Of a DNA stretch of 64,000 bases, positions 1 to 64,000 are shown one piece after another. The DNA comes from Macrostomum hystrix. Its lineage: Eukaryota > Animalia > Platyhelminthes. The stretch is from assembly GCA_950097015.1 (NCBI GenBank), contig CATNEN010000010.1, positions 1,860,001-1,924,000 of the forward strand, in the 5' to 3' direction. The notes under the pieces are model-generated. The model saw only the letters and a program-made list of their open reading frames with translations. It was not told where the DNA came from and ran no database searches. Both the position numbers and the translations under genes were made by a program. How positions within the stretch are numbered: the stretch's first letter is position 1; each line of letters starts with the position of its first letter.

Positions 1-1630
1 GAGAGACAGGATGGAGAGTGAGAGACAGGATGAGATAGTGAGAGACAGGATGAGAGAGTGAGAGACAGGATGGAGAGTGAGAGACAGGATGAGATAGTGA
101 GAGACAGGATGGGAGAGTGAGAGACAGGATGAGAGAGTGAGAGACAGGATGAGATAGTGAGAGACAGGATGGAGAGTGAGAGACAGGATGAGATAGTGAG
201 AGACAGGATGAGATAGTGAGAGACAGGATGAGATAGTGAGAGACAGGATGAGATAGTGAGAGACAGGATGGAGAGTGAGAGACAGGATGAGATAGTGAGA
301 GACAGGATGGGAGAGTGAGAGACAGGATGAGATAGTGAGAGACAGGATGAGAGAGTGAGAGACAGGATGAGATAGTGAGAGACAGGATGAGATAGTGAGA
401 GACAGGATGGAGAGTGAGAGACAGGATGAGATAGTGAGAGACAGGATGGAGAGTGAGAGACAGGATGAGATAGTGAGAGACAGGATGAGATAGTGAGAGA
501 CAGGATGAGATAGTGAGAGACAGGATGAGATAGTGAGAGACAGGATGGAGAGTGAGAGACAGGATGAGATAGTGAGAGACAGGATGAGATAGTGAGAGAC
601 AGGATGGAGAGTGAGAGACAGGATGAGATAGTGAGAGACAGGATGAGATAGTGAGAGACAGGATGAGAGAGTGAGAGACAGGATGAGAGAGTGAGAGACA
701 GGATGAGATAGTGAGAGACAGGATGAGAGAGTCGCAGAGACAGGATGAGATAGTGAGAGACAGGATGGGATAGTGAGAGACAGGATGAGATAGTGAGAGA
801 CAGGATGAGATAGTGAGAGACAGGATGGAGAGTGAGAGACAGGATGAGATAGTGAGAGACAGGATGGGAGAGTGAGAGACAGGATGGGAGAGTGAGAGAC
901 AGGATGAGAGAGTGAGAGACAGAATGAGAGAGTGAGAGACAGGATGGGAGAGTGAGAGACAGGATGGGAGAGTGAGAGACAGGATGAGATAGTGAGAGAC
1001 AGGATGGGAGAGTGAGAGACAGGATGAGATAGTGAGAGACAGGATGAGATAGTGAGAGACAGGATGGGATAGTGAGAGACAGGATGGGAGAGTGAGAGAC
1101 AGAATGAGAGAGTGAGAGACAGGATGGGATAGTGAGAGACAGGATGGGAGAGTGAGAGACAGGATGAGATTGTGAGAGACAGGATGAGAGAGTGAGAGAC
1201 AGGATGGGAGAGTGAGAGACAGGATGAAAGAGTGAGAGACAGGATGAGAGAGTGAGAGACAGGATGAGATAGTGAGAGACAGGATGAGATAGTGAGAGAC
1301 AGGATGAGATAGTGAGAGACAGGATGAGATAGTGAGAGACAGGATGAGAGAGTCGCAGAGACAGGATGAGATAGTGAGAGACAGGATGAGAGAGTGAGAG
1401 ACAGGATGAGAGAGTGAGAGACAGGATGAGATAGTGAGAGACAGGATGAGAGAGTGAGAGACAGGATGAGATAGTGAGAGACAGGATGAGATAGTGAGAG
1501 ACAGGATGAGAGAGTGAGAGACAGGATGAGAGAGTGAGAGACAGGATGAGATAGTGAGAGACAGGATGAGATAGTGAGAGACAGGATGAGATAGTGAGAG
1601 ACAGGATGGGAGAGTGCGAGACAGGATGAG
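1..1630. repeat. Minisatellite, ~20-bp unit (GAGAGACAGGATGAGATAGT and 19-21 bp variants), runs off the window start
   Basis: About 80 tandem copies read directly from the sequence. Confidence 0.97.
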
Positions 1631-2059
1631 AGAGTCGCAGAGAGAGAGACAGGTTCATTGCGACAGGTTGAATATTTTGGGAGATACAGAAAACTGTCAA
1701 ATGTGGGTGTTTGAAATACCCCGCATTGGTATTTATATTGTTGAGGACGGTGAAAAATCCCTTCAATAGGAAGTGACTCCATCTCAGATTTCAGCGGGTG
1801 CGACTGTAATTTGTAGGGCTTACAGGTCCCTGGCAGGCACGTATATTAGCTTGCTCTAAAGACTGGTTGATTTCAACAATGCCTTTGTGAGGCTTGAGTC
1901 AATTATAATGCGGATAATTGCACATGCTTGCACGAATTAGCCTAAAAGCTTCATAGTGCACTTTCTGATTGCCACTATCTGCACACCGCATCATGCCCTA
2001 CTACAAGTAGTGAGAACAGAAGACCATCAAGTGCTCTCAAAAGCGCGGCTGGACATCAT

Positions 2060-4600
2060 CTTTCTTATCGGCGATTCTTCCTTGTCGGCGATTCTTCGTT
2101 GTCGGCGATTCTTCTTTATCGGCGATTCTTTCTTATCGGCGATTCTTCCTTATAGGCGATTCTTCTTTATCGGAGATTCTTCCTTATCGGCGATTCTTTC
2201 TTATCGGCGATTCTTCAGTGTCGGCGATTCTTCCTTATAGGCGATTCTTCTTCATCGGCGATTCTTCCTTTTCGGCGATTCTTCTTTATCGGCGATTCTT
2301 TCTTATCGGCGATTCTTCCTTATAGGCGATTCTTCTTTAACGGAGATTCTTCCTTATCGGCGATTCTTTCTTATCGGCGATTCTTCAGTGTCGGCGATTC
2401 TTCCTTATAGGCGATTCTTCTTCATCGGCGATTCTTCCTTTTCGGCGATTCTTCCTTATCGGCGATTCTTCTTCATCGGCGATTCTTCCTTTTCGGCGAT
2501 TCTTCCTTATCGGCGATTCTTCTTTATCGGCGATTCTTTCTTATCGGCGATTCTTTCTTATCGGCGATTCTTCTTTATCGGCGATTCTTTCTTATCGGCG
2601 ATTCTTTCTTATCGGCGATTCTTCTTTATCGGCGATTCTTCCTTATCGGCGATTCTTCTTTATCGGCGATTCTTCTTTATCGGCGATTCTTCCTTATCGG
2701 CGATTCTTCCTTATCGGCGATTCTTCTTTATCGGCGATTCTTCTTTATCGGCGATTCTTCTTTATCGGCGATTCTTCTTTATCGGCGATTCTTTCTTATC
2801 GGCGATTCTTTCTTATCTGCGATTCTTTCTTATTGCGGATTCTTTCTTATCGGCGATTCTTTCTCTTCGGCGATTCTTCCTTATCGGCGATTCTTCAGTG
2901 TCGGCGATTCTTCAGTGTCGGCGATTCTTCAGTGTCGGCGATTCTTCAGTGTCGGCGATTCTTCAGTGTCGGCGATTCTTCAGTGTCGGTGATTCTTCAG
3001 TGTCGGCGATTCTTCTTTATCGGCGATTCTTCCTTGTCGGCGATTCTTCTTTATCGGCGATTCTTCTTTATCGGCGATTCTTCCTTGTCGGCGATTCTTC
3101 TTTATCGGCGATTCTTTCTTATCGGCGATTATTCCTTATCGGCGATTCTTCCTTATCGGCGATTCTTCCTTATCGGCGATTCTTCCTTATCGGCGATTCT
3201 TTCTTATCGGCGATTCTTTCTTATCTGCGATTCTTTCTTATTGCGGATTCTTTCTTATCGGCGATTCTTTCTCTTCGGCGATTCTTCCTTATCGGCGATT
3301 CTTTCTTATCGGCGATTCTTCAGTGTCGGCGATTCTTCAGTGTCGGCGATTCTTCAGTGTCGGCGATTCTTCAGTGTCGGCGATTCTTCAGTGTCGGTGA
3401 TTCTTCAGTGTCGGCGATTCTTCTTTATCGGCGATTCTTCCTTGTCGGCGATTCTTCTTTATCGGCGATTCTTCTTTATCGGCGATTCTTCCTTGTCGGC
3501 GATTCTTTCTTATCGGCGATTATTCCTTATCGGCGATTCTTCCTTATCGGCGATTCTTCCTTATCGGCGATTCTTCCTTGTCGGCGATTCTTCCTTGTCG
3601 GCGATTCTTCCTTATCGGCGATTCTTCCTTGTCGGCGATTCTTTCTTATCGGCGATTCTTACTTATCGGCGATTCTTTCTTATCGGCGATTCTTCCTTAT
3701 CGGCGATTCTTCTTTATCGGCGATTCTTCTTTATCGGCGATTCTTCCTTATCGGCGATTCTTTCTTATCGGCGATTCTTCTTTATCGGCGATTCTTCTTT
3801 ATCGGCGATTCTTCTTTATCGGCGATTCTTTCTTATCGGCGATTCTTCAGTGTCGGCGATTCTATCTTATCGGCGATTCTTTCTTATCGGCGATTCTTTC
3901 TTATTGGCGATTCTTCCTTATCGGCGATTCTTCCTTATCGGCGATTCTTTCTTATCGGCGATTCTTTCTTATCTGCGATTCTTTCTTATTGCGGATTCTT
4001 TCTTATCGGCGATTCTTTCTCTTCGGCGATTCTTCCTTATCGGCGATTCTTTCTTATCGGCGATTCTTCAGTGTCGGCGATTCTTCAGTGTCGGCGATTC
4101 TTCAGTGTCGGCGATTCTTCAGTGTCGGCGATTCTTCAGTGTCGGTGATTCTTCAGTGTCGGCGATTCTTCTTTATCGGCGATTCTTCCTTGTCGGCGAT
4201 TCTTCTTTATCGGCGATTCTTCTTTATCGGCGATTCTTCCTTGTCGGCGATTCTTCTTTATCGGCGATTCTTTCTTATCGGCGATTATTCCTTATCGGCG
4301 ATTCTTCCTTATCGGCGATTCTTCCTTATCGGCGATTCTTCCTTATCGGCGATTCTTTCTTATCGGCGATTCTTTCTTATCTGCGATTCTTTCTTATTGC
4401 GGATTCTTTCTTATCGGCGATTCTTTCTCTTCGGCGATTCTTCCTTATCGGCGATTCTTTCTTATCGGCGATTCTTCAGTGTCGGCGATTCTTCAGTGTC
4501 GGCGATTCTTCAGTGTCGGTGATTCTTCAGTGTCGGCGATTCTTCTTTATCGGCGATTCTTCTTTATCGGCGATTCTTCCTTATCGGCGATTCTTTCTTG
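2060..4600. repeat. Minisatellite, 17-bp unit (ATCGGCGATTCTTCCTT variants) with higher-order structure
   Basis: The + strand ORFs have a 17-aa period (= 3 x 17 bp). The diagnostic variant ATCTGCGATT recurs at 2815, 3223, 3971 and 4379. Confidence 0.97.
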
Positions 4601-5402
4601 CTGTGTCGGTGATTCTTTCTTGCTGTGTCGGTGATTCTTTCTTGCTGTGTCGGTGATTCTTTCTTGATGTGTCGGTGATTCTTTCTTGCTGTGTCGGTGA
4701 TTCTTTCTTGCTGTGTCGGTGATTCTTTCTTGCTGTGTCGGTGATTCTTTCTTGCTGTGTCGGTGATTCTTTCTTGATGTGTCGGTGATTCTTTCTTGCT
4801 GTGTCGGTGATTCTTTCTTGCTGTGTCGGTGATTCTTTCTTGCTGTGTCGGTGATTCTTTCTTGCTGTGTCGGTGATTCTTTCTTGATGTGTCGGTGATT
4901 CTTTCTTGCTGTGTCGGTGATTCTTTCTTGCTGTGTCGGTGATTCTTTCTTGATGTGTCGGTGATTCTTTCTTGCTGTGTCGGTGATTCTTTCTTGCTGT
5001 GTCGGTGATTCTTTCTTGATGTGTCGGTGATTCTTTCTTGCTGTGTCGGTGATTCTTTCTTGATGTGTCGGTGATTCTTTCTTGCTGTGTCGGTGATTCT
5101 TTCTTGCTGTGTCGGTGATTCTTTCTTGCTGTGTCGGTGATTCTTTCTTGCTGTGTCGGTGAATCTTTCTTGATGTGTCGGTGATTCTTTCTTGCTGTGT
5201 CGGTGATTCTTTCTTGATGTGTCGGTGATTCTTTCTTGCTGTGTCGGTGATTCTTTCTTGCTGTGTCGGTGATTCTTTCTTGCTGTGTCGGTGATTCTTT
5301 CTTGCTGTGTCGGTGATTCTTTCTTGCTGTGTCGGTGATTCTTTCTTGATGTGTCGGTGATTCTTTCTTGCTGTGTCGGTGATTCTTTCTTGCTGTGTCG
5401 GA
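4600..5402. repeat. Minisatellite, 22-bp unit (GCTGTGTCGGTGATTCTTTCTT)
   Basis: About 36 tandem copies; shares the TCGG(C/T)GATTCTT core with the adjacent 17-bp array. Confidence 0.97.
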
Positions 5403-6217
5403 GATTCTATATTCGGTTATTCCTGATTGATAGCAACTCTTTAAATATAATATTACCTCTTAAATGAACAGTTTTTTTTTCATTTTTGCAAGTTACGTGT
5501 TAAGGGCTTGTAAGGTCTGCGCTGGTACACGCAATAAGCGGCAGTAAAGGTGGGCAGTGACAGGTCTCGCACCAGACGGTCTGCCTGTCTTTCTCTCCGC
5601 TTATTTCAGGCCGGGCACGCGCTCACCTCATGCTCACGGGTCAAACATTCTCCTAGCCTTTAGCAAGCAATTTTGTAAAAGGACACCCTAGTACTTTTAT
5701 TACAGGCCCAGATTTTTTCGATTGTCACAATGGGATTCGTACTTTAATCGTGCTTTGCGGGAAATTCATTTGCAAAAAAAACTAATAAAAGCGCGGCTGG
5801 ACTTCGGCATTCCATCTTCTAGCCGCGTGAGTCAGCTGCCCAACTGCTCAATCGAGACTGAAGACAATAATCAAATCTGAGCACAATAAACTCAAAAAGG
5901 TGCTTGCTCGGCCAAATTGGAGACACAGAATGAGCAGAGCGGCGCCGCGGGAGAAGTGCTAGCAATGGGCGGCCGTGGGCGGCAGCCGCTCTGTTTTGCT
6001 GGCCGTTACCAAAGCAAAGCAGAAGCGGCTGCCTGGGGCTGACTGTCCAGTATTGCCCGTTCCTTGTACTCAAGCTTGGCGCACCCGCTCACGCGCTTAA
6101 ATTAGACATAAAAGCCTGTCGGGGAAGCCCTTTTAGCCGTGGTTGGCACACTGAGACAGCTTTGAGAACTATGATTTTCTGGCACGGCACTTTCATTGAT
6201 CGGCCTTAAAGAAGAAA

Positions 6218-8908
6218 ATGTCACTAGAAATCTATTCTGCCGTTGCCTTGAGCGGCCTGGTTTCAGTGCCGCTGCTGCTGTTGCTGCTGCTGAAGAGGAG
6301 CGGCGCGAAATCCGTGGACGGCAGGACTCCGCCGCCCGGACCCGCCGGTCCGCCGCTGCTCGGCCAGCTACCGGCCCTCTTCGCCACAGCGTTGCGCTGG
6401 GGTCGCCGGTTCCGCTTCCACCTGTACCTGCACGGCCTCAGCCAGAGCTTCGGCCCAGTCACCGCCTTCCGGTTGGGCACACAGCGGTTCGTCCTCATCA
6501 GCGGTCACGACGCTCTGCGAGAGGCGCTGATCAAACGCGGCGACGCCTTCGGCTACCGGATGGACACACCGTTCTTCCGCTACCTGTCCCGCAAGCGTGG
6601 CCTCGCCATGTCCGACGGGCCGCTCTGGGCCGAGCATCGCCGATTCGCCGTGCGCGCCTTTCGCCGTCTGGGACTCGGCGGGCAGCAGGCCGAGGTGCTG
6701 ATCGAGACGGAGTGCCGCAGCCTGACTGAGGCAGTGGCTGCCGCGGTCTCTGACAGCCGGAGCTGCTCAGCGGAGGTCGACGTTAGCGGTGAGCTTCTTG
6801 ATCTTCACTGGCTAGGGTTTAGGGTTAGGGTAATTGGGTCATTGGGTTCATTGTCATTGGGTTCTTCGTTCATTTCCTGCTCATCATTCACCGGCCTCCG
6901 AGTTGTTTTCCATTTTTCAGCTGTAATTTTGTTTTGCTTATCTCGCTTTTGAGTCAGAGTTAGTCCTGTTTTTCAGTTCTCTGACCCTGTTTTTACTATC
7001 TGAGTTGTTTCAATGTTGGAATGTGATAGCTAGGTCGGCCACTTGCGGCTGCGCTCTCACTAACTAAGGCACCCCTGGGCGGTTGCTGCTGGTCTGAAAG
7101 TTATGCCGGCTTTGAGCACTCCTCAGCCAGTTCGATTCCACTTTTAGCCAGACTTTTTCTCAGAGTTCACTCCACTCAGTACAGACTGCTTGGAGGGCGA
7201 GGGGGAGAGATAATGAGCTGAGACAGGGCTTGCACCTGATAAGAGGGTCAGGTCAGCTGTTCCAGTTGGTTTCAGTCATTTCGAGATAGCGGCGGAATTC
7301 CTGAGTATTCCAAAGTACAACCCGCCCTCACTGAGCAGACCTGATCACACGGGCGATTGTCAACGTCATCTCGCAGCTGCTGTTCTCAACCCGAGCCGAC
7401 TACTGTGACAGCGAACTCAGCGAGTATGTCTCTCACCTGAGCACACTGACTCACGGCGATTTCGTGACCCTGCTCATCACCTGCTATCCTTGGCTGCCAA
7501 TCCGACCCATGCTGGCCCTCTCGGCCGGGGCTCGAGCTCTGGACCGCAGCAACACTTGGGTGCTGGATTTCATGCGCAGCCGCGTCGACGCGGTCCGGGC
7601 GAGCCGGCCGGACGCCGAGTTCTGGTCGGACCCGGACAGCCAGCCGGCCAACTATGTGGAGGCCTACCTGCTTGAGCAGAGGCGGCAGCTGGATGAAACT
7701 GGCAGCGTCGGTACCTTCGATGATTACCAGCTGTGCCGCTCGGCCTACGATATTTACCTGGGCGGCACGGAGACATCGGCCAACACCCTGCGCTGGCTGC
7801 TGCTGCTGGCCGCCATGCACCCCGACTTACAGCAGCGCTGCCGGCTGGAAGTCGCCGCAGCCACAGCCGGCGACGCCGGCGTCTGGAGGCCGGTGCGGAT
7901 GGAGGACCGCGACAAGCTGCACTTCACCAGAGCCTTCATCGAGGAGACGCTGCGACTGGTGGTGCCGCTGCCGCTGGGGGTCAACAGCCGCGTGGTTCGG
8001 GTGAGTGATTAAATGGAGCCGCTGTGTACAAGTTCGAGTTCGGAATGAGCAATTGCCCCTTCAGAGAGGCATAAAAGTACACATGTGACCGAAATGTAAC
8101 TCAAAATGCAAACCGTTCTAAATCACATTCCATTGCCATGTGATTAGAGCCTACAAATGCACTTTTAATGCACGAAAAATGTACTATTAGTCAATAATTG
8201 TTCTGCCGTATTAGAACACTATAATACCATTTGTACTTTCCAAGAATTATTGTTATTAACGCCATGCTAGTGTATGGTTCTCCTAAATTGTCTAAAGTTG
8301 AATTGATACCATTTCAGTGCTAGTCAATATGCCAGTGCTCCACTGCTTTAGTCATCCAGGTGCTTTTGTGTCGCAGTTTATTCATGCACAATAACAATTA
8401 AATGCACTTAAGTCTTATTTACGTCAGCAGTATCTTGCTCACTATACTACTCACTGAGTAGCGCAGCCCGAACCTTTTGCAAAAATTGTCTGCCCCTGTC
8501 GCTCTCCTGCAGTCCACTGAGGTGAGCGGCTTCACAGTCGAGCCCACCGACTTTGTCATGCTGAACCTGTACGCCACCCACCGAGACCCGGTGCACTTTC
8601 CGGAGCCCGAGAAGTTCATCCCGGAGCGCTTCATCGAGCCGGAGACTGGGCGGTGCCGCCGACTCGACCAGGCCGTCAGCTTCGGCATCGGGCGCCGGGC
8701 CTGCCTGGGTGAGCAGCTGGCTCAGCGGGAGCTGCTCGTGTTCTTCGGCAGCCTGGTCAGCAGGTTTCGATTCGAGCTGGGAGAGGCCGAGCTCAGCAGA
8801 CCCGACAGGCTGCAGGAGCTGCTGCTCGGGTCCATCGGCCTCATCAGAGCACCTGGCGACCACAAGCTGCGCGTCACCTGCCTGGACCCGAGCCAACCAG
8901 CTAATTGA
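6218..8908 (+). CDS. Cytochrome P450, CYP2 clan-like, 3 exons (6218-6788, 7339-8000, 8513-8908), ~542 aa
   Basis: N-terminal TM anchor, PPGP hinge, C-helix WxxxRRF, AIVNVI, I-helix GGTETS, K-helix ETLR, PERF and heme motif FGIGRRACLGE. GT-AG junctions keep frame (phases 1 and 0). Confidence 0.93.
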
Positions 8909-9907
8909 TTTCCGCTTCTTGCTCGCTGATTTTAAATACCGATTGACACATTGCTTTTTTGATTGTTGGCTTGATGGATTGATTGATCAGTGAATGTCAA
9001 TATTGATTGATTGTCTGAAGGATAAATTAATTAATGAAATTCATTATCTTTTTACAATGGAAATGATTTTTAGATCGATGAATTTATATCAATGAGTTAC
9101 TTGATAGCCTGAATGATTGATTGATAAACGAATTTCATTATTGAATTGATTGATCATTGTTTTTTATCAATTTTCTAGATTCTCGTTTTCAGAGCAGCTA
9201 ATCCGTATTGCTAAGGAGTGCAGAATCTGCAAAATATTTTGAAGCTGTCAGCAATGAATCATACTCTGAGTGCCATTGTCCGGCCCTTCTGTTTATAGAC
9301 GTGGATCATTTTAATCTCCCTAGAAATTGCCGACTGCGGCTTGACTTTTAAACAGGTGCCACTTTTCTTGTGTCATGCTCTCTGCTTGTTTGCCATTTAT
9401 TAATCCGCCAACACCTGCTGAGCACCTGCTGTGCACCAATCTCCCAGTGACTCAAGTCAAAGCGCGCAAGTGTAAATTTGAAAATACAAACTACGATTGA
9501 CCGTGATTTTTTGCGGTGCAGAACTGCGACCACAGATGCTTTGTGGCCACAATCTCCTTCATTGTTCTACGAGCTCCTTTGGGACCTTGGAATTGGTGGC
9601 TTACACGAGCGAGCAACTGAAACCCAACCAATGAAAAACATATATAATTAGCAAAATGTAACGCCTGAAGTGCAGAGTTCTAAGGCTCTATGAACAGCCA
9701 CTGAAATCCATGCGAGATTAAGGCCAGCTAATTCATTAGTGGCTACTGCCGATTGGTCCAGTGTGACAGCCAATGAGATCGCTGACTAGGATGACCCGTG
9801 CAGCGCAATCAGCAGTTTATCACGGGCGCCGTCCTAAGCATTCTCCGAAAAACCTGCTTTACCAGCCACATTTCTAAATTGCCTTCTTAGTACTCGTATT
9901 TGAGACG

Positions 9908-10579
9908 ATGAGCTCAAACTATCCCTACGCCTCGTCTGTGTCCTCCGACGACTCGAATGTCAATCGTCGACCGCCTCGCTGCTGCGAGTCATCACGTCGC
10001 CTTCAGCGTCATCGACGCCATCAGAAATTGTCAAGGTCTGGTGGCGGGCTGGGGGCAGCCGAGGTGTGCGTCACATTTGAAGGTCGGCGATACGCGCTGG
10101 CTGGCCTCGCGGAGGACACGACCTGCCGGGACGCGGTCTTCGCCCTTCTGTGGCATCGGCAGCGTCGGAAGACGCCGACGGCGATCATTTCGCCAGCGAA
10201 GGCCTGGAAGACGGCGGCCGACTACGAGCTGCTCGCTGACATGCCCGATGGTCGGGCAAAGCGAGCACGCGGTCATCTCCCGCTGCTCCGCGTCGCGGAA
10301 CTTATGCGGCGTCGGTGGTCTGGCCACGTCGGTACGCAGCCGCCGCTGCTGCAGGTTCGGCTGCGAAGGACTGCGACAGCCCCGCCAGCCGGGAACGCGG
10401 ATGATGACATCATCGGGGATTGGATGCGCCGGCTGGACCTCCTAACGGAGTTGGCGCCCATTCGTGTTGATGTGGCCAACGCCGACGCGGCTGCGGCGTC
10501 TTCGGAGGCTGGGGACAGCGGGTTTGGAACGGAGACCGAGTGCAGCTGCGACCTGGTGTTCTATGCCACTCTGGTCTAG
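9908..10579 (+). CDS. Single-exon Ras-association (RA) domain protein, N-terminal RASSF (RASSF7-10; RASSF9/10-like tail), 223 aa
   Basis: VCVTFEGRRYALAGLAEDTTCRDAVFALL resembles the N-RASSF RA start (vWVdG..r.v.GvtekTTCqevv.AL). C-terminus has DSGFGT and ends in -ATLV. Family assignment is from recalled motifs, not an HMM search. Confidence 0.7.
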   Translation: MSSNYPYASSVSSDDSNVNRRPPRCCESSRRLQRHRRHQKLSRSGGGLGAAEVCVTFEGRRYALAGLAEDTTCRDAVFALLWHRQRRKTPTAIISPAKAWKTAADYELLADMPDGRAKRARGHLPLLRVAELMRRRWSGHVGTQPPLLQVRLRRTATAPPAGNADDDIIGDWMRRLDLLTELAPIRVDVANADAAAASSEAGDSGFGTETECSCDLVFYATLV

Positions 10580-11696
10580 CGGCAGACCATCAACTTCTAG
10601 GTCCCCGTTCAGTCATTGGAGACTCATCTGAGCATAGCACACCTGAAGAATCGGGTGAGGTAATGACCAAAACACTGACGAATCGGGTTTATATAATGAG
10701 CAATTTAAGAACGCTTGCGCTAAGCAATTATTTTGTCTTGTTTGATAACTTTCTAATCTAGTCATAGAATGTACTGCCTATAATCCCCAAATTTAAATGC
10801 CATGTCCTTTGCTTTATAAACCTTTTTATTCATAAATTATATCAATCAAAACAGTTTTATCTGCTCTTTCCACAGAAGTCTCTCACTGCACAGTTTAACA
10901 TAAGTAAAATTTGTTTAAAATGTATACTAAGAAATTTACCTTTTTAAAAAATCTATATTAATTTTTATCTTCAGAGCTGAATCGGATTTTACAGGTCGAA
11001 TTACCCCCTGTCGCGACCTTCACGTGTTCCCATGTAAGTTCACCTGCACTTCCACCTCACATCTGCTCTCAAACTCTCAATCCGTTCTAATTATATCCGG
11101 CTGTCTTTCCGGCCTTTGATCTTTCCGCCGCCTTCTGATTGGTCCGCCTCTCACCTGACCTTATCCTCTTACCTTCTTATCTTACCGCCAACCCCTGCTG
11201 CAGGTTCTGCAATTAAAGGCTGCCTTCAAGCCAGTGAAATTGTTCAATTCGATTTTCTTTAGACATTGGCTGCTGACCCAGGTCTGAAGACCGTGGGACA
11301 GTGCCTCATTGGTAACTTCTGTCTTCTGGCCTTCCTAGTCTGTCTCTGAGTCAACCAGGACTGTCATAAAAAACAACTCCCCCAATGTCCCAGTCATCCG
11401 AACCTTTAAAAGGGTTTCCATAGCTGGCACAGAAATTACACGAGGCAAGTTGCGCTCAGCCCACTCACATGTTTTATTACCTTCATGGCTGATCTCCTCG
11501 TGCTCTTGTGTGTGTGAGTCCGCTGGCTCATTTACTAAATTTCCATTTGAAGCAATTAAGTCGACGAAGTAATCTTTTAAGGGCTCATTACTAATGCAGC
11601 GAGAGCTTTGTTACAACTTTGATAGTTGTCCACTTATCCTCTATCTCAGAGCCGTGGAAGTCAAAGACGTGGCCAGCTTGTAGCCTAGTGGCTAGG

Positions 11697-12095
11697 CAGG
11701 GGTCGGCAAACTTATCAGCGTGCGGGCCACGGAGAGAATCTAAAAGATGACAGCGGGTTGAACTGTAGGGATATGAGGAAGGGGTGAGATGAGACACGGG
11801 ATAGATAAGACAGGGGAGAGATGAGATAGGCAGAGGTGAGACGGGAGACACGGGAGAGATGAGATGGGAGAGAGATGGGAGACACGGGAGAGATGAGACT
11901 CTCCATCTCCAGATGAGAGAGGGGTGAGACGAGAGACACAGGAGAGATGAGATGGGAGACACGGGAGAGATGAGACTCTCCATCTCCAGATGAGAGAGAT
12001 GAGACGGATACTATACGTGTTGGAAGGGGCAACGGGCCGCATTTGGGAGTTTCGAGGGCCGCATCGCCCGCGGGGCGGAGTTAGCAATATGGGTG
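11697..12095. mobile_element. Probable degenerate hAT-family (Charlie-like) MITE with purine-rich simple-repeat interior
   Basis: Left end CAGGGGTCGGCAAAC...GCGGGCCAC; right subterminal GAGGGCCGCATCGCCCGCGGGGCGGAGTT, typical of hAT ends. The right TIR is degenerate and no clean 8-bp TSD is seen. Confidence 0.45.
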
Positions 12096-13513
12096 CTAAA
12101 GTCGGTCTAAAATTGGTCTCCGTAGTGCTGAAATGAATATGAATCTATGAATTTATAACAGCCTCCCTGCAATTTTTAATGGCTGTGTCCGTTTTGTTAT
12201 ATCGCGGGGATCGTAAGGAAAATTTACAGTTTCAAATTTCCTTTGCTCGCTTCCTGCTCATTGCCTCTGCCTGGGGCGGCCGAGATAAAAGGAATTATCT
12301 GCGGGTGGGATATTCTCGCTGGATTTCCCATGGAGAGGAGGAAACTCCCATGACGGAATCGAAGTGAAGAAGAATCTATTTCCGGTAAAGCTGTGATTGA
12401 CGATTGAGTCTCTGAGCAAATAAGAGAACAGTAATACGAAACTCTAGAAGGTCCTGGAAATTCGCAAAATGAAAATGCGTTAACACAGTGGTAAGGGAAT
12501 TGGGGAGAAGTAGATGAAGAGAAGGGGATGAGGACAGGAGAGGGAGAGAGGGGGAATCGGGGAAAAGAGAGGGGAGACGCAAAGAAGGGAAGAGACAAGG
12601 GGAGAAGGGAGATGGGGAGAAGGGAGAGGGGAGAGGCTTAGGGAATAGTTGTTTTTTAAGTTGGTGGCTCATAAATAAACTGGCAGCCACCAGCTCGCTC
12701 AGATCTCCGGCAGCCAAGAGGAACAGACGGTGGAAATCTGAGGCGGATCGATTTCCCAGACTCCAGGCGAACAATCTCAGATTCTCTACTTTGGTCTCCG
12801 ATTCCTTCCGTCTTCCCTTTTCTGTTGCGATTTCCCAAGATCCTTGCTTGGCAACAAAATAGGATCGTGTTGGTAGCTATAAAATGTTTTGTAGTAAATC
12901 AGGAAGCTTGTGGTTTGCTTTTAAATCCAACTGGCAACACAAAAGTACCATCCTAGCCGTCAGATTAAATTTAGATTTGCTGTCTTGGTCATCCGCAGTT
13001 TTATATTTGTAAAAATATTATACGAGCTATTGTTATATTATCGATCGCATACGAGAAATAAACTGGAACCCAACGAGAATCTCGAGTCAGAAGTGACGAG
13101 GAAACACCCATGCACAGATTACTAGCCAAACAGGCCGTTCATCAGTAGTTTATCCAGAAGTATGTGCCGCATTTTGAAGAGGAAATTATCTACTTGTACC
13201 CAAACTCCTCGGTAACAGCACACTAGACGCTTCTTTTTTTTATCTGGATGAATTTAGACTGAAGTCTCAAGACTCAAGTCGTCATCTGTTAAATCATCAA
13301 AGCTACAAGAAAATTTTGTGCATAGAAAACTAGACAGCAATAAGACGCGAGGGTTTTCCAGAATTAAGCAGAGTAGAAAAAATATTAAAAGGGGAAACGG
13401 TGCACAGAAACACAAGTAGCTTTGTTATAACTTATTTATCTTCCGGTTGAAAGCCGGAAATTTTATATAACGACAAATCCACTGAAGACAGATTAACAAA
13501 TCGATCGGCAGGC

Positions 13514-16154
13514 TCAGAAGGCGTGGATCTGGAGGCTGCCCCGCAGGCCGCCGCACTGCACCTCGTCGATGTAGAGCGTGTTGGCCTTGATCTGGATTTC
13601 CTCCTCCAGGTCCAGCTGTCGTCGGCAGAGGCCCTTCAAAGAGTCGCGGCTGGCTGCCAGGCGCTGCGACAGCGCCTCCACGGAGGTGTGGATGCCGCCG
13701 ACTTCCTCCACGAGCCTGCAGGGTGTGGATGAAATTGCCGCCGTCCTCTTAGATGTGCTATTTTTATAAATCTGTACAGATTTAGAATGCACATGCTTCT
13801 TCGCCTACTCGTGAGTAGAAATTCTGGCATAAAGTAGAATATTGCAGTACTGTTCAATAAATACTGAATTGTCTAACAACGCTATATCACAAGTACTAGC
13901 TAAATATACAGCACAGCTGAATGTAAAATACCATAACTGCTTTCTAAGACTGCTTCTAGCAATCATGAAGCTAGAACTCGGTTAGCAACCAGCTAACATG
14001 GACTCATTGGGCTGAACAGCGCCATAATTAATTCGAGTAAAATTTCTGTTACTAAGCTAAAAGGGCTTTTGTCGAGTTTTTATCGGACCTGATCCCTGTG
14101 AGGTCAAGTTTGAGACCTCGGCCTCTGCAGCCGCCGCCACCGCCGCTGCTGACTCTGCCGACATTTGAAATCAGATCTGCGGTTAGCTTCCCTACAGTAA
14201 ATGTCTCAATCGAAAGTTTTGAACCGGCTCAAGATTAAGCCGAGCCCTGAGCTATTCTATCTATAGATTCTATAGAGCCTCTCTTATTCGCCCTTCCTCA
14301 GCCACTTTGTCCGCCCTCTCCTCAGCCACTCTATCCGCCCTTTCCTCAGCCACTCTATCCGCCCTCTCCTCAGCCACTCTATCCGCCCTTTCCTCAGCCA
14401 CTTTGTCCGCCCTTTCCTCAGCCACTCTATCCGCCCTTTCCTCAGCCACTCTATCCGCCCTTTCCTCAGCCACTCTATCCGCCCTTTCCTCAGCCACTCT
14501 ATCCGCCCTTTCCTCAGCCACTTTGTCCGCCCTTTCACGAGCAAATTAATCCGCCGTTCCTCTGCTACTCTCTCAGCCTTAAATCTTCGAATGCTCTAAT
14601 TATTCCCGATCGGCCCCATCCCGAACCTGAACTGGGCTGGGTCGCGGCACTGCTCCACGTTTGGCCGGGCGCCGCGGACCTTCAGTCGTGTCTCCGCCAC
14701 CTTCAGCGGCTGCTCCTTCTCGGCGATGGCCGCCTCCAGCTTGTCGATGTTGACCTCCATGTCCTTGACCTCGACCAGCACGTGGGCCAAGTGCTCCTCC
14801 AGCTTGGCCTTGGAGTCCCGAGTCTCCCCGATGCGCCGCTTCAGGGCGATGTCCACGCAGGTCTTCTGCTTCTCCAGATCGTTGGCCACGGCCTGCAGGA
14901 TGCCGTCAATTATGGAGCACATGTGGGCGGAGTTCTGGCGCTGCTTCTCCGCCTCCAGGATGTTGCGGTTGCTGAACTCCTGCCACTCCTCGGGGCTCAC
15001 GGACCTTGAAATGCGAGGAGCAACAATTGCAGAACAACCAGGTTGGGGAGATCGGGCAGAGGAGACCAGGATGAAGAAAGAGATCAAGAAAGGGGATCGG
15101 GAAGGGGAGATTAGGAAGGGGGCATTGGGAAGGGGAAATTTGGAAGGGGATATTGGGAAAGGGGCAGTGGGAAGGGGACATTGGGAAGGGGAAGGGGAGA
15201 TCGGGCACGGGAGATCAGGCAGAGGAGGATCTGGAAGGAGAGTAGCTGGACAGGTAGTTGAGCAGTGGTACTGACTTGCTGTCAATGCCGACGGCGCAGG
15301 GCGACCTGCCTAGGCCGGCCGTGTTGCCCTTGAGAGCCACGCAATGCGAGTCCAGCTGCTCGGCCGCCCGCTTATCGGCGATATCCTTCTCCAGCTGATA
15401 CTTGGCCTTACGATTTAGACGCAGCTGCTCCTTGGCCTGCTCAAGGGTCTTCATCAGCAGCGCCTGGGCGCCTTGGTTCACCTCCACCTCCTTCAGGAGC
15501 TCCTTCTGGACGTCGTCGTGCACCAGATCGATGCCGATGCGGCCCTCACTGTGTTGAGAGATTTTGAGGTACAGTTTGTCAGGCCGCTTTTTTGTGACCC
15601 GCACAACGACCTCTACTAATGCCGTTAATATTACTAGTACAAATTCATTCCCTCACCGGTTAATAAGGCACTGCTGAGAGATGTGCAGCGGCTCTTGGTA
15701 GGACTCCAGCGCCTTCTCCACTCGGTTGATGAAGGCGCCCAGCCGGTCGATCTCGCCGCTTACTCCGGCCAGCTTCTCGTCAACCTCCTCGCGCCAGTAC
15801 TTCACATCGTTTAGGCGCTGACCTGCGATTGTACAGAATAAAAGAAGCATGACATTCGCATTGGTTTTTTTATACTCTGCAACCTGCTTTAAAGAATCAA
15901 GAAAAAAATACGTGTACGAAAATTAATAAATTTCTACTTCAAGTAGCACTCAAGTACCACTCACTCAGCTTCTTGTCCACGTCGGCCTGCGCGGCGGCGG
16001 TCTTCTTGGCCGTCTCCTCGATGATGCGATCAGACTCGGCCTTGAGCCGTTCGGCGGCGGCCCGCTCGAGTTCGGCGTTGCGGTACTTCTGGTTGTTGCT
16101 GAAAGTCCACTCCGGGTGGGTGTAACGCGGTGGCGGATTCACGACCTTGGCCAT
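13514..16154 (-). CDS. TEKT1: Tektin-1, 5 exons (16154-15965, 15822-15657, 15548-15276, 15004-14627, 13715-13514), 402 aa
   Basis: MAKVVNPPPRYTHPEW start, REGRIGIDLVHD and RPNVEQCRD tektin motifs. All junctions are GT-AG with consistent phases (1,2,2,2); total 1209 nt. Confidence 0.95.
14285..14540. repeat. 24-bp tandem repeat (CTCAGCCACTCTATCCGCCCTTTC) in tektin intron 4
   Basis: About 10 copies read directly. Confidence 0.92.
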
Positions 16155-18669
16155 TTGCGAGCTGCTCAGCGGGAAAAGCGCTGAAGTAGAGTAGTTGGAA
16201 AGTAGTTTTAACCTAAAACTAGAAAATTGCATTGCTTCATCGGATTAATGTATGTACGAGCCGTATGAAAAAAATAAAAAACGGTTCCTACTTATGAACT
16301 AAAAATTTTTTTTAAAGTAAAAAATCAAAGAAAAAAATAACATGAAATATCATAAATTATCATGAAATAATTGTCTGATTAAATACACATTGTGAGTCTA
16401 GTCAACCACAATAGGAAGTTGACTAGACTACTAGTGCAATTGTAAAAAATGAAGCACCTATATGTTTCAAATAGAAAAATACTTTCGATTATTAAAAAGC
16501 GTACAAACTTATAATTCAATGAACAGTTTATCAGATATCCTCCACCATAATAATTAAAATCCTTCACATCTGAATTCAGTTAGAGCCAGTTATACACATT
16601 TGGAGTATGAAACATAAACAATAAAAAACTCATTTAACGAAAACCAAGTGAGCATTTCTGATGCGTCAAAAGGTCAATACACTCAAAAGGCAACTAGCTG
16701 AGAAGCTTCAGATAAGTATAGTTAAATGCAGCTGTATATATATTAAAATACAGCTGCGAGCTGCATAAATAAAGTCTTACTTTAAAATATTTTTGTAGCA
16801 ATTAAAATTTTTTTATTTCTACTTGCGCTCGAAATTTCTGTTTTTATGAAACGGTTGTCATTAAACACATTTTTTATTCATAATAACAAGTTGCAAATGA
16901 TAAGATTCAAAGCTATATATTTAAAAAGTTTGAATTTTCTTATATAATCATTCCTTATTTCCAACAATATTTTTGTCGACATCGTCAAAAATAAGGGGAT
17001 GTCTTAATATCTAATAAATCTATATAGACATATTAGATTGAATTACAGAAGCTATAAAATCATTATTGCTATGTCACAATACTGTAAGGAAGGACAAGTC
17101 CTGAAATGAGATAATTTAGGGCGACATAAACCGATGCGTTGTCACTGTTGAACACTTGGCAAAAGCCTTAGAAACACAAAAGCAAGTTTAAAGAAGAACA
17201 GCTACTATAAATGTATTAACTTGTTTTTATATAGTCGTTTATTATTGTAGTACTTCTAAAAGTTTTATACGAATAAATACTAAGGATAATATGTTTTGTT
17301 TAAATAAGCATACTTTACCGTATACGTAACTCTGTAATCACATTTTAGCAACACATTGCTCACACGTCTAGGCTGTCTAGGCTTTTCGAATGAAAATTTT
17401 GATCTAAGCTCGTATCTCAGCCGTGTAAATTTATCCTTACGTTTGAACTTAAGGATACACAAGCTACACACGCAAGAAAAGGTCCAATATTGTGTTTATA
17501 AAATCTTTTGGCACGTACGATGACTACTTCACCACACACTTTCTATGTATTCTTAAGTTGTCCTCGTGTTGGCGCTTGTACGTATATTCGATCTCATTTT
17601 TTTGTTTTACCAATGCATTTTTGTTTGCCTATATATTATATATTTTTTACTATTTTGCTTCTCTATTAAGCATACAGGAATAAAAAGGATTGAGATCTCG
17701 ATCGCACATTCAATCATTTCTCGTTCGCTACGATGCGCAAAAATTGCTTCAGTTTTTAGTAAATAGTCAGCAAAATCATAATAATTTAGCCATTACAAAC
17801 CTCATTTGGTTTAAGATGTTTTCTGTGATCCTGTTGGAGAATGAATAGTATGTAAAATATATACTGGTGCTCTTAAAGCTATAATTAAGATCATGGTCCA
17901 TTCGAAAAATCAGGGAATCTAATAAAGTTCTTTTGCACATTATTACTATATGGTCAAAATATTAATGCGTGTCGATCCAACCATTAACAATCAATCAAAG
18001 TTAAAAAGGCTCTATATCTACAAGGCTTGACCAATGGCAAATAAAACGTGCACTCCCCTCTCCCAACCTCTTCAGTTCCCTCGTACCCCTCTGTTCTTCG
18101 AGGCTGCACCCTACCAATGAAGCTGAAAACCTCACAGCAAAGCCTATATATTGCCCTTCAAAGGCTTGGCTGACGAGAACCTTTATTGTCGAAAGTTGCT
18201 TGTGGTCTACTTTCTTCTATAGGTAGACCAAGGAGAAAGGCAGCTGTGACTGACGCAGGGTAAGATCGTCCTGAAACTGACGCAACAGAAGATGGCGGCC
18301 ATGAAGCATCGCAGAGGAAATTCTCTGGTGGCCCCACTGTGCCTCTTGTTTCTTGGTAAGCGAAGTCATTGCGTAACAGAGGTTGTAAGGATTGAGACTT
18401 CGTGCACTTAATATTTAATTTTTTCCAGGAATAGCACTGATTTGCTGCTTTGCTGAAGCTGCGGAGAGCCATGGCGTGGCGGAGAACACAGACTCGCTCG
18501 TGAGTTGAGATTTCATTGCTGCTAGATTTAGAACTGAAACGAGCACTTTTGTTTTTCGATTGTTCAAATTTACGATCTGCCGTACTTGACAGATTGATTA
18601 AATACATGAAAAAAGCATCTATGAATGAGGGATGGTCATGTGCTCGTGTCGGGGATTCTGAATCCTAAT

Positions 18670-18925
18670 CTTAATCCTGATGTCGGATGTCTGAATCTTT
18701 ATGTCAGGATGTCAGCATCCTGATGTCGGATGTCTGAATCTTAATGTCAGGATGTCAGCATCCTGATGTCTGATGTCTGTATCCTGATGTCGGATGTCTG
18801 TGTCATACTGTCAGGATGTCTTTATCCTGCTGTCTGGATGTCTTTGTCCTGCTGTCTGGATGTCTTTATCCTGCTGTCAGGATGTCTTTATCCTGATGTC
18901 TGGATGTTTTTATCCTGATGTCAGA
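18670..18925. repeat. Degenerate tandem repeat (ATCCTGATGTC(G/T/A)GGATGTC-type)
   Basis: Repeated CCTGATGTC/GGATGTC units of variable length. Confidence 0.75.
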
Positions 18926-19987
18926 TCCTGTCTTGTTTCGGGAATGATGCATGTTTACATAAGACTACAGATACTATATTTACTAAACATAGTATCTGTG
19001 CATAAGACCGGTTAGTCAACTTTTTTCTTAACTTTCAAAGCCGATAAAGTTTCCTTAAACTGAGTGCACTTATCAGCGGAATCTGTAAAAAAGTACCATA
19101 GGACAGCCTAGTTTCTCATTGATTTCGCTTCCAGCTGACATATTCGAACGCTTTAAATATTTGTTTGAAATTGCGGTAAAAAGCCTCATATGCGGCAAGC
19201 TTGTTCTCCTAAACTAAAGCAGTGCTGCCCTAAGTCGCCTCTGACGTCAGCAGGAAGACAGACAAACAGAGGGCGGGTTGTTGCGTCGGCCTGCACGGAA
19301 TTTGCCGGCCCAGTCGGTTGCGTTGCTGCCGCGAGAGCTCTGTGAAAACGGCCCTCCCATTAGGTGCAGAGGAGAAGCTGCAGGAAGTCGGTAGAAGATT
19401 GGGTGAAGGATGGACGCTCAGAAAGCTGAGGCTCCGTGCGTGTTCGCACTCGAAAAGTGCGCCCTAATCACTGGGCTGACATAGCCCGCTTCCCCTTAGA
19501 TTTCCCCTACCTGCGCATGGACATGGCACAATGCGCACGAACCTTCTATCCCCTGCTCGCGAATCGATGCCTCCTTGAAATGACGCTACCGGGACGGAAC
19601 CATTTGGAACCAGCTGTTGGTCAGTTCACCACATTTCCTCTTATTAGCACCACCAGAGATATGATAGAAAAAAAATGTTAACGCAATCAAATTAAATCTT
19701 ATGGGTGTTCGTCTCAAGTCACAAAGTTACCCAAATTTGATGTTTTTGATGTTCCTCCGGCATTTTATTGGACTTTTCCAATGCAAATCCACGCGTACAA
19801 TCAAATGATTACTTGCAGAGAAAAAGAAGAAAAATATCAAACCAATAATTTTCAAATAACGATTGAATTGTCTCTGTGTCCCACATAATTTGCTCCAATT
19901 GGAAAAAATCGACAGAAAATTTTTTTGCGATCGACCAATCAGCACTCAGCTAGTCATTTAAGATCTAACCCACCTTACTCCACACAG

Positions 19988-22900
19988 GCTTCGTCAACCG
20001 GCGGGCGGCGCCGCCTACTACAGGAGGCCGAGGAGGAGGAGGAAGAAGAGACGGAGGAGGAGGAGGAGGATGCTCCTGCCGAGGCTTCCGAAGATGAGGC
20101 GGACGATGAAGCTGGGGCTGCTGACGATGCGGCAGGTAAAAAATCTGATTTGGCCATTAGGTACAAACGTGTCGGTTTATTGTTGTGTAGATCAAAGTTC
20201 TCCCCCACGAGACTTATTGCACAAATTATTTTCATTCATCGCCATTGTCATCCACTAGCTGATCGCACTAACTTGCGCGTTTACTAAAGCGTTTAACTTC
20301 TGTTCCTTAATCAGTTTTGTTTATTTAGTCCTGTGCACCGGAGTTCAGATGAAAACACAAAAAACACTTTAGGCTTTAAAATCATTTGGCTTAAGAATGT
20401 GAATGGAGAAAACATAAATGTGAATTATCACCGGCTAAAAGTACTAAAGGATGTAAAAATATAGTACAATTCTGCAAATATGACCTACTATTGGCCTTGA
20501 AATTCAATCTTGTCAGGATACATTCAGCATCATTGCTTCTCTAGCCCTGTTAAAACAACTTACTTATTAAAGCGGCCAATTAGTAGTTTCAATCGTACCG
20601 AAGCGAAAGATCAATCGCGAATGTTAAGAACCACCCAGAACACTCCGTCACTCGCCAACTGTAAGACACCGCCACGTCCGACGAAGACTCTGACGATGCC
20701 GACGATGAGACTGGAAACGACGGTCGGAGACGAAGGCGCCGAAAGGGACGCGGCCGGCCACAGCCACCGACGATGCACGTCGAAAGCGAAGCGGCAGAGC
20801 AGCCGATGGTACTGAGTGAGGATCCTAACGATCACGACTGTGATGGAATTCCCGACGACCAGGACGAGGACATTGACAATGACGGTCTGCTTGACAGGAC
20901 TCAGGATTCCGACTGGGATGGCGAGACCAATCAAAATGACGACGATGACGATAATGATGGCATCCCGGATGTAGAAGATCCCGACGCTAACGGCGATGGC
21001 ATCCCAGACTGTCGAGAAGACACATCCGATAATCAGAACCGCCTGCGCTACAGGAACCGCAAGAAGGAGGGCGACGCAGACAACGATGGCATCCCGGATT
21101 ATCTGGACCTCGATGATGACGGAGACGGAATCCCGGATGTGCTGGAAGACTCGGATGGGGATGGTATACCGGATCTATTGGATACTAGCAAGTACGACGC
21201 GACTGGTGAGTGCTGGGAATCTTAGGAATATCATTTTTAAAACATTTAGTATAGGTTCAGCAATTCACAGTTAGAAAAATGGGAATATTTATCGAGTCAA
21301 ACAATTTTTTTTGTTTTTGCATCAGCTAGCGTGCCAGTTAAGTGATAGTTATCACAATGACACAGTTTTTTGTTTTAATTTTGATTCAGACGGACCCGAA
21401 GTTGAAGATTTGATCGCCGACCTCGAAGAGATGGGTTGGTACGATCGCGACTGCGACGGCATACCAGACTTTCTGGATCCGGATGATGACAACGACGGCT
21501 TCCTAGACAACAAGCAGGACAGCGACAATGACGGAATCCTTAACGAATGGGACGATGACGATGATAACGATGGCATTCCCGACTGGGAGGATGAAGATTC
21601 CAACGGCGATGGAAAGCCAGAGTGCGTCCTGCGTGACTCCGACGGCGACGGCATCCCAGATCATATCGACACAGACGACGATAATGATGGAATTCCCGAC
21701 CTAAAAGATCCGAACCACCCACTGTACAACTTCTTCAAGGACTCCGACGGAGATGGCATTCCGGACTCCATTGACAATGATGATGACAATGACGGAATTC
21801 CAGGTATCATTGTAGCGAATTATGAAAACCAAATACTAGAGCGTCAACGATTCACGCACACGGTTCATGAAGCCGGAAATTTCTAGTTCTTTAGCTAACC
21901 TCCCATTGCTATTTCCTCTCGGCACTTCCCAATCCGCTAGTCGAGTCAGCATTCGTTGGTATTCTCTGTGCCCGGGTTTCAAAACTGAACAAGGAATTAG
22001 AAGGGAGTGGGGCGGAGAAATGGTGGGGAGAAGTGCTGCATGGGAAGGTCAAAAAAACCTACAGAAGTAGCTGCTGGTCTAAGGAAAGTGAGTGAAATTT
22101 TTGGGGCAGTGTGGGGTAGCGGGAGCAGCAGAAAGCCATTGTGCACCCTCTGGCCTTCGATTCTATTCGAAAGGTCGCCTCTCCATCTGCCACCCCACTC
22201 CCTCTGCATTTGCTGGGGAAAGCCGGGGTCCATTTCCGGGGTCTGCTGGCATCGGACGCATCGATCGAAGATGCGTAAACTACCTTGTACATTCCCTGGT
22301 TCTGCCTAGCTTTCTATCGAATGCGAAGCCTTTGTCTCTTTGCCTTTGATTTTTTATTAAAATGCCATCCTTTCTACTTTCCACGATGTTAGTAGGCGTT
22401 CTGTTTCTTGAACCAGAATTTCCATAAATTCACAAATTTTGCAAACGCTTTATTCTAAAAAATAAATATATTGAACAGCTTCAAAATGATTATATTTTTG
22501 CCTCTCTGCAGATCATGTGGATGCTGACTCTGACGGTGACGGACAAGCCGATCTGTTCCCAGACAGAGATGGTGATGGCATTCCGGACAACATTGACGAC
22601 GACATGAACAACGACGGAATTCCGGACCACCTGCAGGATCACGACTGCGACGGAATCCCTGACATCATAGACCCAGACGATGATAACGATGGCTATCTGG
22701 ACAACAAGCAGGACAGCGATAATGATGGCGTTCTTAACGAATGGGACGACGACGATGATAACGACGGCATTCCAGACAAAGATGACGAAGACTCCAACGG
22801 CGATGGCATCATTGACTGTGTGCCACGAGACAGTGACGGTGATGGAGTTCCCGACCATCTGGACGATGACGATGACAACGATGGCGTGCCTGATCATCTG

Positions 22901-25900
22901 GACCCAGACTCAATGTCCTTCCTGCTGTACAAAAACTTGGACGCAGTGGATGCTTTGCCAGGTGAGATACTCACTCAGTTTTGGGAGCTCCTGTGCTTGA
23001 TAAGCGCTATTGCTATTAACGGAGAGAGAATGCGCGCGCTTTCGTAGTCTGTTCCGTAGATGTGTCGCAAACTTTGTCTCTGATATAGTCCACCCCTGTA
23101 GAATGTAGACTTTTACCGACGGCTTCCTCAAATGGCGTGTACTCTCTTAACCCTGATACCTGAGGTAAAAACTAATATTTTTAGTTATGAGCATTCTTTT
23201 CGAGAATTATTTGCAAGCAACTAGTTAAAAAAATCTTGCGCGATATTGGAGCCCTTTGTGTTCTCCGATTCTAGTTATAAACTTAGTTAAAACCAAGAGG
23301 ATTTTCATCCTAGATTCAAGCAATAGTCTGGTTCATTTTGCACTATATGCTTGACAAGATACTCTGCGCCATATCTAAACCGTAAAATGCTTTTTACGTA
23401 TACTACTGTCACCAACTTAACAGTAGCGTGTAGCTGCTTGTGCTATTTAGATCCCACTTTCTCGCTTTTCATTATTTTTACCCTTGAGCCTAAAGTCCAT
23501 CCCGGTTTACTCTGGAGGATAATGTGGGTATCATCCCATCAAGCAACCCTACTACGAGTAGATGAGTTGTAAACAACTTTTGTTTTAGTACAAGTTGTAA
23601 AAGTATTAGAACAAACTCTCGATGTACGCCTCTCCCAAACTCGCGCCTTCTGGTCCCATCTTTGCAGAGCACATGTTGATTAGGAAATTGCAGAAAAAAA
23701 TGAGCTACTACTCGTTGCGGTATCCGGAGGGACTGCCGCCTCCCGAGACCGGGGACTCAAGCGTGCTCAATGGTTGGTCTCCAGTCTCCGTTTCCCTCTG
23801 CATTCCTCTAAGTTGTGAATTTGTTTCTCATAGTCGATGGCTGATGCATATTCCTTTTAATTTTTTGATATCTCACTTTTTTGTTTTTCTTAATTTGTGT
23901 TTGGACTTCATACATAAAGCAGGAAAATGACTGGCTACATTTCGAAAGACAATCTTTCTTTTTTAAAGAAAGATTCGGTTTCACATTATGTTTGTTGAAA
24001 TGAGGGCATGATCGAGAAAAAAACGACTTCTAGGTTGCAGACTTGCAGGGCGTGAAATTCAGTTCAATTTTGCTTTGTGTCCGCTGACAGCGAAAACTAC
24101 TGATTTTTTTCCGATGGTGCTAAATTTAAAGAATAAGCTTATGTGGGCTAAGATGCTTGTGAAAGATTTTCAAGGTCAAGGTCAGGAGTCACGTGCTGCT
24201 TGAGAGCTTTTTTATAAAACTTTTCGCTTCATTTCAGCAGCTCGGGTCTGTTTACAGTTTATGCGTTCTAAACGATAATCGTTGCACTTTTGAGAGTCAG
24301 GGCGTGTGAAGCGAAAAGGGAGTTGAGATAGTTAATAAAACCGGGTGAAGGCTCAAATTTGCGGGGTTGGTGTTGTGTTAAGGCAAGATAAGGAGTGTGA
24401 AGTGTGCCACAAAGGGTGAGAAAATAAGGCTTGAGTGGTAAGAAATGGACCAATCAGAATACGGCTAGCGAGAGAGCCAGAAAGAGTTAGAACAGAAGGT
24501 GCCTGATGATGCATGCGAGCTAAGGGTGGGGTGTGAAGTGGACAGACACGAAGATTAAATTGCAGATGCGCAATAAAGAAACACGAGAAGGCCGCGATAG
24601 CTCGTAACCATAAATGTGAGCATAAAATATTTGCACCCTGTCCTTAGCTGCACTAGAGCTTAACTGTTGGCTTTCATGGTATTTATTCCCGAAGTTCGTC
24701 CTGAAAGGAAAGCTAGCTTTCTACAAGCAAAAGTACCCGCCTTCAAATGCTTTTTTCTGTTCAATCAGCGCATATACAATCTCATGCGTCTTGCAGTAGT
24801 TAGTCCGCTTGCTTTTATTTGTTTCATTTAGTTGCTTTCAACCGCCTGTCAGCATCATACCATGGGGGCTGTGTCCAATAAGTAGTGGGAATTTTCAACG
24901 TAGCTCATAATCGGATTTAGACACATTAAATTCCTATACGTTTTATGAAAGCGGATTTATGTATCTCTGTAATACTTAATTTTGCTATTATCTTCTGGCA
25001 TTCAAAAGTTATGAACAATTTAGTGCAGTTCCCCTGGGTACAACTTACAGAAACTTTAACAAGTAGTCATAGACAAGAAACATGACAACAAAACTATCAG
25101 TCGTAATCCCATTGAAGTTCATCTTAACGTCAACTCAAATGTCCTTTTCGTCAGGGATGGAGACCTTCTCCACGTAGTCGCCTTTGCAGCTGATGCACTT
25201 CTCCCAGCGATCGAGTGCGCAACGAATCAATTGCATAAGCGTATGCAATCGTGAATGGGAATCGCAAAAACAAGGATGCGCCGAACCTCTTCTTCAAGGC
25301 AGTGACGATTCGCGTAGACTTTGCCTCGAAGCAGCTCCTTCAGTCTCGGAAAAAGACAAAAGTCTGCTGGCGCCAAGTCAGGGGAGTAGGGTGGGTGAGG
25401 CAGGAGTTCAAACTTCATGCCCTGAATTGCCTCCACTGTCTTTGAAGCCGTGTGCGGTCGGGCATTGTCGTGGTGGAGAACTGAGGGCTTGATTCCACTG
25501 CGCCGTTTTTTGTGGATGTCAGCCTTGAGCTTCTTCAGAGACAAGATGTAGCGCTCCGCATTGACAGTTGTGTTTGGCTCTAGGAAATCGATTGTCAAGG
25601 GGAGCGTCTTCATCAAGCAGATCCAAAATGCGATCGTTAAGAGTCTTGGATGCGGGCATCCTTGGCCGACCAGATTTTGGCAATGCCGCCACATTGGTTC
25701 GACCGGCCTGAAACTCCTCAATCCACCGGTAAACTGTGCTTTTGCTTACTGCGTGTTGTCCATGAATGCGCTGCAGGTTGCTCACAATCTCGGACCCATT
25801 GTGTCCCATGCTCCACAGAGTGAAAATAGCATGGTGCTGTCCCTCTTTCGAGTGGATGTCGGACATGTTTGCACAATCGTCGGATGCTTCAAATGCGCAA

Positions 25901-28900
25901 GTTCACAAATGCTTGGCTGAGCTGGCTTGCATCTAAAGCTTGAGATTGCCTGGCTTTGGTGATGCTTGCATGAGCATAGTTCTCATGTTGAGCCCATAGA
26001 CATGCTCAAGCATTTCTGTAGGCATCATCGCGCAAACGTAATGCAGTACAAAGTACAAAGCAAGACTTTCTTTATTGAAAACCTTCAAAATGTCATATTC
26101 TGTAAGTCGTACCCTGGGGAACTGAACTAAATGGCTCATAACTTTTGAATGCCAGAAGATATTGGCAAAATAAAAAAATAATGCATAGATCGATAAATCC
26201 GCTTTCAAGAAAAGTTAACGAAATTAATGCATCTGAATCCAACTATGAGCTACGTTGAAAATTCCCACCACTTTTTGGACACCCCTCGTACATTGTTTGG
26301 ACAATAATTTTCATTTGCTGAGTTACAGGGACGTAAAACCGAGTGGGATCCTTCCATCTTTCTACGAGTAACGACCAAAAACGATTTAGCCAATCAGAAT
26401 TTAAAGGCCGATTTCTCGGGACTAACGTTAGAACTTGAGTACGAAGTAGGACGCAGGTCAAGCATGCCCTTAAATAGTTTAAAAACGATTGCGTCTGTTG
26501 AAAATCTATTTTTAAAGCTTTTTGAACCCAGCGAAATAAAAACTGCTGATAATGGTTAAGTCTGCTGTTATAATGATCTTCACCATCCCGCACCATTTCA
26601 GCCGTGTTCGTGTCAGGTAAAATCGAGTGGTTGAGCATATTTTCTATTTTTTTATATTTTTATTTCTATTAGTTTAGCCCAAAATTATTTACAAAAACTA
26701 AAATTATCACTTGCAGTAAATTTTATAGTTTCACCCTAGTTAACATGGACAGTGAGACCTGATGCTTTAACATAAAATATTTATCGTGAATTTCATTTAC
26801 TTTTTTATTTCACTAGCTGCTCAGTAAATTAATGGAATATAGGTGCACAGGACTGGTGTGTGCTCATGTCACCTGTCAGCAAGCTAGCTGAGCACATCAA
26901 TTAATAAGCAGTTCCCCTATTATTTTATTCCTTGACTTATTTACAGTACTAACCAGTTTTTAATTTGACTACTCTCGGCTACCATGTCGATTGTTTACAT
27001 AAAACTAGTTTCTCCTTTCCAAAGCAAATAATAGAATATAATTTTTTGTTTAAATGGGAACAATGCTATTTTTTAGAGCATTTGAAGGAACTTTCAGAAA
27101 TGATTGGTGCTAGACACAACTGCATTGCATAACCATTAGAATGCTAAACGACCCCACCCCAATGCGTTGCTGTCTGTTGGGCCTTTCATTTACAACTGAC
27201 AGGATTTAAAATACGAAAGGAGGTTGAAATGCAAGTCTAGAAAGTCAGCTATTTAACTCTTACCTCATGCTAAACTGGCGTCTGATTCGAGTTCAATGTC
27301 TTACCTGCGAATGATGACAAGGGACAATAATAACATTTTCGTACAAAAATGAGCGCTCTTACAAAAATATATTTTTCACCTGGTGATTTACTTATCCAAC
27401 TTTTTCACGTAGGAGAAAAAAACTTAGAGACTCGATCCCACAGCGCACCTTGAAACTTTCTCAAATCCCGCAGCTGACGAAGCGCGCGCCAACGCCAACA
27501 ACGAGGCGAACCTCGGTGACCCCGGTGATAGGGACTGCGATGGCATCCCAGACGAGGAGGACGAGGATAATGACAACGATGGCAAGCTGGACCGAACACA
27601 AGACTCCGACTGGGACGGCCAGCTGAACCACGTCGACGAGGATGATGACAACGATGGTTAGTTGTTGTCGTGTGCTGTGTGACTATGAGCCATTGTCATG
27701 TGCTGTGTGACTATGAGTTAATGTTGTGTGCTGGGTGACTATGAGCCATTGTCGTGTGCTATGTGACTATGAGCCATTGTCGTGTGCTATGTGACTATGA
27801 GCCATTGTCGTGTGCTATGTGACTATGAGCCATTGTCGTGCGCTGTGTGACTATGAGCCATTGTCGTGCGCTGTGTGACTATGAGCCATTGTCGTGCGCT
27901 GTGTGACTATTGGTTTATGGTTTTCTGGTATTAAAGTTTGCACGCCATCTCGCAGGAATCCCTGACGAGCGTGATCCTGACGCCAACGGTGACGGTGTGC
28001 CAGACTGCCGACGGGACGAGTCGATCCTGTACAAGGTGGTCCGTTCCGGCAAGGGCAAGGTCAAGAAGGTGCTGATCTCGCGCAAGGAGACTGAGGAGGA
28101 GCAGGAGCTCATCGAGGCCAAGAAGTCCCAGGTGGCAGCGCACGAGATACACAAGAAGGGCCTCGGCAACCGCATCAAAGACCCGATGATGCACACCAAG
28201 ATTAAGTTGAACAAGAAGAAGCCCGAGGAGGCTGCGGCTGAAGCTCCAGTTGAGACGCACACTAAAGGAGCGGATAAGAAGAAGAATGCAGCCTCAACTG
28301 AGACCAAAAAAGCCGACGTGAAGAGCAAGCAGCCAGAGAAAAAGGAGACCAAGAAGAATGCAAAGAAAGACGAGAGAAAAGCACCTGTCGCGCCGAAGAA
28401 GCCAACGGTCAACTCGCCTCCAGCGGCCAAACCGACAGTCAAGAAGACGACGCCACCACCTGCGCCCCCGCCGCCGACACCGAAGACTGTCAAGCCGACA
28501 ACGAAGAAGCCAGAGGCGCCGGCGTCAAAGAAAACTGCTCCAGCAACCCCTCCTCCAGCAGCGGCCAAGAAGCCCGCTGCTGCTAAAAAGGCGCCACCGC
28601 CACCGCCACCGCCAGCACCAGCTACGAAGAAGACAGCCAAACCAGCGAAAGCAGCGCCGCCACCGCCGCCACCACCGCCGCCGCCACCGCCGCCTGCCGC
28701 AAAGAAAACGGCAGCAAAGGAAGCCAAGAAGCCGACGGTTGCGCCACCTAAAAAGGTGGCCCCAGCAAAGCCCGCCGCAAAGCAAGAAAAGGTCGAGAAG
28801 AAGCCGCAGACCCGAAAGCTCAAATCACTGGCCGATGATCACGACTGCGATGGAGTGCCAGATGATATCGATGTCGACATTGACAATGACGGCTATATCG

Positions 28901-31900
28901 ACCGCACTCAAGATAGCGACATGGACGGTGTGATGAATCACGTGGACGAGGACGATGACAATGACGGTATCCCGGACTCGGAGGATCCCGATAGAAATGG
29001 AGACGGTATTCCGGACTGCAGGTCTGAGTTTAAGCAGATCCAGGACACCGTGACGAGGATGCGCGGCCAGCCAGCTCAAGGCGAGAGCGTCGGCGCCATC
29101 AGAGAGTCCCGCAGCAGCGGCGGTGGCGTTAGCGGCGGCGGAAGCTGGTTCGGTGTCGAGGCTGCGGACGACAAAGCAATTAGGGAGGCTCAGAAGCAGA
29201 AGAAAAAGCTAATAAAGGAGGCAGAGGCCCCTGCGGCCAAGCCCAGTGGCAAGACAGTCAAGAAGACGTCTCCACCTCCACCCCCGCCACCACCCAAGGC
29301 CACCAAAAAGCCTGTTGCTGCTGAGGCTACCCCTGACTCCGATGGTGACGGCATCCCGGACCACCTTGAAGGTGATAGCGACGGGGATGGAATCCCCGAT
29401 TATTTGGAGGACGAGGACGGCGACGGCATCCCCGGTATGATTTCTAATGAGTGCGGTGCTTTTACTTTGCTTTCAGCTCGCAACGAAATTGAAATTGATC
29501 TGCCTGCTTTTTTGCCATGGCTACCTCTAGATCGCACAGTAGACTTCCTTCCTTTAGATCTTGCTCATTCCCAAACCTTGTAGCTCATTGTGACGAAAAT
29601 ATTTTGTTACCAAGCAAATCCGCATTCAACTGGAAATATTTTGAGAAACTTTTTAGCGACAGCCAGCTACTCAGTATCCCGTCCCCTGGCCCATGGGATT
29701 CGGGTGGTGGGAACGAAAATTCTCGACTTCCGCCGCTGATGTCAAATTGTTCATTAGACCACCTGGAGGGCGATAGCGACGGTGACGGTGTGCCGGATTA
29801 CTTGGAGGACGATGATGGCGACGGAATACCGAGTGAGTTCGGGCTGGATGTTGGGCGTATTTTCTGATCACAGCGGCTGCATTTTTCTAACTGGAAATGA
29901 CAAAAAATATTCGATTTCTCTGAAATTTGAAGACTATCTCGAAGGCGACTCAGATGGTGACGGAATCCCGGATTATCTAGAAAAGGACTCCGATGGAGAT
30001 GGCATCCCAGATCATCTGGACAAAGACTCTGACGGCGATGGCATTCCTGATCATCTACAAAAGGACTCCGATGGAGATGGCATCCCAGATCATCTGGACA
30101 AAGACTCTGACGGCGATGGCATTCCTGATCATCTACAAAAGGACTCCGATGGAGATGGCATCCCAGATCATCTGGACAAAGACTCTGACGGCGATGGCAT
30201 TCCTGATCATCTACAAAAGGACTCCGATGGAGATGGCATCCCAGATCATCTGGACAAAGACTCTGACGGCGATGGCATTCCTGATCATCTTGAAGATTCC
30301 GACGGTGATGGAATCCCAGATCATCTGGACAAAGACTCTGACGGCGATGGCATTCCTGATCATCTTGAAGATTCCGACGGGGATGAAATCCCAGATCATC
30401 TGGACAAAGACTCTGACGGCGATGGCATTCCTGATCATCTTGAAGATTCCGACGGGGATGGAATCCCAGATCATCTGGACAAAGACTCTGACGGCGATGG
30501 CATTCCTGATCATCTAGAAAAGGACTCTGACGGAGATGGCATTCCTGATCATCTTGAAGATTCCGACGGTGATGGAATCCCAGATCATCTGGACAAAGAC
30601 TCCGACGGAGATGGCATTCCTGATCATCTTGAAGATTCCGACGGGGATGGAATCCCAGATCATCTGGACAAAGACTCCGACGGAGATGGAATCCCCGATA
30701 ATTTAGAGGACGATGACGGAGATGGAATTCCAGGTAGCAAGCTGCAATCTGAGGAATTCTATGCATACGAGTATATATATGCTCTTAGCATTGATTTCAA
30801 GCCATTCTAGGAGCAAAAAGTGTTCTAATCCTTCGAACCCACCGCCTATAGACCATCTTGAAGGCGACTCAGATGGTGATGGCATTCCTGACTACCTCGA
30901 AGATGACGATGGTGACGGCGTCCCGAGTGAGTCGGGCGTTGAGTCGGGCGTCGCTAGGGATTGGGGAGATCATTGGCTTGTTGGAACGGACCTGGCCTTG
31001 ACCTTCAGCAAGACAACCTTTCCTATGAGTTCTAGTAATTTGCCAGCACCAATGGTTGCACGTATAACCACTGAGCTCTTCCAAACGCTCCACTCTTCTC
31101 GAAACCCGCAGCTGGTTGAGGGAAAACTGCTGCTGTCTGCTGGGTTGGCTCTGCGGCTGGCATGGTTACAATTAATGTTCTCTAGCACGAAACCTGCCAT
31201 ATAACATTGGTCCTTACTAATGAATGCAAAATACATTAATCACGGAAGATAAAAATGTGACTTTACTTCCTAACCTGCATTATTTGTGCCTATGGAAAAT
31301 TTTTTTTTCCTTTCTGTCACTATTCTTCTTGCGAAAATTGTTCATTTTTTGCGCTAATCGGGATGGAACCTTCGTTTCACCTGATAGCTTAGAGCTCTAT
31401 ATGAGCAGTTGTTTAGTCGAATTCAAATGCCCATTCTAGACTATCTCGAGGGCGACTCAGACGGTGACGGCATTCCGGACTACCTCGAGGACGAGGATGG
31501 CGATGGTATCCCCGGTAAGATCGAAGGAGCTTCAACTGGATCTATTTATATCCCATAGTCTAGAAGACAAAAGCAATGAAACCTGCATGCGTGACCCCCA
31601 GACTACCTGGAGCTGGACCTCGACGGAGACGGACAGCCGGATTATCTGAAGGACTCGGACGGAGACGGAATTCCAGGTATTGAAAGCTTCGCCCTCTTCG
31701 TTCCTCCACTGACTAGAAAAGGAAGTCCACAAAAAGCAGGAAAAATATGCAAAAAACTTGCTTTTTTCAGATCACAAGGACAAAGACACAGGTAGCATTT
31801 GTTTTGGGCGCACATACCTGCTTTCAGTCGCTGCCCATTATATTTAAAGTACCTGGACTAAAAAATGTGCTTAGATATCTGTATTGACGGGAATGATATT

Positions 31901-34600
31901 AACCAGTTTACTCAGCATTATCCAGCATTATCCAGCATTACCCAGCATTACCCAGCATTATCCAGCATTACCCAGCATTACCCAGCAATATCATCAGTGC
32001 AAGGAAGATTAGACTAGAAAGTGACACTCCTTCGATTTTGCCTGGCAACCAGGTCTCTCGCCGCCACCCACTTTGCGCATTTGCTTCTACGAATCGAATC
32101 CGATTTCCGCAGCTTTTTCCAAACTATAATAAAATTTATTTCGCTCAGTCATCTGAGTATCGCGCATGGAAAGTGTCCAGAATTGATTTTTCGTCGAGCT
32201 AAAAGCTGGGTTTAAGAATGCTTTACCAAAGTGTGAGACCTACCTCACTGGAGCACGCCAATGTATTTAGGTTCAGACAGGGGGCTCGGTGCACAATCAA
32301 CAAAAATAGCATGAAGCAACCAACCCCTAGACGGACAATTGCATGTGCACATTAAAGTACACGTGCACTAACAGGTGCGACTACAATTTTACTGTCCAAA
32401 GTTTTTCATCTCTCTCCTGCACGATTGGTGCTCCTTGTTGTCTGGTGGCGGAATCGGAATGCGACTCATTTCGTTCTCACTGAAAACTGCCACCGGTCAA
32501 ACAAGCCGGTCGTTCTTTATATAAAATTTCCCACTAACCGTCTCCCGTGCTAGACTTTGTTCCAAAGCCTCCCGCGGCTTCGGACCAGCAAACGAAGCAG
32601 TCAGCTAAGGCAAAGGCCAATACTGAAAAGAAGCCGGCGGACGGCAAGAAGCCAGCGGACGGCAAGAAGCCGGTGGACGGCAAGAAGCCGGCGGACGGCA
32701 AGAAGTCGGCGGACGGCAAGAAGCCGGCGGACGGCAAGAAGCCGGAAACGAAGAAGACTGCAAAGAAGGCGCAGGCTGACAGCGACAGCGATGGTATCGC
32801 TGACTACCTCGACCGCGACGCTGATGGCGACGGTGTTCCGGACGCTGTCGAGGATAACAATCAGGATGGTGTCTCCGACCTACTGCAAGCCAAGGACAGC
32901 GATGGCGATGGAATCCCGGATGCTGAGGACACCGACGATGACAACGATGGCGTCTCGGATGCCAAGGATTCTGATGACGATGGCGACAAGATCGTTGATA
33001 AGACCGAAGACGAGGACCAGGACGGTGTACCGGACTACCTTCAGCAGGAGGATACCGATGGTGATGGCATTATCGACGTCCTCGACACTGATGACGACAA
33101 TGATGGTGTGCCGGACTACTTGGATCAAGACGACGACGGTGACGGCATCCTCGACCAGTTCGAGGACGAGAACAAGAACGGTCGTGTTGATATCCTTGAA
33201 GCAAAGGACTCGGACGGTGATGGAAAGCAGGATTTCATCAACGACGACGACGATGACAACGACGGCGTGCCGGACTCCTCTGACACGGACGATGACGGGG
33301 ACAAGATTGAGGACCGGTTCGAGGACGAAAATAAAAATGGCGTGCCGGATCAGCTGGAGCGCGAGGACACCGACGGCGACGGCGTCATTGACCTCCTGGA
33401 CACTGACGATGATAATGACGGCATTCCGGACTACCTCGGTGAGGCCGAAAAAAGTCAACTGAGGCTACCGAATTTGGATTTTCCCAGCAGCACTGCTTTT
33501 AGTTGGCTTTCGATCGGCTTTCAGTTTCGACTTTGTGCGCCGAAACACGTAGAATAGTTCTTAATTGACTGCAGCACGTTCGATTCGCAATAGTTTCCTT
33601 AGCCTCCTAAGACCAGCGTTATGCTCGGCGATTCGCGCTTATAAACTTCACCCCAGTTTGAAGCACGTGAAAATTCTTACCCTTCACTTTTACTATATAT
33701 GCATGCGCAAGTTTTCAAGCCTCGAGAACGCCCTTTCCCCGCTTTTCTCTCTCTGCAGACCCCGACGATGATAACGACGGCATTCTGGACCAGTTTGAAG
33801 ATGAGAACACCAACCGCATCATCGACTTGCTAGAAGCTCGCGACACCGATGGCGATGGTGTGCCAGACATCAAAGACGACGACGACGATGGTGACGGTGT
33901 ATCGGACGAGGAGGACTCTGATGATGACAATGATGGTGAGCCGTTTATTTGAATCGGCTAATTTGTCGAATACTCGACTTGATTTCGTGGGCATGGGATT
34001 CTATCGCTGTTACGGACTGCGGATGTCAGTCCTCAGACAATTTTAGCTGGTGTTTGTCAGATGCTCTGCTTTTATTTATAAGATCACATTATAAACAATA
34101 CTCATTGTGCAGGCATCCCCGACGAATTGGAGGACGAGAACCGCAACCAGGTCCCCGACTACCTCGAGATGGAGGACACAGACAAGGACGGCCTCATCGA
34201 CCTCATCGACACTGACGACGACAACGATGGCATTCCAGATCAGGACGATGACGACGCTGACGGCGATGGCATCCCGAACGATGAGGAGGACGAAAACGGA
34301 AATGGCATACCAGACAATCAAGAACTCGTCGACTCAGATGGAGATGGCGTCCCGGATGTCGTTGATCAGGACGATGACGGAGACGGTGTGCCAGACGGCG
34401 TTGACGGCGACTCGCCCGCGGCAGGGGAGCACAAGTGCCGCAGTAAAGCGGACTGCGCCGCCAAGCAGGAGAAGCAGCCAAAGCAGGCGTCCAAGAAGGT
34501 CAGCAGCGGCGGCGGCGGTGGCAGCCGTGAGAAAGTTCGCCAAGTGCTCGACTGGATCGAGGACTTCTTCGGCGTTGACGATCATCAGCACCATCACTGA
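19988..34600 (+). CDS. Giant acidic DxDxDG (thrombospondin type-3-like, Ca2+-binding) repeat protein with Lys/Pro-rich blocks; 5'-incomplete model, >=15 exons, >=1,961 aa
   Basis: Exons 19988-20135, 20666-21205, 21390-21803, 22512-22961, 27474-27656, 27956-29434, 29758-29832, 29933-30733, 30852-30926, 31440-31514, 31602-31676, 31771-31791, 32554-33438, 33759-33935, 34113-34600 (TGA). All are bounded by AG/GT, all 14 introns are phase 1, and the sum is 5886 nt in frame. Dozens of DxDxDG(I/V)PD motifs; CACTAAC branch point at 32532. No start or signal exon was located. Confidence 0.85.
24860..26288 (-). mobile_element. Mariner (DD34D) DNA transposon, internally deleted and frameshifted, ~190-bp imperfect TIRs, TA flanks; inside an intron of the DxDxDG gene
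   Basis: HTH region ([17 protein letters not shown]...KSGRP), [19 protein letters not shown] with 34 residues between the two Asp, and C-terminal [15 protein letters not shown] in a shifted frame (~25165-25210). TIRs 24860-25052 and 26098-26288; TA at 24858 and 26289. Confidence 0.92.
27660..27910. repeat. 28-bp intronic tandem repeat (GTGACTATGAGCCATTGTCGTGTGCTAT)
   Basis: About 9 copies filling most of the intron between exons 27474-27656 and 27956-29434. Confidence 0.92.
31912..31988. repeat. 10-bp tandem repeat ((T/C)CCAGCATTA)
   Basis: About 7 copies. Confidence 0.85.
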
Positions 34601-35249
34601 TCCTTCATTGCGAATCGAATTTCGTCACCATCGGATTTCAAATAATTTCTGCACCGTATTTTAGGACCAATTTTTCACATCAGTAATTTCCCTGACAAGC
34701 ACTTTCCCGCATTCAGACATCTTTGCTTCCCTCACACTGCTGCTGTCCCCATTTCGTTCATTTGTTGAATCGCATCATTAGGACCGAATTGCGACAAAGT
34801 CAGCCATCTCCAACCCAGTCTGTTCAGCCTAATCTGTTAGCAGTGATGCTTAGTAAGCTTCCTGCTGTGTTGCTAAGGTACTTATGTGAACTTGCATTGC
34901 AGCTGTGAACCCATTAGTTTATCTTCTCAAATCTGTAATGCTCAGCCGTCAATTCAACCCAATAGGACTCCCTGCTGTTGCTACTACAGTACTATCTACG
35001 ATATTTTTAATTCTTTCTTGTTACGGTCGTGAAGCAAAAAATAAACTGATAACTTTCGACAGTAGTTAAATATACTTTAGTCATCACTTTCAGTCCCAAA
35101 TATGAAACATGAATTTCTGCTTTCGATCCCTGCCTGTTGGTACTTTAAACTCAGGAAATTGCAGGTATTAGCTGCTAGTCTAATAATGTACTATTAATAA
35201 TACAACTTCATTATTAAGTTCAGATGAAGCTACCATCGCCTTCAGTGTG

Positions 35250-35570
35250 AGACCTACAAACCCATACTGCCTTCCACAAACCCACACTGCCTTCCACAAA
35301 CCCACACTGCCTTCCACAAACCCACACTGCCTTCCACAAACCCACACTGCCTTCCACAAACCCACACTGCCTTCCACAAACCCACACTGCCTTCCACAAA
35401 CCCACACTGCCTTCCACAAACCCACACTGCCTTCCACAAACCCACACTGCCATTCCCAAACCCACACTGCCATTCACAAACCCACACTGCCTTCCACAAA
35501 CCCACACCACCATTCCCAAACCCACACTGCCATTCACAAACCCACACTGCCATTCACAAAGCCACACTGC
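35250..35570. repeat. 20-bp minisatellite (CTTCCACAAACCCACACTGC)
   Basis: About 16 copies. Confidence 0.95.
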
Positions 35571-37303
35571 TTTGACAAGCTCAGTAGTCAGAGGTCATCA
35601 AAGGCACTCAAGTAGGTCAGGCGTTTTTTATCAAACGTTTTGAAACGCAGCCAGTCGGGCTTCTTAGGAAACAGAGTTTCCTAGAAAAATGTATTTCAAA
35701 TTCAAACTCAAAGCACGGATGAGCCATGGATCAGCGGCTCTTGAAGACCTCACTGCGGCGGGAGCTAACACCGACTGCCCCAATGCCCCATCCACAATGC
35801 TCCGGAACAGGTACTCAGATCTGCTTCTAAAAGAAGTTGTTTGCCAGAGCTCCCTTTTGCGTTAAGAATGAATAGGAGATTTTCCGCGAAAAAATCATAA
35901 CTTTTCAGCCCTTTCTTAGAAAAAAATGCCCTATTTTATGTCCCCTGCTGACTCAGGTCCGCGTGTGAAGTGTTTGCTCACACACTTCTCAGTTATTTCA
36001 GGTGGAGTTTTGCCAGGTGTGCTCATGGAAGCGGATTAGGGCACTCTGAGCTGGCATCTGTCTCAATGTTTGGTGTCTATTATTTTTATCTAAGCCTACA
36101 AAATCATTGCCTAAACCTCAACCTGAACTTCAGCGCACTCCAAAATCTAACATAAAGCCTTCATCTCAACCTGAGAAGTAACTCTATGATCAGAATTCAT
36201 TCGAAAGTCAATCAGATTACAGCCATAAAATGGGCATCACAAGAGACTCAGTAAATTCTCTCACTTCCAGCCTTTTTGTCTATTTATTGTTAGATAGAAG
36301 TGAATAGTGAGAAGCAGTCAATGATGATTCAGCAATATTACATACGATAGCAGCAGTAGTAGGACACGTACAAGGACACGGGGCTTCTGTGCAGTGGTTG
36401 GCTGTGCTGGCTACACTGTGCAGTGCCTGATGCAGCATAGGGGTCTGTAGCCCCTACTCTAGCCTGCTAACCCACCCCACCAGGCATTGCAGCTGCACAG
36501 CACAGACCCGAAGTGAAGTGGTGAAAGGTGAGAGAGGCGCCAGACGAGGGTGCGAAGGAAGTGGAAAGTGAGACTGTATTGAAGCCGCATTTTATAATGG
36601 GCGCAGAATGCTATGCGTAAATATGGAATTCCAGCGGCCGCTCGTAATCACATGAAGCTGGAAAGGGAATGGGGGAACCGGAAGAAGGAGAGGGGAATAT
36701 GGTAGGTGAATAATCGAAGAGAAATAGGGGAGAGGATTATGGGCTAGTGGATAAAGGAGGGAATTTGATCAGGGGAATAGAGGGAATCAGGCAAGGGGAT
36801 AATATTGGAGATTTTTTGTGGCAGAGGAATAATTGCAGAGAAGCGAATAATTGCAATGAAGTATCGAGGAGAATAATAAGAGGAAGGGGATAAAAAAGAG
36901 GAAGCATGGGTTGTATTGGGGGCCAGGCGAAGAGGAAAGTCCATGAAAGGGGGGCAGAAATAGGGGACAGGTGCCGAAGTAGGAGCAAAGACTACCGACT
37001 CCCATCTGTCGGGGCATCAGGCGAAGAGACGAAGGTAGATGTGGAGAGAGATAGCCGTGATTCTTGGATGCGAAAGTACTGCAGAGCGCAAACAATAAGA
37101 GTCAGGGAGGACAAAAGCTGTACAATCTGATTGTGACCCGCGAGCACAGTTTAGAGCGGGAAAAGCAGGTGAGAAATACGAGCTGGGCACGGGACGGCCG
37201 CAGCCCAGGTTCAACGGGCGCGCGTGCAGGAGGTAGGAGACTCAGAATGCTGCTCAGACTCGGGCCGGAGAGGGACCAGGGCTCGATTCTCAAAGCGCCA
37301 AAG

Positions 37304-38440
37304 TCAGGTGGACGACTCGCCAATGACTGACGAGGAATCCGGGCTCGAGTGGACATTGTCCAGCGGGTTTGCGGCGCTCTTCATCCGTGCCGGCGGCTGC
37401 GGGTGCTGCATGGCTCTCAGCGGCAGCGGCCTGACCAGGTGGCTCCTCTCGGACTCGGAGGCCGACTCGGACGGCGTGCGCGGATCCGAGGTTCCCGCCG
37501 AGTTGTCCCGCGAAGCGCCGCCGGTGCCGCCGCTGCCACCTTTGCTGAACAGTCGATGATCGACGGCGAGTGGCTCTCTTGCGGCGACAGCCCGCGACCT
37601 GGCGAAGGCGGAATAGGTCAGCTGATAATGACCAGAGTCGTCGTCATCCGCTGCGTCATTGTGAAGTCCGCCTGGCGGCTGCTCCATGGAGCTGCTCTTC
37701 TGCAGCCGGCGTCGACCACCTGGAATCGCAGAGATCATTGTGGACGCCGGCGGAAGCTGCGACATTGTCGTCGACTGCATTGGCGGTGCCTGGGACGGAG
37801 GGGGCGGCGGCGGATGATGCGGCGGCGGCGGTGGCGGCGGGGGCTGCGCTGTCCGAAAGCCGTACGCAGAGGAGGATGAGGAGGACGAAGGGAACCCGGT
37901 CGGGGGTCGAACTGCCGACCTGCCCGTCTGGAAGAGACAGGATGCGCTTTTGGCGAACTTTGCCGGATGCTGCTGCTGTTGCTGCTGCTGCTGACGCAGC
38001 TGCTGATGGTGAAGCACCTGGCTGTGATGCTGCAGCGCCGGGAAGCCGGCAAGGGCCGGGAAGGTGACGGAGGCGGGAATGGCAGGCGGCGGCCGGTCGC
38101 CAAAGTACAGGGAGTGCATGGAGTCGCGCACCGTGTACTTGTCCCAGAGCAGCCGGCCGTCCTCATCCAGGGCGTAAACCTGGTGGCTGTACGGCTGCTG
38201 GTGCAGCTCGTCCAGGCTGATGGTCTGGTGCGAGCTGCGCTGCTGGCTTATGGGTACAGGCGGCAGCGGTGGCATCGTGTGCGGCTGCTGCTGCTGCTGC
38301 TCGGCATTGTGACTCTGGCGTCGCTCCTTGCAGAATGGCAGTCGAGCAGCCAGGTGGAACCAGCACAATAGGAAAATGATGAATGCGACAACAACCACGA
38401 CTGTGGGCAGGAGTACGCCGAGATAAAACAGAAGCTCCAT
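37304..38440 (-). CDS. Uncharacterised single-pass membrane protein with Pro/Gln/Ser-rich disordered tail, 378 aa
   Basis: ATG-initiated 378-aa ORF in a GC-rich island. N-terminal hydrophobic segment LLFYLGVLLPTVVVVVAFIIFLLCWFHL followed by basic residues. No recognised domain. Confidence 0.6.
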   Translation of the reverse strand: MELLFYLGVLLPTVVVVVAFIIFLLCWFHLAARLPFCKERRQSHNAEQQQQQPHTMPPLPPVPISQQRSSHQTISLDELHQQPYSHQVYALDEDGRLLWDKYTVRDSMHSLYFGDRPPPAIPASVTFPALAGFPALQHHSQVLHHQQLRQQQQQQQQHPAKFAKSASCLFQTGRSAVRPPTGFPSSSSSSSAYGFRTAQPPPPPPPPHHPPPPPPSQAPPMQSTTMSQLPPASTMISAIPGGRRRLQKSSSMEQPPGGLHNDAADDDDSGHYQLTYSAFARSRAVAAREPLAVDHRLFSKGGSGGTGGASRDNSAGTSDPRTPSESASESERSHLVRPLPLRAMQHPQPPARMKSAANPLDNVHSSPDSSSVIGESST

Positions 38441-39199
38441 CTGCCATCGCCGGGTTGCGGTGAGCCGGGCGGAGCTGGCGAGGCGAGTTCTGCTGTCCTG
38501 TGCGTCAACCGTCTCTCTTTTGCTCTCGCTTTAGCCCTGCCGGTCCGGCCCTCCGCTGTCTGAGTGGCTCCCGCAGTCCCTGATTGGCCTACAGCGGGCC
38601 ACGCCAGTAGCTCCAGCGCACTCTCACTCTCTGCCTCTCACCGCCTGCCTCCGTCCCCTCCTTCTCTTTACTTGGATCCAAGCACAGCTACAGCGAATGC
38701 AGGCTGGCCCAGTTTTAGTTCGGTCTGGTTTTTTAGCAATGGTCTGGCTGTTAAACTGTTTCTCTGCCCCCCTTCAGTGATCCTTCCTCACCCACTGAGC
38801 CTTGCCATTGTTCAGGGGGCATTGGGATAGGGATTCCTTATCCTGCAAGCTACCGCGCTGAGGCTGTCATTGGAGGTAGCTCGCGGCCCTCTAGTTGAAG
38901 GGCAGCCGTGTGTGACGCGATGGGAGAAAAATCGTGTCGGAGGATCGTGACAGCAGAGAAGCGGCGGAGGGGTCGGGAGGAGGCTGTTGGAAGTTGGGTT
39001 CCACTTCCTGCCAGGAGGTCGGGCCGTGTTTCCGTCATTTTGCAGCCGTTTTCCCTCGGTAGTAGCCCAGGAGATTCACGCCCAGTTTGTCAGTTTGTCA
39101 GTGATGAATCTGTCTTTGTTGGACACTTTTTACAGTGTGTCATTCAATGCTGCCAAGCGATCGAAAAAATGCATAAAAAGTGGTGTTAGCCGATCTAAT

Positions 39200-41250
39200 C
39201 CCGTGTTTAATATCATCCAGTGTTCCCCAAAATCCATTCTCTCAACGGTTTGAAATGGAATCCCCCAAGGGTAGATGCTCCATGATCGACAGGTGTGCGC
39301 CTCTCCCGCTGCCACTCTGGCGGACCCGGGCATGGGAATTTCTGCAGCCCAGGAATTCATCTCCATCAAGTGCCCGCCCTGCAGTCTCATTAAGCTGAGG
39401 CCCCGGGAAGATGAGACGCCGACCTGCCCGGCAGCCAAGCACTGGACGTGTGAAAATAGGGAGTCATTAGCGATGTGAAGTGAACAGCACACCTGGGCCT
39501 AGCACCACAGGACACATTGGATGGAGGATGGGGTGACAATTCACCAAAAATTCCCCCGCATCCTCAACTTCACCCCTTGCCAATTTTTTCTTCTGTTTCT
39601 TCCATCTTTGTCGCTCAAATTCACATCGTGATCGGACTGGCGCAGGGTGGCTGGTGTTAAAAGGCCCGTTGGGTGTTGAACACAGCAGCAGCAGCAGCAG
39701 CAGCAGTCTTACCGCCTCATCGCCCGCCAGGACTGCAGGGCCGTGAGCCTCCGGGAGAGAGGAAAATAGAGACAAGGGAGAAGCCAGAGCAACAAACAAA
39801 GGAGAAAGGAAGAGGCCTCTCATCACCTCCCAACTGCCAAGACTTCGGCTTTCACGCCCGAGACTGACTGAAAAGCAACTGCAGCCAGTCCACAGAGACT
39901 GCGGCACCCGAAAGTACCGCCGCCGCTGCCGGCGCCCGTGTCACTCTCTCTCTCTCTTTGAAAGCTGAGACCCGAGAAACGGACCCGCCTCTTCCTCTCT
40001 CCGTCTCTCCCAGCCAGTTGCCAAGAGTCCGTTAAAAGCCTTCAGCCTGACGGCGGCAGCAAGGTGAGTCACTTAAAACTGGAAGATCCTGCAGGCATGA
40101 CGGGAACAATGGCTGCGACACTGAAGTAACTGGCCCACTGGATCTCACCTGCCTGACTTCCCCTCCTTGCACCTCAGCACTCACACACACACACACACAC
40201 ACACACACAACTGCATTCTGGTACTAGAAGACCTGAAGTGTGACACAGGTTGAGAAGAATGCCACCGCCTGCCTTGCCAACAGACTAGCTCACACGCATA
40301 GTGGAGAGCTGAGGTGCCACATCCGCATTGCATTGCTGCCTAACTTTATTCTCACCTGCCCCTCACTCTTCTGATCCTCTTAATTGCTTGGCAAGTTTCC
40401 GATCCCAATACGAGAGCCCAGTAATGAGTACGAGAGGAATATAATGCAGTGGTGCCAAATTTTACGTATGGGAAAAGAGAACTGGGAGCTCCGGGCTTCA
40501 TGATGGGCGCTCTCCGTTTTGTTTGAAGGGAAATCAAACATTGTGTGGCCGCTGACGGGTGAATGCGGACGGGGCGGCCGCCATAGCGTCTCTGGTAGTT
40601 CCCTTGAGCACCCCCAGGTCCTTGAGTCTCTCGTCTCTCGGTTGGTTGCCGGCTAACTATTTTTTAGTCGGAGGCGCAAATTTGAGGTGAATTCCTTTGT
40701 ATAGCCAGGCATTATTGCTGTGACAAAGGTGTGACAGGCACTCATTGAGGACCTCCAAGGCATTCCAAGCCTCGTTTCGCCCGCCGGCCCTCCGAGGGAT
40801 CAATGGCGTATCAGACTTCCTGCCCGGATACCCGGTGAGGGCGGCCCGGCCTTGCTAATTGGAATTTAATTAAAATTCTTTGCCTACCTTCCACACCGCC
40901 TTTGCTGCATGCGCCCAGCAAAGTTTCAAAATAGCAGCCAGGCTGCCTGTTAGCGGTTCTCTCTATCGCGCAGCCGCGGCAATTCTTCTCGGTCGGACAA
41001 GGGTCATCATTAACTGGAAATTCGGCACAATTGCATTCAATGGCCAGCCTGCGCTGGGTTGCGCAATCGGCCACTTCCTCAGCCCCCGCTCGAGTTTTCG
41101 AACTCGGCCTCTCCAAGCCGGGAGGAAGCGGCGGGTGAAACTTTGAAACGGCTGGCCAGGTTGCTGTTTTCTAGCCAGCAAGCGGTTAAAGTGGCACGCG
41201 CAAGTTCTGCCATCTGCTCTGCGGTAACTCGAGCTTGCCAACTAGCAAAC
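39200..41250 (-). mobile_element. Highly decayed non-LTR retrotransposon (RTE-like) remnants
   Basis: Faint RT-like fragments on the minus strand: IVPNF...NCRGCAI (cf. IvP..K...NYRgIs), GVLKG, YSLLGS and RLQGGHLMEM...IP (cf. RLRWAGHV.RM). Many stops and frameshifts. Confidence 0.35.
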
Positions 41251-43284
41251 AGCTCCCACCCGGCTTTTCAGGGCATCCGGCCTTGGAATCGCCTCAAAAT
41301 GGAACAATCTCTACCCCCGCCAAGCCTGACAGTCTGGCTTGGCAACAAACCGAATTATCCCCTCCTCCATCAGAAAATCCCACAAAAAACCAACGAGGGA
41401 GCCGAGCGGAAGCCGCTATGCCCCATCAGCCTCTATTAATTCTGAGCTGCAGGGGCTGCGGAACCGCGTGGCCGTTTCTCTTCTGTTCCGCTCTGATCCC
41501 CGACCCTCAGAGATGCTCAAGGCCCTTTGAGGCCGCCGATGACAAAACTGTATTTATCGAGCGTGCCTCCCAGTGTCTGACTGAATGCGCCGGTTCTGTT
41601 CCCTAAGCTCCGCCTTGGGGACTTGGGCGAGAGGGGGTCATGAGTTTTCCCCCAGACCAAGGTTCTCCATCTCGCTTTCGCTGCCAGCCATTCAGAGCAG
41701 CTGGTTCGCGGAGGAGCAGTTCGGGGATAAATATCCTCACCCGGGGCTCACAAAAGCAAAGAGCCTGCGAGACGGTTGGAGTAGGGGGCTGCTGGGCTAT
41801 CGAAAGCGATAGGAAAAAATCCCCCAGCCAACTATTGGCACGCAAGAGCAGGAGACTCGAGGGCGCTACCGCCGCATCAGAATTCGCCGACTTTCAAATC
41901 CCAGCCGCTCCCCGCTTTCTTTCTCCCTCTGCCGATCTCCCGGCCCGGCTCCCGGTCTGTGTGTTTACCGCGCACTGGAACCCAATCCCTGTTACGTAAT
42001 CTCTTTGTTTTCCCAAGATCGCGCGGCTCGTCTGGAGGAAGATCGGGAAGGGCCGTTTGCTGATCGACAGTTTTCTCTCTGCTTTTCACTTTTTTCCCTT
42101 TGGGGAATTACGGCTGTGCGCAGGGATAAAAAAGTATTTTTCTCTCATTATGTGCGGCTCTGCATGCCAGCGGGCCAATAAAGTCTAAGTGCCTTTAATA
42201 ATGCACCAGTCAGCGTGGATGGGCGGGTCATTGGCCCGCATTTTGAGACCACTTTAGCTAATAAAATAGGTCCTCGATTGATGCACCAGACAATCTGAGA
42301 GATTATCTGAGGAGGCCGATAGTGAAACTGCGTGCTGGTGTTCAGGTGACAATGCAGTGAGGCTTTGCCTTCGCAGAAAACTAAAAAAATTACTTTGTAT
42401 TTCCGAAGAAAAAAACGAAAAGGATCCGACGAATGCATACAAGAGTATACATACATACGTTCAGACAAACAAACAAAAAATGTGTGCGACAACACAAACA
42501 AATAAAATAGTTTAAGTCACAGTTTTCTTAAATGAATTCACAGTTTTATCTTACTAAGTTGAGTGCGGGAGAAGGTGATATAAAACCATATTTTTGTTTG
42601 CCAATGACAGCGAGACAAAGCTGGGACTGCCTGATGCGGTGTGCCAGCCAGCCAGCCAGGTGTTTGTTCTGGGTGTTCTGTCCAGCCCATCCATCTGCAG
42701 AGGCAGCAGCAGCAGCAGCCAGCAGTGGTAGAATGATTACCACATAGGCGTGTGCGCGTGTGTAAATGGCTGTTTGCACAGCAGTCATTCTCAGATAACT
42801 CCGTTTAACCAACGCCAGTCCCTCTCATTTCGCCCATCTTGCTTTCAGACTTTTGCTTTTTACCCTTGTCGGAGTGAAGGTCGCTTTCTTAGAAAAAAGT
42901 TCCTGGAAACGATCTTCGGTAAATTAACTTTGTGAAAGGATCCAATCGAAAGAAAAAAAATGATGTCAGTGAAATTAGAGAGACGGAGGCAACGGGCCAG
43001 TGCACGGAATGACGGCTTTGATTGACAGCTCTATTCTGCAATATCCCTTGCAGACATTGTAGGGTTCCTTGTTTGCAAAGATATATCGTGAAAATGCTCC
43101 TCTTTCCAAGCTGAAAGAGGTCTAAATTAGAGTACAAAAGCAAAATCTTACATGGCACCTCCTCTCTTGAAATGATGTCTATGGCCAGAGTCGCGATCAC
43201 TGAGGTGGATACAGAGTCCGTGATGTAGACAGGATGTTTCTGAGGTGGACAGGATATCTCTGAGGTGGACACAGAGTCTCTTAG

Positions 43285-44585
43285 AAGTGAATAGAATGTC
43301 CCTGAGGTGAATAGAATGTCCCTGAGGTGAATAGAATCTCCCTGAGGTGAATAGAATCTCCCTGAGGTGAATAGAATGTCCCTGACGTGAATAGAATCTC
43401 CCTGAGGTGAATAGAATCTCCCTGAGGTGAATAGAATCTCCCTGAGGTGAATAGAATCTCCCTGAGGTGAATATAATGTCCCTGAGGTGAATAGAATCTC
43501 CCTGAGGTGAATAGAATCTCCCTGAGGTGAATAGAATCTCCCTGAGGTGAATAGAATCTCCCTGAGGTGAATATAATGTCCCTGAGGTGAATAGAATCTC
43601 CCGTGAGGTGAATAGAATGTCCCTGAGGTGAATAGAATCTCCCTGACGTGAATAGAATCTCCCTGAGGTGAATAGAATCTCCCTGACGTGAATAGAATCT
43701 CCCTGAGGTGAATAGAATCTCCCTGACGTGAATAGAATCTCCCTGAGGTGAATAGAATCTCCCTGAGGTGAATATAATGTCCCTGAGGTGAATATAATGT
43801 CCCTGAGGTGAATAGAATCTCCCTGACGTGAATAGAATCTCCCTGAGGTGAATAGAATCTCCCTGAGGTGAATATAATGTCCCTGAGGTGAATATAATGT
43901 CCCTGAGGTGAATAGAATCTCCCTGACGTGAATAGAATCTCCCTGAGGTGAATAGAATGTCCCTGAGGTGAATAGAATGTCCCTGAGGTGAATAGAATCT
44001 CCCTGAGGTGAATATAATGTCCCTGAGGTGAATAGAATCTCCCTGAGGTGAATATAATGTCCCTGAGGTGAATAGAATGTCCCTGAGGTGAATAGAATGT
44101 CCCTGAGGTGAATAGAATCTCCCTGAGGTGAATAGAATGTCCCTGAGGTGAATAGAATGTCCCTGAGGTGAATAGAATGTCCCTGAGGTGAATAGAATGT
44201 CCCTGAGGTGAATAGAATGTCCCTGAGGTGAATAGAATGTCCCTGAGGTGAATAGAATCTCCCTGAGGTGAATATAATGTCCCTGAGGTGAATAGAATCT
44301 CCCTGAGGTGAATAGAATCTCCCTGAGGTGAATAGAATCTCCCTGAGGTGAATAGAATGTCCCTGAGGTGAATATAATGTCCCTGAGGTGAATAGAATCT
44401 CCCTGAGGTGAATATAATGTCCTTGACGTGAATAGAATCTCCCTGACGTGAATAGAATCTCCCTGAGGTGAATATAATGTCCCTGAGGTGAACAGAATGT
44501 CCCTGAGGTGAATAGAATCTCCCTGAGGTGAATAGAATGTCCCTGAGGTGAATAGAATCTCCCTGAGGTGAATAGAAGGACTCTG
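43285..44585. repeat. 20-bp minisatellite (CCCTGAGGTGAATAGAAT(C/G)T)
   Basis: About 65 copies; accounts for the long repetitive minus-strand ORFs. Confidence 0.97.
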
Positions 44586-45120
44586 AGGTGACAAATCAAT
44601 GAAATCATGTGTGAAGCGAGTCCTGCCAACCGGTGCGGTCTCGCATTCGATGGCTGTGGCTTTCGAGTTTTTAATTTGTTCGCTGCTGAGAAGCTGCGGC
44701 ATGGAGGCCCCGGCATCAGTCATCCCGAATTCCCCACCCCAGTTCAATCTCGAACTTAATTTCCGTTCTGACAGGCCAAGCTGGGGCCGGAGGAGCCACT
44801 CGGCTGGTGGCTCGGGTGCCGGGAACCCTGGCAACCAAGGCCGCTGTCTGGTCGATCAGTCATCCGCCGAGTCCTTGCAGGGAGCCTTGAGTCCGTCCTG
44901 ACAGATTTTTCTCTTCCCAGGAGCAGATGCGCGCCGGCTGCTCGGCATGGGGAGGGATGAGGATTGCCGATCGCGGATAATCGAACCACATCTGAGGCGC
45001 GATTTCAGATTTTTTCTCCGTCTGACAGGAATTAAGTGGCATCAGATATGTCAAAGATAACAACTAATGTCACTGGCTGGGGCGAACTGGCTGGGTTTCA
45101 AATACACATAACAAACAAAA

Positions 45121-45860
45121 ATTCCTCTCTAGAAACCCCAAATCCTCTCTATAAATCCCAAATCCTCTCTAGAAACCCCAAATCCTCTCTAGAAATCCCA
45201 AATCCTCTCTAGAAACCCCAAATCCTCTCTAGAAATCCCAAATCCTCTCTAGAAATCCTAAATCCTCTCTAGAAACCCCGAATCCTCTCAAGGAACCCCA
45301 AATCCTCTCTAGAAATCCCAAATCCTCTCTAGAAATCCCAAATCCTCTCTAGAAATCCCAAATCCTCTCTAGAAACCCCGAATCCTCTCAAGGAACCCCA
45401 AATCCTCTCTAGAAACCCCAAATCCTCCCTAGAAACCCCAAATCCTCCCTAGAAACACCGAATCCTCTCAAGGAACCCCAAATCCTCTCTAGAAACCCCA
45501 AATCCTCCCTAGAAATCCCAAATCCTCTCTAGAAACCCCAAATCCTCCATAGAAATCCCAAATCCTCTCTAGAAACCCCAAATCCTCTCTAAAAATCCCA
45601 AATCCTCTCTAGAAATCCTAAATCCTCTCTAGAAACCCCGACTCCTCTCTAGAAATCTGAAATCCTTTCTCGACACCTCAAATCCTCTCAAAAAATCCAA
45701 AATCCTCTCTAGAAATCCGAAATCCTCCCTAGAAATCCGAAATCCTCTCTAGAAACCCCAAATCCTCTCAAGAAATACCAATCCCCTCAAGAAATACCAA
45801 ATCCTCTCTAGAATTCCGAAATCCTTTCTAGACACGCCAAATCCTTCCTATAAAACCCCA
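45121..45860. repeat. 20-bp minisatellite (AATCCTCTCTAGAAACCCCA)
   Basis: About 37 copies, degenerating at the 3' end. Confidence 0.95.
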
Positions 45861-46374
45861 AATTCACTATAAATATTTTTTGCCTCTTAGAGAGAGCGGG
45901 CTGTTCCTTCTATGGCTAACATTCAGCAAGCAGTTCAGTAAGCCCCTTTACTCTGTGGGCACAGATGCACATATAATCCCTATGTATTCTAGTATAACTT
46001 GAGTGCGAGCTGAAAAGAACTCAGAGAAGAATTAATGCGGATAGGCGGGTTGTGGTTGGCGATTTTTCAACTGGACCGTAAGCCCCTCACCCCGAAACTG
46101 CGCGAAAAGTATTTACGACAAGAGTGCCCTCAGAAATAATATCCCAGCACTCTCAGAAATATTCAAGTACCCTCAGAAATAGTTAAATTTTCTTAGAAAT
46201 ATCCCCTTACCCTCAGAAATATCCCCTTTACCATCATAAATACCTCCTTACTATCATAAATACCCCCTTTACCCTCTGAAACCTCCCCTCAGAAGTATCC
46301 CCTCAGACAAATTCAGCCTTCTAAGAAACATACTGGCAATCGTGGCTGAAATATCCTCAGTCTCCTCAGAGACA

Positions 46375-46480
46375 CCCCATTCCTCTCAGAAATATCCCAT
46401 TCCTCTCAGAAATATCCCATTCCTCTCAGAAATATCCCATTCCTCTCAGAAATATCCCATTCCTCTCAGGAATATCCTGA
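46375..46480. repeat. 20-bp tandem repeat (CATTCCTCTCAGAAATATCC)
   Basis: About 5 copies, at the end of a longer degenerate CCTCAGAAAT-rich tract. Confidence 0.8.
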
Positions 46481-46654
46481 TCCCATCATGACCACTCAAT
46501 TCTCATCAGAAGCACAGTTAGTTTACTCGAAAACATCCGAGTCTTTTTAGAAACATCACGAAGCAAAATCAATTCACGTGTTTCTACTTTGCATTTTCAA
46601 AAGCATTCACTTTTGCGATGTTGAACCGAAAGAATTTAAACTGTAAAAATCCGC

Positions 46655-48850
46655 CTAGTTTGCGAAGCTGCGCATGTGTTTGCGTAATCTTGCGTGGCCA
46701 AGCAGGTGCGAGGTGGCAGTTCGGTGAGAGATCATATACATGATCCAGCGGGTGAGGTGCTCGTGCGCAGCCCGGCGTTCCAGGGCTCGCCTAAAGGCTC
46801 CGAAGAGTACATCCACCCGGAGTGTGGTCCGGCGGGTCCTGAAGCGGCGCGGTCCGGGGGAAAGTGCTGGCAAGCATGATGTCCAGCGATTCGCCAGGAT
46901 TCTCAGCAAGCCGGCCGTCCGGTCTTTTGATCACTGAGAGCTTCAAAATTTTGTCAAGAGTGAGCGCTTTTACAACGCGAGAGGTTGGGCGGGCGCCCTC
47001 CCGCTCGGCGCAGTATTGGCACCAGTTTTCGGACTTCGCTTTCCTGGTGTCACGCTTAAAGTCGCGAATCGCATTCTGGTAGGCGGTCAGGTCAGCTGGG
47101 TCCAATTGCTTTTTCGCGCAATCCGCTGGAGGGATTTGGCCTTTCGCCGGAGGGTTCCAAGCGCTGGGTTCCACCAGGGAGCGGATTTTTTGCCTTTGTA
47201 GGCTTTAAGAGGGCAAGAGGTTTCATGAGCTGTCAAGATGGTCATGCTGAGTAGATCAGCCAGATCGTCCACTTCTTGACAGGTGGCAGGAACAACGGAT
47301 TCTAACTGGTTGGTCTGGCGCTTCACGGATTCCGCAAAGGCCGTCCAGTCAGTATTCCGGGCGTTCCTTTTCCACAGAATACCAGGCTTGGAGTAGGAGC
47401 TTTGCAACCGGAAACGAATGAAGCGATGGTCAGACAGAGATTCTTCTTCGTCCCACACCTGCCAGTCCCTGATCAGAGGGATCAGGCCCTGAGAGGCGAG
47501 GGTGGCGTCAAGGACCTCCGTCCATCGCCCATTGTCAAAGGTGGGTGTGCCACCCGAGTTGCAGAACTCAATATTGGTGGTGCAGATGTAGGCAAGGAGA
47601 TCCTCGCCTCTGCAGTTTGAAGTAACACTGCCCCAGTGGGTGTGGTGGGCGTTAATGTCGCCTGCCACCAGCAGCTCAAAGTCGCGGTCTGAGCAGTAGT
47701 CCACGAGGGAAGTGAGACTGGGCGGAACCGCAGGACCGTCACCAGGAATGTAGATAGAGGCGATGATGACGGTGCGGTTCGGGAGAATGTGGTTGGTTTG
47801 GATGACACAGAGGTCTTTGTCAGAGAGGTCTGGTCTATGCCAAGCTTTGAGATCGGTAGTCGCGAACACAGCAGCCCTGGGGTTTTGGGGCATGGAAAAA
47901 CAGTCAAAACCTGCAGGAATGTTCGGAATCTTACCTTTCTTCGTCCAGGGCTCCTGGAGGAGGATGATGCCCGGTTTTACGAAGTCCACCACACGCGCCA
48001 GGTTGGTCGAGGCCGCGATGCTTTGGTGCAGGTTAAGCTGCAGGAAGCTCACCCCGGAAGGGGCGGTCCGTGCGGCTACCTGCTGGCCTACGGCGAGTTG
48101 TTCAGGAGAGATTCCTCGTCCTCGCCGGTGTTTTGCCCGAGCTCCATCGGTTCCTCCTGAATCGGATCCAGAGCCGAGGCCGGGGCTGCCGCAACAGCGG
48201 CGTCCGTATCCTCAGCCCGGTTTTCCGCCGGGGGTTCCGATGAGACATTGGGCCAGGTGGTGCTGCGGTGGCGTCCTCTGTTGGGGGTCCGGCAGCTGTT
48301 TGGCGCGCTGAGTCAGGCCAGTGCGGATGGTGTTGCGGGCGGGTTTCCGGCCCTTACCACGTCCGCCTGTCGCTGCGGCTCTCGTGGCTTTGCCCCTGAT
48401 AGGATCCGCATCCCCGGAGTGGTCGTGACGGTCAGGAGTCTGTGTTCCAGGGCGCAGGGGCCCGGCAGAGCTCTGATTCGTCCGTTTCCGCTTTTCCGGG
48501 GGCGGCGGGCGAGTGGCGTCGGACTCGAAGCTGAAGATCTGCATTCGAGTGAGACCTGCATTGATGTAGGACATGTCTGGGCAGCGGAGCATCCAGCTGT
48601 CCGACAGTCCTAGAATGGTCGTGAAACCATCTCCACCAGGTCTGGTGATGGTTTCATGAACCACGACACCGTTTGCTGGCAGATCCGGGTGGATTGCCAA
48701 CAGCAGGCGGCGCAGTTCTCCGGCGTTGGTGATGGCGCTGCGAGCTGGGATCCAAACACGATGACGGTGTGTCTGGGGGCGCTCGTCCTCCCTGTAGATA
48801 AACAGGTTGCCCATTTCCGTGCCCCAGTCGAAGGTTTTTAACAGGTCCAT
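46655..48850 (-). mobile_element. Decayed APE-type non-LTR retrotransposon (Loa/R1-like): ORF1 C-terminal part, ORF2 apurinic endonuclease, partial RT; frameshifted and truncated
   Basis: ORF2 47087-48052 has LQLNL, LLQEPW, ASIYIP, GDINAHHTHWGS, LDATL and SDHRFI, then W...N...TDW and APWWN. Remnant RT domain 3 (GAFRRAL...RWIMYMISHR) lies at 46655-46909. ORF1 segment RVWIP...HPDL...TILGL resembles DUF4780 (recalled, needs HMM). Confidence 0.9.
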
Positions 48851-50027
48851 TGCACTAAAGGACAGGCTGAAACCCTCAGGACAGACAGGTCCACTGCACT
48901 AAAGGACAGGCTGAAACCCTCAGGACAGACAGGTCCATTGCACTAAAGGACAGGCTGAAACCCTCAGGACAGACAGATCCACTGCACTAAAGGACAGGCT
49001 GAAACCCTCAGGACAGACAGGTCCACTGCACTAAAGGAGAGGCTGAAACCCTCAGGACAGACAGGTCCACTGCACGAAAGGACAGGCTGAAACCCTCAGG
49101 ACAGACAGGTCCACTGCACGAAAGGACAGGCTGAAACCCTCAGGACAGACAGGTCCACTGCATGAAAGGACAGGCTGAAACCCTCAGGACAGACAGGTCC
49201 ATTGCACTAAAGGAGAGGCTGAAACCCTCAGGACAGACAGGTCCACTGCACGAAAGGACAGGCTGAAACCCTCAGGACAGACAGGTCCACTTCACTAAAG
49301 GAGAGGCTGAAACCCTCAGGACAGACAGGTCCACTGCACAAAAGGACAGGCTGAAACCCTCAGGACAGACAGGTCCACTGCATGAAAGGACAGGCTGAAA
49401 CCCTCAGGACAGACAGGTCCACTGCACTAAAGGAGAGGCTGAAACCCTCAGGACAGACAGGTCCACTGCACGAAAGGACAGGCTGAAACCCTCAGGACAG
49501 ACAGGTCCACTGCACTAAAGGAGAGGCTGAAACCCTCAGGACAGAGAGGTCCACTGCACTAAAGGAGAGGCTGAAACCCTCAGGACAGACAGGTCCACTG
49601 CACTAAAGGAGAGGCTGAAACCCTCAGGACAGACAGGTCCACTTCACTAAAGGACAGGCTGAAACCCTCAGGACAGACAGGTCCACTGCATGAAAGGACA
49701 GGCTGAAACCCTCAGGACAGACAGGTCCACTGCATGAAAGGACAGGCTGAAACCCTCAGGACAGACAGGTCCACTGCACTAAAGGACAGGCTGAAACCCT
49801 CAGGACAGACAGGTCCACTGCACTAAAGGAGAGGCTGAAACCCTCAGGACAGACAGGTCCACTGCACTAAAGGAGAGGCTGAAACCCTCAGGACAGACAG
49901 GTCCACTGCACTAAAGGAGAGGCTGAAACCCTCAGGACAGACAGGTCCACTGCACTAAAGGAGAGGCTGAAACCCTCAGGACAGACAGGTCCACTACACT
50001 AAAGGAGAGGCTGAAACCCTCAGGACA
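48843..50027. repeat. 44-bp minisatellite (AGGTCCACTGCACTAAAGGACAGGCTGAAACCCTCAGGACAGAC)
   Basis: About 27 copies, directly abutting and overlapping the 5' end of the retrotransposon ORF1 remnant. Confidence 0.97.
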
Positions 50028-50376
50028 AGGCTGCGCACAATTTGTCTGTGCTGGTGCATCGGCATTGCGTATTATTAATTAATAACTATTAATTATTCAC
50101 AGCTGGGCTAGTGGCTCGTGCAGACAGAACGCAAGTGTACATTAACTTTAGAAGTTGCACGGCTTTTATTGCAGAAATGAAGTATTTTCCGTGAAAAGAC
50201 CAGTAATATTTGACTAAACATTGGTTCCATAGCCACCTCCCCAATACCGCGATAAGCAGTGCCTTTGGGGGTAGAAACTCGAATTGCGAACGCCAAATGA
50301 GACCTAGTGAGGCAGCCTTGTAGAGAAGCGAACCCCGCCTTGAATTGAAGTTGCTAAAAACCAGTCCAGTGACGCC

Positions 50377-50814
50377 ATGTCCTACGATGGCAATATTCAA
50401 ACCTACACCCTGATCTACTGGGTGATTGTGGCCGTTGTGGTGATCGTGATTCCCCTGATCGGTGGTATCGGCATCCTGTGCGCCTACTACTGCTGCTGCC
50501 GGGAGGCTTGCCGACCACAGCTGGGCTCCAACCTGTTCGGCAGGAGCCCGCAGGCGGCTGCCGCGGCTGCGTCACGTGGAACGCAGAATCCGAACTATGC
50601 CGGCTCGCACGCTCAGGTGTTTGTCACTCCGCAGGTGCATCCGGGCGCGATGCAGAACCATCAGCAGTACCCGCAGCAGTACCCGCAGCAGTACCCGCAG
50701 CAGTACCCGCAGCAGTACCCGCAGCAGTACCCGCAGCAGTACCCGCAGCAGTACCCGCAGCAGTACCCGCAGCAGTACCTGCAGCAGCCACCACCACAGT
50801 ACACTGAGAAGTGA
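50377..50814 (+). CDS. Small single-pass membrane protein with juxtamembrane Cys cluster, (QQYP)n tail and PPxY motif (CYYR1/VOPP1/shisa-like architecture), 145 aa
   Basis: TM IYWVIVAVVVIVIPLIGGIGIL, then CAYYCCCREAC, nine perfect 12-bp CAGCAGTACCCG units, C-terminal PPPQY; ATTAAA at ~50866. Confidence 0.8.
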   Translation: MSYDGNIQTYTLIYWVIVAVVVIVIPLIGGIGILCAYYCCCREACRPQLGSNLFGRSPQAAAAAASRGTQNPNYAGSHAQVFVTPQVHPGAMQNHQQYPQQYPQQYPQQYPQQYPQQYPQQYPQQYPQQYPQQYLQQPPPQYTEK

Positions 50815-51219
50815 AAACTACACAGAAAACTTCAGTAAATACAGAATATAAACTAACAATGACTTATTAAACATCCCGTTGTTCTGAATCTGTCTCTCTA
50901 GAGATTATTAATTACCTGTATAAGACGTACCTTTCTCATATTAAGTCTGTACAATGATTTTTAAGCTAACTACTTCAGAATTTTGTCTATAAAGAGCTAA
51001 AAAACAACTTATTTTGATTTTTTTTGCGCCTTAGTGTGAGCACTATTTATGTACGAAAATAGGAAATAAATTTATTTAATTTAGCAGTCCTAGTTTAGTC
51101 ATTCTTCCGAAATCTGTAGCTATTCGGCCAGTAAAATTGTTTGCGAATAATCCTCATGTATATAGACGCGTCATTCTGTCACTGTAAACTAGTGTGAAAT
51201 CCTTTCTGTATTTTTCTTC

Positions 51220-51390
51220 ATCACCTCATCCAGACCTTCAGAGGACATCCCCACCTCATCCAGACCTTCAGCGGACATTCTATTCCCATCCAGACCTTCA
51301 GTGGACATCCCCACCTCATCCAGTCCTTCAGTGGACATCCCTACCTCATCCAGACCTTCAGTGGACATCCCCACCTCACCCAGAACTACA
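51220..51390. repeat. 30-bp tandem repeat (ACATCCCCACCTCATCCAGACCTTCAGTGG)
   Basis: 5-6 copies. Confidence 0.88.
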
Positions 51391-52071
51391 GTGGAATGTC
51401 GCTAACCTCCTCCTAACCATCAGAGTGGATAGTTGTTAAGCTCAAAGAGACCTTTCGCTAAACTCTTTAAAACAGTAGACTAAATTTAAAGCCAATGCAA
51501 GCAAAAAAGTTTTAGGCTGTAAACTTTGCTCTGACTTCGGATAGAGAGGCAGATAAATCATAGACCGAGAGTCATTGGCAGTCAACTGACCAGATAAGCA
51601 AAAAATGAAGGTCAGTCAAATGAAAAACAGACTTAAATACTTGTGCCTGCATTCGGCAAGTGACGTTCGCTCTTGATACCTAAGCACCGACCACAAACGT
51701 GTTCGTGTGTGTTTGTGTGTGAGGTTGCCTAATTTGAAACATGTGGACCTGCGTGCTAAGCGATTCCAAATGCGGCTAAATCACCTGCAAGCCGCGAGTT
51801 TCGCGCATTTGGTTTCAGCTCTATACCTACGAGGCACTTTCATTCTCCAGTCCGTAAATTAGCCCGCAGTTAGCGCACAACTGGTCCACTTGCAGTGCAG
51901 CTTTTTGAAATTTTCGCGGAAAAAGTCACAAATGTGTTGTGGAAACAATAAATCTACCAGTTTATGCTGTCTGAGAAAACTCGTTAACAAGGCTAGAAAA
52001 ATAGCAGCCTTTTTATTATGTAGCTAAAAATTGTAGCGATTTCAATTTTCGTTTGAGCTAATAGAATATAT

Positions 52072-53478
52072 TTGATTAGATTAGAGAACAGATTCAGTAG
52101 ATTAGGGAATAGATTCAGTAGATTAGAGAACAGATTCAGTAGATTAGATAACAGATTCTGTAGATTAGGGAATAGATTCAGTAGATTAGAGAACAGAATC
52201 AGTAGAATAGAGAACAGATTCAGTAGATTAGATAACAGATTCTGTAGATTAGGGAATAGATTCAGTAGATTAGAGAACAGATTCTGTAGATTAGGGAATA
52301 GATTCAGTAGATTAGAGAACAGATTCAGTAGATTAGATAACAGATTCAGTAGATTAGGGAATATATTCAGTAGATTAGAGAACAGAATCAGTAGATTACA
52401 TAACAGAATCAGTAGATTAGGGAATAGATTAAGTAGACTAGGGAACAGATTCAGTAGATTAGATAACAGATTCAGTAGATTAGGGAATAGATTAAGTAGA
52501 CTAGGGAACAGATTCAGTAGATTAGATAACAGATTCAGTAGATTAGGGAATAGATTAAGTAGACTAGGGAACAGATTCAGTAGATTAGAGAACAGATTCT
52601 GTAGATTAGGGAATAGATTCAGTAGATTAGAGAACAGATTCAGTAGATTAGATAACAGATTCAGTAGATTAGGGAATATATTCAGTAGATTAGAGAACAG
52701 AATCAGTAGATTACATAACAGAATCAGTAGATTAGGGAATAGATTAAGTAGACTAGGGAACAGATTCAGTAGACTAGGGAACAGATTCAGTAGATTAGGG
52801 AATAGATTCAGTAGATTAGATAACAGATTCAGTAGATTAGAGAACAGAATCAGTAGATTAGGTAACAGAATCACTAGATTAGGTAACAGAATCAGTAGAT
52901 TAGGGAACAGAATCAGTAGATTAGGTAACAGAATCAGTAGATTTGAGAACAGAATCAGTAGATTAGGGAATAGAATCAGTAGATTAGGTAACAGAATCAG
53001 TAGATTAGGTAACAGAATCAGTAGATTAGGGAACAGAATCAGTAGATTAGGTAACAGAATCACTAGATTAGGTAACAGAATCAGTAGATTAGGTAACAGA
53101 ATCAGTAGATTAGGGAACAGAATCAGTAGATTAGATAACAGAATCACTAGATTAGGTAACAGAATCAGTAGATTAGGTAACAGAATCAGTAGATTAGGGA
53201 ACAGAATCAGTAGATTAGATAACAGAATCACTAGATTAGGTAACAGAATCAGTAGATTTGAGAACAGAATCAGTAGATTAGATAACAGAATCACTAGATT
53301 AGGGAACAGAATCAGTAGATTTGAGAACAGAATCAGTAGATTACATAACAGACTGATTGAGTAGATTATCGGACTGATTGAGTAGATTATCGGACTGATT
53401 GAGTAGATTATCGGACTGATTGAGTAGATTATCAGACTGATTGAGTAGATTATCGGACTGATTGAGTAGATTCGAATT
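52072..53478. repeat. 21-bp minisatellite (AGTAGATTAGAGAACAGATTC variants) followed by a related 21-bp array (GACTGATTGAGTAGATTATCG)
   Basis: About 60 plus 6 copies; one frame is open on each strand. Confidence 0.96.
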
Positions 53479-55975
53479 CTGATGAAGTAACGGGCTATGT
53501 TCATTTGAATTGTGATCCAGAAAGATTGACTGCCGTTGTTTACTTTGACTGCCGCAGGCCACTGAGCCTTCTCGGATTGCTGGATATTTAGAGGCTCATT
53601 GAGTAAACCTAGCCTCCGTTTGTCCCTGGGCTCATTACGCAATTAAAAAATTCACCTGTAACGGCATGCCCATCGAGTTTATTTACTACTGCCTGACTGG
53701 AGTATGACTTTTGACAGACTTGACAATGAGCTGTCAAATGCGTCATGTTTGACAGAGAGAATCAAGTAAGTCACACAAGGCAAACAGATTGTACTTATTT
53801 TGCTGCTTAATAGCTAGCAGTTCTATATTTTTACGACTTTCAGCTCTAAGGCAAAAAGTTTTGTTGAATTCGCCTTACATTTTTTGCTTGATGAAGAAAT
53901 GAAGAAATCAGTGCTAGCTCACTAACAAGGCTAGGCAGCTGGCTACCACTCTGAACCTACAGGCAATAGTATCAATTAATTAATAATTTGGCACTCGAGC
54001 TGTGGCGCCAGCCCTTCAGGTGCCACCCGACTGGCACCCCCCGCGGTGCCCCGCAGGCCAGGCTTTGTGGGGAAGGGCGACAGCGCGCCATTGTGTTGAA
54101 ACTGAGTAACACCTCAACAAACCAGCACCACCAACCTACTCACAGCAACCGAGTTTACTAGTAGACCGGGTGAGAAAAGGTGAGAAGCTATTGAGTAGTT
54201 AGACCGGGAAAAATTAATTAATGTCGTCTTGCTCCTAGGAGCCAGCAAGACTGGATCTGCTATCAGTGAGTGTTTATTTCCTGTTGCACAATGTCCAACC
54301 TTGATTTTAAATAAATCTTCCTTAGCTCTTGTTCATCTCCCTAGTTGTTAGGAGCTGGCTTGTCTCGTCTCTCTTTTATCAGGTAATAACTGCCCGCAGC
54401 CTTCTATTCCTGACCTGCAGTTTTCTTATCAGCTTGGCGCAGCAACCTGATTTCACCGCAGCACTCAATATCCGCACCCTCATTATCGCGCCTCGTATTT
54501 CTTTTTACCTTCTTGTGTCACTGTGCTTGCTGGCAGCAGTCGCACTGACTGCACGCTAGCCAGCAATATGCGAAGGTCTGGCTCTAATCTTTGAATCTCA
54601 GGCTTATCACTGCATATAGGATATATTGCCAGCATCCACATCTGAAGTTAAGTAAATCCAACCACATTTGAACACCGCGCGTCACTTCCAATTCCATTCT
54701 TACCTGTTAACAATGCCGGCGGTGCTTGTTGGCCAAGATTTCAATCAGTAATCACTAGAAGGTTTGGTGGGCCACCAGATTATTCAGGCAGATTATTAAT
54801 ACACCTGCAACAGGCGCGGGCCTGATGACTAAAACTGTTGAATAACATTGCGTCAACGCTCATATTACTAATAGTAGATAGATAGAATGCAGCCTGCAAA
54901 GCATTATTTATTCTGCTTGGTAAATAAATTCAGGTTGAAGTAAATATCTAAGTAAGAAATTATTTATGCCAGGTGAAACCGAGAGCCCCACAAGATGGAG
55001 TGCCCGGTTCCTGCAGACTCTGAGAATCCAAAAGCAGCAATGGCAGCTCACTGCCCATGGCAACACCCTTCCGGGACTCACACCCGAAGCTATTGCTTCG
55101 CTGCTTTGAGTGGCTTCTACAACTGAATGCAAGGCTTTTTGGAGCTGGGGGCGTTTAAGAGGCCAGAGGGGAGGGCACTCCTTTCCTGCCTTGTAATTTC
55201 AACAGTTTGCCGGGATTTCGGCAACAGTGCCATCTGGGGAATTTTCTGTGCGAGGAATCGGGACAGCCGGGCCTGGGAGCCACTCTCTCAGGGTTCCTCT
55301 TCAGCTCCGCTGCTGACGCCGCTGCTGTTGCTGCCTAGGGCCACTTCAGTTTAGGAAATTTCATACATATGCCAGCACATTGTTACCACACTGTACGGCA
55401 TGCGCCACTTGAGAAGGAGCAGCCGGGAGGAGGTAAAAGGGAGAATTTCCTCGGGAGATATTTCTGTCGCGGAGGGAAAACAATTCAAACACTTGAGTTC
55501 AGCCGCAAAAGAAATAGAAAAATTGGCGCGAACTAAGACTGGAAAAATGGCCGAGAGAGGAGCCGAATGAAATGAGGATCAAAGTAAGTAGCGGCCCAAA
55601 TCCCTTCCCCTCGACCTGAAGTCCCCTGGGAGAGCTAGGCGGCGGCAATAGCATCGATTGTTGGCTTTGAGTCCATGCAGCCGCTCGGTTCCGCATCGCG
55701 CATCAGCAGCTCGCAAAGCTGTGAGGCAATCACCGCCAGGACCTGCCCGGCATGAAATCAATCAGCAGCCTCCGCCTCTCCCATTTCCCAGCTGGCCCTT
55801 ACCGAGAGTGGATTTCAGATTTGGGCATTTTTTGGACGGGAGAAGACGGCCAGCATCTGGGTGAGTCAGCGGCATTATTGCTTTGAGCTTGGCCGGCTGT
55901 GTTTAGCATGCCGGCCGGATTGAAGGAAGAAATAACAATAACAGGTAAATAAGGCTGCAGAACTGCAAAATGGTC

Positions 55976-56047
55976 AGGTCCCACCGAGACTCGAACTCGG
56001 GTCGCTGGATTCAGAGTCCAGAGTGCTAACCGCTACACCATGGGACC
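55976..56047 (-). tRNA. tRNA-Gln-CTG: tRNA-Gln, anticodon CTG
   Basis: GGTCCCATGGTGTAGCGGTTAGCACTCTGGACTCTGAATCCAGCGACCCGAGTTCGAGTCTCGGTGGGACCT, 72 nt. Cloverleaf with anticodon stem CTGGA/TCCAG, A and B boxes, and a TTTT terminator 5 nt downstream. Confidence 0.97.
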
Positions 56048-56264
56048 GCCTGGTAGATAAACAAACAGCAGAACTATTCACAAAAATAGCCGGAGCCTTT
56101 AGAAATTTAGTTTTTTTGTTTTACTTTGCCTTCCTAACTCATTTTTACACAACCCTTTTCAGTTTCTTCTCATTAAGTTCAAGGTGTTTCTGCGGGGTAA
56201 AATTTTTTTTGCAGCTTTCTTCTTCATTAGCAAAACAGAATAAAAATCTAAGTAAAAAATGGTC

Positions 56265-56336
56265 AGGTCCCACCGAGACTCGAACTCGGGTCGCTGGATT
56301 CAGAGTCCAGAGTGCTAACCGCTACACCATGGGACC
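56265..56336 (-). tRNA. tRNA-Gln-CTG: tRNA-Gln, anticodon CTG (identical second copy)
   Basis: Identical 72-nt sequence, with a T6 terminator downstream. Confidence 0.97.
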
Positions 56337-57435
56337 GCCTGGGCGAAGGGCTCCAGCCTTAACCCGAAATATCTGCCCTCTGCCGTTCGTCAACCCTCAC
56401 GGCTATCGGGGTGGTGGGGTGGACCGGCCGGAAATGTACATTCTCTGCGTACATTATTCGTCCGTGGCGAGCGATAGATAAGCCCGATAGCACTAGAAAT
56501 TGATGCACACCAAGCTCACTATTAGACAGGCCTAGCGCCATATTTACTCCGAAGTCAATTAAACTGCTGACATTTTATAATTAACAAATCCAATGGCTGG
56601 AAAAGCAATAAGCCATTACTGATGGATTCCCAACGTACTTTTCCGCTATATTGAGTTAGTTTCAGGCTTGAGTTTGAAGCTATGATATGAGTCCTCACCC
56701 TTAATCACACATCTACGCTCGTAAGTGGATTATGATAGAAAAAGCGAGCGCATGTACTACTCTTAGCAATATAGAACAGCATGGGTTTGAACAGAAGTTG
56801 GAAACTGTATTTGCTGCATCAGTGTTCGCACGCTGCGCACTCTGTTCTTTATTTTCAGTGACACAGAAAAACAAAACAGACAATAATAGACAGCACTCAG
56901 CATTCTCACGAAAGGATTTAAAATTCGGTGCCTTTGCGACAATTTTTTCATTTTTAAACCGGGTGATACTACTTCCGATAAATAGCAGCGCAGCATTTTT
57001 GAGCTAAAAATAAAGCGGCATGTGGAATCTAAAAAAATATTTGTTTTTGCTACAAAAATAGGGAATTCACGACAGATTCACACGCACATACTATTAGCAA
57101 CTAGAATACAACGCATAGATACAACAGGTAGACTTTGGGCACCCGGAGACAGATCCAATTATAAAACCGCTTTTTATCAGGTATGACTAAACCAAGAAGC
57201 CATTTTCTCTTCTATCTGCCTTCGAATTCGGATTTTTCAAACTAATTTTAGAAAGTGCATGCTCGCAGTGTGAAATAAGAAGATTCTTCTGGCTGAATTT
57301 TCATGGACTTTTGTTCGTAGAAATCGGTCAACAAAAGTACACGAAAAAATATCACCGCTCAGGGTGCTTTGTAGGAGCTGTGGTGGCGCGCTCAGCGGCT
57401 TGAGATGAATGAAGGAAGTGGCGCCAAAGGCGCAG

Positions 57436-60400
57436 TTAGAGCAGTCGGCACGTGCCCGTCTGCGGCGGCTTCCGGAATTGCAAGCCGTTGGCTGCCTCCG
57501 GCGCCGACTCCACGGACTGTTGGCGACCAGCGGAGCCGTCAGCTGACACCGGCGGCGGCGTATCCAGCTCCTCCTTCTCGGACACTGGGTCGTTCAGCCG
57601 ACGCCGGGCGTCGTTGGTGACGATCCCGTTGGCAGGCTTGGCGGCGGCGAAGGGGCTGGGTGCCGCGGCCTTCAGGGTGCGCTTTGCGTGGCCCAGCAGG
57701 AAGTATGTGTTCATGAGGCCCTTGCCCTTGATGTTGATCTCACCACGGCCCTCGAAAATATAGCCCTTGTCAGCGCACTTCTCAGTCAGAACCCTGGCAG
57801 ACAGGGTGGTGGCGGCAGCGATGATGAATTGACTATGAAAATGATTAATAGCTAGTCTAGCTCATTGGATGAAGTGTCAGCATGGATTGCTAGTCTAGCT
57901 CATTGGATGAAGTGTCAGCATGGATTGCTAGTCTAGCTCATTGGATGAAGTGTCAGCATGGATTGCTAGTCTAGCTCATTGGATGAAGTGTCAGCATGGA
58001 TTGCTAGTCTAGCTCATTGGATGAAGTGTCAGCATGGATTGCTAGTCTAGCTCATTGGATGAAGTGTCAGCATGGATTGCTAGTCTAGCTCATTGGATGA
58101 AGGGTCAGCATGGATTGCTAGTCCAGCTCATTGGATGAAGGGTCAGCATGAACGCTCACCTGTATGTGGTGGGGCTGACGTGAATGCGGCTGGGCACTCC
58201 GTGGCTCTCCATGCGGGAGGCCACATTGACGGTGTCGCCGAACAAGCAGAAGCGGGGCATCTTGTCCCCGACAACGCCGGCCACGGTGGGTCCCGTGTGC
58301 ATGCCGACCCGGATCTGCGGATGACAAGAAGCGGGGCCGAATTAAAGAGTATACCGGAGAAGCAACCATTAGTGACGATTGACCAGTCTGTCACCTCGAC
58401 ATGTAATCAGCACCCTAGCGCCTAATTCTAAGAAATTATAGCACAACTCACCTGCAGTGGCAGGTTTGTGACTGGCGAGGTGACGCGGCATGAGGCCTCG
58501 ATCATGTCCATGGCCTGCTCGCTGCACACGTGCGCGTGCTGGTCCGTGCGCTCCGGCACGCCACCGACCACCATGTAGGCGTCTCCGATGGTCTCGACCT
58601 TGTAGACCTTGTTCACCTCGGTTGCCTTATCGAACAATGAGTACAGGTTATTAAGCATGTCCACAATGTTCATTGGCGTGCATTGGCTGGCTATGTCCGT
58701 GAAGGTGACAATGTCTGAGAACAGAATTGTGCAGATCTCGTATTTCTCTGCGGAGGTGGGAATCGGACGTTTAATAACTGGAGCAATTAAGACTGGAAAG
58801 GTCTGGGTTCGCTCACCGGCTGCGACCCGCTTGCCTTCCAGCAGCTGCTTAGCCACCTTCGAGGGCAGCATCTGGGACAGCAGGATGTGCGTCTTCTTCT
58901 TCTCATCGTTGAGCTCGGCGGTCATCTTCTTCATCTCGTTAGTCATCTCGTCCATGTGCTTGCTGATCTCGATCTCCGCCAAGCGCTGCTGGTTCACCTG
59001 GAGGTTTTGCGTGCGGCGGGTTTGGCGTGGAATGAAAGAGCAAGCGAAAGCAGAGAAGGTTTGGGGTTCTATACTCGGAAACAAAGCTGTATTTGAGCGT
59101 GTGCGCTTTGTCGAGGTCAGACGCACCTGCAGCAGCTCGCGTGTGACGTCATAGAGCGGTAGGTCGGACATGAAGATGTTCTTCTCCATCATTTCGCTCA
59201 GCGTCATGACGCGAGGCGAGCAGACAAACAGAAACAAATTGGTGTCCTCCATGAAGATCATCTGGCCTGCAGTGATAGGACAGAAGCCAAGCTTCAGGAT
59301 CAATCTGAATGCGCTTCAGACAACACACCGGCCCGCATGAGTTCCGCTCAGTCAGAATTATCCTCCCCTCACCCTTGATGAGCAGCGAGCTCTCTGGACA
59401 GTCGTCCTCGATGGAGCGCTTTAGCCGGAGCGTGAAGGACGAGTTAAGAAACCGCTTGATGTAGTGCGACGAGAAGTTGACGGGCGGGTTGACGAGCTCG
59501 CAGACCTCTGTGAGCTTCACCACGCTGTCTTTGTAGCGCAGGGTCTGGCAGACGGACTGGATGGCGGCTCCACTCTGCTTGACGAACAGCAGCGAGTCAA
59601 AGATGATATGATAGGGGAAGTAGCGCACGAAAGACTTCACGGTGATGAGGCTCTTGCTGGGGTAGCAGGGCTGGACAAAGTCGTCCAGACTCGCTGCCAG
59701 GGAGCTGTGCGAGGCGAAGCTGATGAGGATTCTCACGTGAGTCTGGTAGCGACTCTCCGGCGGAAAGTCCGTGTCAATGTCCATGACCTTCAGCTGAATT
59801 TCCGTGCTGAATATCTCCTTGGCGACAGTAGACAGCATGCCTGAAGGTGGCCGTGATGTCAGGCTGACAAACTGCTAAACTCTTCCATCTACTCACATCA
59901 CGATCGAGTCCCGAACCATTCGTTTTTAAAACTAATCGATTCTCAAACTGATCGATTCTCAAACTGATCGATTCTTAAACAGATCGATTCTCAAACTGAT
60001 CGATTCTTAAACTGATCGATTCTCAAACTGATAGATTCTCAAACTGATCGATTCTTAAACAGATCGATTCTCAAACTGATCGATTCTTAAACTGATCGAT
60101 TCTCAAACTGATCGATTCTCAAACTGATCAATTCTGAAACTGATCGATTCTCAAACTGATCGATTCTCAAACTGATCGATTCTCAAACTGATCGATTCTC
60201 AAACTGCTAGCGCACTAGAGCGCCCACCCCAGCAACTAGATAAGTACTTGGTTACAAAAGAACTCTTCAGTCTTGAGCTGGGAGACTCCAGAAGTCTGGG
60301 ACAGGCAGGCGGAGAGTTTGAGAGCGGCTCGCGGGGGAAAGTTCAAGCCTTGGCGAGCTACGTGACGCAGGTGGCGAGCAGAGGAAGGCTGCGCACCTGA

Positions 60401-63400
60401 AGCCTCGTAGACCCAATAATGGCACCGCGTCTGACTGGGATTTAATTAAAATACACAGCATCTTGGCATTTCGCATAATACTGGCTGCGGGGGAGGGTGC
60501 TCAAGGGCGAGGGCCCGCACTAATGAGACAAGGGGATTACAAAGGCCGGCAGATCGGACTGAAATTGGGAAATTTTCAACAGTCGGCTACTCATCCACAC
60601 TGCTGATAGGTTGGGAGTTCCCGCAGAGTCTGGGGTGGATCCCCTGTACCGGGCCCCAAATAAAAATCCGGACTGTGCCGACCACACACTCGCTTCGGGA
60701 ATTAGCACCTGGATGATTATCAGTATCCCTGATCCGCACAGGGCTGGATTAGCCGGTTTTCCCTGGGGAAAATCTGTCAAATTAGAAAGGCCAATCGAAC
60801 GGACGAAAACAAAATTTCTGTTTGTTGCTAAAAATTGTGACTGGGGTGCGCTATTTGGGGAAAATCACTAGCATAGAGTTCATGGGTTTTCTCAGAAATA
60901 CCTAGAAATACGAACAGATGAGCTGTTCTCACAAATAATCTTAATGCTATGCTGAACCGCCGGGTTTTAATTATCCTCGCATACAAAATCATATTCCACC
61001 TTTGATCCGATATCACTTAATACAAAATCTCACTTTTAACAAAAACTAATCTAGAATCCAATCTCACCCAGGATCCAATCTCACCCAGCATCCAATCTCA
61101 CCCAGCATCCAATCTCACCCAGCATCCAATCTCACCCAGCATCCGATCTCACCCAGCATCCGATCTCACCCAGCATCCAATCTCACCCAGCATCCAATCT
61201 CACCCATCATCCAATCTTACCCAGCATCCAATCTCGCCCAGCATCCAATCTCACCCAGCATCCAATCTCACCCAGCATCCAATCTCACCCAGCATCCGAT
61301 CTCACCCAGCATCCAATCTCGCCCAGCATCCAATCTCACCCAGCATCCAATCTCACCTAGCATCTAATCTCACCCAGCATCCAATCTCACCCAGCATCCA
61401 ATCTCACCCAGCATCCAATCTCACCCAGCATCCAATCTCGCCCAGCATCCAATCTCACCCAGCATCCAATCTCACCCAGCATCCAATCTCGCCCAGCATC
61501 CAATCTCACCCAGCATCCAATCTCACCCAGCATCCGATCTCACCCAGCATCCAATCTCGCCCAGCATCCAATCTCACCCAGCATCCAATCTCGCCTAGCA
61601 TCTAATCTCACCCAGCATCCAATCTCACCCAGCATCTAATCTCACCCAGCATCCAATCTCGCCCAGCATCCAATCTCACCCAGCATCTAATCTCACCTTT
61701 GATCCAGCTCTCAAGTCCTGGCCGGGCGCTGTAATAGTGCAGAATGAATTCTCCCGAATCCTCGTAGTTGCAGCTGGAGTGTTTCAGGGCGATGGGGGGT
61801 AGCGCAAAGGTTTGTATTTGGGGATATATTTTCAATTTGTAACAAAGAACGGCAAAATGAATTCGCTCTTTAATTCCTGGGCAGAGAATGTAGCAATCGA
61901 TCATTCGCTGTGGATTGTATCATCTTTCAGTTGGCAAAATCGGAATTGCAGCTCCCTCAATTGATGTAAGTAGGTGAGGGGGCTTGAGAAAGCCACCCAG
62001 CACTTCCGTGGGAACATGACACCCTGAGTGGGGCCGGCGGATGCCCGGCTCATGGAAACGCAGCATGATTGGATGAGACAGCCTGACACGACGAGAATCA
62101 CCGGAGAGATCATCCGCTGAGATCCTCTGGCGTTCTGGCTTTCCGAGGCTTTCTTAGAATTGCTGGGAAAAACTGAAACAGGATATTGTGTCTTAGTCCG
62201 AAGAATATTTTCACAATTTGAGCGGGTGGTGGTTAGAGGAATAAAATCGGCAAAAAATCTGACGTGTCGCATCCGGCAAGGCGGGGATCTGAGCATCTGA
62301 GTTCTGTCTCATGAAGAAAGCTGAGACACTGAGACATGGGGAGCATGAATTGCGATGGTGTGGCATGCGATGGTGTGGGATGCGATGGTGTGGGATGCGA
62401 TGGTGTGGCATGCGATGGTGTGGCATGCGATGGTGTGGCATGCGATGGTGTGGCATGCGATGGTGTGGCATGCGATGGTGTGGTGATGTAAAAATGTGGC
62501 GATGTGAAAGCATGGGGATGTGAAAGTGTGGGGATGTGAAATGTTGTTATATGTAAGTGAGAATTCTTATCTAGGGACGGAATACGCGAGTACCACCATC
62601 GAAGGGTGGTGTTTAGATCGGATGTTATGAGGATATCTAGAAAACTGACTTTTCATGTGATAATTTGATCAAGCGATATTTGTTAGCGAAACGGTAGAGA
62701 AGGTCAAGTACAAACTGATCTTGCTTACCTGAACGAAGGCGGCACCATGCTCTTGTTGTCAATCTGCAGGTAGTCGTGCAGCGAGTCCAAATTCTGAATG
62801 AACTTCTTCAGATCCTGGCCTAGCGTGTAGATCATCTTGTCGTAGCCGTGCTTCTTGAAGTACTTGAAGAAGTGGCTGCCGAACATCTCGTACATTTCGT
62901 CCTTGGTTTTGTCTGCAGGTGGTTCAAGTTAGGTTGCTCGTATGTTAAACGGTATTGTCTTAAATTCTTGTAAAAGACGTTCAATAGGTGGGCTGAATAT
63001 CTAACATATTAACAGGTGAGTGTGAATATACAATTTGTACCTGACTGGTCTAGCAAAATATTTAACATAACATGCGCCACATTAATTAATTTTGATTATT
63101 CATCTAAATGGAGAGCAAATTAAGGTGTCAGCCAGAAGTCTCACTGAGCTCGGTCTGAGCAGCCTCCACCATATTGTAGAACAGTTGGTCCGGATAATTG
63201 TGGAAGATCAGAAAGTCGCGGCCTTCGTCTAGGGAGCAGGCGGAACTGCAACGGGAAGTAAAATTTAGGCGACCGTGATCCTGCCATGAACTCGTGCATT
63301 CATGATTTTTTATAGCATGTAAACAACTCAAGTACTGATGAACTCAAGTACTGATGAACTCAAGTACTGATGAACTCAAGTACTGATGAACTCAAGTACT

Positions 63401-63854
63401 GATGAACTCAAGTACTGATGAACTTGAGCGCAAGTATTGAATTCTTGAATGAGCGTAAGTATTCAAGAACACAAGCGTGCTTGAACCGAATAACCCCCGC
63501 ACTAAGTATTCATGAACGTAGAATAACGAATCAAATGAATTACTTATGAATCCTAGAGCTTTAGAATAGAGGAAAAGCAGAGTGAGGTCGTGTACAGCTG
63601 GAGCATTCGATTTCGTATATATTCGAGAGCTCAGAAATTCAGGTAAACAAAGGGCGCCACATACAGGATACTATGGCCGTATCTATTGCCGCCAGATGCT
63701 GATTTAGACTAGTCAGGCGGACAAAAATAAACTGGAATTGTGGAAACTCGATGAATTCGAGTGGTTTATGGCCGACTTACACGATCTTCTTCCAGGCATT
63801 TTTAGTCGGCTGCTCGAGCATCATCTCCTTGAAGCAGACGTGAATGTGTCCGTA
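57436..63854 (-). CDS. GUCY1B2: Soluble guanylyl cyclase, beta2/atypical-like (H-NOX, PAS/HNOBA, coiled coil, cyclase, CaaX); 10 exons seen, initiator ATG exon not found; ~678 aa
   Basis: Exons 63854-63781, 63245-63145, 62912-62729, 61773-61697, 59840-59373, 59266-59127, 58997-58817, 58747-58452, 58314-58160, 57793-57436; all GT-AG and in frame (2034 nt). Motifs: YGHIH start, NLDSLHDYL (heme His), PPSFSC, HYYSAR (YxSxR), [54 protein letters not shown] and C-terminal CRLL. Orthology to GUCY1B2 is inferred from features. Confidence 0.93.
57851..58150. repeat. 38-bp intronic tandem repeat (GCTAGTCTAGCTCATTGGATGAAGTGTCAGCATGGATT)
   Basis: About 8 copies in the last sGC intron. Confidence 0.95.
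59933..60207. repeat. 16-bp intronic tandem repeat (CTGATCGATTCTCAAA)
   Basis: About 17 copies. Confidence 0.93.
61056..61696. repeat. 17-bp intronic tandem repeat (ATCCAATCTCACCCAGC) starting at the splice donor
   Basis: About 37 copies; the minus-strand unit contains GG/GTGAGA. Confidence 0.95.
62351..62483. repeat. 15-bp tandem repeat (TGCGATGGTGTGGCA)
   Basis: About 9 copies. Confidence 0.92.
63326..63422. repeat. 16-bp tandem repeat (ACTCAAGTACTGATGA)
   Basis: 6 copies. Confidence 0.92.
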
Positions 63855-64000
63855 CTGCAATTGAAAACAGGATGCACTGGGCTTCGAAAACACTTCACTC
63901 ATGAGCGGACCAGCTGCTCACGCTTTCGAAGCTCGTGGACAGTCAGCATCAACTTCATTTGACCTGAAAAACTCCCAGTGTTTTGTCCCACCAGCAGAGT

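Follow-up and report, generated by a model that had tools for sequence, protein, structure and literature searches.

The DxDxDG-repeat gene in the 64-kb stretch of DNA analysed here (the window) is a single expressed animal gene, which occupies positions 18194-34600 of the plus strand in 16 exons and is, judged by sequence, orthologous to an uncharacterised gene that flatworms conserve. Its predicted product of 1,999 residues (215 kDa) is 25.1% Asp, has a pI of 4.05 and contains 101 strict DxDxDG motifs and 15 cysteines. An initial annotation had rightly described a genuine, single gene, as now seen from RNA joints and from colinear alignment to trematode proteins. Its description of the product as unlike any family has to be given up: orthologues are clear in cestodes and trematodes and probable in the snail Lymnaea.

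When both strands of the window were scanned, all open stretches bearing DxDxDG were found on the plus strand between 20665 and 34597; the minus strand and the rest of the 64 kb contained none. An independent splice model placed 14 exons within 19988-34600 (Table 1) and kept the frame through to the stop at 34598-34600, with the same C-terminal end as in the initial annotation. The fifteenth exon proposed there probably corresponds to a 21-nt candidate microexon outside the 1,999-residue model. All introns 3' of E1 are in phase 1 and each falls within the codon of the Asp that follows "DGIP". In four runs, RNA contigs contain the GT..AG joints 18355/18429, 18499/19988, 20135/20666, 21205/21390 and 21803/22512, and a loose contig end connects 22961 with 27474, the sequence beyond 22961 being that from 27474 onward; one contig for the gene measures 3,418 nt (run X6). 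The contigs also supply two 5' exons upstream of 19988 (coding parts 18292-18355 and 18429-18499), those for exon A starting at 18194, 18223 or 18260 and joining 18355 to 18429. These exons encode a classical signal peptide, MAAMKHRRGNSLVAPLCLLFLGIALICCFAEA, followed by AESH, and thereby supply the missing 5' end and support the secretory entry that had earlier been left unproven. The 31-mers of E12 are present at 0.85-0.90 in RNA runs X5-X8, which also carry the exon A-E5 contigs. Tandem repeats were detected by TRF in E8 (period 75, 9.5 copies, 93% match), in which the 13-residue unit closes with (D/E/Q)K, and in E12 (an 18-nt array). Exon E6 encodes a Lys/Pro/Ala-rich spacer of 270 residues before module 5 and a second Lys/Pro spacer after it, and an AATAAA is located at 35040, beyond the stop in E14. 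A transposase remnant on the minus strand inside intron 4 was rejected as a part of the repeat protein.

Table 1. Exons of the repeat gene and further features in the window.
Feature	Position	Strand	Content and evidence
Exon A	18194..18355	+	5' UTR from at least 18194, ATG at 18292, signal peptide codons 1-21; RNA
Exon B	18429..18499	+	Remaining signal peptide, predicted cleavage between AEA and A; phase 0 end; RNA joints in 3-4 runs
E1	19988..20135	+	RRRLLQ motif, then Glu/Asp/Ala-rich acidic stretch; RNA joints 18499/19988 and 20135/20666
E2	20666..21205	+	Poly-Arg patch, Cys-bracketed module 1, more DxDxDG loops; unbroken RNA contig
E3	21390..21803	+	Cys-bracketed module 2 and four more loops; RNA joints
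E4	22512..22961	+	Cys-bracketed module 3; RNA joint 21803/22512, loose end to 27474, alignment A1
E5	27474..27656	+	Cys-bracketed module 4, first half; RNA loose end
E6	27956..29434	+	Module 4 second half, module 5, spacers, first DSDGDGIPD units; open frame and splice sites
E7	29758..29832	+	75-nt phase 1-1 cassette-like exon, two loops; splice sites and frame
E8	29933..30733	+	About 20 tandem 13-aa units; 39/75-nt DNA period; TRF, Pfam
E9	30852..30926	+	75-nt cassette-like exon; splice sites and frame
E10	31440..31514	+	75-nt cassette-like exon; splice sites and frame
E11	31602..31676	+	75-nt cassette-like exon; splice sites and frame
Candidate microexon DHKDKDT	31771..31791	+	21 nt, phase 1-1, open in phase 1; good splice signals (TTTTTTCAG before, GTAGCA after)
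E12	32554..33438	+	KKPADG hexapeptide array, then higher-order Asp-loop repeats; RNA 31-mers, TRF
E13	33759..33935	+	Asp-loop repeats; splice sites and frame, within colinear P0154 alignment
E14	34113..34600	+	Last loops, Cys-x6-Cys pair, Lys-rich patch, conserved helix motif, His-rich end, stop
Mariner/Tc1-like transposase remnant	25227..25866	-	Intron 4; Pfam HTH_48, DDE_3, Transposase_1

The signal peptide is the sole hydrophobic segment of the protein, and no transmembrane segment is present. Five Cys-bracketed modules of 58 residues with four loops each (Cys pairs 57 residues apart), an array of about 20 loop units of 13 residues and a C-terminal block of higher-order repeats are divided by basic Lys/Pro/Ala spacers; the last ~70 residues comprise a Cys pair, a Lys-rich segment and a helix segment and finish with HQHHH. 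On sequence criteria the repeats are thrombospondin type-3-like loops, as had been suggested before. Pfam TSP_3 scores 99.4 bits on E8 (cut-off 25; 12 matched stretches) and 14-17 bits on each of the other exons, TSP3_bac scores 69.7 bits on E8, and E12 matches COMP in a sequence search of the PDB (E 5.5e-5). Foldseek ranks the type-3 repeats of COMP, TSP-2 and TSP-1 as its first three hits, a weak match. The AlphaFold model is of low confidence (pLDDT 60). Membership in the thrombospondin family (TSP-1 to -5/COMP) was rejected. EGF repeats were not detected at E<=0.1 in the large exon-bearing ORFs, which do not include E5, E7, E9-E11 and E13, nor at E<=0.01 in the homologues P0001 and P0154, and the C-terminal lectin-like domain TSP_C (PF05735) has no Pfam match in the exon-bearing ORFs, P0001 or P0154. 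Because its type-3 repeats come without an EGF or TSP_C domain, the protein is not a thrombospondin, and the initial annotation, which had noted the lack of EGF and L-lectin-type domains, was correct on this point. A toxin identity was likewise ruled out. The clostridial binary toxin B/anthrax PA Ca-binding domain (PF03495) yields a summed 33.2 bits with no single stretch passing; the 78-position domain is not matched as a unit, and the best stretch covers profile positions 2-14 only, i.e. the common DxDxDG loop. No toxin domain is present and the protein is therefore not a toxin.

The flatworm T3-repeat orthogroup, taken here as P0001, P0002, P0046 and P0152-P0157, shares one order of elements, running from an RRLL exon over five Cys modules and loop arrays to a VLxWIExxxGV end. 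Residues 149-1994 of the model align in a single colinear HSP with residues 1214-3256 of the trematode protein P0154 (47.7% identity, 2,136 columns), i.e. from E2 through to the final five residues, and colinear full-length similarity is likewise found for trematode P0155. Compared with cestode and trematode proteins, the modules reach 75-82% identity and do not vary at their Cys and Asp positions; alignment A1 yields 59 invariant columns across them. E2 is 65-69% identical to the O. viverrini and Spirometra proteins, while E6 matches Spirometra (E 6e-101) and Rodentolepis (E 9e-99), with both of which the window gene has the intron position at E5 in common. Homologues from trematodes, cestodes and Lymnaea likewise have the RRLL motif at their start, and VLxWIExxxGV lies within 10 residues of the C-terminus in the window protein, P0154 (VLRWIESIVGVENSSG) and P0155 (VLRWIENVVGVENSD); the C-terminal motif of E14 is common to P. 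westermani and O. viverrini. Spirometra resembles the window gene further in having two small signal-peptide exons. In contrast, trematode models carry an endoplasmin of 750-830 residues at the front, where the window gene has its own RNA-proven signal-peptide exons and no endoplasmin nearby, and the Cys-x6-Cys pair and His-rich end distinguish the window protein from the trematode proteins. Orthologues are labelled 'Thrombospondin' (Rodentolepis nana), 'thrombospondin type 3 repeat-containing domain protein' (O. viverrini), 'hypothetical protein AAHC03_05436' (Spirometra) and 'Endoplasmin' or 'HSP90 beta' (Schistosoma, Clonorchis, Paragonimus). We found no functional study of this flatworm family in the literature.

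The gene follows the KDEL/RDEL mini-exon of endoplasmin (GRP94) on the same strand, 20 kb downstream in O. viverrini, 15 kb in P. westermani and 3.5 kb in Lymnaea, and 11 gene models from nine trematode species, as well as the Lymnaea annotation, fuse endoplasmin with the T3-repeat orthologue. The fused annotations may have been copied from one another; it is very unlikely that the repeated placement directly behind endoplasmin in trematodes and a gastropod arose by chance. The open exon of Lymnaea, probably the counterpart of the window gene as judged by repeat type and short terminal motifs only, ends in KKTEL, a KDEL-type signal, and KTEL is the ER-retention-type C-terminus of CDNF. HSP90 similarity was not detected anywhere in the window, and an endoplasmin gene is present neither there nor within 10 kb upstream in two cestodes; in RNA from the window gene, 19988 follows directly on 18499, the end of the gene's own exon B. 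A KDEL-type signal, searched for as a C-terminal [KRHQSA][DENQT]EL, is absent from the window protein as well as from the trematode orthologues, which end in ENSSG and ENSD. It is conceivable, if rather unlikely, that the orthologue in trematodes and Lymnaea is not a gene of its own but extends endoplasmin alternatively at the 3' end. Splicing would then pass over the tiny KDEL/RDEL terminal exon and connect the penultimate endoplasmin exon, at its phase-0 donor, with the RRLL exon, at its phase-0 acceptor, giving a GRP94 chaperone with a calcium-binding tail of 2,000-2,500 residues; the window gene with its two own signal-peptide exons would represent a fission form of the same unit. If this is true, the protein would stand out as GRP94's dedicated calcium partner in the ER lumen across Lophotrochozoa. 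The trematode 'endoplasmin' entries of ~3,000 residues are either mis-fused or a remarkable isoform and call for correction or confirmation.

As the best explanation for the protein we propose, with about an even chance of being right, an ER/SR-type luminal calcium-store buffer with a functional link to endoplasmin/GRP94, in preference to a matrix protein that is exported, and we lean this way because of the endoplasmin link and the KTEL end in Lymnaea. The cleavable signal peptide would take the soluble protein into the ER, the five modules would be closed by disulphides and the chain would fold around calcium, possibly with ~1-2 Ca2+ per loop by analogy with the type-3 'wire' of thrombospondin/COMP, the C-terminal end forming a conserved amphipathic helix. 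Within the secretory-pathway lumen the protein may thus bind Ca2+ with low affinity and very high capacity. The molecular understanding of invertebrate calcium stores is poor, and a conserved protein of this size with ~100 ordered loops and possibly 100-200 ions per molecule would rank among the highest-capacity calcium binders described. Its placement behind endoplasmin suggests a testable connection between a major ER chaperone and bulk calcium storage. Praziquantel kills parasitic flatworms through deranged Ca2+, and flatworm calcium handling is medically relevant.

Export is a real possibility, although one that we tentatively doubt; the protein would then be a polyanionic component of matrix, mucus or adhesive that depends on calcium. 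Such a protein would fold upon reaching millimolar extracellular Ca2+, and its basic Lys/Pro spacers would bind anionic partners. A signal peptide is combined with the absence of both a transmembrane segment and a KDEL-type end, and secretion would therefore be the default fate of the window protein and its trematode orthologues, which speaks against a store. Type-3 repeats and loops closed by disulphides are features typically seen in extracellular proteins, and to our knowledge every characterised eukaryotic type-3-repeat protein is extracellular. If the poly-Arg stretch RRRRRRKGR is a furin-type site, as it could be, this would imply passage beyond the ER, but the cestode and trematode sequences inspected show no evident conservation of the patch, and the genomic coupling to endoplasmin and the Lymnaea C-terminus point to the ER.

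A role in intracellular mineral deposits, for instance the calcareous corpuscles found in cestodes and trematodes, either as their organic matrix or in loading them with calcium, appears improbable. The protein would act within a secretory-pathway vacuole, where it would nucleate calcium carbonate or phosphate or stabilise it, in keeping with its extreme Asp content, as in other biomineral proteins, and with the occurrence of the family in corpuscle-forming cestodes and trematodes. A protein bearing a calcium-binding domain described as novel was reported from E. granulosus corpuscles in 1997 (cited in PMC4987107), but we found nothing that places it in the T3-repeat family. Moreover, the DxDxDG loops are ordered, position-specific and 75-82% identical, whereas loose poly-Asp runs are usual for mineral matrix, and corpuscle formation in the window organism is a supposition. 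That several adjacent genes are present, or repeat DNA that merely mimics exons, is scarcely credible. The Spirometra annotation does divide the homologous region between two adjacent genes, and RNA sightings of junctions stop before E6-E14. Against this stand RNA joints that span exon A to E5, transcription of E12 in the same runs, all 13 downstream junctions in phase 1, each restoring DGIP-D, and the single colinear trematode alignment.

Among known systems, the bacterial TSP3-repeat surface proteins (PF18884; OmpA- or T9SS-linked) have the same 13-residue DSDGDGIPD unit, and long bacterial repeat proteins are 33-45% identical to the window protein. Unlike these, the window gene is a spliced, intron-bearing animal gene with orthologues in other animals, and its product lacks OmpA, T9SS and Ig-like domains. 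The type-3 'wire' of thrombospondin/COMP (PDB 1UX6, 1YO8 and 3FBY, the top sequence and Foldseek matches in the PDB) is similar in its strings of DxDxDG(x)xD loops, near-absence of secondary structure and closure by disulphides. It has 13 loops versus ~100 in the repeat protein, which differs furthermore in its long basic Lys/Pro/Ala spacers and in one Cys pair per 58-residue module instead of the thrombospondin Cys pattern. With the luminal low-affinity, high-capacity Ca2+ buffers calsequestrin, GRP94 (acidic tail) and HRC the repeat protein has in common that it is acidic, soluble and equipped with a signal peptide; calsequestrin also lacks KDEL, and GRP94 is genomically coupled to the orthologue in relatives. 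The repeat protein has neither a thioredoxin-like fold nor a Pfam match to these families, and whereas they use diffuse acidic surfaces, it would bind calcium via ordered type-3 loops.

The DxDxDG-type open stretches obtained by ORF translation of the 64-kb window all reside on the plus strand between positions 20665 and 34597, and none occurs on the minus strand or in the rest of the window. Independent splice-site scoring yielded 14 exons joined in frame in the interval 19988-34600, for which the initial annotation had claimed 15 exons and at least 1,961 amino acids. The 14 exons account for 1,954 residues from position 19988; the fifteenth is most likely a 21-nt candidate flanked by strong acceptor and donor sites, which would contribute DHKDKDT and bring the count to 1,961. 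The DxDxDG(I/V)PD loops, the Lys/Pro/Ala-rich spacers and the C-terminal end noted initially were all recovered in our translations. From E1 onward, all introns are in phase 1 and split the Asp codon after DGIP, with DGIPD restored at every junction. An AATAAA motif lies about 440 nt downstream of the stop codon. The 4.5-kb intron 4 harbors a remnant of a mariner/Tc1-like transposase and intron 5 is almost filled by a tandem array (see table).

Words of exon E12 are present at shares of 0.85-0.90 in four small RNA runs that stem from a single organism; in runs from two other organisms the shares are lower. RNA contigs from four runs were aligned to positions 17001-23000, where contig depth in introns is zero and five GT..AG joints are resolved. 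The loose end of a contig extending past 22961 continues directly into 27474, which sets the acceptor of E5. One contig from run X6 (3,418 nt) spans exon A to E4 and then carries a further 1,658 nt, a length close to that of E5 plus E6. The repeat gene is spliced and expressed. As RNA joins position 19988 to exon B, this acceptor is cis-spliced to two small upstream exons and a start donated by a spliced leader is ruled out. These exons, the missing N-terminal part of the initial annotation, encode MAAMKHRRGNSLVAPLCLLFLGIALICCFAEA|AESHGVAENTDSL (bar, predicted cleavage site), with a signal peptide that has a basic n-region, a hydrophobic core of 19 residues and an AxA site. Since the RNA includes the signal-peptide sequence, the protein should enter the ER, and entry into the secretory pathway, initially considered unproven, is now supported. 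Contigs from runs X1 and X2, which stem from a second organism (A), match positions 17001-23000 at 90-95% with identical joints, and a related species therefore expresses an orthologue whose 5' exons are arranged in the same way. The full model comprises 16 exons and specifies a protein of 1,999 residues (214.7 kDa, pI 4.05) with 25.1% Asp and 101 strict DxDxDG motifs. Its 15 Cys include five pairs with a spacing of exactly 57 residues. It contains no hydrophobic segment beyond the signal peptide.

Upstream of the repeat gene, the window contains a cytochrome P450 gene of several exons, the last of which scores 89.9 bits with Pfam p450. A tektin gene on the opposite strand, also upstream, forms a head-to-head pair with the repeat gene. 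The tektin start region lies about 2 kb from the start of the repeat-gene transcript (at or before 18194), and the interval may represent a shared promoter region. Two long tandem arrays give rise to spurious repetitive ORFs, on the plus strand at 2-4.7 kb and on both strands at 35.2-35.6 kb, and look like satellite DNA flanking the genes.

Features of the window and of endoplasmin loci in relatives
Feature	Sequence	Position	Strand	Remark
Tandem array	window	1956-4656		
Cytochrome P450 gene	window	6218-8908	+	
Tektin gene	window	13514-16232	-	start codon region 16232
Exon A	window	18292-18355	+	signal peptide
Exon B	window	18429-18499	+	signal peptide
RNA joints	window	18355/18429, 18499/19988, 20135/20666, 21205/21390, 21803/22512	+	GT..AG
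Transposase remnant	window	25227-25866	-	HTH_48, DDE_3
28-nt tandem array	window	27665-27910		8.8 copies, 93% match
Candidate 21-nt exon	window	31771-31791	+	
Tandem array	window	35180-35615		
Terminal endoplasmin mini-exon	Opisthorchis viverrini L006	5623-5697		...AKDEL*; first repeat-gene exon 20 kb away
Terminal endoplasmin mini-exon	Paragonimus westermani L005	5751-5786		...AKDEL*; first repeat-gene exon 15 kb away
Endoplasmin mini-exon	Lymnaea stagnalis L004 (10001-43632)	near 32.6 kb		...SRDEL*; first repeat-gene exon 3.5 kb away

The initial assignment of the loops to a putatively calcium-binding repeat type is borne out by Pfam, where the array in E8 scores 99.4 bits with TSP_3 (cut-off 25) and 69.7 bits with TSP3_bac, while the other exons reach 14-17 bits each, and by COMP as the sole match of solved structure found by sequence (E 5.5e-5). 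A PDB profile search returned BamM only, as a marginal match, and in the ESM Atlas generic archaeal and bacterial TSP3 clusters were the only hits. Five of the repeat blocks are Cys-bracketed modules of 58 residues, with four loops in each. For module 2 (E3), AlphaFold2 predicted mostly coil with almost no secondary structure from a 15-row alignment (pLDDT 60.5), as might be expected for a calcium-dependent 'wire' devoid of its ions; this is weak evidence, and the same applies to the Foldseek ranking of this model, headed by the type-3 repeats of COMP, TSP-2 and TSP-1 at E values of about 2e-3. Two further Pfam matches are ascribed to motif or composition effects: Binary_toxB (33 bits), for which no stretch passes and the shared loop alone is covered, and Cementoin, whose 22.1 bits for the KKPADG array stay below the cut-off. 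The protein is not a toxin. It is soluble and is assembled from type-3-type loops whose Cys pairs are conserved. Type-3-like Asp repeats are also borne by MFSD6-like transporters (Pfam PF12832; P0038, P0042, P0043, P0048) of culicine and anopheline mosquitoes, these repeats being 45-55% identical to the flatworm modules over short stretches.

The protein had been described as unlike any recognized family, a view that does not hold. With E6 as the query, a hypothetical protein from Spirometra (E 6e-101) and a 'Thrombospondin' from Rodentolepis nana (E 9e-99) were found, and other searches matched a 'TSP3 repeat-containing domain protein' from O. viverrini along with models some 3,000 residues long from Schistosoma, Opisthorchis, Clonorchis and four Paragonimus species. 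Residues 149-1994 align with 1214-3256 of P. westermani protein P0154 in a single colinear HSP (47.7% identity, 2,136 columns), and this colinearity independently supports the assignment of E2-E14 to one gene. Module 2 reaches 75-82% identity with its cestode and trematode counterparts, 59 alignment columns being invariant. A motif at the extreme C-terminus is shared with flukes (VLRWIESIVGV, VLRWIENVVGV), the E5/E6 intron position is common to the M. hystrix gene and both cestodes, and the Spirometra homologue likewise starts with two small signal-peptide exons. The colinearity further places the protein in a flatworm family that is conserved but uncharacterised and for which full-text literature searches retrieved no functional study. 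When E12 was run exhaustively with HMMER against 1.8 billion representatives, zero matches came back; we attribute this to composition-bias filters acting on the Asp-rich query and do not read it as absence of homologues because word-indexed searches provided many.

A connection exists with endoplasmin. Eleven gene models from nine trematode species (P0032, P0152-P0157, P0269, P0272, P0274, P0275), which carry the names 'Endoplasmin', 'Endoplasmin, variant 2' or 'HSP90 beta', unite endoplasmin with the orthologue of the M. hystrix gene. The long trematode models and one from Lymnaea stagnalis have a complete endoplasmin at their start, with 617 bits for the HSP90 domain, and a CxxCxRxL motif marks the switch to the type-3-repeat protein. 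The fused models omit the tiny canonical last endoplasmin exon, which is still present in the DNA and encodes KDEL in O. viverrini and P. westermani and RDEL in Lymnaea; in all three, the first repeat-gene exon follows downstream on the same strand. The fused annotations may be mis-fusions by gene predictors, propagated between genomes. In O. viverrini and Lymnaea, the first repeat-gene exon opens with a phase-0 acceptor, which is compatible with the donor of the penultimate endoplasmin exon, likewise in phase 0. A crude scan of the gaps between endoplasmin and the CxxCxRxL-encoding exon in Lymnaea, O. viverrini and P. westermani provided no convincing candidate for a private signal-peptide exon, a result that neither proves nor disproves fusion. 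Endoplasmin is absent from the window and from the 10 kb upstream of the gene in two cestodes. As the adjacency occurs in a fluke clade and a gastropod, chance is very unlikely, pointing either at ancient linkage with shared regulation or at a real alternative 3' end of endoplasmin. In Lymnaea, the repeat exon is a single uninterrupted frame of 2,488 codons with 207 DxDxDG motifs that ends with KKTEL and resembles the M. hystrix protein in its Cys pair, Lys-rich patch and helices after the repeats.

Going by thrombospondin and COMP repeat structures, each type-3 loop would coordinate about one to two Ca2+ and the chain would fold around the ions, giving a load of some 100-200 Ca2+ for each molecule. 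The chances that the protein serves as a buffer in a luminal store appear evenly balanced, with the endoplasmin linkage in relatives and the KTEL end in Lymnaea speaking in favor. Export as matrix or secretion is a more tentative proposition, to which flatworm family members without a KDEL-type end and the habitually extracellular location of known type-3-repeat proteins lend weight. A role as a component for intracellular mineral deposits is improbable and rests partly on a lead from a corpuscle protein of E. granulosus (Rodrigues et al., 1997, as far as cited in PMC4987107). Overall, the initial interpretation is partly supported, and the points that stand out are the potential calcium capacity and the unexplained coupling to endoplasmin. 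Pfam scans of the large exon-bearing ORFs and of two homologues (P0001, P0154) reported no EGF, TSP_C, EF-hand or calsequestrin families, and the lack of the first two agrees with the original statement that this is not an animal thrombospondin; it features type-3 repeats of the putatively calcium-binding kind in a giant, domain-poor architecture that is kept in flatworms and tied to endoplasmin.
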